From the NCBI GenBank assembly GCA_963666485.2, contig CAXXUO010000001.1, forward strand, positions 960,001 to 1,024,000: 64,000 nucleotides of DNA. Reading direction: 5' to 3'. Source of the stretch: Syntrophorhabdaceae bacterium (GTDB lineage Bacteria > Desulfobacterota > Syntrophorhabdia > Syntrophorhabdales > Syntrophorhabdaceae). The notes under the pieces are model-generated. The model was not told where the DNA came from and did not search any database. It worked only from the letters and a program-made list of their open reading frames with translations. The translations under genes were made by a program, and so were the position numbers. This document shows, piece after piece, positions 1 to 64,000 of the stretch (position 1 is its first letter; every line of letters begins with the position of its first letter).

Positions 1-1
1 G

Positions 2-247
2 ACATGGAAGGAACGGGGCGATCTGGAAACAGAGCTCAACAACTGGATCCGGCAGTATGTCGCCGACCAGGACAACCCGTCCCCGGGCGTCCGCTCGCGC
101 CGGCCCTTAAGGAAGGCAAGCATACAGGTGTCCGACGTCGAGGGCGAGCCCGGCTGGTACAGGGTAAACATGTCTGTGCAGCCTCACTTTAAGTACATGG
201 GGGCTTCCTTCACGCTTTCTCTCGTTGGAAAGCTGGACAAGGAATAA
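2..247 (+). CDS. tssC: T6SS contractile sheath large subunit, C-terminal fragment (5' truncated by window)
   Basis: Frame 2 (not in ORF track) reads TWKERGDLETELNNWIRQYVADQDNPSPGVRSRRPLRKASIQVSDVEGEPGWYRVNMSVQPHFKYMGASFTLSLVGKLDKE*, a typical TssC/VipB C-terminus; directly upstream of hcp. Confidence 0.93.
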   Translation, partial: TWKERGDLETELNNWIRQYVADQDNPSPGVRSRRPLRKASIQVSDVEGEPGWYRVNMSVQPHFKYMGASFTLSLVGKLDKE

Positions 248-286
248 GAGTAGTCTAGGTGTTCACTAGAAAAAGGAGGGATTTCT

Positions 287-775
287 ATGGCAATGACCTG
301 TTACATGACTATCAAGGCAAAGAACCAGGGGGACATCCAGGGTGACTGTACACAGCAGGGTCGCGAGAACACGATCCTGTGCTATGCCCTCGACCACACG
401 GTAGAGATACCGAGGGACCCGCACACGGGCCTCGCGACGGGCCAGCGCATCCATAAACCGTTCCAGGTTACGACGCACATTGGCAAGCACACGCCCAAGA
501 TCTTTCAGGCATGCTGTACCGGCGAACATATGGATGTCGAGCTCCAGCAGTACAGGATCAACGAAAAAGGACAGGAAGAGAAATACTTCACGGTCAAGCT
601 TCAGAACGCCATCATCGTCGAATCCCGCGAGTGGTACCCGGAAACATTTGTTGAGGAAAACAAGCCGTACAAACACATGGAAGATATCCTTTTCACGTAC
701 GAGACGATAATCTGGACATATGTACCGGATGGCATCGAGGCCCAGGATTCCTGGACAAAGCCTGTCTCGGCATAA
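287..775 (+). CDS. hcp: T6SS tube protein Hcp, copy 1
   Basis: 162 aa; QGDIQG, GLATGQRIHKP, YFTVKLQNAII motifs; AGGAGG RBS. Confidence 0.95.
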   Translation: MAMTCYMTIKAKNQGDIQGDCTQQGRENTILCYALDHTVEIPRDPHTGLATGQRIHKPFQVTTHIGKHTPKIFQACCTGEHMDVELQQYRINEKGQEEKYFTVKLQNAIIVESREWYPETFVEENKPYKHMEDILFTYETIIWTYVPDGIEAQDSWTKPVSA

Positions 776-821
776 CAGATAAGGATCAGAGGGTAAAGCT
801 TTCATCAAGGAGTGATTTGAA

Positions 822-1310
822 ATGGCAATGACGTGTTACATGACCATCAAGGCAAAAAGCCAGGGGGACATCCAGGGGGACTGTACGCAGCAGGGACGCG
901 AGAACACGATCCTGTGCTACGCCCTCGACCACACGGTAGAGATACCGAGGGACACCCACACGGGCCTGGCGACCGGGCAGCGGATCCACAAGCCTCTTGA
1001 GGTGATCACCAATATAGGCAAACATACTCCCAAGATCTTTCAGGCATGCTGCACCGGCGAACATATGGATGTCGAGCTCCAGCAGTACAGGATCAACGAA
1101 AAAGGACAGGAAGAGAAATACTTCACGGTCAAGCTCCAGGAAGCCATTATCGTGTCAGCGCGTGAGTGGTATCCGGAGACTTTCGTTGAAAAGAACAGGC
1201 CTTATAAACATATGCAGGATATTCTTTTCACGTACGAGACGATAATCTGGACGTATGTGCCTGACGGAATAGAGGCCGAGGATTCCTGGAAAAAACCGGT
1301 CGGCTCCTGA
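822..1310 (+). CDS. hcp: T6SS tube protein Hcp, copy 2
   Basis: 162 aa; 16 differences from copy 1 by manual comparison; AAGGAG RBS. Confidence 0.95.
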   Translation: MAMTCYMTIKAKSQGDIQGDCTQQGRENTILCYALDHTVEIPRDTHTGLATGQRIHKPLEVITNIGKHTPKIFQACCTGEHMDVELQQYRINEKGQEEKYFTVKLQEAIIVSAREWYPETFVEKNRPYKHMQDILFTYETIIWTYVPDGIEAEDSWKKPVGS

Positions 1311-1415
1311 TCGGGGAAGATCGCAGGATTCCATTTATGAGGATTTTAAGGGAGGCAGGCGCCGGTTCAACCTCCGGCTCCTGCCTTATACCCTGCGGGC
1401 CCTGTATAGACACCA

Positions 1416-1835
1416 ATGTATGAAGAGCGACTGACCCAGAGAATCCGGAACCTCGAGCGAAAGGACAGCATAAAGGCTGTCGACGACCTGTCTTATATCG
1501 TCAATTCGATCATCAATCATCTTCAAAGGGTCATGAACACGCGCCAGGGAAGCGTCCCCATCGCCGAAGACTACGGTATGCCCGATTTTACGAATTACCA
1601 GGGTCTCGGGATCGATGAGCAGGCGAAGGGGGTCTCCGAGATCATACGGAATATGATCCTGAAATACGAGCCGAGGCTTCACGGGGCCCAGGTGGTCTAT
1701 GAGCCCGACAAGAATGACCTTTTGTCCCTGCGCTTCAAACTCCAGACCGAGATCATCCATGGAAGGGACGAAAAATCCATCGTCGAGCTTGAAACGGTGA
1801 TAAGCTCCGAAGGGAAGGTCAGGGTCGAGAAATAG
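1416..1835 (+). CDS. tssE: T6SS baseplate subunit TssE (gp25-like)
   Basis: HLQRVMNTRQG...DYGMPDF...ILKYEPRL motif; position before tssF. Confidence 0.92.
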   Translation: MYEERLTQRIRNLERKDSIKAVDDLSYIVNSIINHLQRVMNTRQGSVPIAEDYGMPDFTNYQGLGIDEQAKGVSEIIRNMILKYEPRLHGAQVVYEPDKNDLLSLRFKLQTEIIHGRDEKSIVELETVISSEGKVRVEK

Positions 1836-1852
1836 CATGACGAGGGAACGTA

Positions 1853-3589
1853 GTGTTTAATAAATACTACCAGGAGGAACTGCAAAACCTTCGGGAGCTT
1901 GCAGCCGAGTTCTCGAAGACGCACCCGATAGCCGCACCGATGTTGAGCGGGCCGAAGCCCGACCCTGACGTCGAGCGGCTCCTCGAAGGCGTGGCCTTTC
2001 TCAATGGCCTTCTCCAGCAAAAACTGGACGACGAGTTCCCGCAGCTCATCCACAGCCTGATGGACGTGATCTTTCCGCACTACATGAAACCGATCCCGTC
2101 CCTTTCCATCGTTGCCTTCAGGCCGAAACCGGGCCTGATCGAAAGCGTCACCGTCCCGGCAGGCACATCGCTCAACTCCTTGCCGGTCGACGGCACGCCG
2201 TGCACGTTCCGGACATGTTTCGATGTGGAAACACACCCCCTGCACGTCGTTTCGCTCGATAGCCGGTCAAAGAGCACGGGGCAGCCGGAGTCTATGAAAT
2301 TGACGCTCGAACTCACGGGGCCGGGCCTTGACCGCTGGAACCCGAAGGGAGTGTCTTTCCTCAATGGCGGCACGTATTCACAGGGGGCCGATGTCTTCTC
2401 ATTGTTGACGCGCTACCTCAAAAGGATCGTGCTGCACCCCCTGGAAGGCGGCAGCGACTGCGTGCTTCCCCCCGAGTGCATGGTGCCGACGGGTTTTGAA
2501 CCAAACAATTCACTTTTCCCTTTCCCGGCGCAATCCTTTTACGGGTACCGGCTCCTCCAGGAATATTTTATCATGCCGGCCAAATTCCTCTTCCTCAACC
2601 TTACCGGCTGGGAAAGGTGGCGGGACCGGGGGTCGGGGTCCCGGTTCGAGGTCATCTTCGAGTTCGAACCATCATCGATCCACATTCCACCGGTCACGGC
2701 AGACAATTTCGTCCTCTTCTGCACCCCGGTCATCAACCTTTTCCCCATGGAGGCCGAACCCGTCATCCTCGACCACAGGGAAGGCAGGATACGCGTAAGG
2801 CCCGCTGCAAAGGAGCACGATCATTATCACGTCTACGGCGTTACCGAGGTGGTCGGGTACAGCCGGGGCAGCGTCGAGAAGACGACGTACCTGCCACTCG
2901 ACCTTTTCAGGACACTCGAGTCCGCCGAAGCGACCTACCAGATGATGCGCTACCGCTCGCCTGTCGATGACTCCATCGACGTGTACCTGGCTTTTCCGTA
3001 CGACACGAAAGGACCGGAACCCAAGGCCCAGACGTTATCGATATCTATCACGTGCACGAACGGACAGCTTCCGGAAAAACTTCAATTCGGGGATATCCGT
3101 GTCGAAACGTCCGATTCACCGGCCCTTCTGACATTCGGGAACGTCATCCCGCCGAGCTATTATATCGAGCCGCCCCACGGCCGGAACGTCCTGTGGAAGT
3201 TCCTGTCCCATCTCACGCTCAATTTCCTGTCCATCGCGAATGCCGGCAACCTGAAGGAACTCCTCACGCTGTACGTGCTCGAAGAAGGCAGGGACAGGGC
3301 CCGGATATCGGCAAATTTGCGTGAGATCGAGGGAATAACCGATCTTTCGCTCACAGCGACGCGCCGTCTTGTCAGGGGAAACATGGTCCAGGGACAGGAC
3401 GTCGGCCTTTCCGCCAACCGGGACTATTTCGCGAGCATGGGCAACCTTCTTCTTTTTGTCAACGTGCTCGATCATTTCTTCGGGGCATACAGTGCGATGC
3501 ACAGCTTCACGCACATGAACCTGAAAGAGATAACGACGGGCGAGGCCTTTACCTGGCCGCACCGGATGGGGACGCGATGCCTGGCGTAA
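1853..3589 (+). CDS. tssF: T6SS baseplate subunit TssF
   Basis: YYQEELQNLRELAAEF, DPDVERLLEGVAFL, LFCTPVINLF; GTG start. Confidence 0.95.
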   Translation: MFNKYYQEELQNLRELAAEFSKTHPIAAPMLSGPKPDPDVERLLEGVAFLNGLLQQKLDDEFPQLIHSLMDVIFPHYMKPIPSLSIVAFRPKPGLIESVTVPAGTSLNSLPVDGTPCTFRTCFDVETHPLHVVSLDSRSKSTGQPESMKLTLELTGPGLDRWNPKGVSFLNGGTYSQGADVFSLLTRYLKRIVLHPLEGGSDCVLPPECMVPTGFEPNNSLFPFPAQSFYGYRLLQEYFIMPAKFLFLNLTGWERWRDRGSGSRFEVIFEFEPSSIHIPPVTADNFVLFCTPVINLFPMEAEPVILDHREGRIRVRPAAKEHDHYHVYGVTEVVGYSRGSVEKTTYLPLDLFRTLESAEATYQMMRYRSPVDDSIDVYLAFPYDTKGPEPKAQTLSISITCTNGQLPEKLQFGDIRVETSDSPALLTFGNVIPPSYYIEPPHGRNVLWKFLSHLTLNFLSIANAGNLKELLTLYVLEEGRDRARISANLREIEGITDLSLTATRRLVRGNMVQGQDVGLSANRDYFASMGNLLLFVNVLDHFFGAYSAMHSFTHMNLKEITTGEAFTWPHRMGTRCLA

Positions 3590-4560
3590 GAGAAGACATC
3601 CTCAAGAACAGCTCATCGTACTCATTCATACAGGCGATCAGGCTCCTTGGTTATTACCTGCGCGTGCAGGGCGATGAATTCGAAGGGGTCATGCGACGCA
3701 AGATACGCGTGCACCCGCAGCTTTCGCTCGATTTTCCCGGAACGGATATCATTTCCATAGAACAAAAGGCGACCGATCCTGATAAATATTTCATAACCGC
3801 TACTTTCCTCGGCCTTTACGGGGCGTCGTCGCCCCTGCCCACCTTCTATACCGAGGACCTCCTCGACGAAGCGTCCGAGGACAAAAGCATTTCCCGGGAT
3901 TTCCTTGACATCATAAATTCACCCGCATACGTGCTTTTCTTTAAATGCTGGGCAAAATACAGCTTTGTTTACAGCCTTGTCGAGAGCCGCCGCGATGACC
4001 TGCTCGAGCGGCTTTTCTGCCTTCTCGGGTTTGGAACGGAGAAAATACGCCAAAGCGTTCGCTATCCCACGCAGCTTTTGCGGTATATCGGGATTGCCAC
4101 CCAGATGCCCCGGTCCGCGGAAGGGCTGCGTGCATTGATCAGCGACGTCATTTCCGAGCCCACCATAGACATCGAACAATGCATCCCCGCACAGGTCGAA
4201 ATACCGGCCGACCAGCGGTGCATTCTCGGCAGAAGGGGGCATCGCCTGGGTGAAGATGCATCGATCGGTGCATTTGTAGCGGATGCCACGGGAAAATTCC
4301 GCATACATGCGGGGCCGCTGGCGGAGAAGAAATTACAGGAGCTGCTGCCCGGCGGCGAACCTTTTGCCCTCATCGGTAACTTTGTCGAATATTATCTCGA
4401 TCAGCCCCTCGATTGGGACGTGGAGATCGAGGTGCATGAGGCCGAGATCAACCCGATCAACCTCGGGCATGCCGACTGCTGCCGGCTGGGATGGAACACG
4501 TGGCTTGGAAGCGATTCGGGGTATCCCGAAAATCGGGTCAGGCTCGCATCAGGATATTAA
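3577..4560 (+). CDS. tssG: T6SS baseplate subunit TssG
   Basis: YSFIQAIRLL, FLGLYGASSPLPTFYTE, RLGWNTWL; overlaps tssF end. Confidence 0.95.
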   Translation: MPGVREDILKNSSSYSFIQAIRLLGYYLRVQGDEFEGVMRRKIRVHPQLSLDFPGTDIISIEQKATDPDKYFITATFLGLYGASSPLPTFYTEDLLDEASEDKSISRDFLDIINSPAYVLFFKCWAKYSFVYSLVESRRDDLLERLFCLLGFGTEKIRQSVRYPTQLLRYIGIATQMPRSAEGLRALISDVISEPTIDIEQCIPAQVEIPADQRCILGRRGHRLGEDASIGAFVADATGKFRIHAGPLAEKKLQELLPGGEPFALIGNFVEYYLDQPLDWDVEIEVHEAEINPINLGHADCCRLGWNTWLGSDSGYPENRVRLASGY

Positions 4561-4575
4561 ATAAAGGAGACGGAA

Positions 4576-7200
4576 ATGCTGACAGTGGATATCAAATCGC
4601 TTTTGATGAGGCTCAACGATTACAGCGCGGCGGCAATGCAGTCCGCTGCCGGCCTGTGCGTCTCGAGGACCCATTACGAGATAACGATAGAGCACCTCAT
4701 CGCAAAGCTCCTCGAAAATCCCAACAGCGACTGGCCCCTGGCATTTGCACGGCTCAATGCGGATTCCGCAAAGATAGCCCGGGCCGTCGAGGCGACCCTC
4801 GAAGATTTCAAGACCGGCAATGCCGCAAAGCCTGTTTTTTCGCCACTGCTTCTCGAGTTGATCCAGGATGCCTGGCTTATCTCTTCGATCGATCTCGAAG
4901 AAAGAAAGGTCCGTTCCGGGGCCATACTCCTCGCATTTCTTTCCAAGCCGACCTTCTTCGCGTCCGGGCGATACGCGGACCTCATAAAATCGATCAGCAG
5001 GGACGCCCTCGCCAACGATTTCTGGACCGTAACCAAGGGATCCATTGAAATAGACCGGACGCAGGTGAAGGAAGCTGCGGGAGACGAAGCTCCGGGCAGC
5101 CAGGGCGGGACATTTATCGACAAATACTGCGCCGATTTTACGGACAAGGCGGCCCGCGGTGAGATCGACCCGGTCTTCGGGCGGGATTCAGAAATACGCC
5201 AGATGATAGACATTCTCGGGAGGCGCAGGAAAAACAACCCGATCTGTGTCGGCGAGCCGGGTGTCGGCAAAACGGCTGTCGTCGAAGGTATGGCGCTTCG
5301 CATAACGGAAGGCGATGTCCCGGACATGCTCAAGAATGTTTCCCTCATCGGCCTTGACATGGGCCTGCTTGAGGCGGGTGCGGGCATGAAAGGAGAATTT
5401 GAGAACCGCCTGAAAGGGGTCATCAACGATATCAAGGCATCGGAAAGGCCGATCATTTTATTTATCGACGAGGCGCACACGCTCATCGGCGCCGGCGGGA
5501 CCGCCGGCGGATCGGATGCGGCAAATCTCCTGAAACCGGCCCTCGCCCGGGGTGAACTGCGTACGATCGCGGCCACGACCTGGACGGAATATAAGAAATA
5601 CTTCGAAAAAGACCCCGCGCTTGCACGGCGTTTTCAGCTCGTGAAGCTCGATGAACCGGCGGTCGATTCGACTGTCCTCATGCTGCGGGGCCTCAAGGCA
5701 AGCTATGAAAAAGCGCATAACGTGGTCGTGCGCGATGATGCGGCGGTTGCCTCCGCGGAGCTTTCCGACCGTTACATAACGGGACGGTTCCTGCCGGACA
5801 AGGCGATAGACCTTCTCGATACGAGCTGTGCCCGCGTGAAGATCAACCTGACCGCGAAACCGGCCCGCCTCGAGGACCTGGAGCGGTCGATCCAGGCGTG
5901 CGACCGCGAGATATCGGCGATCGACCGCGACAGGGACAACAAGGTCACCGTCGACGAGGAGGCGTACCGGGAAGTCGTTGCGAAAAAAGAAAAGCTCATC
6001 AAAGAATCAGACGAGTTGAGAGAGCTGTGGCTCAAGGAAAAGGAAGCCGCGGCAAAGGTCGTCGAGATACGCCAGAAGATAAATGCCGCCGCAAAAGATA
6101 ACGGGGAGCGCGACGAGCTCTTCAAGGAACTCGAAGAAGCAACGGCGGGCCTCAAGGCCATCCAGGGTGATACCCCCAACATCCAGATCGAGGTCGATCC
6201 GGACGTCGTCGCCCAGGTGGTGTCGGACTGGACCGGGATACCGCTCGGCAAGGTCCTCAAGGATGAGGCAAAAACGATCATTGAGCTTGAAGACCGGCTC
6301 AAGGAGCGGATCAAGGGCCAGGAGTTCGCAATGTCGACCCTTGCCGAAGCGATCCGGGCCTCTAAGGCCGGCATCAAGAACCCGAGCCAGCCGATGGGCG
6401 TCTTTCTTTTCGTCGGCCCAAGCGGCGTCGGGAAGACGGAAACAGGCCTCGTCCTCGCCGACCTTCTGTTCGGCAGCGAGCGCCACGTGGTCACGATCAA
6501 TATGAGTGAATTCCAAGAAGGCCACACGGTGAGCCGCCTCATCGGTTCCCCGCCGGGCTACGTCGGGTACGGGGAAGGCGGCATGCTGACCGAGGCCGTG
6601 CGCCAGAAACCCTATAGCGTCGTCCTGCTCGACGAGTGTGAAAAGGCGCATACGGACGTCATGAACCTTTTCTACCAGGTGTTCGACAAGGGAATGCTCA
6701 CGGATGGCGAGGGAAAAGAGATAAATTTCCGCAACACCATCATTATTTTGACAAGCAACCTCGCATCCGACGTCATTCACGAGATGACATCCGCCGATGA
6801 CCGTCCGTCCGCTGACGTTCTGACAAGCGCGATACGCCCGATACTGTCAGCCCATTTCAAGCCCGCGCTCCTCGCGCGCATGTCGATCGTCCCCTACTTC
6901 GACCTCGGCAAGGACGCGATGCGGATGATCGTCGAGCTGAAGCTCGGGAAGGTCGCAGAGACGCTCATGGCCAACAACCGGATGCGCATGTCGTACACCC
7001 CTGCGGTGGCCGACCAGATCGCCCAGCGCTGCACCGAGGTTGAGACCGGTGCACGCAACATAGAGTACATATTGAGCGGGAACATACTGCCGCGTCTGGC
7101 CCAGGAGATACTCGGCCATATGAGCGAGGGCGGCATGCCCGCCACCGTGAATCTCGATGTGGATGACACCGGGGCCTTCACGTTCAAGTTCGGACAATAA
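4576..7200 (+). CDS. tssH: T6SS AAA+ ATPase ClpV/TssH
   Basis: Two Walker A motifs (GEPGVGKT, GPSGVGKT); ClpV-type N-terminus (AAGLCVSRTHYEITIEH); T6SS context. Confidence 0.96.
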   Translation: MLTVDIKSLLMRLNDYSAAAMQSAAGLCVSRTHYEITIEHLIAKLLENPNSDWPLAFARLNADSAKIARAVEATLEDFKTGNAAKPVFSPLLLELIQDAWLISSIDLEERKVRSGAILLAFLSKPTFFASGRYADLIKSISRDALANDFWTVTKGSIEIDRTQVKEAAGDEAPGSQGGTFIDKYCADFTDKAARGEIDPVFGRDSEIRQMIDILGRRRKNNPICVGEPGVGKTAVVEGMALRITEGDVPDMLKNVSLIGLDMGLLEAGAGMKGEFENRLKGVINDIKASERPIILFIDEAHTLIGAGGTAGGSDAANLLKPALARGELRTIAATTWTEYKKYFEKDPALARRFQLVKLDEPAVDSTVLMLRGLKASYEKAHNVVVRDDAAVASAELSDRYITGRFLPDKAIDLLDTSCARVKINLTAKPARLEDLERSIQACDREISAIDRDRDNKVTVDEEAYREVVAKKEKLIKESDELRELWLKEKEAAAKVVEIRQKINAAAKDNGERDELFKELEEATAGLKAIQGDTPNIQIEVDPDVVAQVVSDWTGIPLGKVLKDEAKTIIELEDRLKERIKGQEFAMSTLAEAIRASKAGIKNPSQPMGVFLFVGPSGVGKTETGLVLADLLFGSERHVVTINMSEFQEGHTVSRLIGSPPGYVGYGEGGMLTEAVRQKPYSVVLLDECEKAHTDVMNLFYQVFDKGMLTDGEGKEINFRNTIIILTSNLASDVIHEMTSADDRPSADVLTSAIRPILSAHFKPALLARMSIVPYFDLGKDAMRMIVELKLGKVAETLMANNRMRMSYTPAVADQIAQRCTEVETGARNIEYILSGNILPRLAQEILGHMSEGGMPATVNLDVDDTGAFTFKFGQ

Positions 7201-7232
7201 TATGACAGCGATGCCGGTGAGGAGGGGCCCTC

Positions 7233-8801
7233 ATGGACATACCGTATAAACCTTTTACGATCCTGGTCGTCGGGTCTTTCGCGCCAATCCCGGACGGGCC
7301 GCAGCGCGTGAAGATCCTCCCGGTCGATACCGTGAATGAAAGCCTGTCAGCACTCCGCCCGGCGGTATGGATACCGGTTGTGAAAGAGATATGCCCGGCC
7401 GGCGGTGTCGGGATATCGCCCGAAAAGATGAAGGACTTCACGCCGCAGGGCATGATGGGCCAGGTCGCATACCTGAAAGACCTCGGTGATGCACGGGATG
7501 TGATCACACGGTCGGCAGGCATGCCGCCGGAGAACGTAGCCGCGGCCATCGGTGAGAAGTGGCCCGAACTGCCCCTTGACCTCACAATCCCCCCCGCAGC
7601 GGCCAGGTCACAGTCGGGCACTGTCGACAACATCCTGTCCATGGTTGCCTCCGAAGGAAGTTCGGGCACTGTCAGTCACGGCGCCATGGAAGGCTCCCGG
7701 GCCTTATCGGTCCAGATCGAGAGGCTCATCGCCGGCGTCATGACGGCGATCTTTTCAGATGGATCTTTCCGGGAGCTCGAGGCCGCCTGGCGCGGTATCG
7801 AGCTCATCACAAAGCAGGGGCCTGCCGGCGGTACGAAAGAGACGCGCCTCGCGATCGTGAACACGCCCCGGGACGGGCTCGTCGACGCCCTGAGAGAACT
7901 TGGAGAAGTGCTGGAGAATGACCCGCCCGACCTTATGCTCGTCGACTTTGTCTTCGACAATTCCCCCGTCAGTATGGAATTGCTCGAAGAGGCGGCATCC
8001 TTGGCCCAAAACCTCATCGTCCCCGCAGTCGTCAACGCTTCGGCCGGCTTTCTCGGCCTGAAAGACTGGAACGAGATACATCACCTGCCGATGCTCGCTC
8101 ATTACATAGAGGACAACCCCGTTTACGCACAATGGTCGAAACTGCGCAAGGACCCGCGCGCGAACTGGCTCGCTGCCGCCTGCAACGAACTCGGCACCCG
8201 GCAGGCGTATGAAAAGGATTCAGGTGTCCGTGGTGTCAGCTTTGAGGAAGGGTCCCCGCCATGGGTCCATCCGGTCTATGCAGTCGGTGCGCTTGCCGCT
8301 CAGAGTCTAGCGCTTTCCGGATGGCCGTCGCGCCTTGTCGATGTGCAGAATGTGCGTCTCGAGGGCCTCGCCCTCCACAGATTCGAGGACGGCACAGAGG
8401 GTTCCACTGCGGCGGTGTTCTCTGTCGACAGGGTGCGCCAGCTTGGCGATATCGGCCTCATGCCGCTCACCGGGGCCGCCATGAAGGACATGGCCTTCCT
8501 TCCCTCGGCCCGGGCCATATCGGGGGAGGCGCTTGCCTTCCAGATGTTCTTCTCCCGCCTGACCGGGTTTCTCATCCGCTTGCGCGAAGAGACCGGGGCG
8601 TCAATACTTGAGGATGATGCCGCATCCTGGTTGACCCGGGCTTTTGAGACTTTCTTTCGCCTCACGGGCGGAACTCAACCGGGGGACCTGTCCGTCAGCG
8701 CATCGATGAATGAGGGAAGGCTGATATTCACAATAAGCCTTACCCCTCCGGCGACGATCTTAAGCGGTACAAGGAGGATATCATTCACATTCGCCTGGTA
8801 G
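7233..8801 (+). CDS. Divergent sheath-related protein, TssB-like N-terminus fused to TssC-like domain
   Basis: N-term PFTILVVGSF...MKDFTPQGMMGQVAYLKDL resembles TssB/VipA; IERLIAGVMTAIFSDGSFRELEAAWRGIELI and WSKLRKDPRANWL resemble TssC/VipB. Confidence 0.7.
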   Translation: MDIPYKPFTILVVGSFAPIPDGPQRVKILPVDTVNESLSALRPAVWIPVVKEICPAGGVGISPEKMKDFTPQGMMGQVAYLKDLGDARDVITRSAGMPPENVAAAIGEKWPELPLDLTIPPAAARSQSGTVDNILSMVASEGSSGTVSHGAMEGSRALSVQIERLIAGVMTAIFSDGSFRELEAAWRGIELITKQGPAGGTKETRLAIVNTPRDGLVDALRELGEVLENDPPDLMLVDFVFDNSPVSMELLEEAASLAQNLIVPAVVNASAGFLGLKDWNEIHHLPMLAHYIEDNPVYAQWSKLRKDPRANWLAAACNELGTRQAYEKDSGVRGVSFEEGSPPWVHPVYAVGALAAQSLALSGWPSRLVDVQNVRLEGLALHRFEDGTEGSTAAVFSVDRVRQLGDIGLMPLTGAAMKDMAFLPSARAISGEALAFQMFFSRLTGFLIRLREETGASILEDDAASWLTRAFETFFRLTGGTQPGDLSVSASMNEGRLIFTISLTPPATILSGTRRISFTFAW

Positions 8802-9679
8802 CGTGTATCGCCGTCTGCATGGCCCTTTTCGTATCCGGCTGCGGCGGCGGGAAGACAGCAAAACCCGCTCCAAAACCTCCCGAGCTAAAGAGGGATTACA
8901 AGGACCATGACCCCATAAAGAAGGTCAAGCCCGGCATATTCCCCGGGGATGATGCATCCTGGACAGATGTCGACGGCTCGACACGCCGGAAGGCGTTCTT
9001 CAATGACCGGCTCACGCTGGAGATCGTCGAATCGCAGAAATCGGGCCTGACCGGGAACATTACGACGGGCCACCGGTTCAATGATACCGTCGGGTACATC
9101 GTGGCGGGAAGCGCCATGGTGACCGTCGGCAAGGAAACGAAGCAGATCTCTGCGGGCGGCGCGTTCGTCGTTCCTTCAAATGTACCGTACGGGGTTATCC
9201 CCGCATCGGATAAGGCGACAATTATCTACGCATATACCCCACCGCGCGAAGACCTGCGGCCGACTGCCCCTGCGGTCCGGCGCTTCCCCGACAACGAGAT
9301 AAAAAGCATCGTTTACAAATGGTTCGCCCTGTTCGACGAAAAGGCGAATGTCGCCAATCTCCTGGAATATATCGCCGAAACGGGCCTTTCCATGGAAATG
9401 GCGGACAAGAAGAAGGTCAATTCCTGGGCGCAATTCCAGGACTGGTACGCAAAATGGGCAAGCCAGGTCGATTCCTTCACGAGTACGGTCGATTCCGTCG
9501 CGGTCGGTTTTGATTATAACACAGGCCATTACAGGGCGGAGGCGACCGTGCGCTCGACGACAAAGACCCGTTCAGGCAAAAAGCTCACCAGTAAATGCCA
9601 GGTCACCATGGACCTCGTCGATACGAACTGGGGTGATGCGCCGAAGATAATCACGTACAAGGAAACGGAAATAAAGTAA
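8783..9679 (+). CDS. Lipoprotein with cupin domain and C-terminal NTF2/SnoaL-like domain (probable ATT start at 8783; track start 8819)
   Basis: Lipobox FVSG-C; cupin pattern GYIVAGSAMVTVG...AGGAFVVPSNVPYG; C-term IKSIVYKWFALFD...FQDWY; AAGGAGG at 8771-8777. Confidence 0.6.
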   Translation: MHIRLVACIAVCMALFVSGCGGGKTAKPAPKPPELKRDYKDHDPIKKVKPGIFPGDDASWTDVDGSTRRKAFFNDRLTLEIVESQKSGLTGNITTGHRFNDTVGYIVAGSAMVTVGKETKQISAGGAFVVPSNVPYGVIPASDKATIIYAYTPPREDLRPTAPAVRRFPDNEIKSIVYKWFALFDEKANVANLLEYIAETGLSMEMADKKKVNSWAQFQDWYAKWASQVDSFTSTVDSVAVGFDYNTGHYRAEATVRSTTKTRSGKKLTSKCQVTMDLVDTNWGDAPKIITYKETEIK

Positions 9680-9680
9680 C

Positions 9681-11111
9681 GGCCAGTGATGAACTACCTC
9701 ACCACCACAAAGTTCTCTTTCTCCTCCGATGCCCTGCCCCCGGACACGTTCGGTGTTGTGAGGTTCGCCGGGTCGGAGGGCCTGTCCGAGTGCTACACCT
9801 TCGAGGTCACCCTCGTGTCGGACAACCTGGAGATAGACCTCCAGGCGGTGATGGAGAACCCTGCACGGCTCACGGTCCACCGGTCGGAGGGGGACGACGT
9901 CTCCTGGCGCGGCATCCTTCTGTCCTTCGAGCAGCTTCACGAGGTGGACAAGCTCGCCTTTTACCGGGCCCACCTCGTACCGAGACTGACATGGCTCTCC
10001 TTCACGCAGCACAACCAGGTCTTCCTCGACAAGTCGGTCCCGGAGATCATCGAGGGGTGTTTGAAGGACGGGGGACTCACGGGTGCGGACTTCGAGATGC
10101 GGCTTCAGGGCTCCTACGACCCCATCGAGTACGTCTGCCAGTACGGAGAGAGCCACCTTAACTTCATCTCCCGGTGGTGTGAGAGGGAGGGGATCTACTA
10201 CTTCTTCGAGCAGACGGACCAGGGGGAGAAGGTTATCTTCACCGATACCCAGATATCCCATGTGCCGCTCACCCAGGGGATGAACCTCACCTACTCTCCC
10301 CCTTCGGGGCTCGAGACGGGCCACGAGAGGGAGATCGTCCGGTCCTTCCACTGCAGGATGAACTTAACGCCCCAGAGCGTGCTTTTAAAGGACTACAACT
10401 ACCGCAAGCCCTCCCTCGACGTGTCGGGGAACGCGGACGTGGACGCGAAGGGGCGGGGCCAGGTCTACTCCTACGGGGACCACATCAGGACGCCCGAGGA
10501 GGGGACGAGGATAGCGAAGATCAAGGCCGAGGCGCTCCTCAGCAGGAAGGAGGTCTTCGAGGGCGAGGGGTCTGTCCCCTACATGGAGCCGGGGTACACC
10601 TTCACGCTGAAAGACCACTACCGGAAGAACTTCAACCAGTCCTACCTCGTCACCGGGGTGAGCCACGAGGGGAACCAGACGGGGTACCTTATCGCGGGCA
10701 TCACCGCGGGGGACGAACAGAGAGGGGTGTGGTACAGGAACTCCTTCTCCTCCATCGTGTCCACCGTCCAGTTCCGGCCTGAGCAGAAGTCCCAAAAGCC
10801 CCGGATCCCGGGGACGCTGACGGCGAAGGTCGACGCGGCGGGGTCCGGGCAGTACGCGGAGCTCGACAGCCAGGGAAGGTACACGGTCATCGTCCCCTTC
10901 GACACGTCGGGAAGGAAGGACGGGAAGGCCTCCGCCCCCGTACGGATGGCACAGCCCTACGCGGGGGGAGACCACGGGATGCACTTCCCCCTCCACAAGG
11001 GGACGGAGGTCCTGCTGACCTTCATAGAGGGGGACCCGGACAGGCCGATCATACAGTCGGCGGTGCCGAACCCGGAGCACCCGAGCCCGGTCAACGCGAA
11101 CAACGAGACCA
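9681..11111 (+). repeat. Long direct repeat copy 1 (vgrG 5' part; matches 13656-15086, and 15938-17360 from the ATG)
   Basis: Identical translations in several frames; breakpoint after AACGAGACCA. Confidence 0.93.
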
Positions 11112-13664
11112 AGTCGATGATAACAACGGCAAGCGGCAACAAGATACACATAGAAGACCGGGAGGGCTCTGAACGCATCCTTCTCCACACGCCGAAACAG
11201 AACACCTTTTACAGAATAGGTGCGCACAACGACCCCTCCCTCGACGATGAACCGCCTCCAACACAGACCCCGACCGAAGAAGAGACCCAGGAGGATGACG
11301 ACGACCGCAAGGCCGGGTTCGTTCCCCTTGACGACTCGAGACCTTCCGGCGTTTACGGAGCTGCAGGGGCTGCCGCCGGGGCTGCCGCGACCAGCGGCGG
11401 AGATGGGGGTGACGACACCCCGCCGACACCGACGGAAACTGTTACTGTTACCCAGACCGTAACTCCCACGCAAACTGTTACACCGACGCAGACTCAAACC
11501 GCTACTCCTACGGAAACTCAAACCGTCACGCCGACGCAGACGGTGACGCCCACTCAGACTGTTACTCCTACGGAAACGGTCACTCCGACGGAGACGGTGA
11601 CACCGACGCAGACTGTTACGCCTACGGAGACGGTCACTCCGACGCAGACCGTGACACCGACGCAGACTGAGACCGTTACGCCTACTCAAACCGTCACACC
11701 GACGGAGACGGTGACGCCAACGCAGACGGTGACGCCTACGGAGACGGTGACGCCGACCCAGACTGTTACGCCTACGCAGACAGAGACGGTGACGCCAACG
11801 CAAACACAGACGGTGACGCCGACCCAGACTGAGACCGTTACGCCTACTCAAACCGTCACTCCGACGGAGACGGTGACGCCTACGCAGACGGTGACGCCTA
11901 CGGAGACGGTGACGCCGACCCAGACTGTTACGCCTACGCAGACAGAGACGGTTACGCCAACGCAAACACAGACGGTGACGCCGACCCAGACTGAGACTGT
12001 TACGCCTACTCAAACCGTTACACCTACGGAGACGGTGACGCCCACCCAGACTGAGACTGTTACGCCTACTGAGACTGTTACGCCGACCCAGACTGTTACG
12101 CCTACGCAGACAGAGACGGTTACGCCAACGCAAACAGAGACGGTGACGCCGACCCAGACTGAGACCGTTACGCCTACTCAAACCGTTACGCCTACTCAAA
12201 CCGTTACGCCTACGGAGACGGTCACTCCGACGCAAACAGTAACCCCTACGCAGACAGAGACGGTCACTCCGACGCAAACCGTTACGCCGACCCAGACTGA
12301 GACCGTTACGCCTACTCAAACCGTTACACCTACGGAGACGGTGACGCCCACCCAGACTGAGACTGTTACGCCTACTGAGACTGTTACGCCGACCCAGACT
12401 GTTACGCCTACGCAGACAGAGACGGTTACGCCAACGCAAACAGAGACGGTGACGCCGACCCAGACTGAGACCGTTACGCCTACTCAAACCGTTACGCCTA
12501 CGGAGACGGTCACTCCGACGCAAACAGTAACCCCTACGCAGACAGAGACGGTCACTCCGACGCAAACCGTTACGCCGACCCAGACTGAGACCGTTACGCC
12601 TACTCAAACCGTCACTCCGACGGAGACGGTGACACCGACGCAGACCGTGACGCCTACGGAGACGGTCACTCCGACGCAGACCGTTACGCCTACAGAGACG
12701 GTTACGCCAACGCAAACACAGACGGTGACGCCGACCCAGACTGAGACTGTTACGCCTACTCAAACCGTTACACCTACGGAGACGGTGACGCCCACCCAGA
12801 CTGAGACTGTTACGCCTACTGAGACTGTTACGCCTACTCAAACCGTTACACCTACGGAGACCCAAACTGTCACGCCAACACAGACCGTGACGCCTACGGA
12901 GACGGTTACCCCGACACCGACCCAGACTGTCACTCCGACACCGACCCAGACTGTCACTCCGACACCGACGGTCACGACGGCGGAGCCAACCACCGAAGAG
13001 TCGAAGCCGGGGCCCGAGGACTGGGGGAACTGGGGAATTGCCAAAAAAACTAAAGGTTTCTTTGATATCCGCGCCGCCACGGAGAATGAAATCGTGATCG
13101 GCGAGTCCATAGAGGCCATCCTGGGACTCAGAAACGAATGGGCCCTCGTTCTCGCCGTCAACGCCGCCCTCGCAGGTGTCTGCGAGGTCCAGGTCCCGAA
13201 ACACAGGTTTCTCCACAACTTCAAACAGGTGGTGGAGAAGGACCACCTCGAGGCCAACGAGATACAAACGGTCCAGCACGGTATCCAGACCCGCTATACC
13301 GACAAGCTCCAGAACATCCGCGGGGCCCTGACCCACGTCTACGCCGACAGGCTGGATGCTCTTGACCGGTCTTCCCAGACGGCCGGTCAAAACGTCGTCG
13401 CCCTCGGCAACCATACCCAGGCCCTCGAGAATGTGGTGCAAACGGAAGGGCAGGTCGTCCAGTCGACCGTTGATGCCCTCCATGCCATGGGCAACCAGAT
13501 GCAGACGGCGGGCAAACCAGATGCAGACGGCGGGGCAAAGAATACGGGGCTCGGGCACGATCATGAGGGACGAGGGCGTTCGGCTCAATCAAACCAACAC
13601 CCAACAGGTCGAGGTGGCGGCCGTGGGGCTGCATAATGCCGGCGTCATATTCGAGGGCCAGTGA
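9689..13664 (+). CDS. vgrG: T6SS spike protein VgrG1 with ~525-aa Thr/Pro-rich insertion; apparent +1 frameshift near 13514-13516 (uncorrected ORF ends 13636)
   Basis: VgrG motifs GSEGLSECYTFEV, YVCQYGESHLNFISRWCEREGIYYFF, HFPLHKGTEVLLTFIEGDPDRPII; alternative frame ends with TGA overlapping the next ATG. Confidence 0.9.
11417..12995 (+). repeat. Coding tandem repeat of 18/24-bp units encoding (TVTPTQ/TVTPTE/TVTPTQTE)n
   Basis: Directly visible; region encodes almost only T, P, V, Q, E. Confidence 0.98.
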
Positions 13665-15211
13665 TGAACTACCTCACCACCACAAAGTTCTCTTTCTCCT
13701 CCGATGCCCTGCCCCCGGACACGTTCGGTGTTGTGAGGTTCGCCGGGTCGGAGGGCCTGTCCGAGTGCTACACCTTCGAGGTCACCCTCGTGTCGGACAA
13801 CCTGGAGATAGACCTCCAGGCGGTGATGGAGAACCCTGCACGGCTCACGGTCCACCGGTCGGAGGGGGACGACGTCTCCTGGCGCGGCATCCTTCTGTCC
13901 TTCGAGCAGCTTCACGAGGTGGACAAGCTCGCCTTTTACCGGGCCCACCTCGTACCGAGACTGACATGGCTCTCCTTCACGCAGCACAACCAGGTCTTCC
14001 TCGACAAGTCGGTCCCGGAGATCATCGAGGGGTGTTTGAAGGACGGGGGACTCACGGGTGCGGACTTCGAGATGCGGCTTCAGGGCTCCTACGACCCCAT
14101 CGAGTACGTCTGCCAGTACGGAGAGAGCCACCTTAACTTCATCTCCCGGTGGTGTGAGAGGGAGGGGATCTACTACTTCTTCGAGCAGACGGACCAGGGG
14201 GAGAAGGTTATCTTCACCGATACCCAGATATCCCATGTGCCGCTCACCCAGGGGATGAACCTCACCTACTCTCCCCCTTCGGGGCTCGAGACGGGCCACG
14301 AGAGGGAGATCGTCCGGTCCTTCCACTGCAGGATGAACTTAACGCCCCAGAGCGTGCTTTTAAAGGACTACAACTACCGCAAGCCCTCCCTCGACGTGTC
14401 GGGGAACGCGGACGTGGACGCGAAGGGGCGGGGCCAGGTCTACTCCTACGGGGACCACATCAGGACGCCCGAGGAGGGGACGAGGATAGCGAAGATCAAG
14501 GCCGAGGCGCTCCTCAGCAGGAAGGAGGTCTTCGAGGGCGAGGGGTCTGTCCCCTACATGGAGCCGGGGTACACCTTCACGCTGAAAGACCACTACCGGA
14601 AGAACTTCAACCAGTCCTACCTCGTCACCGGGGTGAGCCACGAGGGGAACCAGACGGGGTACCTTATCGCGGGCATCACCGCGGGGGACGAACAGAGAGG
14701 GGTGTGGTACAGGAACTCCTTCTCCTCCATCGTGTCCACCGTCCAGTTCCGGCCTGAGCAGAAGTCCCAAAAGCCCCGGATCCCGGGGACGCTGACGGCG
14801 AAGGTCGACGCGGCGGGGTCCGGGCAGTACGCGGAGCTCGACAGCCAGGGAAGGTACACGGTCATCGTCCCCTTCGACACGTCGGGAAGGAAGGACGGGA
14901 AGGCCTCCGCCCCCGTACGGATGGCACAGCCCTACGCGGGGGGAGACCACGGGATGCACTTCCCCCTCCACAAGGGGACGGAGGTCCTGCTGACCTTCAT
15001 AGAGGGGGACCCGGACAGGCCGATCATACAGTCGGCGGTGCCGAACCCGGAGCACCCGAGCCCGGTCAACGCGAACAACGAGACCATGTCGGCGATCACC
15101 ACAGCCGGGGGGAACAAGATCCACATCGAGGACAAGGAGGGGACGGAGAGGATCCTCATGCACTCCCCGAACCAGAAGAGCTTCATCCGTGTCGGGGCGC
15201 CGAACGACCCC
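13656..15211 (+). repeat. Long direct repeat copy 2 (13664-15211 matches 15938-17485)
   Basis: Match ends after GCGCCGAACGACCCC. Confidence 0.93.
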
Positions 15212-15916
15212 TCCTGGTGGAGCGACTACAAGGACCAGTGGAAGGAGTACGCCGACGGCGATGAATGGAACGCCCCTCCCGTCTTTGGCGGGATTGCCGA
15301 GAGCACCCAGGGGCTCCTCGACATCGAAACGAAGTGGGAGTTTTCCTTAATACTGGGCGAGTCCACGTCCACCGTTGCCGGGTTCCGCATGTGGTTCACC
15401 CTCCTTGCCGCCGTCGATGGCGTGCTCGGGGGAAGGGTGAACCTCCAGGCGCCCGACTCCTGGGCCCTGAAGAACGGCCATCACGAGGACGGTATTGACA
15501 ACCTGTACACGGCGGTCCGGGGCATTGTGTCTGCGGGGATCCGCCAGGACCTCGCCGTTGAGCGGAACGAACTGCTCGTTCACGAACGGGACCTGACCGT
15601 CCAGCGGACCCAGGCCGTGGGGAATCAAACGCAGCTCAGGACACAGACGATCGACAACAACGTCCAGAGGATCGACACGGCCCTGCAGAACACGCAGGCC
15701 CACGCGCAAACCCTGGTAACGACGGGAAACAACATCCGCGATTCGATCCAGGAGATCAACAGCATGGGCGCGCACCTGGATACCGCAGGCGACCATATGT
15801 CGAACGCGCTGCAGAACACCGAAACCCTTGGGGCCGCCGTCGAGAATGCGGGACTCTCCGTCACCGACGCCTCGGCCAATCTCACGCAGGCGGGAGGGCT
15901 TTTGCTGCGCAACTAG
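13664..15916 (+). CDS. vgrG: T6SS spike protein VgrG2
   Basis: N-terminal ~474 aa identical to VgrG1; own C-terminal tail. Confidence 0.95.
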   Translation: MNYLTTTKFSFSSDALPPDTFGVVRFAGSEGLSECYTFEVTLVSDNLEIDLQAVMENPARLTVHRSEGDDVSWRGILLSFEQLHEVDKLAFYRAHLVPRLTWLSFTQHNQVFLDKSVPEIIEGCLKDGGLTGADFEMRLQGSYDPIEYVCQYGESHLNFISRWCEREGIYYFFEQTDQGEKVIFTDTQISHVPLTQGMNLTYSPPSGLETGHEREIVRSFHCRMNLTPQSVLLKDYNYRKPSLDVSGNADVDAKGRGQVYSYGDHIRTPEEGTRIAKIKAEALLSRKEVFEGEGSVPYMEPGYTFTLKDHYRKNFNQSYLVTGVSHEGNQTGYLIAGITAGDEQRGVWYRNSFSSIVSTVQFRPEQKSQKPRIPGTLTAKVDAAGSGQYAELDSQGRYTVIVPFDTSGRKDGKASAPVRMAQPYAGGDHGMHFPLHKGTEVLLTFIEGDPDRPIIQSAVPNPEHPSPVNANNETMSAITTAGGNKIHIEDKEGTERILMHSPNQKSFIRVGAPNDPSWWSDYKDQWKEYADGDEWNAPPVFGGIAESTQGLLDIETKWEFSLILGESTSTVAGFRMWFTLLAAVDGVLGGRVNLQAPDSWALKNGHHEDGIDNLYTAVRGIVSAGIRQDLAVERNELLVHERDLTVQRTQAVGNQTQLRTQTIDNNVQRIDTALQNTQAHAQTLVTTGNNIRDSIQEINSMGAHLDTAGDHMSNALQNTETLGAAVENAGLSVTDASANLTQAGGLLLRN

Positions 15917-15937
15917 CGCAAAAGGAACTGAAAAGCC

Positions 15938-17485
15938 ATGAACTACCTCACCACCACAAAGTTCTCTTTCTCCTCCGATGCCCTGCCCCCGGACACGTTC
16001 GGTGTTGTGAGGTTCGCCGGGTCGGAGGGCCTGTCCGAGTGCTACACCTTCGAGGTCACCCTCGTGTCGGACAACCTGGAGATAGACCTCCAGGCGGTGA
16101 TGGAGAACCCTGCACGGCTCACGGTCCACCGGTCGGAGGGGGACGACGTCTCCTGGCGCGGCATCCTTCTGTCCTTCGAGCAGCTTCACGAGGTGGACAA
16201 GCTCGCCTTTTACCGGGCCCACCTCGTACCGAGACTGACATGGCTCTCCTTCACGCAGCACAACCAGGTCTTCCTCGACAAGTCGGTCCCGGAGATCATC
16301 GAGGGGTGTTTGAAGGACGGGGGACTCACGGGTGCGGACTTCGAGATGCGGCTTCAGGGCTCCTACGACCCCATCGAGTACGTCTGCCAGTACGGAGAGA
16401 GCCACCTTAACTTCATCTCCCGGTGGTGTGAGAGGGAGGGGATCTACTACTTCTTCGAGCAGACGGACCAGGGGGAGAAGGTTATCTTCACCGATACCCA
16501 GATATCCCATGTGCCGCTCACCCAGGGGATGAACCTCACCTACTCTCCCCCTTCGGGGCTCGAGACGGGCCACGAGAGGGAGATCGTCCGGTCCTTCCAC
16601 TGCAGGATGAACTTAACGCCCCAGAGCGTGCTTTTAAAGGACTACAACTACCGCAAGCCCTCCCTCGACGTGTCGGGGAACGCGGACGTGGACGCGAAGG
16701 GGCGGGGCCAGGTCTACTCCTACGGGGACCACATCAGGACGCCCGAGGAGGGGACGAGGATAGCGAAGATCAAGGCCGAGGCGCTCCTCAGCAGGAAGGA
16801 GGTCTTCGAGGGCGAGGGGTCTGTCCCCTACATGGAGCCGGGGTACACCTTCACGCTGAAAGACCACTACCGGAAGAACTTCAACCAGTCCTACCTCGTC
16901 ACCGGGGTGAGCCACGAGGGGAACCAGACGGGGTACCTTATCGCGGGCATCACCGCGGGGGACGAACAGAGAGGGGTGTGGTACAGGAACTCCTTCTCCT
17001 CCATCGTGTCCACCGTCCAGTTCCGGCCTGAGCAGAAGTCCCAAAAGCCCCGGATCCCGGGGACGCTGACGGCGAAGGTCGACGCGGCGGGGTCCGGGCA
17101 GTACGCGGAGCTCGACAGCCAGGGAAGGTACACGGTCATCGTCCCCTTCGACACGTCGGGAAGGAAGGACGGGAAGGCCTCCGCCCCCGTACGGATGGCA
17201 CAGCCCTACGCGGGGGGAGACCACGGGATGCACTTCCCCCTCCACAAGGGGACGGAGGTCCTGCTGACCTTCATAGAGGGGGACCCGGACAGGCCGATCA
17301 TACAGTCGGCGGTGCCGAACCCGGAGCACCCGAGCCCGGTCAACGCGAACAACGAGACCATGTCGGCGATCACCACAGCCGGGGGGAACAAGATCCACAT
17401 CGAGGACAAGGAGGGGACGGAGAGGATCCTCATGCACTCCCCGAACCAGAAGAGCTTCATCCGTGTCGGGGCGCCGAACGACCCC
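15938..17485 (+). repeat. Long direct repeat copy 3
   Basis: 1548 bp apparently identical to copy 2 from the ATG. Confidence 0.93.
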
Positions 17486-18151
17486 CCTTCAGATTATGCC
17501 GGGTTCAACATTTTCCCCGGTGTCGAAGGGATCAAGGAGCAGACCGACGGGGCCCTCGATATGACCGTCGGGTTCAAGAACGAGGTGATCCTGGGCTTGA
17601 TCACATCCATCGTATGCGGCTTCCGCGGGTGGTTCACGGTGGGATACCTCGTCGACATGTGCCTGGGCGGCAAGCTGGAGGTCCAGTTTCCCGAAATCTT
17701 TAATATACGGAATTTTCACGTGAATGTTAATGCTGACAACTGGGAGACTTACGCGAGCTGGTCGACGGCGGTCAGGACCTGGTGGCATTTCCTCGGGACG
17801 GAAAGCAAGGTGAAGGGCCAGCTGGTCCGGGCCTGCGAAGATCAGGTCCACACCGCGGAGGGAGATGTAAACGCCCAGATAAACCGGGTCGCGGCGGAGG
17901 AGCGGCGCATCACGACCACCGCGAACTCCGTGAAGACCAACATGCAGACTGTCACAGCCCAGGCAAACCAGATAGAGTCGATGGGCAACCACCTTGTGAC
18001 CGTCGGCGACGGTTTGGTCAGTGCCGGCGCAGAGCTTCAGACAACGGGAAATACGATCCGGCAGAGCGGCCAGGCTGCGCAGCTTGCCGGCACACAGATC
18101 AGGAACGGCGCGACCCTGGTCGATCAGGCGGCGACCCAGGTACAGGGATGA
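15938..18151 (+). CDS. vgrG: T6SS spike protein VgrG3
   Basis: First 516 codons match VgrG2; own C-terminal tail. Confidence 0.95.
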   Translation: MNYLTTTKFSFSSDALPPDTFGVVRFAGSEGLSECYTFEVTLVSDNLEIDLQAVMENPARLTVHRSEGDDVSWRGILLSFEQLHEVDKLAFYRAHLVPRLTWLSFTQHNQVFLDKSVPEIIEGCLKDGGLTGADFEMRLQGSYDPIEYVCQYGESHLNFISRWCEREGIYYFFEQTDQGEKVIFTDTQISHVPLTQGMNLTYSPPSGLETGHEREIVRSFHCRMNLTPQSVLLKDYNYRKPSLDVSGNADVDAKGRGQVYSYGDHIRTPEEGTRIAKIKAEALLSRKEVFEGEGSVPYMEPGYTFTLKDHYRKNFNQSYLVTGVSHEGNQTGYLIAGITAGDEQRGVWYRNSFSSIVSTVQFRPEQKSQKPRIPGTLTAKVDAAGSGQYAELDSQGRYTVIVPFDTSGRKDGKASAPVRMAQPYAGGDHGMHFPLHKGTEVLLTFIEGDPDRPIIQSAVPNPEHPSPVNANNETMSAITTAGGNKIHIEDKEGTERILMHSPNQKSFIRVGAPNDPPSDYAGFNIFPGVEGIKEQTDGALDMTVGFKNEVILGLITSIVCGFRGWFTVGYLVDMCLGGKLEVQFPEIFNIRNFHVNVNADNWETYASWSTAVRTWWHFLGTESKVKGQLVRACEDQVHTAEGDVNAQINRVAAEERRITTTANSVKTNMQTVTAQANQIESMGNHLVTVGDGLVSAGAELQTTGNTIRQSGQAAQLAGTQIRNGATLVDQAATQVQG

Positions 18152-18152
18152 T

Positions 18153-21100
18153 ATGAGAGTTATCAAGGAATCGGAACACTGCCTCCTCCTCAACTACTTC
18201 GGCCTTATGAACAGGTATTACCTTGCCATAACGGTCATGACCTACTTCGACTTCACGGACCCCGTCAACCCCCTTGCCGAAAAGGAGATGTGGCCCTTCG
18301 TACAGGGAGAGCTCGGCAAGGACGCCGTCCTCGACATGGCCATGCCCAAGCCGAAGGGTGAGCTGCTTGTCTGGGGCAGGTGCTTTTCGCCCGACGGGGA
18401 GCCCCGCGGCGCTTCACAGGTAAGCGTGCGCCTCGGTCCCATCGAGAAGCACCTCTACGTCTTCGGGAACCGCTACTGGAGGAAGGCCGGCGGGGCGCGA
18501 TTCAGCATAACCGAGCCGGATCCTTTCGTCGATATGCCCCTCACCTACGACCGGGCGTTCGGAGGCGGCGGTTTCGACAGGAATCCCCTGGGCAGGGGCG
18601 CGGCGCCCGTCACGACCTCCTCCGGTGCACAGTCGCACCCGCTCCCGAACGTCGAGGACCCGCGCCATCTCGTCGGTTCGCCTTCCGACCACCCCGAACC
18701 GGCGGGCTTAGCCCCCCTTGATTACACGTGGCCCCAGCGGGCGAAGAAGCTGGGGACATATGACAATACATGGTTTCAGGAGCGCTGGCCCTTTTACCCC
18801 GATGACATGAACTGGACATACTTCAATGCAGCGCCCGAGGACCAGCAGATCGAAGACTTCTTTGCCGGTACAGAATCCTTCTCTGTCGCCGGGATGCACC
18901 CGAAGGAGCCCCTCGTCGAATCCCGCCTTCCCGGGATCAGGCACCGGTTCTTCGTCAATCAGCTCGCCGATGCAGCAAAACCGGAAGGAGAAACCCTCTT
19001 CAAGGAGGTCCTCACCCACATCGACACCGTCTGGCTCTTTCCCCACGCGAAAAAGGGAATCGCCATATCCCGGGGGACAGCTGAGGTCAAGGATGACGAG
19101 GCCCTCGACATAGCCCACCTCTACGTCGTGAGCGAGCGGGTCGGCGAGCAGCACCCCGGCACCATCGAGAAGTACCACGAGCAGTTCACAAAACAGATAA
19201 ACCGGGCCCTGACCCCCGATATCTCGGCCCAAATGGAAGAGGCGAAGAAGAAGCTTTCCGCCGCCGCAGATACCCTCATGGACCTGCCTGTTCAGATCAA
19301 GGACGAAATAGCGGCACACCTTGGCAAAGCGCCGAAGGCTGCCCGGACGCCCGTCGAGGTGGTGGGGGACTCCCTTGCCCTCATTGACAAGCACAAGCAG
19401 CTCCTCGCCGACAGCGAAAAGAGGATACTGGCGGCAAAGTCTCAGTTCGGCCACATGATGAAGATCGATACGAGCGGGTTCGCCGCAGCCGCGAAGAGCC
19501 TCGAGGAGGCGAAGACGAAGCTTTCCGCCGTGCCGGTCATGCTCGAGGACATCGCGAAGAAAAACGCAGAGAACATGAAGGAACTCAGGGACACGCTCCA
19601 TGAAATATACGACAACAGCGCCTTCTCGAAGGTGAACCCGGGCGCCATGGATGTCGATGCCATTGTCGACATGTACAAGGAGAAGCCCCGGGATCTCTGG
19701 CAGGATTCGGGGATGCGCTTCATCGAGAAGTGCCGGGAAGAACTGCTGCAGGACCCCGCGATGATGGCGGCTTTTCGCTCGTTAGGACTTCGGCCCTATA
19801 CGCTCAAGCGGGCATGGGTCGGGCTGAACAGGCAGGAGGCCCGCTTCGAAAGGGAAGCCTGGGCGCTTAAGCCGGGCAAGGATGCCGCGGACGCCGATAC
19901 CCTCGTGATACCCGCCGGTCTCGTGATACCCCGCTTCGCCGGGGCCTTGATAGACACGATCACGGTGAGGCCTATATTTGAAACCGCCGGGGCCGCCGCC
20001 TCACCGGCATCGCTCGCTCAGGCGTCCCTTGACGGAAGCGGTGACGTTCCCGTCGAAGGGTCGAAGGGGAACGCGATGGTACTCGGCGCCGGGGAGGGGA
20101 AACCCTTCGTCCGTTTCAACGATGAGCTCGAGGCCCTTCTCGCCCGCCAGGAGCTGGGCGACTTCTGTGCCTTCGCGGCCATGAGAGATCCGTCGGCACC
20201 GGCAGACGGAGACCCGAAGAAAGCCCTCAAGAAGACCCCCCAGTTCCTCGTCGCCGTCTACCCCGGTACGAAGGGGAGTGCCCGGACCGCCGATATGCAG
20301 CCCTGGAAAAAGCTCGCCGGGACCGCGGAGCCCCTCGCGCTGCCAAAGGGACGGAACCTTTTCGAGGCGAAAAAGGCCGGGGTCGACATATGGCAATGGA
20401 TAGCCGACGCCTTGAAACCGGCCGTGGCGCCTCCCGCCGAAACGAAACCGAAGGAAGTGGACGTATCGGAACCGGGGGCACTCGCCGCCCTCATCCCCGT
20501 CATCGACGTCAAGGGGCTCATCAAGGGGGTGAAGGACGAGCTTATGGCCCGGATACAGCCAAAGCTCGATCTCATGGCCGCCAAGGAGAAGGAGACCATG
20601 GACCTTCTCCGGAAGGAATTGGCGAAAAAGAATATAAGCCTGGACAAAATGATGGCCAAGGAGCCCCCCAAGGTACCCGAGGGGAAGAACCCCTACGTCT
20701 TTGCCCAGGAGAAATTCACCAAGAATTTTCAGCTAATACGGGAGAAGCTCACGAAACAGGGCACTATGAGCTCCGAGATCGAAAAGAAGATTGCCGAGGC
20801 GGAACGGTCGGGGCAGAAGATACTCGGCGATTCGGCGAAGCTCTACGACGAGGGGATAAAGCGTCTCGCGGCTGACGACGCGAAGATCGCCGCGGGCACC
20901 CCGGACTGGGCAAAGAAGCTCCTTGCCAGGGCCGGTATCGACCCCGAGGACCCTGATCCTTTGAAACCCCTCACTCGCGAAGAGGTGGTGGAGCGCCACA
21001 CGAAGGGCCTTTCCCTCTCGGGCAGGAACATGGCGGGGGCGGACCTCTCCCGTCTCGACCTCACGGGAGCGGACCTCAGGAAGGCGAACCTTCAAAAAAC

Positions 21101-22001
21101 GAACTTCGCGGACGCTGTGCTCGATGGTTCAGATATGTCGGGGGCGCTCGCGACGGAGGCCGACTTCACGAAATCATCCCTGCGGGGGGCAAAGATGGTA
21201 ACGGGAATATTCCAAAAGGCGAAATTTCCCGGGGCCGACATGTCCCGCGCCGACATGACGGGATCCATGATGTCAGAGGCGGACCTGACGGGGGCGAACC
21301 TGACGGGGGCGACCATCGTGAGGACCCTCCTCGAAAAGGCCACCCTGAAGAAAGTCCGGGCCGTGGATTCCACGTCGTCCCAGATCTATCTTCTCAGCGC
21401 GGATATATCCGGCGCCGATTTCACCGGGGCCGACCTCACGAAGGCGGTCTTTCTCAAGGCGACGATCGACGAGGCCAAACTTTCAAAGTCCACCCTGCGC
21501 GAGGCGGCATTCATCGAATCCAAAGGCACGAAGGTCGACCTCTCCGGGGCTGACATGCACAACTCCAGGATATTACAGGGATCCGCGATGACGGAAAGCG
21601 ATTTTACCGGTACGCGCGCCGAGAGGTCGAGCTGGATGAAGTCCGATCTTTCGGGCGGAGACTTCCGCGGCGCCACCATCGAGCGGGCCCTTGTCGAGGG
21701 ATGCGACCTTTCCGGATCGAATTTATCGGGGATCACGGCGAAACAGGCCCGGCTCACCAAATCGAATCTGAGCGACTCCAACCTCGAGGAGATAAACCTT
21801 TTCCAGGGATCCTTGAGGAAGTCAAAGCTTGTGCGGACCGATCTTAAGCGGGCAAACCTTTACGGGGCGGAATTCTACCGCACCGGGGTCGGGGAGACGA
21901 AACTCGATGAGGCGAACCTGAAGATGACCAAACTCCACAAGCGCGAGGATCTGCTGCCGGAGCCGCCGAAGGACGGAAGTGACGATAAGGGGCGGAAGTG
22001 A
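18153..22001 (+). CDS. DUF2169 T6SS adaptor fused to a large insertion and C-terminal pentapeptide repeats
   Basis: LDMAMPKPKGELLVWG, VFGNRYW, MPLTYDRAFGG, LPNVEDP, YFNAAPEDQQ (DUF2169); A(D/N)LxxA repeats at the C-terminus; ATG 18153 just after the vgrG3 stop. Confidence 0.88.
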   Translation: MRVIKESEHCLLLNYFGLMNRYYLAITVMTYFDFTDPVNPLAEKEMWPFVQGELGKDAVLDMAMPKPKGELLVWGRCFSPDGEPRGASQVSVRLGPIEKHLYVFGNRYWRKAGGARFSITEPDPFVDMPLTYDRAFGGGGFDRNPLGRGAAPVTTSSGAQSHPLPNVEDPRHLVGSPSDHPEPAGLAPLDYTWPQRAKKLGTYDNTWFQERWPFYPDDMNWTYFNAAPEDQQIEDFFAGTESFSVAGMHPKEPLVESRLPGIRHRFFVNQLADAAKPEGETLFKEVLTHIDTVWLFPHAKKGIAISRGTAEVKDDEALDIAHLYVVSERVGEQHPGTIEKYHEQFTKQINRALTPDISAQMEEAKKKLSAAADTLMDLPVQIKDEIAAHLGKAPKAARTPVEVVGDSLALIDKHKQLLADSEKRILAAKSQFGHMMKIDTSGFAAAAKSLEEAKTKLSAVPVMLEDIAKKNAENMKELRDTLHEIYDNSAFSKVNPGAMDVDAIVDMYKEKPRDLWQDSGMRFIEKCREELLQDPAMMAAFRSLGLRPYTLKRAWVGLNRQEARFEREAWALKPGKDAADADTLVIPAGLVIPRFAGALIDTITVRPIFETAGAAASPASLAQASLDGSGDVPVEGSKGNAMVLGAGEGKPFVRFNDELEALLARQELGDFCAFAAMRDPSAPADGDPKKALKKTPQFLVAVYPGTKGSARTADMQPWKKLAGTAEPLALPKGRNLFEAKKAGVDIWQWIADALKPAVAPPAETKPKEVDVSEPGALAALIPVIDVKGLIKGVKDELMARIQPKLDLMAAKEKETMDLLRKELAKKNISLDKMMAKEPPKVPEGKNPYVFAQEKFTKNFQLIREKLTKQGTMSSEIEKKIAEAERSGQKILGDSAKLYDEGIKRLAADDAKIAAGTPDWAKKLLARAGIDPEDPDPLKPLTREEVVERHTKGLSLSGRNMAGADLSRLDLTGADLRKANLQKTNFADAVLDGSDMSGALATEADFTKSSLRGAKMVTGIFQKAKFPGADMSRADMTGSMMSEADLTGANLTGATIVRTLLEKATLKKVRAVDSTSSQIYLLSADISGADFTGADLTKAVFLKATIDEAKLSKSTLREAAFIESKGTKVDLSGADMHNSRILQGSAMTESDFTGTRAERSSWMKSDLSGGDFRGATIERALVEGCDLSGSNLSGITAKQARLTKSNLSDSNLEEINLFQGSLRKSKLVRTDLKRANLYGAEFYRTGVGETKLDEANLKMTKLHKREDLLPEPPKDGSDDKGRK

Positions 22002-22005
22002 CGAC

Positions 22006-23046
22006 ATGACGCGGGAAGAACTCTTTGAAGCCATAGCGCGGGACGACACGATAGAGAATGTGGACCTTTCCGGGATGAACCTCGCCGGAGAGGACCTGTC
22101 GGGTGCCCGTTTCGAGGGCGTTTCCTTCAAAGGGGCGGACCTCAGGGGCACGAAGATCATTCGCACCGGCTTCACGGGGTGTGCCTTCGAAGGGGCCAAT
22201 ATGGACGGCGGGAACCTGGAAGGGGCCATATGGATGCGCATGAACCTCTCCGGCGCCATACTCTCCCGGGCGAACCTCAGGAAGGCGGTCCTCAACGGCT
22301 CCGACCTCTCCGGGGCCATACTCACGGGAGCGGACCTGACCCAGGCCGTTATGGACAACGCCAGGTTTGACGGCGCGGACCTTTCCGGCGCCGACGTCTC
22401 CCGGGCGGTCATTCACAAGTCGTCCATGAAGGGGGCGAACCTTAAGGGGGCGAACCTCTTCAAGTCCATTTTCGTGGAGACGGACCTGACGGGGGCGACC
22501 TTCAAGGGGGCACGGATATTCAAGACCTTCCTCAGGGGCTGCTCCCTGACGGGACAGGATTTCCGGGGCGCGACCTTCATCATGGCCCAGGCGGGAGGGG
22601 CGGACATGAAGGGGTGCGATTTCACCAATGCCGAGATCGCCCAGTCAAACTTCATGAATGCCGACATGACGGGGGCGGTCCTGGAAAAGGTCAAGGGCGA
22701 GCGCTCGGTCTTCATGGGGACGAACCTCTCCGGCGTGAGCCTCAAAGGGTCCTATTTGGTCCAGTCCTGTTTCGAGGAGGCGAATCTGAACCTCGCCGAC
22801 CTCTCGGAATGCAACTGTGAGCAGGCGCTTTTCACGAAGGCCTTCTGCCGGGGGGCGAAGTTCGTCGACGTCAATGCGACCTTTGCCGATTTCTCCCACG
22901 CCGATCTGACGGCGGCGGACTTCACGTCTGCCACCCTGACGAGGGCAAAAATGCACCGGGCCATCGAGGAGCATGCGATCTGGGACAAATCTTCGCGAAG
23001 CTCCGCCTACGGCACTGATCCCGATCTGGCAGAGGCAGAGGGGTGA
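22006..23046 (+). CDS. Pentapeptide repeat protein
   Basis: Continuous A(D/N)L(S/T)GA repeats. Confidence 0.93.
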   Translation: MTREELFEAIARDDTIENVDLSGMNLAGEDLSGARFEGVSFKGADLRGTKIIRTGFTGCAFEGANMDGGNLEGAIWMRMNLSGAILSRANLRKAVLNGSDLSGAILTGADLTQAVMDNARFDGADLSGADVSRAVIHKSSMKGANLKGANLFKSIFVETDLTGATFKGARIFKTFLRGCSLTGQDFRGATFIMAQAGGADMKGCDFTNAEIAQSNFMNADMTGAVLEKVKGERSVFMGTNLSGVSLKGSYLVQSCFEEANLNLADLSECNCEQALFTKAFCRGAKFVDVNATFADFSHADLTAADFTSATLTRAKMHRAIEEHAIWDKSSRSSAYGTDPDLAEAEG

Positions 23047-23113
23047 TCTCACTGATGCTGTGCGTTGTATTTAAATAGAATGGGTTTTTATAGTTTATTG
23101 TCGGGAGGTTACA

Positions 23114-23746
23114 ATGAAAGCGGCAGCACAACAAGTTGAAATTCTCCAGCCTGTCCTCGAGTACGGCCTCGTGGCCGGACGTTCGGGGAGCGGTTTCGCC
23201 GTCACCTGCGACCGGGGGGTCTTCGATGCCTCCGTCGCTGTGAGCTGCCTGGTCGCGCCCGAGGCCGGCGACGTGGTCCTCCTTTCCCTGGACGGCAGCG
23301 GCCCCTGCTACATATTGTCAATCCTCGAGAGGCAGGAAGGGGCCCGGGGGAAGACGGAGCTCGCCTTCGACGGCGACGTAAGCCTGACCGTGCGTGACGG
23401 CGCCATGTCCATCAGGAGCGACGAAGCCATATCCCTCGCCTCGAAAGAATTCGAGCTTACAGCCGAGGAGGGGCGCGTCACCCTGGAAAAGAGCTCCTTT
23501 TTCGGGAACCTGGTGGAGAATAACATCGCCCGGATACGGGTCGTCGCCGATTCCCTCGATACCATCGTCCGGCGGGCAGTGCAGAGGTTCACGAACACTT
23601 ACCGGTACGTAGAGGAACACGAGGAGGTGCAGTCGGCCTCGACACGGATGATCGTCGATGGCACTCTCACGATGCACACGAAGAACACGATGCACATCGC
23701 CGAGGGGCACGTGAAGATCGACGCCGAGCAGATCCATCTCGGCTAG
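23114..23746 (+). CDS. DUF3540 family T6SS-associated protein
   Basis: AVSCLVAPEAGDVVLL, YILSILER, C-terminal VKIDAEQIHLG. Confidence 0.88.
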   Translation: MKAAAQQVEILQPVLEYGLVAGRSGSGFAVTCDRGVFDASVAVSCLVAPEAGDVVLLSLDGSGPCYILSILERQEGARGKTELAFDGDVSLTVRDGAMSIRSDEAISLASKEFELTAEEGRVTLEKSSFFGNLVENNIARIRVVADSLDTIVRRAVQRFTNTYRYVEEHEEVQSASTRMIVDGTLTMHTKNTMHIAEGHVKIDAEQIHLG

Positions 23747-23760
23747 CAAGGAGGAAGAAA

Positions 23761-24165
23761 ATGTTCCAGAACACAATGGCGGGAGGGATGAACCTCGGTT
23801 TCCCCGACGTCTGCCTTACGCCGACACCGGTAGGCCCAATACCCATCCCCTACCCGAACATATCCACGGGGGCGACTACGAACCCCGCGACGACCGCCCT
23901 GACAGTCCTTTGCGACGGCATGCCCTCGCTTAACCAGATGTCCATGGGCACATTGAGCAACGGTGACAACGCAGGGGTAAACCTGGGCGTCGCCTCAGGG
24001 CTTGTCATGGGCCCTACCGAGTTCATCCTCGGAAGCTTCCTCGTCCTCAAAGGCGGCACCCCCGCGCAGAGGATGACGAGCATCACGGGACATAACGGGC
24101 TCTCCATGAACGCCCCCGGCGTCAGCCTTGCCCCGAGCCAGGTGACCGTTCTCGTCCTGGGGTAA
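23761..24165 (+). CDS. DUF4150 PAAR-like (PIPY) spike-tip protein
   Basis: FPDVCLTP...PIPIPYPN, SNGDNAGV, PSQVTVL. Confidence 0.92.
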   Translation: MFQNTMAGGMNLGFPDVCLTPTPVGPIPIPYPNISTGATTNPATTALTVLCDGMPSLNQMSMGTLSNGDNAGVNLGVASGLVMGPTEFILGSFLVLKGGTPAQRMTSITGHNGLSMNAPGVSLAPSQVTVLVLG

Positions 24166-26034
24166 ATGGAAAGCATTTTCGTCAGTATAGCCAGTTACCG
24201 CGACAATGAGCTGGACCGGACCATCACGGACTGTCTCGCCAAGGCGGCCCACCCGGAGAGGGTCTTCCTCGGGATCCACTGGCAGCACGACAATCATGAG
24301 TTCTCCGAGTACCTCTACAACTCCCGGGCGCGGGTCATCGAGACGGACTACCGCCGGTCACGGGGCGCCTGCTGGGCGCGCCACGAGGCGCAGAAGCTCT
24401 TCGACGGCGAGGACTACGTCCTGCAGATAGACAGCCATATGCGGTTTGTTCACGGCTGGGACCTTATCTGCACAGACGGCATACGGGACCTTCAGCAAAA
24501 GGGGAACCCGAAGGTTATCATCTCGAACCTCATGCCCTCTTACGACCCCGAAGATGACCAGAACCTGCCGCAGCGTTACCTGACCTACAAGCTGGGCCCC
24601 TTCAATGAGGCGGGCTCCATACAGCTGAAAGCGTCGATCGTCTCCCATCCGCCCCGGGAACGCTTCAGCCCCGGATATTCGATATCAGCTGCCTTTCTCT
24701 TCAGCATAGGCGACCTTTACCGGGACGTCATCATCGATCCCGACCTTTACTTCGAGGGTGAAGAGATATCCTATGCGGTCAGGGCCTATACGTACGGCTA
24801 CGACATCTACCACTGCCACTATCCCATCGTTTATCACTATTACCTGCGCAAGCCCGACCGTAAGCACTGGGACGACCACGGCGACTGGGGGGACAGGTCC
24901 GTCAGGGCAAAGAACCGCATGCGAAGCCTGCTCATGGGTACCGGGGAGGTCCCCGACCTTGGGCCTTACGGCCTCGGGCCGGAAAGGTCGCTCAAAGAGT
25001 ACGAGTTGGCGGCGGGGGTTGATTTCAAGAACCGCACCGTCAGAACCCCGGGCGCGCCGCCGCCCTTGCCGGGCCGGCCGGCTATACGGGCAAAGCTCTC
25101 GTCGGGCAGGATAGGGACCGCCCAGGTCGATCCCTTTTCCTACTGTAACGCCAGGTGCTGGTTCTGCCCCGTACGATACGACCCGCAGCCCCCTGATGCG
25201 CGGCGGCACATGCCGATCGGGCTCTTCGAGAAGATAATTGCCGACCTGTGCCGGGAGAGGGACAACGGTGGGCTCGTCGCCCCCGGGTTCAACTTTATTT
25301 ACACGGCGCATTACAACGAGATCCTTCTTTACCGGCACCTTGCAGAGATGTTCGAAGTGCTGAGGCGATACGGCTTAAGGAGCATGGTCCTCACCAACGG
25401 GATCGCCCTCACCAAGAAAAAGGCAGATCTCCTGGCCAAATACGATGATGTCGTCGGCGGGCAGGTGTGCATCAACATAAGCGCGTTTGAGCGGGACAGG
25501 TGGATAGGGAACACGATCGGGGAGAATGGCGCGAAGCTTTCCTCGAAGCGTGCTGCATTTTACCGCACCATGGAAAACATTGAATATGCGGCAAAAAAAC
25601 TGGGTGGCGTGTCCATCCAGCTCAACGAACCGGACAGGAAAGAAGCCGACAGGCAGGCTGCCATCGCACGGCGCATGTTCCCGTCGGTCAATGTCCGCAT
25701 AATCGATACCCTTTCCGACAGGGCCGGGGCGCTCCACGACAAGGGTGTCCTTTCCAACCGGGAGGAGATCGAGAGCAAACGCTCCGGGAAGACTGCGGTC
25801 GTCGGATGCGCCAACACCTTCACGGGTATCGACGGCCGTCACTACGGCTGGCTCCACGTCAATGCCCTCGGGAAGGGCATATTGTGCTGCAACGATTACC
25901 GTTTTGACTACGCGTTCGGGGACCTGGCGAACAATTCGTTGCGGGACGTGTGGCTCTCCGAAAGTCACGTTGACGCGATCGAAAGATCCTTCCGGGAAAT
26001 ATGCACCCATTGCAACATGGCGGTCTGGGAATAG
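24166..26034 (+). CDS. GT60-type polypeptide GlcNAc-transferase fused to radical SAM + SPASM/twitch domain
   Basis: IFVSIASYRD, SRGACWAR, LQIDSHMRF, FEGEEI (Gnt1/Gnt2-like); CNARCWFC (CxxxCxxC); C-terminal GC...LCCND...FGDL...CTHC; ATG abuts the PAAR stop (TAAATG). Confidence 0.85.
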   Translation: MESIFVSIASYRDNELDRTITDCLAKAAHPERVFLGIHWQHDNHEFSEYLYNSRARVIETDYRRSRGACWARHEAQKLFDGEDYVLQIDSHMRFVHGWDLICTDGIRDLQQKGNPKVIISNLMPSYDPEDDQNLPQRYLTYKLGPFNEAGSIQLKASIVSHPPRERFSPGYSISAAFLFSIGDLYRDVIIDPDLYFEGEEISYAVRAYTYGYDIYHCHYPIVYHYYLRKPDRKHWDDHGDWGDRSVRAKNRMRSLLMGTGEVPDLGPYGLGPERSLKEYELAAGVDFKNRTVRTPGAPPPLPGRPAIRAKLSSGRIGTAQVDPFSYCNARCWFCPVRYDPQPPDARRHMPIGLFEKIIADLCRERDNGGLVAPGFNFIYTAHYNEILLYRHLAEMFEVLRRYGLRSMVLTNGIALTKKKADLLAKYDDVVGGQVCINISAFERDRWIGNTIGENGAKLSSKRAAFYRTMENIEYAAKKLGGVSIQLNEPDRKEADRQAAIARRMFPSVNVRIIDTLSDRAGALHDKGVLSNREEIESKRSGKTAVVGCANTFTGIDGRHYGWLHVNALGKGILCCNDYRFDYAFGDLANNSLRDVWLSESHVDAIERSFREICTHCNMAVWE

Positions 26035-26084
26035 AAGGACGGGGGAATGGGTAATGGGCCCGGGGAACGGGGGCAAACGAGGAA

Positions 26085-26112
26085 TTGACTTTGAACATGA
26101 GATTTGTATAGT
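26085..26112 (+). promoter_or_regulatory. Putative sigma70 promoter
   Basis: TTGACT-16 bp-TATAGT upstream of ORF 26151. Confidence 0.5.
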
Positions 26113-26150
26113 GTTTTATATCAGGATGTCTGAAATTTCCGGAGGGAAAA

Positions 26151-26927
26151 ATGGGTAAAAGGGTTTGGATCACGGCTCTTGCGAAGGACGAGGCCAAAAT
26201 AGCCGGGCTTATGGGGTCGCTCAAGAAGTACGGGCTCGCCGCTGACGGACATTTCTGGGTGGACGATATCAAGAATATGGCCTGGCAGGCAGCAGCCGAG
26301 GAGCTCCTTAAGGCGGATACTGCCCTGTGGCTCATCGCCGGAGAAGGCGAGGACCTGAAAAAAGCATCTGTTGCATACGGCCTTTCTCTTCTTGCCATGA
26401 AGGTCTATGCATCCAAGGGCGAATCTTTCCCGGTCATATTCGCACCTTCAGCCGATCTTCCCGCGGGATTCGAGCTGCCTACCCTGCTTAAAGGCGCAGA
26501 AACCATTCCTCTTTCCAATGCCTCCCTCGGGGTAAAGGCGGTTTCCCTTGCCAATACACCGGTGAAAAAGATCGATAAAGACTATCATCTCAACGTTCAC
26601 GGCCTTCCCGGCATCGGCCTGTGGCTTGAGGCAGGACCGTCCTCGATCGAATGGCAGGGTGCGATGTTCGGCGTGCATGGCGCCGAGATCGATTTTCATG
26701 GCGTGGGGCCTTCGAACGGCGTCCCCGAAAGGGCCGTCCTCGAATATGCCCAGAAAGGGCTCAAGATCCAGCTCGGCGATGACGAGTTCACCGCGTGGGC
26801 TATCCAGAACAAGCTTGAGCCCGGGATGTCGTACTACGTCCGCGTCCAGGGAATCCCCGACGGGCTGCTCTTCGGCCCCTATGCCCAGACCGAAGAGGCG
26901 GAAGTACACGTGATAAGGCTGTTTTAA
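26151..26927 (+). CDS. Hypothetical protein
   Basis: 258-aa ORF with GGAGG RBS; no confident family. Confidence 0.75.
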   Translation: MGKRVWITALAKDEAKIAGLMGSLKKYGLAADGHFWVDDIKNMAWQAAAEELLKADTALWLIAGEGEDLKKASVAYGLSLLAMKVYASKGESFPVIFAPSADLPAGFELPTLLKGAETIPLSNASLGVKAVSLANTPVKKIDKDYHLNVHGLPGIGLWLEAGPSSIEWQGAMFGVHGAEIDFHGVGPSNGVPERAVLEYAQKGLKIQLGDDEFTAWAIQNKLEPGMSYYVRVQGIPDGLLFGPYAQTEEAEVHVIRLF

Positions 26928-27108
26928 ATTCTTATTTTTCCGCTCGAAAGGTTTCGTCGAATGTTACGGTCCCGACAGGCCAGCCATTATCTTTGCTTCA
27001 CATTTCCCGGTCGGGATAATTTTCCCCAAAAACATGCCGACTTGTACTATATTTATGGTCAATTGTCTGTGTAAACGGTAATGATACCCCATAGAAAGAG
27101 GAGAACAC

Positions 27109-27666
27109 ATGCCGCCTGTCAACAAATTCCCTCACCTTACGGGAAGAGATGATTGCGTCCTCGTTGTCATTGACGTGCAGGAAAAACTCATGCCTGTTAT
27201 TCATGACAGGGACGAGGTTATCCGGAATACCGCAACGCTTGTGCAATTTTGCGCCATAACGGGGATACCCGTCATTTTCACCGAGCAGCAAAAATTGGGG
27301 CCGACCCTTTCTGCCGTACGGGAATTGGCAGCTGATTTCGGTGCCATTGAAAAGGTGCATTTCAACTGTTTCCTGAACCCCGCGTTCTCGGACATGGTGG
27401 CTCGAACGGGAAAAAGAACGATCATCCTCGCTGGCGCCGAAGCACACATTTGTGTTGCCCAGACCGCCCTGTCGATAATTGCCGACCGGCCGGTGCATGT
27501 TATATCCGACGCCGTTTCATCACGCACCCCCGCCAATAAGTCCGTTGCCCTGGCACGGATGCGCGACGCCGGCGTCATCATCACGTCCACCGAGATGTTC
27601 ATCTACGAGATACTCGTTCAAGCCGGTACAGCGGAGTTCAAGTCGGTCTTGCCCCTCGTAAAATAA
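27109..27666 (+). CDS. Isochorismatase family hydrolase
   Basis: LVVIDVQEKL, LAGAEAHICVAQTA, DAVSSR. Confidence 0.9.
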   Translation: MPPVNKFPHLTGRDDCVLVVIDVQEKLMPVIHDRDEVIRNTATLVQFCAITGIPVIFTEQQKLGPTLSAVRELAADFGAIEKVHFNCFLNPAFSDMVARTGKRTIILAGAEAHICVAQTALSIIADRPVHVISDAVSSRTPANKSVALARMRDAGVIITSTEMFIYEILVQAGTAEFKSVLPLVK

Positions 27667-27723
27667 CCACTGGTTCTTCCCATATTTTTGACATTTCTCC
27701 GGCTTTTGCTCCGGAATCCTGCG

Positions 27724-29082
27724 GATAGTGTCAAGAATCTTTCGCACTTTCCATAGCAACCCCACTAATCCGGTTATGCCTTAATGCTCTCGATGATCTC
27801 CTGCTCAAGCCGGTCCATTTTCAGGTACTGGCTCATTCCCCATTTGGTTCCCGCTATGTGCCTTAGCCGGGCAGCCACGAGCATGAGTGCCGACCTGCCG
27901 TCAGGGAACGACCCGACGACCCGTGTGCGCCGTCTGATCTCCTTCATGATCCGCTCCAGGGGGTTGTTGGTCCTGATCCTCCTCCAGTGCTCGCGGGGGA
28001 ACCCGTAATAGCCGAGCGTCTCGTGGATCCCCTCGTTCAGCATGTCCGCGGCCCTGCCGAGTTTCATCTCCTTGAGCTTCTTCACCACCGCCTCCGCTTT
28101 CTTCTGCGCTTCTTTCCTGTCCTCCTGGGCATGGATCGCCGTGAGCATGGCGACGACCTCCTTGATCTTCCCCCTGGGCACGACGGTGAACACGTTCCGG
28201 TAGAAGTGGACAACGCACCTCTGCCATGAGGCGTCGGGGTAGAACAGGGCGAGACTCTCGACGAGGCCCAGGCACTTGTCGGATATGAAGAGCTCCACAC
28301 CCTTGAGCCCGCGCTCTTTGAGGTAGCGCAGGAAGGATGTCCAGCTGTCCTTGTCCTCCCGCGCACCCTCGGCCACACCCAGGATCTCCCGGTAGCCTTC
28401 GCGGTTCACCCCTATCGCTACAAGGACCGATACGCTCCTGACCTCCCCGCCCCAGGTCCTCTTGAGCGCTATCCCGTCGAGGTAGACGTAGGGATGCTCA
28501 CCTTCGATGGGGCTTAATCTCCACTGCTCGATCGTGGTGTATATCTTTGCGTTGAGGTTCGAGACGGTGCCGGGGCTCACCTTCGTGCCCCAGAGGGCCT
28601 CCGTGATGTCCTCGACCCTCCTTACCGACACCCCGGCCAGGTACATCTCGACGAGGGCCTCTTCCACGGATGATTCCCTTCTTTTGTACCGTTCGATGAT
28701 CGCGGTCTCGAAGGGAAGCGACCTCAGCTTGGGCATCTTGATGTCCACCTCCCCCGCCTTCGTCTGGAGGGTTCGGGTATAATGGCCCGCCCGTGTGTCC
28801 CTGCGTTCCTCCGTGCGCTCGTACCTCTGTGCGTTGCACAGGCGGGACGCCTCTTCATCGAGAAGTGCATTGAGCGTCTCCTGCACCGTTCCCCTTACGA
28901 TCTCTCCCAGGTGGTCCTTTATCTGCGCCTCATTAATCTGGATTATCGTGCCGCCTTCTGTGGTAGACTCTTTCTGGGCCATGGTTCTTCCTCCCTCTGG
29001 TTTTTGTTTTGTGTGGTGCTTAACACTACCAGATTCGAGGTTGCCATGGCTCTTAAATGTGCGAAAAATATTTTACGTTATC
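27724..29082 (-). mobile_element. IS256-family insertion sequence, 1359 bp
   Basis: Imperfect terminal IRs (GATAGTGTCAAGAATCTTTCGCAC vs rc GATAACGTAAAATATTTTTCGCAC); 8-bp direct repeats ATCCTGCG at 27716-27723 and 29083-29090. Confidence 0.93.
27774..28982 (-). CDS. IS256-family (Mutator-type DDE) transposase
   Basis: EMYLAGVSVRRV, YVYLDG, QRCVVHFYRN, RIRTNNPLERIMKEIRRRT. Confidence 0.96.
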   Translation of the reverse strand: MAQKESTTEGGTIIQINEAQIKDHLGEIVRGTVQETLNALLDEEASRLCNAQRYERTEERRDTRAGHYTRTLQTKAGEVDIKMPKLRSLPFETAIIERYKRRESSVEEALVEMYLAGVSVRRVEDITEALWGTKVSPGTVSNLNAKIYTTIEQWRLSPIEGEHPYVYLDGIALKRTWGGEVRSVSVLVAIGVNREGYREILGVAEGAREDKDSWTSFLRYLKERGLKGVELFISDKCLGLVESLALFYPDASWQRCVVHFYRNVFTVVPRGKIKEVVAMLTAIHAQEDRKEAQKKAEAVVKKLKEMKLGRAADMLNEGIHETLGYYGFPREHWRRIRTNNPLERIMKEIRRRTRVVGSFPDGRSALMLVAARLRHIAGTKWGMSQYLKMDRLEQEIIESIKA

Positions 29083-29120
29083 ATCCTGCGTCTTTAAGAA
29101 GCGAAAAAAACAAAGACACT

Positions 29121-29144
29121 AGATTCCCGCTTCGCGGGAATGAC
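29121..29144. repeat. Short palindromic REP-like element
   Basis: AGATTCCCGCTTCGCGGGAATGAC hairpin (ATTCCCGC / GCGGGAAT). Confidence 0.5.
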
Positions 29145-29200
29145 GGGGAATGATGATCGTGCCCGAAAAGGAAGTGACAAAACATGCGAGGATGGCAATT

Positions 29201-29234
29201 AAAAAGGGCCGCGAATTTCGCGGCCCCGTTTTTT
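29201..29234. terminator. Rho-independent terminator, likely bidirectional
   Basis: AAAAA-GGGCCGCGA-ATT-TCGCGGCCC-CG-TTTTTT. Confidence 0.8.
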
Positions 29235-29236
29235 CC

Positions 29237-29292
29237 TTTAGCCTTTAGCCTTTAGCCTTTAGCCGTTAGCCGTTAGCCGTTAGCCGTTAGCC
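29237..29292. repeat. Heptamer tandem repeat (TTTAGCC)4(GTTAGCC)4
   Basis: Directly visible, 5 bp past the stop of the minus-strand lipoprotein gene. Confidence 0.95.
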
Positions 29293-29297
29293 TATTT

Positions 29298-30545
29298 TTA
29301 TTTCACATAAACCAGGTCGGTCGATAAAAAACTCCCGCCCTTGTTCGTTTTTGCCCAGCTGGCATCCACACCGAAGAGCTCTTCCACCTGAAGCTCGCCT
29401 TTGAAGGCACCTTTTTTCCGCCCGAGGGGCTGCTTCGTCTTCGGATCGATGACCTCTTCACCCGGGGCATAAACCTCGAGCAGTTTTCCTTTTTCCAGGC
29501 CCGAGAGCCTCCCTGCGTTTATGTATACCTTCGTCCCGTCCACGGATGCGATCCTCGAATGCCAATCCAGGGAAAGGACCGTCTTGAGGATGTCCTCGGC
29601 TATCATTTCAATAGCAAGGTCGATCGCCTTGATCTTCGCCTTCTCGGAGCTGAGGTCGCCTTTCTCGCGTGATAACGATATCGGGTTCCTGCCTGAAAGC
29701 TGTTTCATCGTCTGGCCTGTTTCCGTGTTGAAAATATCGATGGCCAGCTTCGACATTGCAAAGGATGTCTCTTTTTCTTCCTTGCCCTCTATCCTCGAGG
29801 AGCTCGTATATACATCGGAAAGTGTCGTCTTGAGGATGGCCTGTATTCCAAAATCGGCGTTCATCTTTCGCCCGTTTGCAGCATCAAGATATGAACCCCT
29901 GATGTTCAGCGTGTTCGGGTCGACGCATATGACCGTTCCCGTGCTTTCAAGCCGCGAGATGATGCGCTTCGTGGCAAGTTCTCCCAGGCCTTCGGATTTG
30001 TAGTTGGTATTGTCTATCACGGGCAGGACAATGATCCGCCGTTTCATTTTCGGCGACGGGTATTCAAAGGATATCAGCCCCGGCATGTAACCTAATCCGA
30101 CGGGAATATAGCCCATCTGGGTAGGATAGACGTTGCCCGGCTGAATGCCTTTCTTTTTCATCTCTTCTTCAAGCTTGGCTATCCTTTTTTCGAGCTCTTC
30201 CCGTTCCTTCTTGCTCGGTGCGCTTCCGCCGACACTGAAAGAAAGCGCCTCCCCGATGCCCGGGCTGTACTGGTCCTTCCGTATCCACACGTAGGCCGGT
30301 TCATAGGGGGTGAGCATGTATTTGCGGTTACGGACATAAATATACTCGACACCGTCGATGACCTTTATGTCACCTAACTGCGGCTCTTTTGTTTCTTCAG
30401 CATCGGCACGGGACGATCTTTTTGCGGTCGGAGAATCGCTCTTGCCGGCGGTCTTCGATGGGTCTTCATCCTTTTTCTTGCCGAAAGGCATGTAACTGCA
30501 GGAAACGAGTGACAGGGCTAACAAAATCAGAATTATCTTTCGCAT
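29298..30545 (-). CDS. Lipoprotein with CsgG-like and FlgT C-terminal-like domains
   Basis: MRKIILILLALSLVS-C lipobox; KRRIIVLP; KVYINAGRLSGLEKG...IDPKT...LG. Confidence 0.65.
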   Translation of the reverse strand: MRKIILILLALSLVSCSYMPFGKKKDEDPSKTAGKSDSPTAKRSSRADAEETKEPQLGDIKVIDGVEYIYVRNRKYMLTPYEPAYVWIRKDQYSPGIGEALSFSVGGSAPSKKEREELEKRIAKLEEEMKKKGIQPGNVYPTQMGYIPVGLGYMPGLISFEYPSPKMKRRIIVLPVIDNTNYKSEGLGELATKRIISRLESTGTVICVDPNTLNIRGSYLDAANGRKMNADFGIQAILKTTLSDVYTSSSRIEGKEEKETSFAMSKLAIDIFNTETGQTMKQLSGRNPISLSREKGDLSSEKAKIKAIDLAIEMIAEDILKTVLSLDWHSRIASVDGTKVYINAGRLSGLEKGKLLEVYAPGEEVIDPKTKQPLGRKKGAFKGELQVEELFGVDASWAKTNKGGSFLSTDLVYVK

Positions 30546-30604
30546 CGTGTGATTATAAGGTAACACGAGAATAAATGTCAAATTATTACGCGTTTATTTT
30601 TGTG

Positions 30605-32743
30605 TTATACCTCGCCCTGAAAAAGCGGCAGTGAGAACGAGAAGGTGCTGCCCTTTCCCGGGGTGCTGTCAACCCATATGGCACCGCCGTGGCTCTCGAT
30701 GACCGACTTTACTATAAAAAGGCCAAGGCCGGTCCCTTCTTTTCTCGTTCCCAGCGTGCCCCTGTTATATCTTTGAAATATAAGGGGTATCTCTTTTTGG
30801 GGTATGCCAACCCCGCGGTCGGCGACCGAGACCACCACCATGGGGCCCTCCACGCGCGTATTCACGGTCACCTCGGCATCATCGGGCGAAAATTTGAGGG
30901 CATTGACAAGAAGGTTGATCATGACCCTCTCGATGTAATCCCTGTCCGCCAGGGCAAGCAGGTACCCGTCTTCTGAAAACTTCACACGGGGATACAGGTT
31001 CACGATCTCGCGAATTATCTCATTTATGTCGACAGGACGGATCGCGAATTCGATCTTTCCCGATTCTATCCGGGAAACGTTGAGGTAGTTCTCGACGAGA
31101 TGCTGAATTTTCGTCACGTTTTCATCTATATTTGCAAGCCTTTCCCTGAGGCCGCCTTCAACCGTACCATATTTCCCCTGCAATATGCGCTTGAGGAACC
31201 CTGATACCGGGACCAGGAAAGATTTTATATCGTGATTTACCGAGGAGACAAAATCCGCCTTGAACTCCTCTATTTTCTTTTCCGTCGAGATATCCTGCAA
31301 TACAAGGATGTGCCCCGGCGGCGCGTTCTCGAGCGACCACGGTGCCGAGAACACTTTCAGATACAAGGGTTCGTCGTGGTCCTTCCTGCCGATGACAAAT
31401 TCGTGGACTGCCGTGTGTTCATTCCCCGCTATCCGAAGCGAAGGGAATGCGTCCTGATAGCTGCTCCCGATCACATCCGAGGGGTCCTTACCCATTATTC
31501 TTGCCGCAGCCCCGTTGCAATAGATGATCATCCCGTCCCGGTCAACAGCGATAACGCCTTCGTCCAGCGTTTCGAGTATTGACAAGAACCGCATGCGGTC
31601 CTCGCGTATCGTCGCCGTCTTTTCCTCGAGCTCCGCATTGATGGCGCTTATCTTCTGCATATTGTCATTGATCGTTGCGGTGCGTTCCTGAACGGCCGCA
31701 GACATCTTGTTTATCGATGAGGCAACGAGCCCGAATTCCCGCATATGTATCCTGCTCTCATCGATGCGGGAATCGGTCTCGCCTCTTTCGATATGCCAGC
31801 ATGCGTTGAGGATGGCCTTGAGCGAAGGCCTGATGCCCCGCGTTATCAAGAACGTGATGATAATGACCGCAGACGTCGCAAGGATCGATATCGTGATGAA
31901 GACAAAAAGCAGCCTCTTCTTGAAAGGAAGGAATATATTTTCGCTCACGGCGATGCCGTAGGACCACTTCACGGACCTGTCGGTATTATAAGGCGAAGGC
32001 TTGTAGATCGTATAATATTGCGCGCTGCCGATGGGCGTCTTGCCGATGTATGTCCTTTTTTCCCGGTAGAGCGGCAGCGTGATATATTCCGGCAGTTTCT
32101 GGGTCTCTTCGCCCGTAACGGAAAAAATGGTGCTGAAGACCCTCGTGTCGTTCTTGAATATCGAAACGTACACCGGCTCTTCACGTTTTTGCGACAGGAG
32201 GTCGCTTAAATTTTTTATAAGGGAATTCCTGTTGTCCAGGATAAAGAACTCATTCAAAATCGCGTTACGGGACTTGAGGGGCATGGACACGTACATGGCG
32301 GCAAAATGCTGGTTGCCGGAAAAAACCGATACGAATCCCCGGGAAACGGCCCTGTCGTCAGCAACGGGCGGGACCACAGGGTCATAGACCGTATCTCTCG
32401 TCACCGTGACGACAGGCCTCATTTTCCTGTCCGTTATCTGGATAATGTCGATGTTCTCTGCCCTAAGGCGCTCCATAAGCAATTCCCGGACCTTCTTTAT
32501 GTCCCGCCGGGCAACTGCCTCCTGAAGAACGTTCCGCTGGGAAAAAAGCTCCATGCGGGATTCCACATGGTAGAATTCACGGTCCACGGCAAAAGAAAAA
32601 AGATTGATGTCGGAGTTGAGCCCTTTATCCAGTTCGTTGACGGCGATCTGGTCTATGGACCGGATCCCCGAATATGTCGTGACGATGGAGAGAAGTATTA
32701 TCAGGGTGATAAAGAAGAGAAGTATTTTGGTATAAAGGCTCAT
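30605..32743 (-). CDS. Membrane sensor histidine kinase (periplasmic sensor, HAMP, PAS, HisKA, HATPase)
   Basis: Two TM segments; SVNHDIKS H-box; NLLVNALKF, DRGVGI, GTGLGL. Confidence 0.9.
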   Translation of the reverse strand: MSLYTKILLFFITLIILLSIVTTYSGIRSIDQIAVNELDKGLNSDINLFSFAVDREFYHVESRMELFSQRNVLQEAVARRDIKKVRELLMERLRAENIDIIQITDRKMRPVVTVTRDTVYDPVVPPVADDRAVSRGFVSVFSGNQHFAAMYVSMPLKSRNAILNEFFILDNRNSLIKNLSDLLSQKREEPVYVSIFKNDTRVFSTIFSVTGEETQKLPEYITLPLYREKRTYIGKTPIGSAQYYTIYKPSPYNTDRSVKWSYGIAVSENIFLPFKKRLLFVFITISILATSAVIIITFLITRGIRPSLKAILNACWHIERGETDSRIDESRIHMREFGLVASSINKMSAAVQERTATINDNMQKISAINAELEEKTATIREDRMRFLSILETLDEGVIAVDRDGMIIYCNGAAARIMGKDPSDVIGSSYQDAFPSLRIAGNEHTAVHEFVIGRKDHDEPLYLKVFSAPWSLENAPPGHILVLQDISTEKKIEEFKADFVSSVNHDIKSFLVPVSGFLKRILQGKYGTVEGGLRERLANIDENVTKIQHLVENYLNVSRIESGKIEFAIRPVDINEIIREIVNLYPRVKFSEDGYLLALADRDYIERVMINLLVNALKFSPDDAEVTVNTRVEGPMVVVSVADRGVGIPQKEIPLIFQRYNRGTLGTRKEGTGLGLFIVKSVIESHGGAIWVDSTPGKGSTFSFSLPLFQGEV

Positions 32744-32822
32744 GTTAACCGGGTATATCCAATGATCTGCTGGCGGCTTAAGGTGCGCCCGGAAGGAATA
32801 TGCGGTGTGGCATGCTTCGAAA

Positions 32823-32897
32823 TGGTGGAGGTGAGGGGGATTGAACCCCTGACCCCCTCGTTGCGAACGAGGTGCTCTCCCGCTGAGCTACACCCCC
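32823..32897 (-). tRNA. tRNA-Ala(CGC)
   Basis: rc GGGGGTGTAGCTCAGCGGGAGAGCACCTCGTTCGCAACGAGGGGGTCAGGGGTTCAATCCCCCTCACCTCCACCA; anticodon CGC, G3:U70 pair, encoded CCA. Confidence 0.96.
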
Positions 32898-32953
32898 AAT
32901 TTGCCATAATCATAGTCCATAACCGGCCTCTATGGCAAGGTATTTATGGCATA

Positions 32954-33310
32954 TCACGGGCCGATGATTTCCTTGATCGTCTCTTTCAGCTCGCGCGTGT
33001 CCGCGGATTTCACGACATAACCGTCGGAAACCCAGCTCGACAGGTCCTGCTTGAACTCCCCGTAAGCGGAACACAGGATCACCGGCTGGTCCTTGTTCAT
33101 GTTCTTTATCGCGTTCAAGGCCTGGATGCCGTCCATGACCGGCATCTTTATATCAAGAACAATGATGTCAAACGAAGCGGCCTTGACCTTTTCCAGGGCT
33201 TCGAGGCCGTTTGATGCGGTGTCCACCTCGTAGCCCTCTTCCTCGAGTTCTTCCTTGAACAAGAGCCTGATATTCTCCTCATCATCGACAACGAGTATCT
33301 TTCTTTTCAT
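32954..33310 (-). CDS. Single-domain response regulator
   Basis: ILVVDDE, LDIKMPVMDG. Confidence 0.93.
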   Translation of the reverse strand: MKRKILVVDDEENIRLLFKEELEEEGYEVDTASNGLEALEKVKAASFDIIVLDIKMPVMDGIQALNAIKNMNKDQPVILCSAYGEFKQDLSSWVSDGYVVKSADTRELKETIKEIIGP

Positions 33311-35043
33311 GTAAGCTCCTCTTGCAGCATAATATTTTTCATAGGGAGATACACAATAAATGTAACCCCTTTCCCGGCAACATTCTCTACTTCAATGTGC
33401 CCTTTATGGTTCGTGACTATCTTGTTCGATATCGCGAGGCCAAGCCCTGTCCCGCGCTCTTTCGTCGTGAAGAACGGGTTGAATATATTGTCAATTATGG
33501 CCGGATCGATCCCGCCCCCGGTGTCGGTGATGGATGCCGCGGCAAAGGGCAGTCCTTCGTGCATGACCTTGCGCACCTTGACGGATATCGTTCCTGTGCC
33601 GTGCATTGCCTCGAAGGCGTTCATCAGGAGGTTGATGAAGACCTGTTTCAGCTGCTGGCTGTCGCAGGAAACCGGCTCTAACTCCTGGTCGAAATCCTTG
33701 ACGATGGTTATCGATTCCCAGGCCGGGTCTGATGAGAGTATGTACAGGACGTCCTCGAGGAAATCCTGGAGCCTGCACGATTCCTCAAAAGGCTGGCTCT
33801 CCTTCACATAGTGCAATATCTCGTTCAGGATCGTCTCGAGCCGCCCGACCTCGTTGAGGATTATGTTTATATAGCGGTTCTCGGTATGATCGTTCTGCAT
33901 CTTCTTCGCGAGCCGTTTCGTAAAACCGCCTATGATCACGAGGGGGTTCTTGATCTCGTGGGCGATATTCGCGGTCATTTCACCGAGGCTGCGGAACTTT
34001 TCCTGTTCGATCAGCCTTTTCTGGGCATCGGTAAGCTCCCGTACCACATTTCTGAGCCGGGAGTTAAGGAGCGTGTTCTCGAGCCCGCTCGAGATGTAGT
34101 TTGAAATGGTATTGATTATATACTGGCCGTTTTCCTCTATGCTCGCCTGCTGTTCCGTATTGTCGCCACACAGGGTGATAGTGCCGAGGACCCGGTTCTT
34201 GGAAAGGATCGGCGCCGAATAGAGGGAGTATGCGGGCGGGTTGTCGAACTGTTCGTGGGCGCCGTTGCGCAGCGAGACAGGCCGAAGCAGTTTCATGGCC
34301 GATCTTTCGAGCTGGTCGACGTACTCCTGCGCCTCGGGGTTGATTACCCCGTACGTAAAGCGCTGCGTCTCGAGCTTAAGGAGCGGATACTCGAGCTTTA
34401 CCGAAACGAATGAGGCGGAGAGCGATTTGGCGATGATAAGGGCGATGCTTTTCAACAGCTCGTGCGGACCGACATTGGACGTGAGTATCTTTCCGAGCTC
34501 AGAGAGCATTGCCAGCTCGCTTATCCGTTTTTTTGACGACAGGATAAGCTCGAAGGAGCGCAGTATGCCCCCCAGCTCACGGGCAATGACGGACAGGAGG
34601 ACCTTCTCCTGTTCCTGGATAAAATCATGGCTGTACGAGCACAGGACTATGACGCCGAACAGGTAGCTGTCATCCGAAAGCGGCAGGAAAGAAAAGGTCC
34701 TGAACTTGTCGAGATGGTCGTCGAGTTCAGGATAGAACAGGCATCCGAATCTCGGCGATATATCTTTTATGGTAAAGAACTGAGGGGACCGGCGCTGAGC
34801 GACGCTCCCGACGATCCCTTCCCCGATGTGGCAGCGATAGTGGCTTAATATCCCGAACAGTATGCTTTTTTGATTCGAATACCGGCATGTCAGCCGTTTA
34901 TCCTTGTCAAAAGTATAGACCATGACATCTTCAAAGCCGAGGTCCTGCGAAATGATGTTGAGTATCGCGTTGACCCGGGCCGTGAGATCAAGGTTCGAAT
35001 GCGAGATCTCAATGATCTTGCCGATCAGTTCAGCTTGATTCAT
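33307..35043 (-). CDS. GAF-domain sensor histidine kinase
   Basis: IAHEIKNPL, NLLMNAFEA, FNPFFTTK, GTGLGL; GAF-like N-terminus. Confidence 0.9.
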   Translation of the reverse strand: MNQAELIGKIIEISHSNLDLTARVNAILNIISQDLGFEDVMVYTFDKDKRLTCRYSNQKSILFGILSHYRCHIGEGIVGSVAQRRSPQFFTIKDISPRFGCLFYPELDDHLDKFRTFSFLPLSDDSYLFGVIVLCSYSHDFIQEQEKVLLSVIARELGGILRSFELILSSKKRISELAMLSELGKILTSNVGPHELLKSIALIIAKSLSASFVSVKLEYPLLKLETQRFTYGVINPEAQEYVDQLERSAMKLLRPVSLRNGAHEQFDNPPAYSLYSAPILSKNRVLGTITLCGDNTEQQASIEENGQYIINTISNYISSGLENTLLNSRLRNVVRELTDAQKRLIEQEKFRSLGEMTANIAHEIKNPLVIIGGFTKRLAKKMQNDHTENRYINIILNEVGRLETILNEILHYVKESQPFEESCRLQDFLEDVLYILSSDPAWESITIVKDFDQELEPVSCDSQQLKQVFINLLMNAFEAMHGTGTISVKVRKVMHEGLPFAAASITDTGGGIDPAIIDNIFNPFFTTKERGTGLGLAISNKIVTNHKGHIEVENVAGKGVTFIVYLPMKNIMLQEELT

Positions 35044-36487
35044 GCCTGGCTATCGCTTTTTTGTAAAGTTCTACATATTCACGAGCCGACTTTCCCCAGG
35101 AGAAATCTTCTTTCATGCACCGCGCGACGAGGTCCGCCCAGGCTTTTTTATCCTTGTACAGGGCCAGCGCGCGGTCGATGGCATCGAGCATTGCCTCTTT
35201 CGTGTATTCGTAAAATTTGAAACCCGTTCCCGTTTGCGGTGAACGTGTGTAGTCGATGATCGTGTCTTCGAGGCCCCCGACCCCCCGGACGACGGGTACC
35301 GTGCCGTATTTCAGGCTGTAAAGCTGGTTGAGCCCGCACGGCTCGTACTGTGACGGCATAAGGAAAAGATCGCTGCCGGCCTCTATGAGGTGGGCGAGCG
35401 CGTTGTCGTACGCTATCTTCACCGAGAATTTCCCGGGGTATTTCTTCGCGAGCTGTGTCAGGAGATCATGATATTTCCGCTCTCCTGTTCCCAGGATGGC
35501 GTACTGCATGCCGAGCGCGGCCATTTCTTCCATTGCATCCGATATCAGATCGAACCCTTTCTGGTCCGCAAGACGCGATATTGTTGCCGCAAGAGGGACA
35601 TTGGGGTCTGCGGGAAGATCGAACGCCTGCTGGAGGGCCTTCTTGCATGCCGCCTTGTTCGCCGTGTCGCCGGCGCTGAATTTGGCGGGAATGAATTTAT
35701 CCGTTTCAGGGTTCCAGTCATTGTAGTCGATCCCGTTGACTATCCCGAAAAGGTCCTCCCGCCGGGTTGTCAGGATGCCGTCAAGGCCGCAGCCGAATTC
35801 CGGCGTCTGGATCTCCTTGCTGTATTGCTTGCTGACCGTGTTTAAAATATCCGAAAAGACGATGCCGCCTTTCAGGAAGTTGATATGGCCGAAGAATTCG
35901 AGAGACTCGGGAGTGAAGTATTCCCACCCTATATTCAAAAGGTGCATGTCGTAATGCCAGAATATCCCCTGGTACCCGAGGTTGTGGATCGTAAGGAGCG
36001 TCGCTATCTTTGCGAGTTCGGGGTCATCCTTGTACAGTGTTTTCAGGAACACGGGGGCGAGCGATGTCTCCCAGTCGTTACAGTGGAGCACATCCGGTAC
36101 AAAACCGGTGACCTTGATCATTTCCAGGATGCTCTTCGCAAAAAAGATGAACCGTTCCGCATTGTCGAGGTAATCGCCGTCCGGCGTACTGTACAGGTAA
36201 TCCCTGTAATAATATTCGTCCTTCTCGACAAGATATGCGGTTATCCCGTCGTATTCGCTCTGAACGATCTCGGCATCCACAAAGGACTGGGACACCTGGC
36301 AGGAGATCCGGTGGTTGCCGTACCGCATCGGGAAGCCAAGCTCCTCTATGCCTTTATGCTTGGGCAGGACGACCCGGACATCTATCCCCAGGTCCCGAAG
36401 GGCCTTCGGCAATGCACCGGTCACGTCCGCAAGGCCCCCTGTTTTCACAAAGGGAAATATCTCGGGAGACGCAATCAATATCTTCAT
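35030..36487 (-). CDS. glgA: Glycogen synthase
   Basis: KTGGLADV, HCNDW, TIHNLGYQG, MPSQYEPCGLNQ. Confidence 0.96.
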   Translation of the reverse strand: MKILIASPEIFPFVKTGGLADVTGALPKALRDLGIDVRVVLPKHKGIEELGFPMRYGNHRISCQVSQSFVDAEIVQSEYDGITAYLVEKDEYYYRDYLYSTPDGDYLDNAERFIFFAKSILEMIKVTGFVPDVLHCNDWETSLAPVFLKTLYKDDPELAKIATLLTIHNLGYQGIFWHYDMHLLNIGWEYFTPESLEFFGHINFLKGGIVFSDILNTVSKQYSKEIQTPEFGCGLDGILTTRREDLFGIVNGIDYNDWNPETDKFIPAKFSAGDTANKAACKKALQQAFDLPADPNVPLAATISRLADQKGFDLISDAMEEMAALGMQYAILGTGERKYHDLLTQLAKKYPGKFSVKIAYDNALAHLIEAGSDLFLMPSQYEPCGLNQLYSLKYGTVPVVRGVGGLEDTIIDYTRSPQTGTGFKFYEYTKEAMLDAIDRALALYKDKKAWADLVARCMKEDFSWGKSAREYVELYKKAIARHESS

Positions 36488-36500
36488 TAATACCCCCTTC

Positions 36501-37499
36501 TTATATCTGGGTTTCTTTGAGATACGCCGTAGCTTCTTCGGGCGGTGTCGGGTTGATGTAAAAACCGGTCCCCCACTCGAACCCGGCCATCTTCGTCAGT
36601 CGCGGAATGATCTCGATATGCCAGTGATAATGCTCCATGCCGACATTGACGGCCGGCGCCGTATGGACAATATAATTGTATGGCGGGGTGTTGAGAAGCT
36701 TGACATACTTTTTGAGGATCACCGAAAGCGTCTCTGCGAGAGAATAATAATTGTCGGACGGGTCATGTTCCGAAAATACCGCCCCATGCTGTTTGGGCAG
36801 GATCCACGTTTCGAAAGGGAACCGTGATGCGTAGGGAGATATCGCTATATATCGTTCGTTCTCATAAACGATACGTTTTCCTTCCTCCCTTTCCTGGGTA
36901 ATGATATCGCAGAAGATGCATCTCTCTTTGTATTTGTGGTACGCAAGTCCCCCGCCAATCTCTTCCGAGACCCGTCTCGGTACGATCGGGAGGGCAATAA
37001 GCTGCGAATGGGCATGGTCGAGGGACGCTCCCGCAACCGAGCCGTTGTTCTTGAACACCATTATATATTTAAATCGAGTATCGCGCATAAGATCGTGTAT
37101 CCGCTCCCTGTATGCGATAAACACGTTCTGTACCCGGTTGACGGGCATATCCGACAGGGTCTCCCCGTGGTTCGGCGTCTCCACGATGACTTCGTGGGCG
37201 CCGATGCCGTTCATCTTGTCATAGATGCCGAAACCTTCGCGGTCAAGGGTGCCTTCGATGCGAAGAGCGGGAAACTTGTTGGGAACGACCCTGAGCGACC
37301 AGTCCGATCCGGGTATTCCCCCCGGTGTCCGGATCGCGTAAACCTCCGGCGGGGTCATGCTTTCATTCCCGGGGCACAGGGGGCACACCGCCACCTTTGC
37401 GGGAGGCGCCTCTTCGACGAAAAAGACAGGCCTTTTGCCTCTTTCCGTCGAAATGATAACCCATCTGTCAATGATGGGGTCTTTTCTCAATTCAGGCAT
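36501..37499 (-). CDS. galT: Galactose-1-phosphate uridylyltransferase family protein
   Basis: MPELRKDP, CPLCPGNE, GASLDHAHSQ, GFEWGTG. Confidence 0.9.
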   Translation of the reverse strand: MPELRKDPIIDRWVIISTERGKRPVFFVEEAPPAKVAVCPLCPGNESMTPPEVYAIRTPGGIPGSDWSLRVVPNKFPALRIEGTLDREGFGIYDKMNGIGAHEVIVETPNHGETLSDMPVNRVQNVFIAYRERIHDLMRDTRFKYIMVFKNNGSVAGASLDHAHSQLIALPIVPRRVSEEIGGGLAYHKYKERCIFCDIITQEREEGKRIVYENERYIAISPYASRFPFETWILPKQHGAVFSEHDPSDNYYSLAETLSVILKKYVKLLNTPPYNYIVHTAPAVNVGMEHYHWHIEIIPRLTKMAGFEWGTGFYINPTPPEEATAYLKETQI

Positions 37500-37562
37500 A
37501 TATTTGCTCCAGGTGCTCGTTTTTTGACATGTTTATTGTTGCGTGATAAAGAATTTAATTGA

Positions 37563-38240
37563 ATGATACCGTTAAAAGACAATATCCCGACCCGCACATT
37601 TCCCATTATAACCCTGGGGTTTATCTTTGTAAATATCATTATTTTCGTATGGCAGCACCTCATACTTCACGCTTCGGCCGGTGCATTGCTGTATACATAT
37701 TTCGGTCTCGTGCCGAAAGAATTCATCGCATCGTTCGTCACGCGGCACGACCTCCTTCCCTATAATGTCATGACGATCTTCACATCCATGTTCATCCACG
37801 GGGGGTTTCTCCATATTATCGGCAACATGCTCTACCTTTGGATATTCGGGAACAATATCGAGGATAGGCTCGGTCACACGGGTTTCTTCTTTTTTTACAT
37901 CGTATCGGGGATATGCGCCGCCCTCTTCCAGCTATTTTACGACCCGTCGTCCGAAGTGCCCATGATAGGGGCGAGCGGGGCGGTCTCCGGGATACTCGGC
38001 GCGTACCTCGTCTGTTACCCGTATGCCCGCATCAAAACCCTCCTTATCATCATTATATTCATTAAGATCGTCGATATCCCGGCCGTGCTGCTCCTGACCG
38101 CCTGGTTCTTCATGCAGTTCCTCTACGCCAATGTGGACGGCATAGCATGGTACGCGCATGTCGGCGGCTTCATCTTCGGCCTCGTGTTCGCTTTTCTTTT
38201 CCTGGCAGGCAGGCAAAGCAAGAAAGCGGTAAGGGCCTGA
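37563..38240 (+). CDS. Rhomboid family intramembrane serine protease
   Basis: HIIGNMLYLWIFG, GASGAVSG, AHVGG. Confidence 0.93.
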   Translation: MIPLKDNIPTRTFPIITLGFIFVNIIIFVWQHLILHASAGALLYTYFGLVPKEFIASFVTRHDLLPYNVMTIFTSMFIHGGFLHIIGNMLYLWIFGNNIEDRLGHTGFFFFYIVSGICAALFQLFYDPSSEVPMIGASGAVSGILGAYLVCYPYARIKTLLIIIIFIKIVDIPAVLLLTAWFFMQFLYANVDGIAWYAHVGGFIFGLVFAFLFLAGRQSKKAVRA

Positions 38241-38244
38241 TCCG

Positions 38245-39564
38245 ATGGGTGTCCCGCGCGTTCTTGCCGTCAATCCCTACATGTATGATTTCGCCGCCTA
38301 CAATTTCTGGTCGAGCCCGCTCGGCCTTCTCTCTATATCGTCAATATTAAGACAGAATGGGTTTCACGTCGAGGTCATCGATTGCCTGACGGTAAACGAA
38401 GGCAAGCGAAAACCCGATGGCCGGGGCCCATTTGTCAAGGAGAAGGTCCCGAAACCCGAGGCCCTCCGGCATGTCTCGAAACCGTTCAGGAGATACGGCA
38501 TGTCACCCGGTGAATTTGAACGCATCCTTGCCGGGCGCGAAGAGCCCGATCTGGTGCTCATCACGTCTATAATGACGTACTGGTACACGGGGGCGGCGGA
38601 GGTTTCCCGGATGGTCCGCCGGACCTTCCCCCGGGCGAAGATAGTCGTCGGAGGGATATACCCCACGCTCTGCTATAACGAGGCCGTCTCGAATTTCCCC
38701 GAGGCCGACCTCATTGTCCCGTCGACTGATATCGGGTTGTTTTACCGGTTCATCGAGGAGGAGTTGGGGTATCCCCTGTCGTTTAAGCCTTTATTCGATG
38801 ATCTCGACATATTGCCCTATCCTGCGCATGACCTCCTCGGGAGCATCCCTTTCGTGCCCCTTTTGACATCGCTTGGCTGCGCATTTCGCTGCACGTATTG
38901 CGCAACGTCCTACATGTGGGGGAAAATGGTGCGCCGCAGCCCGGCGTCGGTACTGAGCGAGATCATTCACTGGCATGACAGGGGGGTCGACAGGTTTGTC
39001 ATCTATGATGACAGCTTCTTGTACGCGAGTGAGAATTTTGCAAAACCTCTTTTAGCAAAAATCTCCGGGCTGTCTTTCCCTGTCCGCATCTACAATCCCA
39101 ATGCGGTGAATGCCGCATTTATCGACAGCGAGATAGCGGAACTCTTCGTCGGGGCCGGGTTTCGCGAGGTGCGTATCGGCCTCGAATCGATCGATCCCCT
39201 CGTACAATCATCAACGGGCGGCAAGGTGACGGGCGCCATTTTCGAGCGCGCCGTACAGTGTCTCAAAGAGGCCGGGTACAGCCGGAGCCAGATCATGGTC
39301 TATATCCTTGCCGGCCTGCCCCGCCAATCATGGCGTGATGTCGGGGCGGCGATAGACTATGTCAGGTCCCTCGGTGTAACGCCGTATATCGCCGAATACA
39401 CGCCCATCCCCCACACCCCCATGTTCGACCAGTTCAAAGACATCGCCAGGTTCCCCGTCGACGAGGACGCCATCTATCAGAACAACGCGATCTTTCCATA
39501 CGCATGGGAGGGCTTTACAGAAGACGACCTGAACCGGCTGAAACGGTACGCGAAAGAAAAATAG
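38245..39564 (+). CDS. B12-binding radical SAM protein
   Basis: VVGGIYPT, SLGCAFRCTYC. Confidence 0.88.
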   Translation: MGVPRVLAVNPYMYDFAAYNFWSSPLGLLSISSILRQNGFHVEVIDCLTVNEGKRKPDGRGPFVKEKVPKPEALRHVSKPFRRYGMSPGEFERILAGREEPDLVLITSIMTYWYTGAAEVSRMVRRTFPRAKIVVGGIYPTLCYNEAVSNFPEADLIVPSTDIGLFYRFIEEELGYPLSFKPLFDDLDILPYPAHDLLGSIPFVPLLTSLGCAFRCTYCATSYMWGKMVRRSPASVLSEIIHWHDRGVDRFVIYDDSFLYASENFAKPLLAKISGLSFPVRIYNPNAVNAAFIDSEIAELFVGAGFREVRIGLESIDPLVQSSTGGKVTGAIFERAVQCLKEAGYSRSQIMVYILAGLPRQSWRDVGAAIDYVRSLGVTPYIAEYTPIPHTPMFDQFKDIARFPVDEDAIYQNNAIFPYAWEGFTEDDLNRLKRYAKEK

Positions 39565-39597
39565 CTTCAAGCTCCGGGAAAAGGCATTATGAGGCGC

Positions 39598-39633
39598 AAA
39601 AAAACAGGCTGAGACAAATCTTGTCTCAGCCTG
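39598..39633 (-). terminator. Rho-independent terminator between convergent genes
   Basis: 13-bp perfect stem CAGGCTGAGACAA/TTGTCTCAGCCTG with an A7 tract on its left. Confidence 0.8.
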
Positions 39634-39670
39634 AACGTTGAACCCGGAACTTTGAACCTTGAACCGTTTT

Positions 39671-40153
39671 TTACGACAGATATCTGTGGAGTTTCTGGTA
39701 ACTCGGGAAATCGCCGTCAATGAAGTCGGCGCCCAGCTCCTTGTTTGAATCGCCGCCTTCTACTATTCTCTTGATGGCACACCGCATTTTAACGGGCGCC
39801 TTCTCGTTCGGTATGCTGAAGATAGTATCGAATTCGGCGTCGTTGACCACTTCATAGTCCTGCGGTATGGATATCCTCAGGCCCCCGAGCGAAATGCTGA
39901 TGACAATGCCCGTCTGAAGGGTCGATTCCTTTGCTTCCTGTTTGTAGACGAAAGCCGGCAACGATACGTCTTTACGGTGATACCGCCTTCTCTCTTTTTT
40001 TGTTCCCTTAAGTTCTACTTTGTCCTTGATCTGGCCGTGAAGCATGTTTTCGATGATCGACGAAAGTGATCTACGTTCCACCTCCGCTATCTTTTCGAGA
40101 GTATGCTTCAATTCTTCGTTGGTCCTGAAACAAATTGTTACATCTTTTTTCAT
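39671..40153 (-). CDS. Ribbon-helix-helix + PilZ domain protein
   Basis: N-term TICFRTNEELKHTLEKIAEVERRSLSSIIE; PilZ RRYHR and SISLGG. Confidence 0.75.
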   Translation of the reverse strand: MKKDVTICFRTNEELKHTLEKIAEVERRSLSSIIENMLHGQIKDKVELKGTKKERRRYHRKDVSLPAFVYKQEAKESTLQTGIVISISLGGLRISIPQDYEVVNDAEFDTIFSIPNEKAPVKMRCAIKRIVEGGDSNKELGADFIDGDFPSYQKLHRYLS

Positions 40154-40381
40154 GTATCCCCCTTGAAACTGTTTCTATCGCACACTATTGCGATACAAGA
40201 GTATAACATATAAGTTTCATATTGAAAAGCGGCGCTTATGGATGCCTGACCTATGATTACCTGAATTTATGCGGTATTACGCGGCCCAGCACCCGGGACA
40301 TATCGTGCATTTCTCGTGTGAAAACGCGCGTATTACCGACCGTTGGGTGATACTCCGGCCCGCGAATTGTGGTATACTTAA

Positions 40382-41482
<1,101 letters not shown>

Positions 41483-42049
41483 ATGAAAGCCTTCGCTGCG
41501 GCCATCGCCGTACTCATCGTCCTTGCGCTCCTTTTCGTCCGGGCCCCCGTGTACCTCGTTTATTCTGAAAAGCCGCAGAAAGCCGAGGCGGTCATCCTGT
41601 TCCTCGGCAACGAATACAAGGAAAGACGGGCCGAGGCGGTCCGTCTCATTCGTGACGGATATGCGGATTACCTGCTCATCCCGGCCTATGGCAGGCTTGT
41701 AAAGGCGCCCGGGCTCGATCGATCATCCCGCAACGGTATCCCCTCCCGGCCCGCCCATTACCCGGTCGTATATGAAGATACCCATATCGAGGTCCTCGAG
41801 GCGAAAAAGCTTATGGACAGGAACGGCCTGACGTCGGCCATCTTTGTCAGTTCGCCTTACCACATGAGGCGCATCAGGCTCATTGCCGGCAGGGTTTTTA
41901 CGGGCGGTGACTACCGAATGACATTTGTCCCGACGCGTTTCGAAAAACAGGTAGAGAGCCTCTGGTTTTTTAATGGGCCCGCCATTCGGAAGGTCGTCGG
42001 AGAATACAGCAAGATCGCGTGGTTCTTTTTATATCGATGGTTTAAATAA
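41483..42049 (+). CDS. YdcF/DUF218 family protein
   Basis: VSSPYHMRR motif; N-terminal TM segment. Confidence 0.8.
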   Translation: MKAFAAAIAVLIVLALLFVRAPVYLVYSEKPQKAEAVILFLGNEYKERRAEAVRLIRDGYADYLLIPAYGRLVKAPGLDRSSRNGIPSRPAHYPVVYEDTHIEVLEAKKLMDRNGLTSAIFVSSPYHMRRIRLIAGRVFTGGDYRMTFVPTRFEKQVESLWFFNGPAIRKVVGEYSKIAWFFLYRWFK

Positions 42050-42425
42050 AGGCCGTAAGACGTCAGTCGTAAGGCGCAGTGAGTTTAAACCGGAAACATC
42101 TGATGCGCCAAAATATATGCAGCAAAAAAGACCGAACATATCGGTCTTTTTTGTTACGTCTTGTAGTTTTTTTCTACCGCGGCGGAGGCCAACACCTTAG
42201 TACCAAGGGCAGGGAAAGGATGGTCGATGCCGACCTCCGTCGGGGTATCTTGAGTAGTCGCTTATGTATGAGGGGGTTGCCCCCACTGTCTGCTGATTTC
42301 CGGGAAATGGCTTGAATTCACTTTAGCCGCTGCTCTCATTTCCCCCTTCTCCCCGTCATCATCCCGGATCTTCAGATACATACAAGCAACTATTATTTAT
42401 ATAAGGAAATCTGCTTCCGTTCCTT

Positions 42426-43211
42426 TTACTGTAAATCCCATCCCGATACGGAAAACGGGCTGGATGCAGTAGCTGCCGGCCTTTCCTTCGCATGCCGCAT
42501 TCTATACCAGATCATGCCTGCCCCGACGACACCGACGACAAGAATGATCTGGACCGAGTACCGGGTGAACGCTCCCGGCGCGTGCATCATCCTCAGGGTA
42601 AAGGGGTCGGCAAGGATCATCTCTGCCGCGACCTTTCCGAGGATGCCCGAGCCTATATACGTAATGACCGGGAACCGGCCCATGAGCCTCGATATCAGCC
42701 CGCTGCCGAAAGCAACGATCGGCAGGCTCAGGGCAAGGCCCAGAAAAAGAAGTGCCGGGTTGCCCTTGCTCGCCCCTGCAACTGCGATCACGTTGTCGCC
42801 GCTCATGGCAAGGTCTGCAAGCACCATCATGCCGATCACTTTCCAGAATCCGCCGGACGCCGCCTTCTCCTCCTGTTCCGGACCGTTGTCCAAGAGCAGT
42901 TTGACAGCGATACCCAGTATTAAGGCGCCGCCTATAAGCTTCATGTACGGTACCGCAAGAAGCATGGCCGCGCAGTAGGTCAAAAGGACCCGGACGAGTA
43001 TTGCCGCGATCGTACCGAAGACGATCCCCTGGATCCGCCTTTTTTGCGAAAGGGAACGGGTGGCGAGGGCAATGACAATGGCGTTATCGCCCGACAGGAT
43101 GAGATTGGCCATGATGACTGTGCAAAAGTCGACAATGAACCCGCCGCTCAAGTATGCACCGATGAAATCGGCTGCGCCTGTTATGTTTGCTGCGGCTAAA
43201 AACCCGGCCAT
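42426..43211 (-). CDS. TerC/YjbE family membrane protein
   Basis: LILSGDNAIVIALA, ADLAMSGDNVIAVAGA; start at ATG 43211 after AGAGGAGG. Confidence 0.9.
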   Translation of the reverse strand: MAGFLAAANITGAADFIGAYLSGGFIVDFCTVIMANLILSGDNAIVIALATRSLSQKRRIQGIVFGTIAAILVRVLLTYCAAMLLAVPYMKLIGGALILGIAVKLLLDNGPEQEEKAASGGFWKVIGMMVLADLAMSGDNVIAVAGASKGNPALLFLGLALSLPIVAFGSGLISRLMGRFPVITYIGSGILGKVAAEMILADPFTLRMMHAPGAFTRYSVQIILVVGVVGAGMIWYRMRHAKERPAATASSPFSVSGWDLQ

Positions 43212-43453
43212 CGTGACCCATCCTCCTCTTGTGCTTGTATCTAATATAGCCGGTTCGCCTGAAGCAGGAAATCGGGATTTCCCTGAATTAGAGGGGGGAA
43301 ATCCCTGATATGGGGGGAGGCTAAAGGCTAAAGGCAAAAGGCTAAAGGTATTCAGAGGGAACGACGTGATGATCCTAACCATATGTATTTATTCGTGATT
43401 ATAGTTTGAATCCTTCGAATTAGTTAGAGTTGCGATGAAAAACGGAAATGTTT

Positions 43454-43537
43454 TTTAGCCTTTAGCCTTTAGCCTTTAGCCTTTAGCCTTTAGCCTTTAG
43501 CCTTTAGCCTTTAGCCTTTAGCCTTTAGCCTTTAGCC
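43454..43537. repeat. Heptamer tandem repeat (TTTAGCC)12
   Basis: 12 perfect units abutting the stop codon of the response regulator. Confidence 0.97.
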
Positions 43538-44185
43538 TTACAAAGACGTCAACCCTTCCCTGATAGCATATTTGGTAAGTTCCGCCACGGTGCGGATCTC
43601 CAGCTTATCCATGATCTGCTGTCGGTGGGTTTCGACCGTCTTCACGCTGAGGTTCAGTGTGGCGGCTATCTGCTTCGTGCTTTTGCCCTCCGCAAGAAGC
43701 TGGAGGACCTCGCGTTCCCGGCCGGTAAGGACCGTGAATACGGTTGATTCACTTTTGGGGAGGTTATAGAGGTATTCCTTGACGACAATATCGGTTATCC
43801 GGGGACTCAAGTACGATTGGCCGGACATCACGGTGTGGACTGCGTTGACGAGCTCCTCAAAGGCGCTGTCCTTGAGAAGATAGCCGGAGGCGCCCGCTTT
43901 GAGCATTTCGAGCACAAACCTGCGGTCGGAATGCATGGAAAGCGCTATTATCTTTATCTCCTTGTTCTCCGAGATGATCTGGCGGGTCGCATCGATACCG
44001 TTCATTTCAGGCATGCCGATATCCATAATGATGACCTGGGGCGTCAGCTTGCGGGCGAGCTTTGTCACGCTCAGCCCGTCCTGGGCCTCGGCGGCCACTT
44101 CCATGTCGGGCTGCTTTTCAATGAGGGCCTTGAGGCCTTCGCGCATGATCTTGTGGTCGTCGGCAATGACTATCTTTGTTTTCAA
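43538..44185 (-). CDS. NarL/LuxR family response regulator
   Basis: IADDH, MDIGMP, LTGREREVLQLLAEGKSTKQIA. Confidence 0.95.
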   Translation of the reverse strand: MKTKIVIADDHKIMREGLKALIEKQPDMEVAAEAQDGLSVTKLARKLTPQVIIMDIGMPEMNGIDATRQIISENKEIKIIALSMHSDRRFVLEMLKAGASGYLLKDSAFEELVNAVHTVMSGQSYLSPRITDIVVKEYLYNLPKSESTVFTVLTGREREVLQLLAEGKSTKQIAATLNLSVKTVETHRQQIMDKLEIRTVAELTKYAIREGLTSL

Positions 44186-46257
44186 CGAATGCCTCCCTCG
44201 CGTTTAAGCGGTGCCTGCAGTATGATGCGCGTTCCCCTGCCTACACCTGAACGGACGTCCATGTGGCCGCCCAGGGAATGAAGCCTTTCCCGAATGCTGA
44301 ACAGGCCATAGCCGCGCGCTTCGGCCAGGTGGTAGCTTTTTTTCGATGCATTGAAGCCGGTTCCGTCATCCGCTACATGTATTGAGATATTATCCTCGAT
44401 ACGCCGTATCGTAAGCTTCACTTTTTTTGCTCCTGAATGTTTTACGACGTTGACGAGCAATTCTCGGACGGCGGTAAAGAGAACGACCCGTATATCATCG
44501 CTAATCGGTTTCGGCAGGTTGTCGCTTACGAATTCCCGGGCAATCGCGTTCTGCTCCTCGACCTGTTCCGTAAGCCATTCCAGCGCGGCCTCGAGACCGA
44601 GGTCGTACAGGATGGGCGGACTCAACTCGAACGTGAGCGTTCTTCCGTAATGAATGGCCTGCCCGATAAGCTCCCGTATTTCGTTTAACTCCCTCTGCGC
44701 GGATACATCTGAAATGGTGCTCTCTATCAATCCGAGCTTCATCTTTGCGGTGGCATGGAGTTGGCCGATATGGTCGTGCAGCAGGGAGGCAATTCTTCGT
44801 CTCTCGCGTTCCTCGGCCAGTGTCAATTCGGATGCAAGCGAGCGGAGCTGGGTTTGATATTGCTCAATTTTCTTTTCTGCCTGCTTGCTCTCTGTTATAT
44901 CTTCCACCGTACCTTCATAGTAGATCGTCTTACCCTCGGCGTCGCGGATGGCGCGCGCATTTTCCCTGACATGCATGACCGTTCCGTTCGAACCGATCCT
45001 CCATTTGGCCTCTAAGCCGCGGACGCGACCATCGCGTTCCAGCTTGTCCTTGATCTTCTTGCCGAGATACGTCGGCTCGCAGCTTTTTCTGAATGATTTG
45101 ACCGCGTAAAATTCATCAAACGATGAAAAGCCCATCATCCGTATCAGGGTGGGGTTTGCCATGAGGATCTTGCCCTCAGGGTTCGTGCGGTAAATGCCCA
45201 TCGGGGAATTCTCGAACAGGTTCTTATACCTCTCGGCGCCCCTCCTGAGCATCTCCTCAACCTGCTGGCGGCGCTTGAGCTCCTGCACAAGGCGCGAATT
45301 GGCCTTGAGGAGTTCGCTCGTCCGCTCGACGACCCGCCGCTCCAGTTCTTCCTTGGATTTTTGCAGGATGTTCTCCGCCATCTTGCGCTGGGTAATATCA
45401 TTATCAATCTGGAGAATGGCGACAGGGTTTCCCTTTTTATCTGTCCGCAATTTCCACTTGCTATCGACTATTATTTCGCCTCCGTCTTTTTTCCTGTGAA
45501 TCAGCTCGCCTTCCCATTTTCCGTCTGCAAGGAAGGACTTCGTGATGCTCGACAGGCTTTCAGGGTACTCCGTTCTCAGCAGCATTTCTATGGGGCGTCC
45601 CAGGGCCTCCTTGTTCGCATAGCCGAACTTCTGCTCGGCCCCCTTGTTCCAGAATATTATGCGGTCTTTCATATCCCGGACCATGATCGCATCCTCGGCT
45701 ATGTCGATGATCTCTGCCTGGTCACGGAGCGTTGCCGCCTGGCTTTCCAGTTCATGTTGGGCCCGCAGGCGTTCCGTCACGTCCCGGACATTTACCATGA
45801 TGAATTGCTCACCTTTATAACGGATAAGCGACGATGTGATCTCGACATCGGTCAGCGAACCATCCTTCCGCCGGTACTGGCGCAAACCCGAGACCGGTTC
45901 CGAATGGCGGAGAACGTGGGTGATGTTCTCGATAATGTCCCTTTCGTTCATCGCGATGATGTCCGGGAGGGTGACCCCGGTTATTTCCTTCTCCGTGTAC
46001 CCCATCATCTGCAGGAAACTGGTGTTGGCTTCGAGTAGTTTTAATGTCGTCGGGTTGAACAGGAAGACGCCATCCGAAGAATGACGCACGAGAAGCCTGT
46101 ATTTTGCCTCGCTATATTCCAGGGCTTTTTCGACGGACTTGAATTCCTCGATCGATGCTTCAAGAAGTGCGGCCGCCTGTTTGACGGCTTCCACCTTGTC
46201 GGCGAGGTCCATACCGACAGGCCGTTTTGCTGACTTGATCTTAGATTTTGTCTTCAT
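44182..46257 (-). CDS. PAS-domain sensor histidine kinase (HisKA_3 type)
   Basis: Three PAS-like segments; ERRRIASLLHDHIGQ; DDGTGF. Confidence 0.92.
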   Translation of the reverse strand: MKTKSKIKSAKRPVGMDLADKVEAVKQAAALLEASIEEFKSVEKALEYSEAKYRLLVRHSSDGVFLFNPTTLKLLEANTSFLQMMGYTEKEITGVTLPDIIAMNERDIIENITHVLRHSEPVSGLRQYRRKDGSLTDVEITSSLIRYKGEQFIMVNVRDVTERLRAQHELESQAATLRDQAEIIDIAEDAIMVRDMKDRIIFWNKGAEQKFGYANKEALGRPIEMLLRTEYPESLSSITKSFLADGKWEGELIHRKKDGGEIIVDSKWKLRTDKKGNPVAILQIDNDITQRKMAENILQKSKEELERRVVERTSELLKANSRLVQELKRRQQVEEMLRRGAERYKNLFENSPMGIYRTNPEGKILMANPTLIRMMGFSSFDEFYAVKSFRKSCEPTYLGKKIKDKLERDGRVRGLEAKWRIGSNGTVMHVRENARAIRDAEGKTIYYEGTVEDITESKQAEKKIEQYQTQLRSLASELTLAEERERRRIASLLHDHIGQLHATAKMKLGLIESTISDVSAQRELNEIRELIGQAIHYGRTLTFELSPPILYDLGLEAALEWLTEQVEEQNAIAREFVSDNLPKPISDDIRVVLFTAVRELLVNVVKHSGAKKVKLTIRRIEDNISIHVADDGTGFNASKKSYHLAEARGYGLFSIRERLHSLGGHMDVRSGVGRGTRIILQAPLKREGGIR

Positions 46258-46350
46258 AATATAGGGATACCTGGCGGGTCCTTTCCCGGGTTGCCTGCAG
46301 CCACGCCGTGCCGGGATTTCCCGGCCGGATGTTGCACGTGAAACATTTTC

Positions 46351-46833
46351 TCAGGCTTTTAGTTTCTTGGCCAGTGCCGCAACTCTCGCCCCGAGTTTCC
46401 GTGCATTTCCCAGTGTTTTATCGTCTGGTGTACCCGTACAGGATACACCGTAATGGCCGGTAGCATCAAGCGGGTCCCCCACGATGATCATGCCGTAAAT
46501 CATGAGGGCCTGGATGATCGAGAACATCGTTGTTTCCTTGCCGCCGGACTGATCGCCCGACGTAGTAAACGCGGCGCCTATCTTGTCGCCCATTTTCTGC
46601 CGTACCGTGACAAAGCGGTCAAAAACGTCCTTAAGTTGCGACGCCATACCGCCAAAATAGACCGGTGAACCCGCTATTACGCCTTCCGAATTAAGAAAAT
46701 CTTCCTTGGCGACCTCGTCCGTGCTTTTCAGGACCGCCTCAACACCACCGGCGGACCGCACACCCTCGGCGATGGCGTCGGCAAGTTTCTTCGTATTGCC
46801 CGATCGTGAAAAATAAAGTACCAGTACCTGCAT
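46351..46833 (-). CDS. Flavodoxin/WrbA family protein
   Basis: YFSRSGNTKKLA, GSPVYFG, GGKETT. Confidence 0.9.
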   Translation of the reverse strand: MQVLVLYFSRSGNTKKLADAIAEGVRSAGGVEAVLKSTDEVAKEDFLNSEGVIAGSPVYFGGMASQLKDVFDRFVTVRQKMGDKIGAAFTTSGDQSGGKETTMFSIIQALMIYGMIIVGDPLDATGHYGVSCTGTPDDKTLGNARKLGARVAALAKKLKA

Positions 46834-46896
46834 TCCTTCCTCCCTTGTTCAGTTCGCCGGTCTCAGGGAAAGGGACCCTTCCCCCCGAGACCCCGT

Positions 46897-47337
46897 TCAA
46901 GACTCGGTGAAGCGGCCGAGTAATGTTATGCGCGTGTTTCCGGCATTCCAGGTGTAGCTATACCTTTCTCCCGGGACCTGCTCGCCATTTCCATAGCGCT
47001 TCATGGCCTCGTCCTTCAAAAGCAGGTACTGCAGCATTGAATCTACCTTGAGGGTAACCAGCGCAAGGCGCCCGTTCTTGAACCCATACGCAATCCCGGC
47101 AAGTCTTGCCCGGCCAAAGTGTGCCGCAGCCAAAGGCTTTTCATAGAGCATATCGCCCGTCTCGTCCCGTCCCACATACGTCAGGGCACCCATCTGCTCC
47201 ATCGGCGTGCCCCACGCATAGCCGCTAAATCCCTCGGGTTCCCCCGGTTGCGCCATTGCGTCGCCGCCGATAATCCCGAAAATAACGACCAGAAAAATAC
47301 AAACGATCAACCGGTTTTTTAACTGCTTAACCTTCAT
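46897..47337 (-). CDS. Hypothetical exported protein
   Basis: Signal-peptide-like N-terminus from ATG 47337; overlaps hpt end. Confidence 0.6.
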   Translation of the reverse strand: MKVKQLKNRLIVCIFLVVIFGIIGGDAMAQPGEPEGFSGYAWGTPMEQMGALTYVGRDETGDMLYEKPLAAAHFGRARLAGIAYGFKNGRLALVTLKVDSMLQYLLLKDEAMKRYGNGEQVPGERYSYTWNAGNTRITLLGRFTES

Positions 47338-47854
47338 TTTCCTCCACCACCACGCAAATATCCGGACGATTCCTGTGGTACTCCGCGTAATCGATCCCAT
47401 AACCCACCACGAAACCGTCTTCAATTGTAAATCCGACATAATCCCCTTCGATCTGAACTTCCCGCCGGCACCTCTTGTCGATCAACGCACAGATCTTCAA
47501 GGCCTTCGGGTTGCGGGTAAGCAGCATTTCCTTGACCCTCGTCAGCGTCAGGCCGGAATCGATTATATCTTCGACGATTATGACGTTCTTGTTCTCAATG
47601 TCTTCCTCCAGGTCCTTAATGATCTCGACATTCCCCCGCGTTGTCATCTGGTTCCCGTACGAGGAGACACGCATGAAATCGATCCGGGACGGGTTTTTCA
47701 CCCGCCGAACCAGGTCGGACGTGAACATGAAGGATCCCTTGAGCAGGCACACGAAAAGGATCTCCTCCCCGTCCGGGAAATCATTCTCGATACGTCGACC
47801 GAGGTCCTTCACCGCGCTTGCGATATCCTGCTCCGAAAAAAGCGTCCTTAGCAT
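47327..47854 (-). CDS. hpt: Hypoxanthine phosphoribosyltransferase
   Basis: LLKGSFMF, VEDIIDSGLTL, FVVGYGIDY. Confidence 0.95.
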   Translation of the reverse strand: MLRTLFSEQDIASAVKDLGRRIENDFPDGEEILFVCLLKGSFMFTSDLVRRVKNPSRIDFMRVSSYGNQMTTRGNVEIIKDLEEDIENKNVIIVEDIIDSGLTLTRVKEMLLTRNPKALKICALIDKRCRREVQIEGDYVGFTIEDGFVVGYGIDYAEYHRNRPDICVVVEENEG

Positions 47855-47867
47855 GGCACCCCTTTCC

Positions 47868-48524
47868 TCACAGGGCATGGCGCAGAACGAGGATCTGCCC
47901 GAGCGAACCGATGTTGGCCCGCGTGACCTCGATCTCGTCGGACCCCGCCTCCTTAACGCCCGCCTTGCCGCTGGTAAACTCGCTTACAGGGGCAATGGGA
48001 AAATCACACTTCTCCGTCTTGAAGTGCATCGGGATCATAACGACAGGCCCGACATCGCTGGCGACCTTCGTTGCTTCTGCGGGATCGATCGTATAAAAAC
48101 CGCCCACAGGCGCGAGCAGTACGTCGACCCGACCTATTTTTTCCAGAACGTCTTTCTCCAGAACGTGACCTAAGTCCCCCAGATGGGCTATGCGCAGACC
48201 ATCCGCCTCTATGACGAAAATGATATTCTGTCCCCGCTCTTTTCCGCCTGACTGGTCATGGAAGGTGGGTATGCCCTGCACGAACACCCCCGCCTCCTTG
48301 TGATCGCCCGGCGTTTTGATCAATCTAAACTCTCCTTTAATGTCCCCCACATAATTATGATCATCGTGGTCATGGCTTGACAGCACGATGTCGGCCTCTT
48401 CCGCTATCTTCCCGTACGCAAGCGCTCCCCCGAATGCACCCGACTGATACGGGTCAATAATGATCCTCGTCCCGCTTTCCGTCCTTATAAGAAAGGCAGA
48501 ATGCCCGTACCATTTTATCTTCAT
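47868..48524 (-). CDS. MBL-fold metallo-hydrolase
   Basis: WYGHSAF, SHDHDDH, HLGDLG, IPMH. Confidence 0.9.
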   Translation of the reverse strand: MKIKWYGHSAFLIRTESGTRIIIDPYQSGAFGGALAYGKIAEEADIVLSSHDHDDHNYVGDIKGEFRLIKTPGDHKEAGVFVQGIPTFHDQSGGKERGQNIIFVIEADGLRIAHLGDLGHVLEKDVLEKIGRVDVLLAPVGGFYTIDPAEATKVASDVGPVVMIPMHFKTEKCDFPIAPVSEFTSGKAGVKEAGSDEIEVTRANIGSLGQILVLRHAL

Positions 48525-48830
48525 GCTGTCCTCCCTTTTTCCCTTGATATTACAACGAGTTTGCCTTACTGTCAAGGATGCCTCGGCCATCTTGCCTACC
48601 CGGCGCGCATCCCATCGCACCCACGTTGTGAACCCTCCATAATAACGGAGCATTGCGACTCGACCCTTGTATCCTGCGGATCTTTCGCGTAATCTATTTT
48701 ATACCTCGTCAGCCGTAAAACGGGAGACGTAAGAAGTTTAACAAACCTGGAGTCGCGAAACCTGTTTCAAAAAACGCTCTCTCACGTTTCATTTCTTCTA
48801 TTTTGGGATTCTTATCAAAAGGAGAACGAC

Positions 48831-49520
48831 ATGGGAACCAAGGAAATCCACGATGGAATTTACCTGATAGGCAGCTCCGACATTACGGATGCAAAGGATT
48901 GCTGCGTCTACCTTTTGAACCTCGGGGGCGAACTCCTCCTGATGGACGCGGGCGCAGGTTCAAGCGTCAACGCCATCACCGCCAACATCGACAGGCTCGG
49001 TTTCAAATCCGTCCCTCTTTCCACGATCGTCCTCACACACTGCCACATCGATCACGTCGGCGGGGCGGCCGCCCTCCAGCAAAAATACGGCGCAAAGCTC
49101 GTCATGCACAGCCTGGATGCCGCTCCCCTCGAGAACGGGGACCAGCGCATGACCGCCGCATACTGGTATGGGGTGAAATTTCAGCCCCTCTCCATCGATG
49201 TCAAATTCTCAGGACAGCAACACACGCTTTCCGTAGGCCCTCATGAATTGACCCTCCTCCATACCCCCGGGCACACGCCCGGTTCGATCTCGGCCTATAT
49301 CGACAAGTCCGGGAAGCGCGTCCTCTTCGGCCAGGACATACACGGACCCTTCCTCGCAGACTTCGGCGCCAACATGAAGGACTGGACAAATTCGATGAAA
49401 CTGCTCCTGTCCCTCAACGCCGACATCCTTTGCGAGGGTCATTTCGGGATCTACCCGTCGAACAAGAAATTAACGGCGTATATCGAACGGTACCTGGAAG
49501 AATACGGAGACGAGGGGTAA
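48831..49520 (+). CDS. MBL-fold metallo-hydrolase
   Basis: THCHIDH, HTPGHTPG, CEGH. Confidence 0.9.
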   Translation: MGTKEIHDGIYLIGSSDITDAKDCCVYLLNLGGELLLMDAGAGSSVNAITANIDRLGFKSVPLSTIVLTHCHIDHVGGAAALQQKYGAKLVMHSLDAAPLENGDQRMTAAYWYGVKFQPLSIDVKFSGQQHTLSVGPHELTLLHTPGHTPGSISAYIDKSGKRVLFGQDIHGPFLADFGANMKDWTNSMKLLLSLNADILCEGHFGIYPSNKKLTAYIERYLEEYGDEG

Positions 49521-49667
49521 TGGATAATAATTTCTGGGTTATGGGTCGGGGACGGGTTTTTCCTATTACCCATAACCCCGCACCTGTTGCCTGTTTTTTA
49601 CTGTTTCACGTGCAACATTTCTGTCTTTTATCAGTGATTACGATATGTTAGAAATATCTTGATCCGC

Positions 49668-50348
49668 TTACCGCGCCAGTTCCGTATCCTTGTAGCGCAT
49701 TTCCCTTTCAATGTCCCGGATCTTTCGCGCAAGAATGTTCTTGACCTGAACTTCCATGTCAGCAAACTGAACGGAGGCCATGGCGATCGTCTTCCGTATC
49801 CTGTCGTTTTCCGGTTCCCACACCCGCAAGACCCGGCCCTTGACCGAATATGCCGTTGAATCCATCACGATCGTCAACGTGACGTCATCGCCCGTGTTGA
49901 GCGCCTGCGATCTCTCGTAACTGAACCGTGCTCCCCCGATAGATACATCGATCAGGTTGACCGGCTTGCCGCGGATGGAGATTGTAAGTCCGCAGCTTCC
50001 CGGGGGCTCCAGCCTGAAGAACATTCTCAGGTTATACTCCTCGGCGTCCCCTGCCTGCCGCAAGGCCAGGGCCTGGACGGTGACAGAGGGGTTGAGTTCG
50101 TAATCGGAGATAAACCCTGCGATCACCGCCGGAAACCCCATGCGCGTCATCTCTCTGCCCGACCTGTCGAGAAAGGTGACGAATATCTCCTGCCCCAGGC
50201 GCGTGCGCGATATGGGGGGATCGGTCTGCGCCGCGATCAGGACATCATCCCTTACCTCGTGGACGACCGAATTGCCGACGTCGATCGTTTCCCTCATATG
50301 ATCGACATTGATGACTATGTTAATGTTCGTTCCCGGCCTGATTTTCAT
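49668..50348 (-). CDS. PilZ domain protein
   Basis: RMFFR and DVSIGG motifs. Confidence 0.8.
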   Translation of the reverse strand: MKIRPGTNINIVINVDHMRETIDVGNSVVHEVRDDVLIAAQTDPPISRTRLGQEIFVTFLDRSGREMTRMGFPAVIAGFISDYELNPSVTVQALALRQAGDAEEYNLRMFFRLEPPGSCGLTISIRGKPVNLIDVSIGGARFSYERSQALNTGDDVTLTIVMDSTAYSVKGRVLRVWEPENDRIRKTIAMASVQFADMEVQVKNILARKIRDIEREMRYKDTELAR

Positions 50349-50709
50349 TTGCTTTCCTGGCCCATCTCATGAACGGGTATGCCGCTATGACGAGGACCAT
50401 GGTCACCTCGCCGGTCCGGTTCTCCAGGGCATGAGGCTCGCCCGCGGGTATCCACACGGAGTCCCCTTCTTTCACTTCGCGGACCTCGTCACCCACCTTC
50501 ATATGCCCGGCGCCCCTGTAAATATGGTATATCTCCTCCACGGGGTCGATATGTTCCTCTATGACCTTGCCCGGCTGCAGCGTCGCGTATGCAAGGAACT
50601 CGATCCCTTCCATAACCCGGCTCGTCAGGATCATCCACGCATCCGCACCCCCATGCGCCCTGTATTGCGTCCGTAGTACTTCAGGATCGTTAAAATGTCT
50701 GACTATCAT
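50320..50709 (-). CDS. Cupin domain protein
   Basis: EEIYHIYRGAG...GDSVWIPAGEPH. Confidence 0.85.
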   Translation of the reverse strand: MIVRHFNDPEVLRTQYRAHGGADAWMILTSRVMEGIEFLAYATLQPGKVIEEHIDPVEEIYHIYRGAGHMKVGDEVREVKEGDSVWIPAGEPHALENRTGEVTMVLVIAAYPFMRWARKANENQAGNEH

Positions 50710-50956
50710 ATCTCCACCCGTCATTATAATATCGGCAATTTTGCGCGCCCGAAAAGACCTGGCACGTTTCTACCACTTTTTCCCCAATAACTCCGAGGAG
50801 TTGCCAAGGACTGGATCATGCGGCCGATCCCCCCGGGACTTTTCCATTATGAAGAGATATCCCCCCGGTTGTCAATGTTTTTCGCGGGTACCGGGGCCGG
50901 CCTCATTGACACGTCCGTTCCGATTTTGATAGAGTTCCATAGCCTTTCAGGACAAG

Positions 50957-52111
50957 GTGCCCATGGAAATATCTAAACGCGCGGACCGGATACCCCCATT
51001 TTACGTGATGGAGCTCCTCGAAAAAGCCTCCATGATGGAGCTTCAGGGCCACAGGATAGTTCATATGGAGGTCGGCGAGCCCGGCTTTGAGACCCCCGGC
51101 CCCATAAAGGCAGCGGCAATAGAGGCCCTGAGCGAAGGCAAAACATTCTACACGCACAGCCTCGGTATTCCCGAGCTGCGGCAGGCAATTTCCGACAGCT
51201 ACGCCGCCTCCTGCCAGGCCGTTATCCCGCCTGACCGCGTCATAATCACAAACGGCTCTTCCGGTGCGTTTACCCTTCTCTTTACGGCACTTTTGGAACC
51301 CGGGCGGACCCTTGCCCTTGCTGACCCCGGCTATCCATGCTACAGGAACATTGCCTCGCTGACGGACTGTACGATAGAACCCGTCCCCGTCTCGGCCGAT
51401 AAGAATTACGAGATACCGCCCGATCATTTCGATGCGGCCGCACCTCCTGATGTCCTTATCATCGCCAACCCGTCCAATCCAACCGGGGCCGTCTACCGGC
51501 CCGAAAGCATCGCTTCCCTTCACGCCCGGCTTGCCCCTGCCGGCGGCGCACTTATCGTCGATGAGATCTACTCCGGCCTTACCTATGACGTTCAATTTGC
51601 CTCCAGCGCCTGTATCGCTGACGATATCATAATCGTAAGCGGTTTCTCCAAGGCCTACGCCATGACGGGCTGGCGCCTCGGCTGGATGATCGTTCCCGCG
51701 GACCTTGTGCGCCCCGTCCAGAAGCTCGCGCAGAACCTCTTCATAGCCCCGCCCTCCGTCTCCCAGTGGGCCGCCCTCAAGGCCTTCGATGACACCGCCG
51801 AGCTCGCACGCATGCGGTCGCTGTACAAGCAAAGACGGGACTTTCTTGTCCCCCGCCTGAGAGACCTTGGCTTCACCATCCCCCGCGTTCCCGACGGCGC
51901 GTTTTACATCTATGCGGGGATCGAAAACTTCGGGATGGACAGCATGATCTTTGTTGAGAGGGCGCTTGCCGAAGCGAAGGTGGCCATAACTCCCGGCTAC
52001 GATTTTGGTGCGCACGGGGCATCCTCGCACGTGCGCTTCTCCTATGCCAACACCCTCGAGAACCTGAAAGACGGCTGTGACATGCTCGAGGCCTGGCTCA
52101 AGAAAGCCTGA
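50957..52111 (+). CDS. PLP-dependent aminotransferase class I/II
   Basis: NPSNPTG, DEIY, SGFSKAYAMTGWRLG. Confidence 0.94.
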   Translation: MPMEISKRADRIPPFYVMELLEKASMMELQGHRIVHMEVGEPGFETPGPIKAAAIEALSEGKTFYTHSLGIPELRQAISDSYAASCQAVIPPDRVIITNGSSGAFTLLFTALLEPGRTLALADPGYPCYRNIASLTDCTIEPVPVSADKNYEIPPDHFDAAAPPDVLIIANPSNPTGAVYRPESIASLHARLAPAGGALIVDEIYSGLTYDVQFASSACIADDIIIVSGFSKAYAMTGWRLGWMIVPADLVRPVQKLAQNLFIAPPSVSQWAALKAFDDTAELARMRSLYKQRRDFLVPRLRDLGFTIPRVPDGAFYIYAGIENFGMDSMIFVERALAEAKVAITPGYDFGAHGASSHVRFSYANTLENLKDGCDMLEAWLKKA

Positions 52112-52178
52112 CCATTTTCTGCGTGCTCCTGTAATGTTTTTTTCATTTTGTCCGATTATTAATCTTAAGGAGGTCTTT

Positions 52179-52475
52179 GTGCCCAGACTGAGCCCCTCCG
52201 GACTCGAGCCCGGAATGATAACGGCCAGATCGGTCGTAAATGCTAACGGCATGGTCCTGCTCGGGGAGAACACGGAGCTGACCGCCGAATTGATCGACAG
52301 GATAAAGAACATGGACGTCGATGCGGTCTATGTTCAGGGAAGCACCAAGCCGCAAAGGCCCCGGGAGGAGCTGATCGCCGAGATCGAGGACCGTTTTCAA
52401 CGCGCCGGCGATAGCCCGAACATGGACACCATCAGAAAAGCCCTGATACGGCATATCGAGACCCTCTATGCTTAA
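52179..52475 (+). CDS. Small hypothetical protein
   Basis: GTG after AAGGAGG; LEPGMITARSV...G.VLL...TELT; overlaps HDOD gene. Confidence 0.7.
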   Translation: MPRLSPSGLEPGMITARSVVNANGMVLLGENTELTAELIDRIKNMDVDAVYVQGSTKPQRPREELIAEIEDRFQRAGDSPNMDTIRKALIRHIETLYA

Positions 52476-53304
52476 CATGGACGTAAGGCAGGTCCGGGAA
52501 AAGATCGAGAATGTGACGGCACTTCCCACGATCCCGAAAGTGCTCAACAGGCTGCTTGCCGTGATCGAGAACCCGAAGGTATCGCTCAACGAGATAAGCA
52601 ATTTCATTGCGGGCGACCCGGCGCTCACGACCAAGGTCCTGCGCATGGTCAATTCGCCGGTGTATGGTTTTCCCGGGCGCATCTCGTCGGTGAACCAGGC
52701 CGTGATACTCCTCGGCCTCACCGTTGTCAAAGGACTCCTTCTCGGCGTATCCGTTTTTGACCTCATGCAAAAGACCATGATAGGGCTCTGGGAGCACTCG
52801 ATCGGGTGCGCTATCTTTTCCCGGATAATAGCCGTAAAAAAGGGACATAAAGAACCTGACGAGCTCTCCGTCGACGGCCTGCTTCACGATATAGGCAAGG
52901 TTTTCCTCGTCCTGCAGTTCCCCGATGAATACCAGAAGGCCCTCGCCGAATCGAAGCGGGACAATCTTACCATCTATGTCTCGGAAAAGAACCACTTCAA
53001 CACAACGCATTCGAGCGTCGGGAGCTGGATGGCCCGCAAGTGGCGCTTCCCGCCCTCCCTTATCGATGTGATCGAGTATCACCACAAGCCCCGGCTCACG
53101 AAAAACACGCCGCTGGAATCCTCCATCGTTCACCTGGCGGACATTATGGTCCGGGCCCGGGGATATGGCTTCCCCGGGGACAACTCTCTCGTGCCGGTAG
53201 AAGAGGCCGCCTTTGATCTTCTGTCCTTAGGCGAGACGGACCTCGCCGAAATATTCCAGGAAGCTGAAGAGTCCCTGAACATGACGGAAGACCTTGAGTT
53301 ATGA
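52468..53304 (+). CDS. HDOD domain protein
   Basis: LPTIP, DPALTTKVLRMVNS, GLLHDIGK. Confidence 0.92.
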   Translation: MLNMDVRQVREKIENVTALPTIPKVLNRLLAVIENPKVSLNEISNFIAGDPALTTKVLRMVNSPVYGFPGRISSVNQAVILLGLTVVKGLLLGVSVFDLMQKTMIGLWEHSIGCAIFSRIIAVKKGHKEPDELSVDGLLHDIGKVFLVLQFPDEYQKALAESKRDNLTIYVSEKNHFNTTHSSVGSWMARKWRFPPSLIDVIEYHHKPRLTKNTPLESSIVHLADIMVRARGYGFPGDNSLVPVEEAAFDLLSLGETDLAEIFQEAEESLNMTEDLEL

Positions 53305-54230
53305 GCACCGGCAAGACGATTGTCATAATATCGCAGGACGTTGTCCTTTCCGAGATATTGGACCAGCTGCTGGCGCGCACGTATGGTGTCTTCATTTTCC
53401 GCAGTATCCGGTCGGCGATAGATTACATTTACAATTCCCCGCCAAACCTGATCATCCTCGATACGCCGGAAAATGATGCGTATTCCCTCGAGATCCTGAA
53501 TAATCTCAAGACCGACCCTATCTTTTACCAGCTTCCCATTCTCCTTGTCGTCGACACCAGCGCCGGTGTTCCGGTCTCGGGCACGTTCTTTGTCGATGAT
53601 TACCTGAAAAGGGGCGATATCGAGACTGACGGTGCGGCCCGGATCTCCCTTGCCATACTGAGGTCCGAGAGGATCGTCGACGTCAATCCGTTAACGAAGC
53701 TTCCCGGCAACATATCGATCAGCCGGCACATCCAGGCCCAGATCGAGTCCGGCGAGATCTTCGCGCTGGCGTATGCCGATCTCGATCATTTCAAGCCTTT
53801 CAATGACCATTACGGCTTCACCCGGGGGGACGAGATCATCCGGATAACGGGCAGGCTCATTCTCAATATAGTGAAGAGCAAGGAGCCGCAGACATGCTTC
53901 GTCGGCCATATCGGCGGGGATGATTTCGTATTCATAACCTCCGTCGATGCCGTGGAGCAGACATCCTCCGACATCATACAGGCGTTCGACAAGATCATAC
54001 CGACCCTCTATGACCGGACCGACCGCGACGCCGGTTATATCGAGACCTTAGATCGCCAGGGAAATACGCGAAAATTCCCGATCACCGCACTTTCCATAGG
54101 CATAGCGACGAACAGGAGCAGGCCCTTTACCCACTTCGGCCAGATGACGGAGGTGGCCTCCGAGATGAAAAAACAGGCGAAACAGTCCTGGGGAAGCTGC
54201 TATCTGTGCGACAGGCGCACGGCTTCCTGA
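53301..54230 (+). CDS. Receiver-like + GGDEF diguanylate cyclase
   Basis: DLDHFKPFND, GHIGGDDF. Confidence 0.88.
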   Translation: MSTGKTIVIISQDVVLSEILDQLLARTYGVFIFRSIRSAIDYIYNSPPNLIILDTPENDAYSLEILNNLKTDPIFYQLPILLVVDTSAGVPVSGTFFVDDYLKRGDIETDGAARISLAILRSERIVDVNPLTKLPGNISISRHIQAQIESGEIFALAYADLDHFKPFNDHYGFTRGDEIIRITGRLILNIVKSKEPQTCFVGHIGGDDFVFITSVDAVEQTSSDIIQAFDKIIPTLYDRTDRDAGYIETLDRQGNTRKFPITALSIGIATNRSRPFTHFGQMTEVASEMKKQAKQSWGSCYLCDRRTAS

Positions 54231-54332
54231 AGGCCGCGCACCGGTGCAAGGCGCTTTCAGCGGCTATTTTTTCGTTGCCGAAAGGCCGAATCTCACGTAA
54301 AACTTAAATAAGCTTTATAAAAGGGATGGAAA

Positions 54333-55364
54333 ATGACCACGGGAATTGTAAAAGACCCCGTCTATCTCGAGCACATCTGCGGGGAATATCACCCCGAGAG
54401 CCCCGCACGGCTCAGCCACATATACGCGATGCTGCCGTCCGTTGATACGGACGGTATCGTGTACATCAAGCCGCGGCCGGCGAGCCACGAAGAATTATCG
54501 CGCATCCACGACCCCTCGTACATCGAGAGGATCGCAGGGACCCGCGGGAAATTCGTTTCCCTCGACCCCGACACCGGAGCATGTCCCCGGACATATGATG
54601 CCGCCCGCTTCGCGGCCGGGGGGTGCTTAAGCCTCGCCGATTCCCTCATGTCGCGGGAGGTGACGAACGGATTCGCCCTTGTACGGCCGCCGGGCCACCA
54701 CGCCGAGAAGGCCCGGTCCATGGGTTTCTGCATATTCAACAACATAGCGGTCGCCGCCCGTTACCTTCAGGCCCGGTGGGGCCTTGAGAGAATCTTGATA
54801 GCCGATTTCGACCTCCACCACGGGAACGGCACGCAGAGAAGCTTTTATTCCGACGCCTCCGTCCTCTATTTTTCAACGCACCAGTTCCCGTACTATCCCG
54901 GGACGGGCTGGTATGAAGAGACGGGCGAAGGCGAGGGCAAGGGGTATACGATCAATGTTCCGATGGACTACGGGATGAACGACGACGATTACGTCTTCGC
55001 GTTTCAGGAGATCCTGGTGCCGATAGCCCGCCTTTACAGCCCGGACATAATACTCGTATCGGCAGGATTCGACATATATTGCGATGACCCCCTCGGCGGC
55101 ATGTCCGTCACGGAAGCAGGCTTTTCGGAAATTACCCGGATCATCCTGGATGCCGCGGCACACTGCTGCGATTCCCGGGCCCTGTTCGCGCTCGAGGGCG
55201 GCTACGACCCCCCCGGTCTTGCCCGCAGCGTCATGGCGGTCGTCACCATGATGAAGGGTTCGCCCGCGTTCATGTATGAGAAAAGGCGCGAGCCGTGCCG
55301 CGCCATGGTGAGCCGTGTAAAAGATGTCAAGAAAGAGTTAAGCCCGTACTGGGGTGTCTTCTAG
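54333..55364 (+). CDS. Histone deacetylase family protein
   Basis: HPESPARL, RPPGHHA, DFDLHHGNGTQ, LEGGY. Confidence 0.94.
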   Translation: MTTGIVKDPVYLEHICGEYHPESPARLSHIYAMLPSVDTDGIVYIKPRPASHEELSRIHDPSYIERIAGTRGKFVSLDPDTGACPRTYDAARFAAGGCLSLADSLMSREVTNGFALVRPPGHHAEKARSMGFCIFNNIAVAARYLQARWGLERILIADFDLHHGNGTQRSFYSDASVLYFSTHQFPYYPGTGWYEETGEGEGKGYTINVPMDYGMNDDDYVFAFQEILVPIARLYSPDIILVSAGFDIYCDDPLGGMSVTEAGFSEITRIILDAAAHCCDSRALFALEGGYDPPGLARSVMAVVTMMKGSPAFMYEKRREPCRAMVSRVKDVKKELSPYWGVF

Positions 55365-55645
55365 ACGTCGTCCTTCCACACCATTTCTTTCAATTCTTTT
55401 CCGACCTTGAAATAGGGGAGCCGTTTGGGTTCGACCTGTACCGTTTCGCCGCTCTTCGGGTTGCGGCCTCTGTAGGCCTTGTATTCCCTCAAGGTAAAGC
55501 TCCCGAATCCGCGGATCTCGACACGTTCGTTGTTTATGATGGCCTTCTTTATGCTGTCGATTATGGTATCGACGGCTATCTTCGCTATCTTCTGGTTCAC
55601 GTTTATATCTGTCGCAAGCTTATTGATTATGTCCATTTTATTCAT
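55361..55645 (-). CDS. HU/IHF family DNA-binding protein (IHF beta-like)
   Basis: RVEIRGFGSF, GRNPKSGE, FKVGKELKE. Confidence 0.92.
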   Translation of the reverse strand: MNKMDIINKLATDINVNQKIAKIAVDTIIDSIKKAIINNERVEIRGFGSFTLREYKAYRGRNPKSGETVQVEPKRLPYFKVGKELKEMVWKDDV

Positions 55646-55660
55646 TCGAGGCCCCTCCCG

Positions 55661-56479
55661 TTAACTTTCTAAAATATATTTACAGGCATTCTTGAATATC
55701 TTCAGCCCGTCTGACTCTTCGTCAACCTTTTCCCGCGTCCACCGGGGATGCTGGACACGGCGGACATACGCCTCCGGGTGCGGCATCAGACCGAAGATCC
55801 TCCCTGTATCATCACACAGGGCCGCTATCGAATCAACGGACCCGTTCGGGTTATCCGGGTATGCCGCCGTTACAGCCCCCGCGCTATCGGCGTATTGCAG
55901 GACTATGTTGCCCTTTGCCCTCATCGATGAAAGGGTTTCTGTTGCATCGACAACGCACTTACCCTCACCATGCCGGACAGGAAGATAAATTTTATCCATA
56001 TCATACGTAAATATGCAATGAGAAAATGGATTTGCCTTAAGGTACGTCCAGCGGTCCTCGAACCGCCCCGAGTCGTTCGCGGTAAGTGTGGCTGTCTGCA
56101 GCCCGTAGTTTTTCCCGATCGCCGGCAGGAGCCCCGTCTTGATCAAAAGCTGGAAGCCGTTGCAGATGCCGATGATGATCTTTCCGTCGTCGATGAACTT
56201 CACGAGCTCGTCTATGAGACGCCTGTCCGTCCCGGCCACCTTCTGGTGCCTCCATTTGACGCTCTGCGCCTTCGCGGAACCCAGGTCGTCACCGTCGAGG
56301 AACCCGCCCGGGAAGTTTATGAAGCTGTAGGCGTGGATCCTCTGCGGGTCCCCGGCGAACTCGTTTATGTGGATCAGGTCCGGCTCAAAACCGGCGAGCC
56401 TGTTCGCGTATGCCGTTTCGTGCTCGCAGTTTATTCCGTTACCGAAAAATACGAGGCTTTTAGGTCTTTTTCGTGTCAT
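55661..56479 (-). CDS. purQ: Phosphoribosylformylglycinamidine synthase glutaminase subunit
   Basis: PGGFLDGDDL, GICNGFQ, GLMPHPE; real start ATG 56479. Confidence 0.9.
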   Translation of the reverse strand: MTRKRPKSLVFFGNGINCEHETAYANRLAGFEPDLIHINEFAGDPQRIHAYSFINFPGGFLDGDDLGSAKAQSVKWRHQKVAGTDRRLIDELVKFIDDGKIIIGICNGFQLLIKTGLLPAIGKNYGLQTATLTANDSGRFEDRWTYLKANPFSHCIFTYDMDKIYLPVRHGEGKCVVDATETLSSMRAKGNIVLQYADSAGAVTAAYPDNPNGSVDSIAALCDDTGRIFGLMPHPEAYVRRVQHPRWTREKVDEESDGLKIFKNACKYILES

Positions 56480-57291
56480 GTCGCGTAACTGTGCAGTCCT
56501 GCCAGAAAGAAATTGACCCCGAAGTAGGTCATGATAACGCTCGCGAACCCTACGATCGACAATATCGCGATCCGCCTGCCCTTCAAGCCCCCCGCAAACC
56601 GCAGGTGAAGAACAAGGGCGTAAATGATCCACGTTATAAGCGACCAGGTTTCCTTCGGGTCCCAGCTCCAGTATGATCCCCATGCAAAATGGGCCCATAC
56701 GGCTCCGGTAAGTATACCAGATGTCAGCATGGAAAAGCCAATAATAATGCTCCTGTAATTGACGTCCTCGAGGCTCTCGCGGGCCGGCACGATTCTGCCG
56801 GGGCCGAAGAAATAGAGTGCGCCGCATATAAAGGAAACCGCAAACGCGGCATATCCGAGGAAGCATGTTATGACATGAATGTGGAGCCAGTTGCTCTGCA
56901 GTGCAGGTATCAGGGGCTGGATCCCTCTTTCCACGCCCGGCGCCAGCGACGCGTATGCCATGAGCAAAAGCGAGATCACCCCGGATATGCATGTGATCAC
57001 GGGATAGAGCCGTCTTTTGCGCATGCCAATGACAAAAACGGATATGCACCAGGAGAAAAATATGAGGGACTCATAATAATTCGAGAGCGGGACGTGGCCT
57101 ATCCCGAGCCGGTAGGAGAGTGCCCACCGCACCAGGATCCCTGCCGTTTGAATGATGACGGCAGCGTAGAGGACATACTGGACGGCCTCAAGCAGGGCTT
57201 TTTTCTTCCACACGAAATAGAGGATGTGGACAAAGAAGAGCCCGAGATACAAGATCGTCGCCAATCCGAGCAGGGTATGATCGGTGATCAT
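56476..57291 (-). CDS. Cytochrome c biogenesis system II protein CcsA/ResC
   Basis: WAHFAWGSYWSWDPKETW (WWD domain), GLHSY. Confidence 0.94.
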   Translation of the reverse strand: MITDHTLLGLATILYLGLFFVHILYFVWKKKALLEAVQYVLYAAVIIQTAGILVRWALSYRLGIGHVPLSNYYESLIFFSWCISVFVIGMRKRRLYPVITCISGVISLLLMAYASLAPGVERGIQPLIPALQSNWLHIHVITCFLGYAAFAVSFICGALYFFGPGRIVPARESLEDVNYRSIIIGFSMLTSGILTGAVWAHFAWGSYWSWDPKETWSLITWIIYALVLHLRFAGGLKGRRIAILSIVGFASVIMTYFGVNFFLAGLHSYAT

Positions 57292-58583
57292 GCCGGGCCT
57301 CCCTTAAGTTTTTCAATTTCCGCCTTGAAACTCTCCCTGTTCCGCGAGGCCGCTCCGGCCACGATCAGCCCATCCGGGCCATCGGCCACATATATCCTTC
57401 GATGCGAGGTGAAAAAATTGATATAAAGCCCGACGAGCATCAGCATGAAGCCGCACAGTACGACCGGCACCCCCGGGTCGCGTGCGACCTCGAGCCCCGT
57501 GTAATACTGTCCGCTCATTTTCTCGAGAGATATGCGCGAGCCCTTCACCATGTGCGATCTCATTTTTTCGACATTGCTCAGGAACCACAGGGTCTTCGGT
57601 TCATCCGAATCCATGTATGCCACCATCACCCCGGGCCCGAAATTGTGGACATCCTCCGCATACCTGACGACCATGAACGGCACTTTTGCATCCCGGGCCA
57701 CCTCGCCGTCCCCGAGCTTGAAGGTCTTCCCGTCCTGTGTGAACGTATAGGTGTTCGACCGGCCGTAGCTTGACTGGTAAAAATATATGCCCTTATAGGA
57801 GAGCGGCTCGTTCACCCGTATCCGGCCCCGCTTGACGATATCTCCTTTATTGTCCAGTATCTCGACATCGCTTGCGTATTCCTTTGGCTGGCCGGACGGG
57901 TAAAGGCTCATCCTGAAGTCGGTGCACCTTACGGTAAAACCGAGCACTACCGCGGATTGACCCGGCTTCCGGGACACGGCCGCCTGCGCCTCGTCCCCGG
58001 GCTTGAGCGCAATATACGCCTTAAATCCCGAGATGTTCCCGATAAGCCCCCCTGCGAGTATCAAAAGAACGCTCGTGTGGATGACGACAACCCCCAGGCG
58101 GGAGATCCGCCCCTTCTCGAAAAGATCGGTCCCTTCCGATACCTGCACCCTCCTGTACGAGGAGGGTATCCTGCGGACGACCTCTTCCTTGCTGCCGGGG
58201 GCCGCAATGAAACCGAAACCCGATGAGACAAGCCCCTTAAGGTCATAGGATTGCCTGCGGGCCGGGGCCACCGATCTTTTCAGCCTTTGAATGGTGCACA
58301 GGAAAAGGTTCAGCGCAAATACGCCGAGGAGAAGATAGAACCACGGGGAGTGATACGCATCGTCCAGACCGAAAAGCTTGATGAAGTGGTACGTTCTCTC
58401 CGAGTAATGCGAAAGGTATTCCTCTTCGGAAGCCCCTTGCTGCACGAGGCTTCCCGCGATCGATGTCGCCGCTATGAGGGCAAGGACGATGATCGCGAGG
58501 CGAACGGAAACAAGAAAACGGAAGACGCGGGAGATCGCGGGGGTCGGCCGCCCGTCCGCTTTACTGTTTTTTGTGGCACTCAT
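57288..58583 (-). CDS. resB: Cytochrome c biogenesis protein ResB
   Basis: YHSPWF, IHTSVLLILAG, VNEPLSYKG..YQSSY, DPG. Confidence 0.9.
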   Translation of the reverse strand: MSATKNSKADGRPTPAISRVFRFLVSVRLAIIVLALIAATSIAGSLVQQGASEEEYLSHYSERTYHFIKLFGLDDAYHSPWFYLLLGVFALNLFLCTIQRLKRSVAPARRQSYDLKGLVSSGFGFIAAPGSKEEVVRRIPSSYRRVQVSEGTDLFEKGRISRLGVVVIHTSVLLILAGGLIGNISGFKAYIALKPGDEAQAAVSRKPGQSAVVLGFTVRCTDFRMSLYPSGQPKEYASDVEILDNKGDIVKRGRIRVNEPLSYKGIYFYQSSYGRSNTYTFTQDGKTFKLGDGEVARDAKVPFMVVRYAEDVHNFGPGVMVAYMDSDEPKTLWFLSNVEKMRSHMVKGSRISLEKMSGQYYTGLEVARDPGVPVVLCGFMLMLVGLYINFFTSHRRIYVADGPDGLIVAGAASRNRESFKAEIEKLKGGPA

Positions 58584-58944
58584 TGCACTTCGTGGGCGCG
58601 TTCACGTTCTTCGCAAGGGATTCCTTGTGACATTCAATGCAATTCTTGTGATAGGCATCCTTTATCGGGGGCGCCCCGTTCTTGACGTCAGTGCGGTCGT
58701 GGCAGGGCATGCACGAGCCGGGTTGTTTCGGGTCTTTGTCTTTGTGATGACAAACGGCGCAGTCTACTTTGGTTTTTTCCGTATGGACGGAATGCGAAAA
58801 TGTCACCGGCGGGAATTTCCCGCCCTCGAGCTTCAGCACCAGGGGTTCAGGCGGCTTTTTTTGGGCATATACGAGCTGAAACAGGACGGCGGCGAAGAGA
58901 ACGATAAGCGCCGTGACGACTGCGATCTTGAATGTCTTGTTCAT
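58561..58944 (-). CDS. Tetraheme cytochrome c3 family protein
   Basis: Signal peptide; four CxxCH (CAVCH, CMPCH, CIECH, CNECH); VTFSH. Confidence 0.9.
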   Translation of the reverse strand: MNKTFKIAVVTALIVLFAAVLFQLVYAQKKPPEPLVLKLEGGKFPPVTFSHSVHTEKTKVDCAVCHHKDKDPKQPGSCMPCHDRTDVKNGAPPIKDAYHKNCIECHKESLAKNVNAPTKCNECHKKQ

Positions 58945-59027
58945 TCCTCATCCTCCCATGTGCCTTGCTCATAAAATGGTATCCCATGAGCGATCGCCAA
59001 GTCAAGGCGCGCATCCCCTCACGCGGC

Positions 59028-60038
59028 CTACAGATTGCCTTTTCGGTATCCGACGGCCGTATGGTATGCCGCCCTGTCAAAAAAATAGACCAGGCGCTCC
59101 CCCAGTTCGAACATGCGGTATATGTCAACCGCCTTTTCCCAGACACCAAAAGAATACGTGAACATCCACACGTGTTTCTTGAGAAGGGACAGCGAGCTGA
59201 TCGCCTCCTCCAGGGGAACGTCGCCCTCTTTGCGGTCTCGCCCGAGGCTCCGGTAAAATGCCGTAAATTCGCTTTCGCTCTTTTCTTTTCTCAGCCAGGC
59301 GCCGAATTGCCCCATGATGACCATCGCCCGCTCACGCAGGTCGTTTCTGCTCACTGACCTGTACGAGCGTGTGGACGGGTTTGTCGTTATGTCGTCGAGC
59401 CAGAGCTCTACGATCTTCGCCGAGTTGTCCTCCACCGCCTGGGCAAGCTGGTCGGACAGGAGGACCACCGGGTAGCCTATTTTGTCCTTGACCGTGCTTT
59501 CGACGAAGGTCTCGAAGGAATCGTGTATGCTCCAGAGCTCTTTTTTGAGCTCTACGAACCTGGCGATCGCCTTTTCCTGGGAATCGAACGCAAGTTTCGG
59601 AAGGTTCATGACCGGGAAGTACCGGGCATCCCAGGCGTCATCCCCCGCCCTCTCGACGCCTCCCGTTTTTTCAACTTCGAATGTAACGATGAGCAGCTCC
59701 CCGTACATCGGGTTGATGTGCGACCCGACGTCGAGAAGCTGGACTATCTTCCCGTCAACCCCCGCTTCCTCCTTGAGCTCCCGCAATGCGGCATCCTCGA
59801 TGCTCTCGCCGGTCTCCGCAAAACCGATCGGGCAGCACCACATGTCCTTGAACGGCTCTTTGGCCCGGCGCACGAGGAGGATCTCGCGCTTCTGGTTGGC
59901 GAGGACGACGGAGGCTACCGGCAGGGGGTTCTCATAATATATCGTGCTGCATGCCGTACAGACCTGCCGGTGCTTTCCCTCGAGAAAGTCGGTGCTGAGA
60001 GGTTCCCCGCAATGGTTGCAGTACACTTTTATCTTCAT
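59028..60038 (-). CDS. Zn-ribbon NUDIX hydrolase with C-terminal helical (RsbRD_N/globin-like) domain
   Basis: CNHC/CTAC; GFAETGESIEDAALRELKEEAG Nudix box. Confidence 0.82.
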   Translation of the reverse strand: MKIKVYCNHCGEPLSTDFLEGKHRQVCTACSTIYYENPLPVASVVLANQKREILLVRRAKEPFKDMWCCPIGFAETGESIEDAALRELKEEAGVDGKIVQLLDVGSHINPMYGELLIVTFEVEKTGGVERAGDDAWDARYFPVMNLPKLAFDSQEKAIARFVELKKELWSIHDSFETFVESTVKDKIGYPVVLLSDQLAQAVEDNSAKIVELWLDDITTNPSTRSYRSVSRNDLRERAMVIMGQFGAWLRKEKSESEFTAFYRSLGRDRKEGDVPLEEAISSLSLLKKHVWMFTYSFGVWEKAVDIYRMFELGERLVYFFDRAAYHTAVGYRKGNL

Positions 60039-60826
60039 GTTCGCGCCAGGAATATCCGGTCGTTCTTGTTGAACTTAAGCTCCCCTTTTCTGCCGAGTTC
60101 CGCGATCATCTTCTCCCGCACGATCCGGGGATCGACGTCTTTCTCGATGAATTCCTTTTTGAAGTCGATGTACTTTGCCAGCGAACCCTCGTCCCCCCGA
60201 TGAAAGATGAGTGCGTTCGGGTAGTCGATATGCCGGACGTCCCTGAAATAGGGGCGCAGGATGTCGTACCCGTTCTCCGCGGAAAAATGTTCTATCACTT
60301 TCCTTAAGTTCCTGAAATCAAAGTAATGCTGCCCCTCCTCGAGCATCGAGGCGCTGTGCGTGAGGGCGAGGAAAAGCCCGCCGGGCCGCAAGAGGCGCGC
60401 TATCTCCGGAAGAAGGCCCGGGAAGAAATACAGCGAGTAGAGGGAAACGACCAGGTCGAACCGCGCAGCGGAAAGCCCGGTCGGAGCGGGAAGCATCATC
60501 TTGAAGAAAAACACCTCGCCGGCCTTTGGCCTCGCCGCCCTGAGGAACGGGCCTTCGTTCTCCCCGAGGCAATCTATGCCGCCTATCGTGTCGAGGCCCG
60601 CCGGCATCACCTCCTCGAACCACCCGTACCCGCAGCCGAGGTCGAGGACGTCCTTTATCCCCTCGCCCCAGGGGATGGCGTCCCGCACGACCTGCCTGAT
60701 ATCCTCCTTGTTCTCGGAATGGTGCTGGATTATGGCGCCCACCTCGGTGTGGACCTTGAGATCGGAATAGCTTCGTATGATCTCCCCGTTGCAGGTCCCT
60801 GCGTGTGCCTGTTCCATCGAATACAA
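60035..60826 (-). CDS. Class I SAM-dependent methyltransferase
   Basis: VLDLGCGYG, LLRPGG. Confidence 0.85.
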   Translation of the reverse strand: MYSMEQAHAGTCNGEIIRSYSDLKVHTEVGAIIQHHSENKEDIRQVVRDAIPWGEGIKDVLDLGCGYGWFEEVMPAGLDTIGGIDCLGENEGPFLRAARPKAGEVFFFKMMLPAPTGLSAARFDLVVSLYSLYFFPGLLPEIARLLRPGGLFLALTHSASMLEEGQHYFDFRNLRKVIEHFSAENGYDILRPYFRDVRHIDYPNALIFHRGDEGSLAKYIDFKKEFIEKDVDPRIVREKMIAELGRKGELKFNKNDRIFLART

Positions 60827-60831
60827 CCCCC

Positions 60832-61446
60832 TTAACGCGAAAGCCGGTCCGACAGGGTCCCCTTGCCTTGCCGCAGGATCTCGACCGTATCGTCCGCAAG
60901 CCTGACGACCGTGGACGGCAAACCGCCCAGGATGCCTCCGTCTACGATCAATGAAATGTTCTTGCCAAACGTCTTTTCGATCTGCTTAGGGTCGGCGATG
61001 ACATCCTCCCCGGCGATCCGGGCACTGGTGTTGATGATCGGCCGGCCGAAAAGGTTCACGATGCCCACGGGCACGGGGTTTGCCGGTATCCTCACCCCGA
61101 CCTCTTTCCTGTCCGTCATGAGAAGCTTCGGTATTATCTTCCGCGCCTTCAGGACGAAGGTGAAGGGGCCGGGAAGGTACCATTTGACGATATCGAACGA
61201 AAAATCCGTCAGAACGGCATAGGAGCTTATGTCCTTCAAGTTTCTGCAGATTATGCTCAACCGGCTTTTCTCGTCGAGGCGTTTCATCGCGTACAGCTTC
61301 CGGATGGACTTTATGTTGAAAAGATCGCACCCGATACCGTAATACGTATCGGTGGGATATGCAATGATGCTGCCCTCCTCGAGCGTACTGATAATGAGTT
61401 CTGTCGTCTTTTTCTTCGGCCTCTCCGGGTTCCATTCGAATATCAT
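60832..61446 (-). CDS. Sua5/YrdC/YciO family protein
   Basis: YPTDTYYGIGC, LPGPFT, NTSA, PSTVV. Confidence 0.9.
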   Translation of the reverse strand: MIFEWNPERPKKKTTELIISTLEEGSIIAYPTDTYYGIGCDLFNIKSIRKLYAMKRLDEKSRLSIICRNLKDISSYAVLTDFSFDIVKWYLPGPFTFVLKARKIIPKLLMTDRKEVGVRIPANPVPVGIVNLFGRPIINTSARIAGEDVIADPKQIEKTFGKNISLIVDGGILGGLPSTVVRLADDTVEILRQGKGTLSDRLSR

Positions 61447-62030
61447 ATCTTTCTCGCTACAAGCTGTGCCGTGACCCTCGTCTTGCCCGAGCGGTCATGC
61501 GCCCCCTCTTCGTAGTGGATGGGCTTTAACCGGGGAAAAAGCCTTAAGAGCTCCCCGTCGTCGAGAAGAAAGGCCGGGTTCCGGGGCCGGTCCACTTCGT
61601 TCTGCCGCTTCAGAAAGGTCTCATATATAAGTATACCACCTGGCTTAAGCATTTCTGTAATGTCCGGCGCTATCTCGCGTAAAAGGAAGAAAAATATGAT
61701 GATACCGTCGAAGGCGCCTTTCCTGAAGGGAGGGGAGCCTGCGTCCGCTCTCACGATATCAAGAGGAAGCGCGTTGAGCCGGGCTTCTTCCCGGGCCAGC
61801 CTGATCGCCTCGGAGGAGAATTCGAGGCCGGTCATCTTAACGCCCCGGGACGCGAGATACAGCGCATCCCTTCCCCTGCCCATCGCTATATCGAGAACGT
61901 GCTTGCCTTCGAGAAGATGGGCAAACGTGACGACAAGGTCGTGGGGGCCGCCAAGCCCGTCGTAAAATCCGGTCCGGTATCTCTCATCCCAATCGGGCGC
62001 CTCATGATCATCATCGTTATTTCGCTCCAA
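61443..62030 (-). CDS. Class I SAM-dependent methyltransferase (TehB-like)
   Basis: WDERY, LDIAMGRGRDALYLA, LKPGG. Confidence 0.85.
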   Translation of the reverse strand: MERNNDDDHEAPDWDERYRTGFYDGLGGPHDLVVTFAHLLEGKHVLDIAMGRGRDALYLASRGVKMTGLEFSSEAIRLAREEARLNALPLDIVRADAGSPPFRKGAFDGIIIFFFLLREIAPDITEMLKPGGILIYETFLKRQNEVDRPRNPAFLLDDGELLRLFPRLKPIHYEEGAHDRSGKTRVTAQLVARKI

Positions 62031-62117
62031 AACCTTGTCCCGTCCGAGCTAGTATTATAGTCCATTACCCGCGGTTAATGGATAGCTTTTTTTTAAGCAG
62101 GGTGTTATATAAGACCC

Positions 62118-62759
62118 ATGCCCGTCAAAATAGTCTTCCTCGACTGTGATGGCACGCTTACAACGGTCAAGAGCAGCTGGGAGTACCTGCATCGGCGGCT
62201 CGGTCTCTGGACAGAGAACGCGGATGAATACCAGGAGCTTTTCCGGCAGGGGACGATCGACTACCACGAGTTCTGCCGGCGTGACGCACTCCTGTGGAGG
62301 GGCATGAACGTTGGCTCGGTCCTGCCGATCCTCGAGGAAATACCCTATCAGCCGGGCGCACGCGAACTCGTCCGGTCCCTGAAGGGGGCGGGCGTCATTA
62401 CCGTCATCGTTTCGACGGGCCTGTCATTCCTGGTCGAAAAGGTAAAGCACGAACTCGGCATTGACCACACGTTCGCGAATGACCTCCTTGTCTCGCGGGG
62501 TGAACTTTCGGGCGAGATACGGATAAACGTCGATTACGATATGAAGGGAAGGATCGTCCGGACAATGCTCCGCGACTTCGGTATTGCATTCGATGAGGCC
62601 TCGGCGATCGGTGACGGCGAGGGTGATCGGGGAATGTTCGAAGAGGTCCGCCTGCCCATCGGCTTCAACATCAACGGGGGCGCGGTGAATTTTCCCGGCC
62701 GCACCCGGTATATCAAGGAACTGCACGAAGCAAAACACCTCCTGGGGGTCGGACCATGA
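62118..62759 (+). CDS. HAD phosphatase (phosphoserine phosphatase-like)
   Basis: DCDGTL, VSTG, GDGEGD. Confidence 0.85.
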   Translation: MPVKIVFLDCDGTLTTVKSSWEYLHRRLGLWTENADEYQELFRQGTIDYHEFCRRDALLWRGMNVGSVLPILEEIPYQPGARELVRSLKGAGVITVIVSTGLSFLVEKVKHELGIDHTFANDLLVSRGELSGEIRINVDYDMKGRIVRTMLRDFGIAFDEASAIGDGEGDRGMFEEVRLPIGFNINGGAVNFPGRTRYIKELHEAKHLLGVGP

Positions 62760-63226
62760 TCATCCCGGCATCACGGCTTTTGATGCTTCTCGGTTTGTCC
62801 CTTCTTTTCCTCCTGCCGTCGTGTGCGCCGAAAAAGATCAAGATCTACGATTCCCTGCCCGAGGGTGCGCGCAGCAATGTTGTCCAGGCCGCGCTTGCCC
62901 AGCAGGGCAAGAAATACAGGCTCGGCAACAAGGGGCCCGATTATTTTGACTGCAGCGGCCTTGTTTATTACAGTTACCGGCAGGCCGGCATTTCCGTGCC
63001 CCTTACGGCAGACCTGCAAGGGCGTTTCGGGGCGGAGATACCGCGCGACAACGTCCAGCCGGGGGACCTCGTGCTTTTCAAGATAAAGAACGATGATCAC
63101 ATAGGGATCATGGTAAACAATTCCGATTTTGTCCATGCATCCAAGTCGCGCGGCGTTGCGGTCGACTCGTTGAACCTGCCCTACTGGCGCCGGTACCTCA
63201 CGGGCTTCAGGTGTATCATTTACTAG
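62756..63226 (+). CDS. NlpC/P60 family lipoprotein
   Basis: LPS-C lipobox; FDCSGLV, PGDLVLF, HIGI, FVHAS. Confidence 0.92.
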   Translation: MIIPASRLLMLLGLSLLFLLPSCAPKKIKIYDSLPEGARSNVVQAALAQQGKKYRLGNKGPDYFDCSGLVYYSYRQAGISVPLTADLQGRFGAEIPRDNVQPGDLVLFKIKNDDHIGIMVNNSDFVHASKSRGVAVDSLNLPYWRRYLTGFRCIIY

Positions 63227-63329
63227 GCGAAAGGGCGGGCCCGGATTGTGGTCAGGGGCACGGAATTTAAAGATTTTCCGGCAAGTCGGCGGTTAAGGCG
63301 CGTGCCGGGGCGGCACCGGATTAAAACTG

Positions 63330-63358
63330 TTGACTTGGGAAAAATTGTCCTGTAGAAT
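63330..63358 (+). promoter_or_regulatory. sigma70 promoter of dnaA
   Basis: TTGACT-17 bp-TAGAAT. Confidence 0.75.
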
Positions 63359-63384
63359 AAGCTATACGTTACCCGGCACAACAC

Positions 63385-63474
63385 TGTTGACAAGCTTCTC
63401 AGTTAAATTATGAACTTATTCTAACCTCCGGGGTACTTACTAATTTTCCACATATGTTGAAAAGTTGTTGAAAA
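63385..63474. promoter_or_regulatory. DnaA-box cluster (dnaA autoregulation / candidate oriC part)
   Basis: TTTTCCACA 63444-63452 (consensus); TGTTGAAAA 63455-63463 and 63466-63474; TGTTGACAA 63385-63393; AT-rich. Confidence 0.65.
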
Positions 63475-63484
63475 AATCCGCGCC

Positions 63485-64000
63485 ATGTCTGATATCTTAT
63501 CCCAAATAAAGCCGAAGATTGCTTCGCTTGTCAGCGAAGATAGCTTCAAAACCTGGATCGAACCGCTCACGTTCGTCGAGCTCGAGAACTCGACGTGCCG
63601 GATAGGTGTTCCCAACGCGTTCTTCCGGGACTGGGTCACCGAGAACTTCGGGTCGATCATTTCCCAGCTGCTTAAGGAAACGGTGAAGGAAGACGTCAAG
63701 ATCGAGTACGTGCTGAAAAGGGATGAGAAGATTGCCGAGGAAAAGAAAAGGGTTGTCATAAAAAAGAACATAAACTACAGCCAGTTCAATCCCCGGTACA
63801 CATTCGAGAATTTCGTTGTCGGCTCGAGCAACCAGTTCGCGAATGCCGCGTGCCTCGCCGTGTCGACGAACCCGGGCAAAACGTACAACCCGTTATTTAT
63901 CTACGGGGGTGTCGGCCTTGGCAAGACCCACCTTTTGAACGCGGTGGGCAATTTCCTTGTCAAGCACGGGACCATAAACCCCGAGCGCATCTGTTACATT
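63485..64000 (+). CDS. dnaA: Chromosomal replication initiator DnaA (3' truncated by window)
   Basis: Not in ORF track; [55 protein letters not shown]. Confidence 0.97.

Follow-up and report, generated by a model that had tools for sequence, protein, structure and literature searches.

A 599-residue threonine-rich segment at a naturally variable spacer site of a type VI secretion VgrG

The first of three tandem vgrG genes in the analysed stretch of 64,000 nucleotides (the window; coordinates in Table 1) encodes a spike protein in which 599 residues, mostly a (Thr-X)n array, separate the conserved core from a C-terminal tail shared with the two neighbouring VgrGs. Judged by its relatives, VgrG1 represents an expanded natural spacer of a known spike family rather than a new insertion site, and this spacer is an extreme enlargement of an ordinary linker that seems to be under selection. 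The explanation we favour, at roughly even chances, is that the repeat-expanded spacer joins an ordinary T6SS spike core to the family's ~200-residue tail and acts as a flexible tether.

By gene content this is a complete T6SS locus; it also includes a class III Tvp set, a PAAR-like gene and a gene that fuses glycosyltransferase and radical SAM parts. The window contains two Hcp genes as well as those for TssF, TssG and ClpV, and those for TssJ, TssK, TssL, TssM, TssA and TssB are found within 20 kb upstream. Over their first 1400 nt vgrG1 and vgrG2 are 100% identical and vgrG3 differs by 2 nt. All three proteins contain Phage_GPD (PF05954; E 1e-79 to 2e-80, profile positions 2-303/305) and, above the cut-off, Phage_base_V (PF04717), and VgrG1 scores 367.8 bits with TIGR03361, whose cut-off is 186. 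A gp5-like OB fold and the start of the beta-prism are also present, with the solved VgrG chains 7q5p and 4mtk aligning up to residue 507-509, and Foldseek with the AF2 model matched VgrG spikes (E ~1e-7). The genome encodes a fourth VgrG (C1:895894), whose C-terminus is unrelated.

Table 1. Features of the vgrG triplet and the genes directly downstream (positions in the window)
Feature	Nucleotides	Strand	Residues	Remarks
vgrG1	9686-13636	+	1316 aa	ORF as read in the window
VgrG1 conserved core	9686-11236	+	aa 1-517	gp27-like domain, OB fold, first beta-prism strands; ends GAHNDP
VgrG1 variable segment	11237-13033	+	aa 518-1116 (599 aa)	
VgrG1 insert leader	11237-11416	+	aa 518-577	acidic Pro/Thr/Glu/Asp stretch, then Gly/Ala-rich stretch
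(Thr-X)n array	11417-12979	+	aa 578-1098 (521 aa)	from TRF, unit count and codon phase
Junction AEPTTEESKPGPEDWGNW into VgrG1 tail	12980-13033	+		similar W-containing junction in the distant homologue P0164
VgrG1 tail	13034-13636	+	aa 1117-1316	homologous to VgrG2/VgrG3 tails; beta-rich ~60 aa, then helix-prone with Gly heptads
Extra base in the window	13514	+		left out in X20 and X21 contigs; second copy of a 21/22-nt tandem duplication
vgrG2	13661-15916	+	751 aa	ORF; database form 750 aa
VgrG2 spacer	15212-15289	+	aa 518-543 (26 aa)	tail starts at nt 15290
vgrG3	15938-18151	+	737 aa	ORF
VgrG3 spacer	17486-17527	+	aa 517-530 (14 aa)	tail starts at nt 17528
DUF2169 + pentapeptide-repeat protein, TvpAB-like	18021-22001	+		PF09937 + PF00805
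Pentapeptide-repeat protein, TvpB-like	21979-23046	+		PF00805
DUF3540 protein, TvpC-like	23114-23746	+		PF12059
PAAR-like protein	23761-24165	+		PF13665, E 2.9e-33; contains PIPIPYP
'GlcNAc' glycosyltransferase + radical SAM/SPASM fusion	24166-26034	+		PF11397; ATG directly after the PAAR-like stop

The earlier note on this DNA, made from the letters alone, had described a variable segment in all three VgrGs between GA(H/P)NDP and GIxxxTxG(F/L/A)xD, and these motifs are as it gave them (GAHNDP in VgrG1 and GAPNDP in the other two before the segment; GIAKKTKGFFD in VgrG1, GIAESTQGLLD in VgrG2 and GIKEQTDGALD in VgrG3 after it). Its lengths of ~600, ~25 and ~13 residues for VgrG1, VgrG2 and VgrG3 come out as 599, 26 and 14, and its acidic/Gly-Ala linker followed by a Thr/Pro repeat as a leader of ~60 residues and an array of 521. 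By residue count the insert amounts to ~60 kDa per chain; its 599 residues include 268 Thr and 90 Pro, and it is a long Ser/Thr/Pro-rich tandem repeat. Thr occupies 258 of the 258 positions of one phase of the array (assembly-based length), the X residues being P (78), V (77), Q (60), E (41), A (1) and T (1), and 80 units end in TP, among them TQTVTP (30), TETVTP (19) and TQTETVTP (19). The repeat greatly exceeds what chance would give, with TRF scores that reach 1046, and a six-frame scan of the 3.77-Mb genome found the array once. No Pfam family reaches its cut-off in the insert or the tails in a search to E 10, and no effector or toxin domain was found there. A 1067-residue ORF on the opposite strand over the array, a mirror of the repeat composition, was rejected because the VgrG frame runs through continuously into both homologous flanks.

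The repeat had been taken to be internal to vgrG1, and read-derived contigs from the likely source sample (X20, X21 and X23) bear this out, spanning the passage from the core into the array (11100-11608) and from the array into the tail (12940-13685) with no letter different. Between 11608 and 12940 there are only pieces of 61-109 nt, and no contig bridges this part; the array length is therefore that of the window assembly. Hence the array could be real but wrong in length or internal order, which we regard as improbable. Assembly and reads disagree by at least one indel 500 nt from the array, and the gain or loss of whole units would keep the frame, but all the pieces match the array without a differing letter, both junctions are confirmed, and the higher-order pattern is irregular, unlike that of a collapsed perfect repeat. 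The base at 13514 is missing in both of the runs that cover the site (X20 and X21), the frame of the ORF 13356-13664 is then read, and the vgrG1 frame in the read-derived contigs continues to a stop at 13662-13664. With this base absent from the contigs, the apparent 3′ frameshift of vgrG1 is removed.

A search of homologues for insertions at the NDP site, proposed in the same note, found the site to be variable. It holds 6-130 residues (median 18) in 45 homologues, often low-complexity, Pro-rich or helix-like, and the VgrG1 insert is 4.6 times the longest of these spacers. VgrG1 is therefore the extreme of a natural spacer and not a new insertion site. The longer spacers either look helical (P0169 and P0179) or are of low complexity, rich in Ser/Glu/Gly in P0024, in Pro/Asp/Lys in P0027, P0028 and P0030, and in Thr/Pro in P0164. 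The last of these combines a VgrG1-type tail (27% identity, E 3e-17) with the shared junction W..WGIAxKTKG and a 36-residue Thr/Pro/acidic spacer, which is plausibly the unexpanded state of the VgrG1 array.

Whether the array has any role may be asked, as a selfish or neutral expansion could be tolerated in a redundant paralogue, leaving VgrG1 poorly functional or non-functional. We give this only a small chance. It draws on the identical core of the three paralogues, on the 3′ frameshift in the window, on a VgrG1 tail for which searches of metagenome and genome contigs gave no close relative, and on the array being confined to this genome as far as the best 16 relatives' tails across 96 genomes of the class go, none of which has such a Thr array. 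From this last result, the array may be a peculiarity of the strain, carried by one paralogue of a redundant trio. A profile search of metagenomes with the tail returned one locus, and a word-index search with the VgrG1 tail matched nothing at E <= 0.001, VgrG1 itself included, which suggests that the collection searched does not contain VgrG1. Against a role-less expansion stand the frameshift missing from the read-derived contigs of both covering runs, the two junctions and the whole 1.56-kb array being in frame, and the codons. All four ACN codons are used for Thr in the array (G 125, T 61, C 47 and A 28 at the third position), whereas positions 1 and 2 are never changed, and no nonsynonymous change is seen amid abundant synonymous diversity. 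Also, T-ending synonymous codons are enriched in the array compared with 643 long ORFs of the genome, and the corresponding nonsynonymous C-to-T products (Ile, Met, Leu and Ser) are absent. With all four codons in use at invariant Thr positions, the protein sequence of the array is under selection.

The region behind the repeat in VgrG1 is homologous to the tails of VgrG2 and VgrG3, as had been claimed, over ~190-200 residues (E 1e-11 with VgrG2, 4e-14 with VgrG3; 2e-20 between VgrG2 and VgrG3). In the AF2 monomer of VgrG2 the prism is not carried past the spacer (pLDDT below 50), no confident fold is obtained for residues 544-611, and residues 612-750 form one long helix (~140 residues, pLDDT 80-94). 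A PDB search with a profile of 20 tails returned coiled-coil chains only, all weak (E >= 1e-3), and neither this nor the sequence search found similarity between the tail and solved VgrG prisms. The earlier note had pictured a variable loop projecting sideways from a continuous spike; the variable site holds, but the sideways loop does not follow. Alignments to 13 solved spike-type chains run out at query residues ~474-509, immediately ahead of GAxNDP.

Such a lateral loop would have the beta segment of the tail stack on the first prism strands, with the 599 residues leaving and re-entering at one corner and three floppy loops of ~60 kDa on the side of the spike. It is a doubtful reading, though one with several points behind it. 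The motifs that flank the site are conserved (GAPNDP before, GIxExTxGxLD after), a cluster of W/F/Y lies directly ahead of the re-entry point in many homologues, and spacers of 6-17 residues, again in many homologues, leave no space for separation. Over the 60 residues after the spacer the rhythm is beta-like; residues 544-611 of VgrG2 repeat Gly and hydrophobic positions about every 8 residues, like a gp5-type prism, and the ESM-Atlas neighbours of the tail hint at Gp5_C families with scores of 0.82-0.84, below the evidence level of the tool. From this rhythm and these weak neighbours the tail could be a continuation of the prism, and the spacer then a side loop. Class III Tvp VgrGs are modelled with long prisms (PMC13373197). 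On the other side are the AF2 model, in which the prism is not carried past the spacer, the lack of similarity of the tail to solved prisms, and two homologues in which the site holds ~75 residues without Pro or Gly behind a 14-residue Gly-rich piece (P0169) and ~76 residues without Pro behind a short Gly-rich piece (P0179). These stretches are probably helices, and would then be hard to accommodate in a returning loop. For this reason the segment behaves like the linker between the core and the C-terminal module of an 'evolved VgrG' layout, only oversized.

In the explanation that we favour, VgrG1 would therefore consist of an ordinary T6SS spike core and the usual ~200-residue tail, with the natural spacer placed directly after GAxNDP, where the resemblance to solved VgrGs ends. 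Units of 18/24 nt would have been multiplied by slippage or unequal recombination into a (Thr-X)n chain of ~520 residues behind the acidic/Gly-Ala leader. We infer that this chain forms an extended stalk, hydrophilic and acidic, punctuated by Pro and non-globular, probably disordered, with one per subunit and three per spike. The tail would be a separable distal module, a beta segment plus a long helix that is probably a trimeric coiled coil, used by the Tvp/PAAR-like tip machinery or by cargo. The array would then serve in line as a long flexible spacer or tether from core to tail, outside the rigid prism. Cargo known to ride VgrG spikes is of the same order of mass as the ~60-kDa insert, and the concern raised in the earlier note over its passage through the membrane complex is softened thereby.

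The TvpAB-, TvpB-, TvpC- and PAAR-like genes follow vgrG3 directly and in that order, which identifies a class III Tvp set. In Serratia marcescens (PMC13373197), the set is VgrG1-TvpAB-TvpB-TvpC-Paar1, and the model of its VgrG1 shows a single long beta-prism that runs to the C-terminus and is capped by PAAR. The two loci share an accessory set of DUF2169 plus pentapeptide, pentapeptide, DUF3540 and PAAR-like proteins directly downstream; unlike in Serratia, a variable spacer and the ~140-residue AF2-monomer helix are found here. In class III a VgrG with a long beta-prism would take the place of TvpC in the complex; BLASTP of TvpC against VgrG2, aimed at the end that would bind PAAR, gave nothing significant.

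The fusion gene behind the PAAR-like gene bears on a further possibility, namely that the Thr array is a mucin-like domain that receives O-linked sugars in the cytoplasm before the spike is fired, with the PF11397-radical SAM fusion as a possible enzyme. The resulting sugar-coated stalk would be compatible with either geometry. We consider it quite unlikely. The PF11397 domain (E 2.9e-61) carries a DSH motif and no signal peptide, and is encoded 6 kb downstream in a shared gene string; the family presumably includes cytoplasmic and Golgi polypeptide GlcNAc-transferases that act on Hyp/Thr. Also, Gram-positive adhesins with Ser-Asp or Ser-rich repeats receive their sugars prior to export. However, of 19 other genomes of the genus 14 also have the fusion gene, none of them with a Thr array, and 9 of the 14 have it at a distance of ~6 kb from a vgrG tail on one contig. 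The distribution of this candidate enzyme thus does not match that of the array. Its start abuts the stop codon of the PAAR-like gene, an arrangement typical of PAAR-linked cargo effectors. A bolder form, which we hold to be very improbable, makes the (Thr-X)259 chain a leash glycosylated in the cytoplasm by this enzyme, a 'harpoon with a rope' that grips the neighbour cell; if true, the fired spike would carry a helical tail on three sugar-coated tethers of ~150 nm and would hold rather than only puncture. Relatives of this organism occur in dense anaerobic consortia.

Known proteins offer partial parallels. Evolved VgrGs likewise have a gp27/gp5 core, a linker and an extra C-terminal module, and the paralogues of this locus differ only there; here, no effector or adaptor domain is recognised in the extension and the linker is a 599-residue low-complexity chain. 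In phage T4 gp5, the lysozyme domain sits on long linkers between the OB fold and the beta-helix, at the side of the spike. It is thus a precedent for a large piece within a cell-puncturing spike (PDB 1k28), although that piece is a folded enzyme at another site, whereas the VgrG1 insert is a low-complexity repeat past the first prism strands. A literature search at listing level found no report of a VgrG with an internal repeat rich in Thr or Pro. The best 120 matches to strict (T-X)n runs in large metagenomic proteins reach 160 dipeptides at most, against 259 in VgrG1; these 120 include PF13860, PF13385, PF18962 and PF01345, which we take to be families typical of cell-surface proteins, and no VgrG Pfam domain is among them. 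Extended spacers, often glycosylated, are also formed by the PT linkers of glycoside hydrolases and the Ser-Asp repeats of staphylococcal adhesins. Such surface-protein stalks share with the array a strict dipeptide periodicity, Pro punctuation and great variation in length, but they reach the surface by Sec-type export, whereas VgrG1 belongs to a spike assembled in the cytoplasm and fired.

T6SS spikes are usually seen as rigid needles, with the cargo limit set by folded domains and adaptors. A selected non-globular chain of ~60 kDa between core and tail would probe the limit up to which baseplate and membrane complex can cope with flexible mass, and such a spike subunit would also tell if the tip module needs rigid attachment. 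The spacers of the family, from 6-130 residues up to the 599 of VgrG1, provide a natural length series, and the spacer site is a possible permissive site for engineered VgrG fusions.

The distal genes of a canonical T6SS locus lie in the window, and TssJ, TssK, TssL, TssM, TssA and TssB are encoded at most 20 kb upstream, so that the membrane complex is encoded as well. The products of the three tandem vgrG genes were all recognized as VgrGs by Pfam, and VgrG1 by NCBIfam also. Immediately 3′ of vgrG3 lie, in this order, the genes for a DUF2169 plus pentapeptide protein, a pentapeptide protein and a DUF3540 protein, followed by that for a PAAR-like protein (see table). This set is the class III Tvp accessory system of Monlezun et al. 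(PMC13373197), and the PIPY name traces to Sachar et al. (PMC11883445). Between clpV and the cupin gene, a 522-aa protein (7233-8801, forward strand) gives a partial and weak match to the sheath large subunit (PF05943, E 2.4e-28; TIGR03355, 78 bits where the cut-off is 271); it could be a sheath-like accessory protein that has diverged. About 1.7 kb past the end of the T6SS gene string, a Mutator-family transposase is encoded on the reverse strand (27774-28982; PF00872, E 1e-108). A fourth VgrG with an open frame of 945 aa and an unrelated C-terminal half is found 64 kb upstream of the window (G000:C1:895894-896799 of the same genome, reverse strand).

Features of the vgrG region and its neighbourhood (window coordinates)
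Feature	Position	Remarks
Two hcp genes, tssF, tssG, clpV, VipB-like gene, cupin gene	ahead of the vgrG trio	in window
vgrG1	9686-13636	
vgrG2	13661-15916	
vgrG3	15938-18151	
Shared ~1.4-kb vgrG core DNA	9686-11105, 13661-15080, 15935-17354	
Thr array of VgrG1, 521 aa	11417-12979	aa 578-1098; length as in assembly
PAAR-like protein, 134 aa	23761-24165	PF13665, E 2.9e-33; contains PIPIPYP; after DUF3540 gene
Glycosyltransferase-radical SAM fusion, 622 aa	24166-26034	forward strand; ATG on the base after the PAAR-like stop

The first 1400 nt are identical across the three vgrG genes, except for 2 nt in vgrG3, and divergence sets in at nt 1400-1500, at the first prism strands. Such near-identical cores with differing tails point to gene conversion or to recent core duplication, with tails exchanged. 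It may be noted that contigs of relatives break where the core identity ends. The earlier note had described three VgrGs with common motifs flanking a variable segment of about 600, 25 and 13 aa, and this layout is borne out at the coordinates given there: after GA(H/P)NDP, VgrG1 has a segment of 599 aa (aa 518-1116, nt 11237-13033), against 26 aa for VgrG2 and 14 aa for VgrG3, and the tail then opens with GIxxxTxGxxD. On aligning the C-terminal halves, the tails of about 200 aa proved homologous in every pair (E 1e-11, 4e-14 and 2e-20; 24-29% identity), the first two values being those of the VgrG1 post-repeat region against the tails of VgrG2 and VgrG3.

The first 60 aa or so of the VgrG1 insert are an acidic stretch of Pro, Thr, Glu and Asp and a run of Gly/Ala; then comes the array, which consists of 80 units with Thr-Pro ends (30 TQTVTP, 19 TETVTP, 19 TQTETVTP and 12 others) and is found nowhere else in the genome. 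Thr occupies all 258 positions of one phase, while the other phase holds 78 Pro, 77 Val, 60 Gln, 41 Glu, 1 Ala and 1 Thr and nothing else. The 261 Thr codons (125 ACG, 61 ACT, 47 ACC and 28 ACA) are invariant at positions 1 and 2. Adjacent units differ mostly synonymously (at a 6-aa offset, 140 codons are identical, 236 synonymous and 139 nonsynonymous), the nonsynonymous differences arising from Q/E swaps and from register shifts at the 8-aa units. Compared with 643 long ORFs of the same genome, T-ending codons are enriched 3-5 times (ACT 0.23 against 0.05, CCT 0.42 against 0.15, GTT 0.49 against 0.16) and C-ending codons are depleted, a skew that would fit either a foreign origin or silent C-to-T substitutions in the coding strand. 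Yet the products of C-to-T change at codon positions 1 and 2 (Ile, Met, Leu, Ser) are absent altogether, and since the silent signature is present without them, we infer that the protein sequence of the array is under purifying selection.

To check that the array truly lies in vgrG1, Logan contigs from three runs of one sample, which is probably the source of the assembly and hence not independent, were compared with 11100-13720. A 527-nt contig spans 11100-11608, from the VgrG1-specific core into the array, and a 745-nt contig spans 12940-13685, from the array through the tail to the start of vgrG2, both with no other letters. Over this region no read-derived contig bridges the array, inside which only pieces of 61-109 nt were found; therefore its length rests on the assembly. 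A tandem duplication of 21/22 nt at 13490-13535 encodes GNQMQTA twice, and its second copy contains an extra A (13514) that shifts the vgrG1 frame. This base is absent from the contigs of runs X20 (depth 2) and X21 (depth 7.6), run X23 having no coverage there, and without it vgrG1 reads on in the frame of an ORF at 13356-13664. The product of this ORF has Gly-x-x-hydrophobic heptads as at the VgrG2 and VgrG3 ends, aligning weakly with the matching VgrG3 end (E 0.026) and not with VgrG2, and its stop overlaps the vgrG2 ATG (TGATG). Given the missing base in both runs, the heptad product and the stop/ATG overlap, the frameshift near the 3′ end of vgrG1 most likely reflects a mistake in the assembly.

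Homologues were then examined for insertions at the NDP site, as the earlier note had proposed. A word-index search with VgrG2 aa 470-751 gave 30 proteins, mostly of 736-749 aa, and a profile search with the three tails among 1.84 billion representatives gave 53. Both flanks of the site are present in 45 of the 54 rows of an alignment, and in these the site is indeed variable, with spacers of 6-130 aa (median 18). Short spacers belong to recurrent types such as S.EEYEGxxFIxxGT, and some longer ones are of low complexity (proteins P0024, P0027, P0028, P0030 and P0199) or Thr/Pro-rich (P0164). P0164, whose tail is of the VgrG1 type (E 3e-17) and which shares the junction with Trp, looks like VgrG1 minus the expansion. 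At the site, about 215 aa may be present in P0196 (918 aa, E 3e-4). Tails of this type occur in 19 of 96 genomes of the class, and in the best 16 of the 29 non-own tail matches no upstream Thr/Pro array was seen. Many of these contigs stop within the shared core or close to it; short-read assemblies typically break at genes present in several copies, and arrays in relatives could be hidden by the same effect. No close relatives of the VgrG1 tail were found in the contig collections searched. The homologue P0008 is labelled Syntrophorhabdaceae, and it has the length of an ORF of the genus-mate G023 and matches the available sequence pieces of that ORF. At locus L006 of a relative (G028:C44:1-2401), the open frame over the first vgrG tail is 1048 aa by genome search against 302 aa, ending at a stop, by frame extension.

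The insert had been placed in a sideways-projecting loop, which would have the tail carry on the prism with the spacer as a corner loop. The 60 aa after the spacer do have a beta-like rhythm, and Atlas neighbours of the tail give a hint of Gp5_C, under the tool's own evidence level. Similarity to 13 solved spike-type chains stops at query residue 474-509, and no Pfam family matched the tails above its cut-off. In an AF2 model of VgrG2 aa 380-751 (54 rows), which Foldseek groups with VgrG and CIS spikes, the OB fold and first prism strands reach pLDDT of about 77-91, the spacer and aa 544-611 stay for the most part at 50 or lower, and a single helix (80-94) takes up aa 612-750. A 20-row tail profile matched nothing but coiled-coil chains in the PDB, every match being weak, and the last 50 aa of the tail have a Gly each 7 residues with one hydrophobic position in between. 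In relatives, the spacer of P0169 has 14 Gly-rich residues and then about 75 that abound in Glu/Lys/Gln and lack both Gly and Pro, and that of P0179 has about 76 residues with a heptad pattern; both stretches are probably helices. Such a helix would be unable to return to its start via a 14-aa linker, which favours a linker over a corner loop. We give about an even chance to a core that stops at GAxNDP with the tail as a trimeric module of its own, attached by a linker, and a lower chance to the corner loop, which leaves some room for other arrangements.

In the neighbouring fusion, a PF11397 'GlcNAc' glycosyltransferase domain (E 2.9e-61, DSH motif) is coupled with radical SAM and SPASM domains. 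It is present in 15 of the 96 genomes, all of the window's genus (the window's genome and 14 of 19 others, against 0 of 76 in other genera), and in 9 of those 14 a vgrG tail is encoded about 6 kb away, on the contig and strand of the fusion. By this distribution, the fusion is conserved as part of this T6SS locus independently of the Thr array, which speaks against its being dedicated to the array; glycosylation of the array is possible but unsupported. The same distribution fits a PAAR-linked cargo, and the fusion is a candidate for a new cargo or modifier of the T6SS.

By composition, the array is half Thr, with Pro every 6-8 residues, Val/Gln/Glu between and a net charge of about -41 (41 Glu). 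With no hydrophobic core, it is expected to form a hydrophilic thread, extended and semi-flexible. Large proteins with FlgD-Ig, LamG, T9SS-sorting or DUF11 domains, families typical of surface proteins, contain strict (T-X)n runs of up to 160 dipeptides, and no VgrG is among the 120 matches listed. A literature search on VgrG with Thr-rich, Pro-rich or prism-loop insertions gave no such case, judged by titles and abstract openings. Three Thr threads per spike would link the VgrG1 cores to their tails. By residue count the insert adds about 60 kDa per chain, which is within the range of effectors that VgrG spikes carry at their side, as in the complex of VgrG with a phospholipase in E. coli (PDB 6sjl); no special mechanism is therefore needed to pass the opened membrane complex. 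The extra length might serve reach, flexibility, tethering or shielding. VgrG paralogues with variable C-termini and low-complexity linkers are of an already known kind; what is new is the degree, namely a 599-aa, apparently selected dipeptide-phase repeat inside a spike protein.
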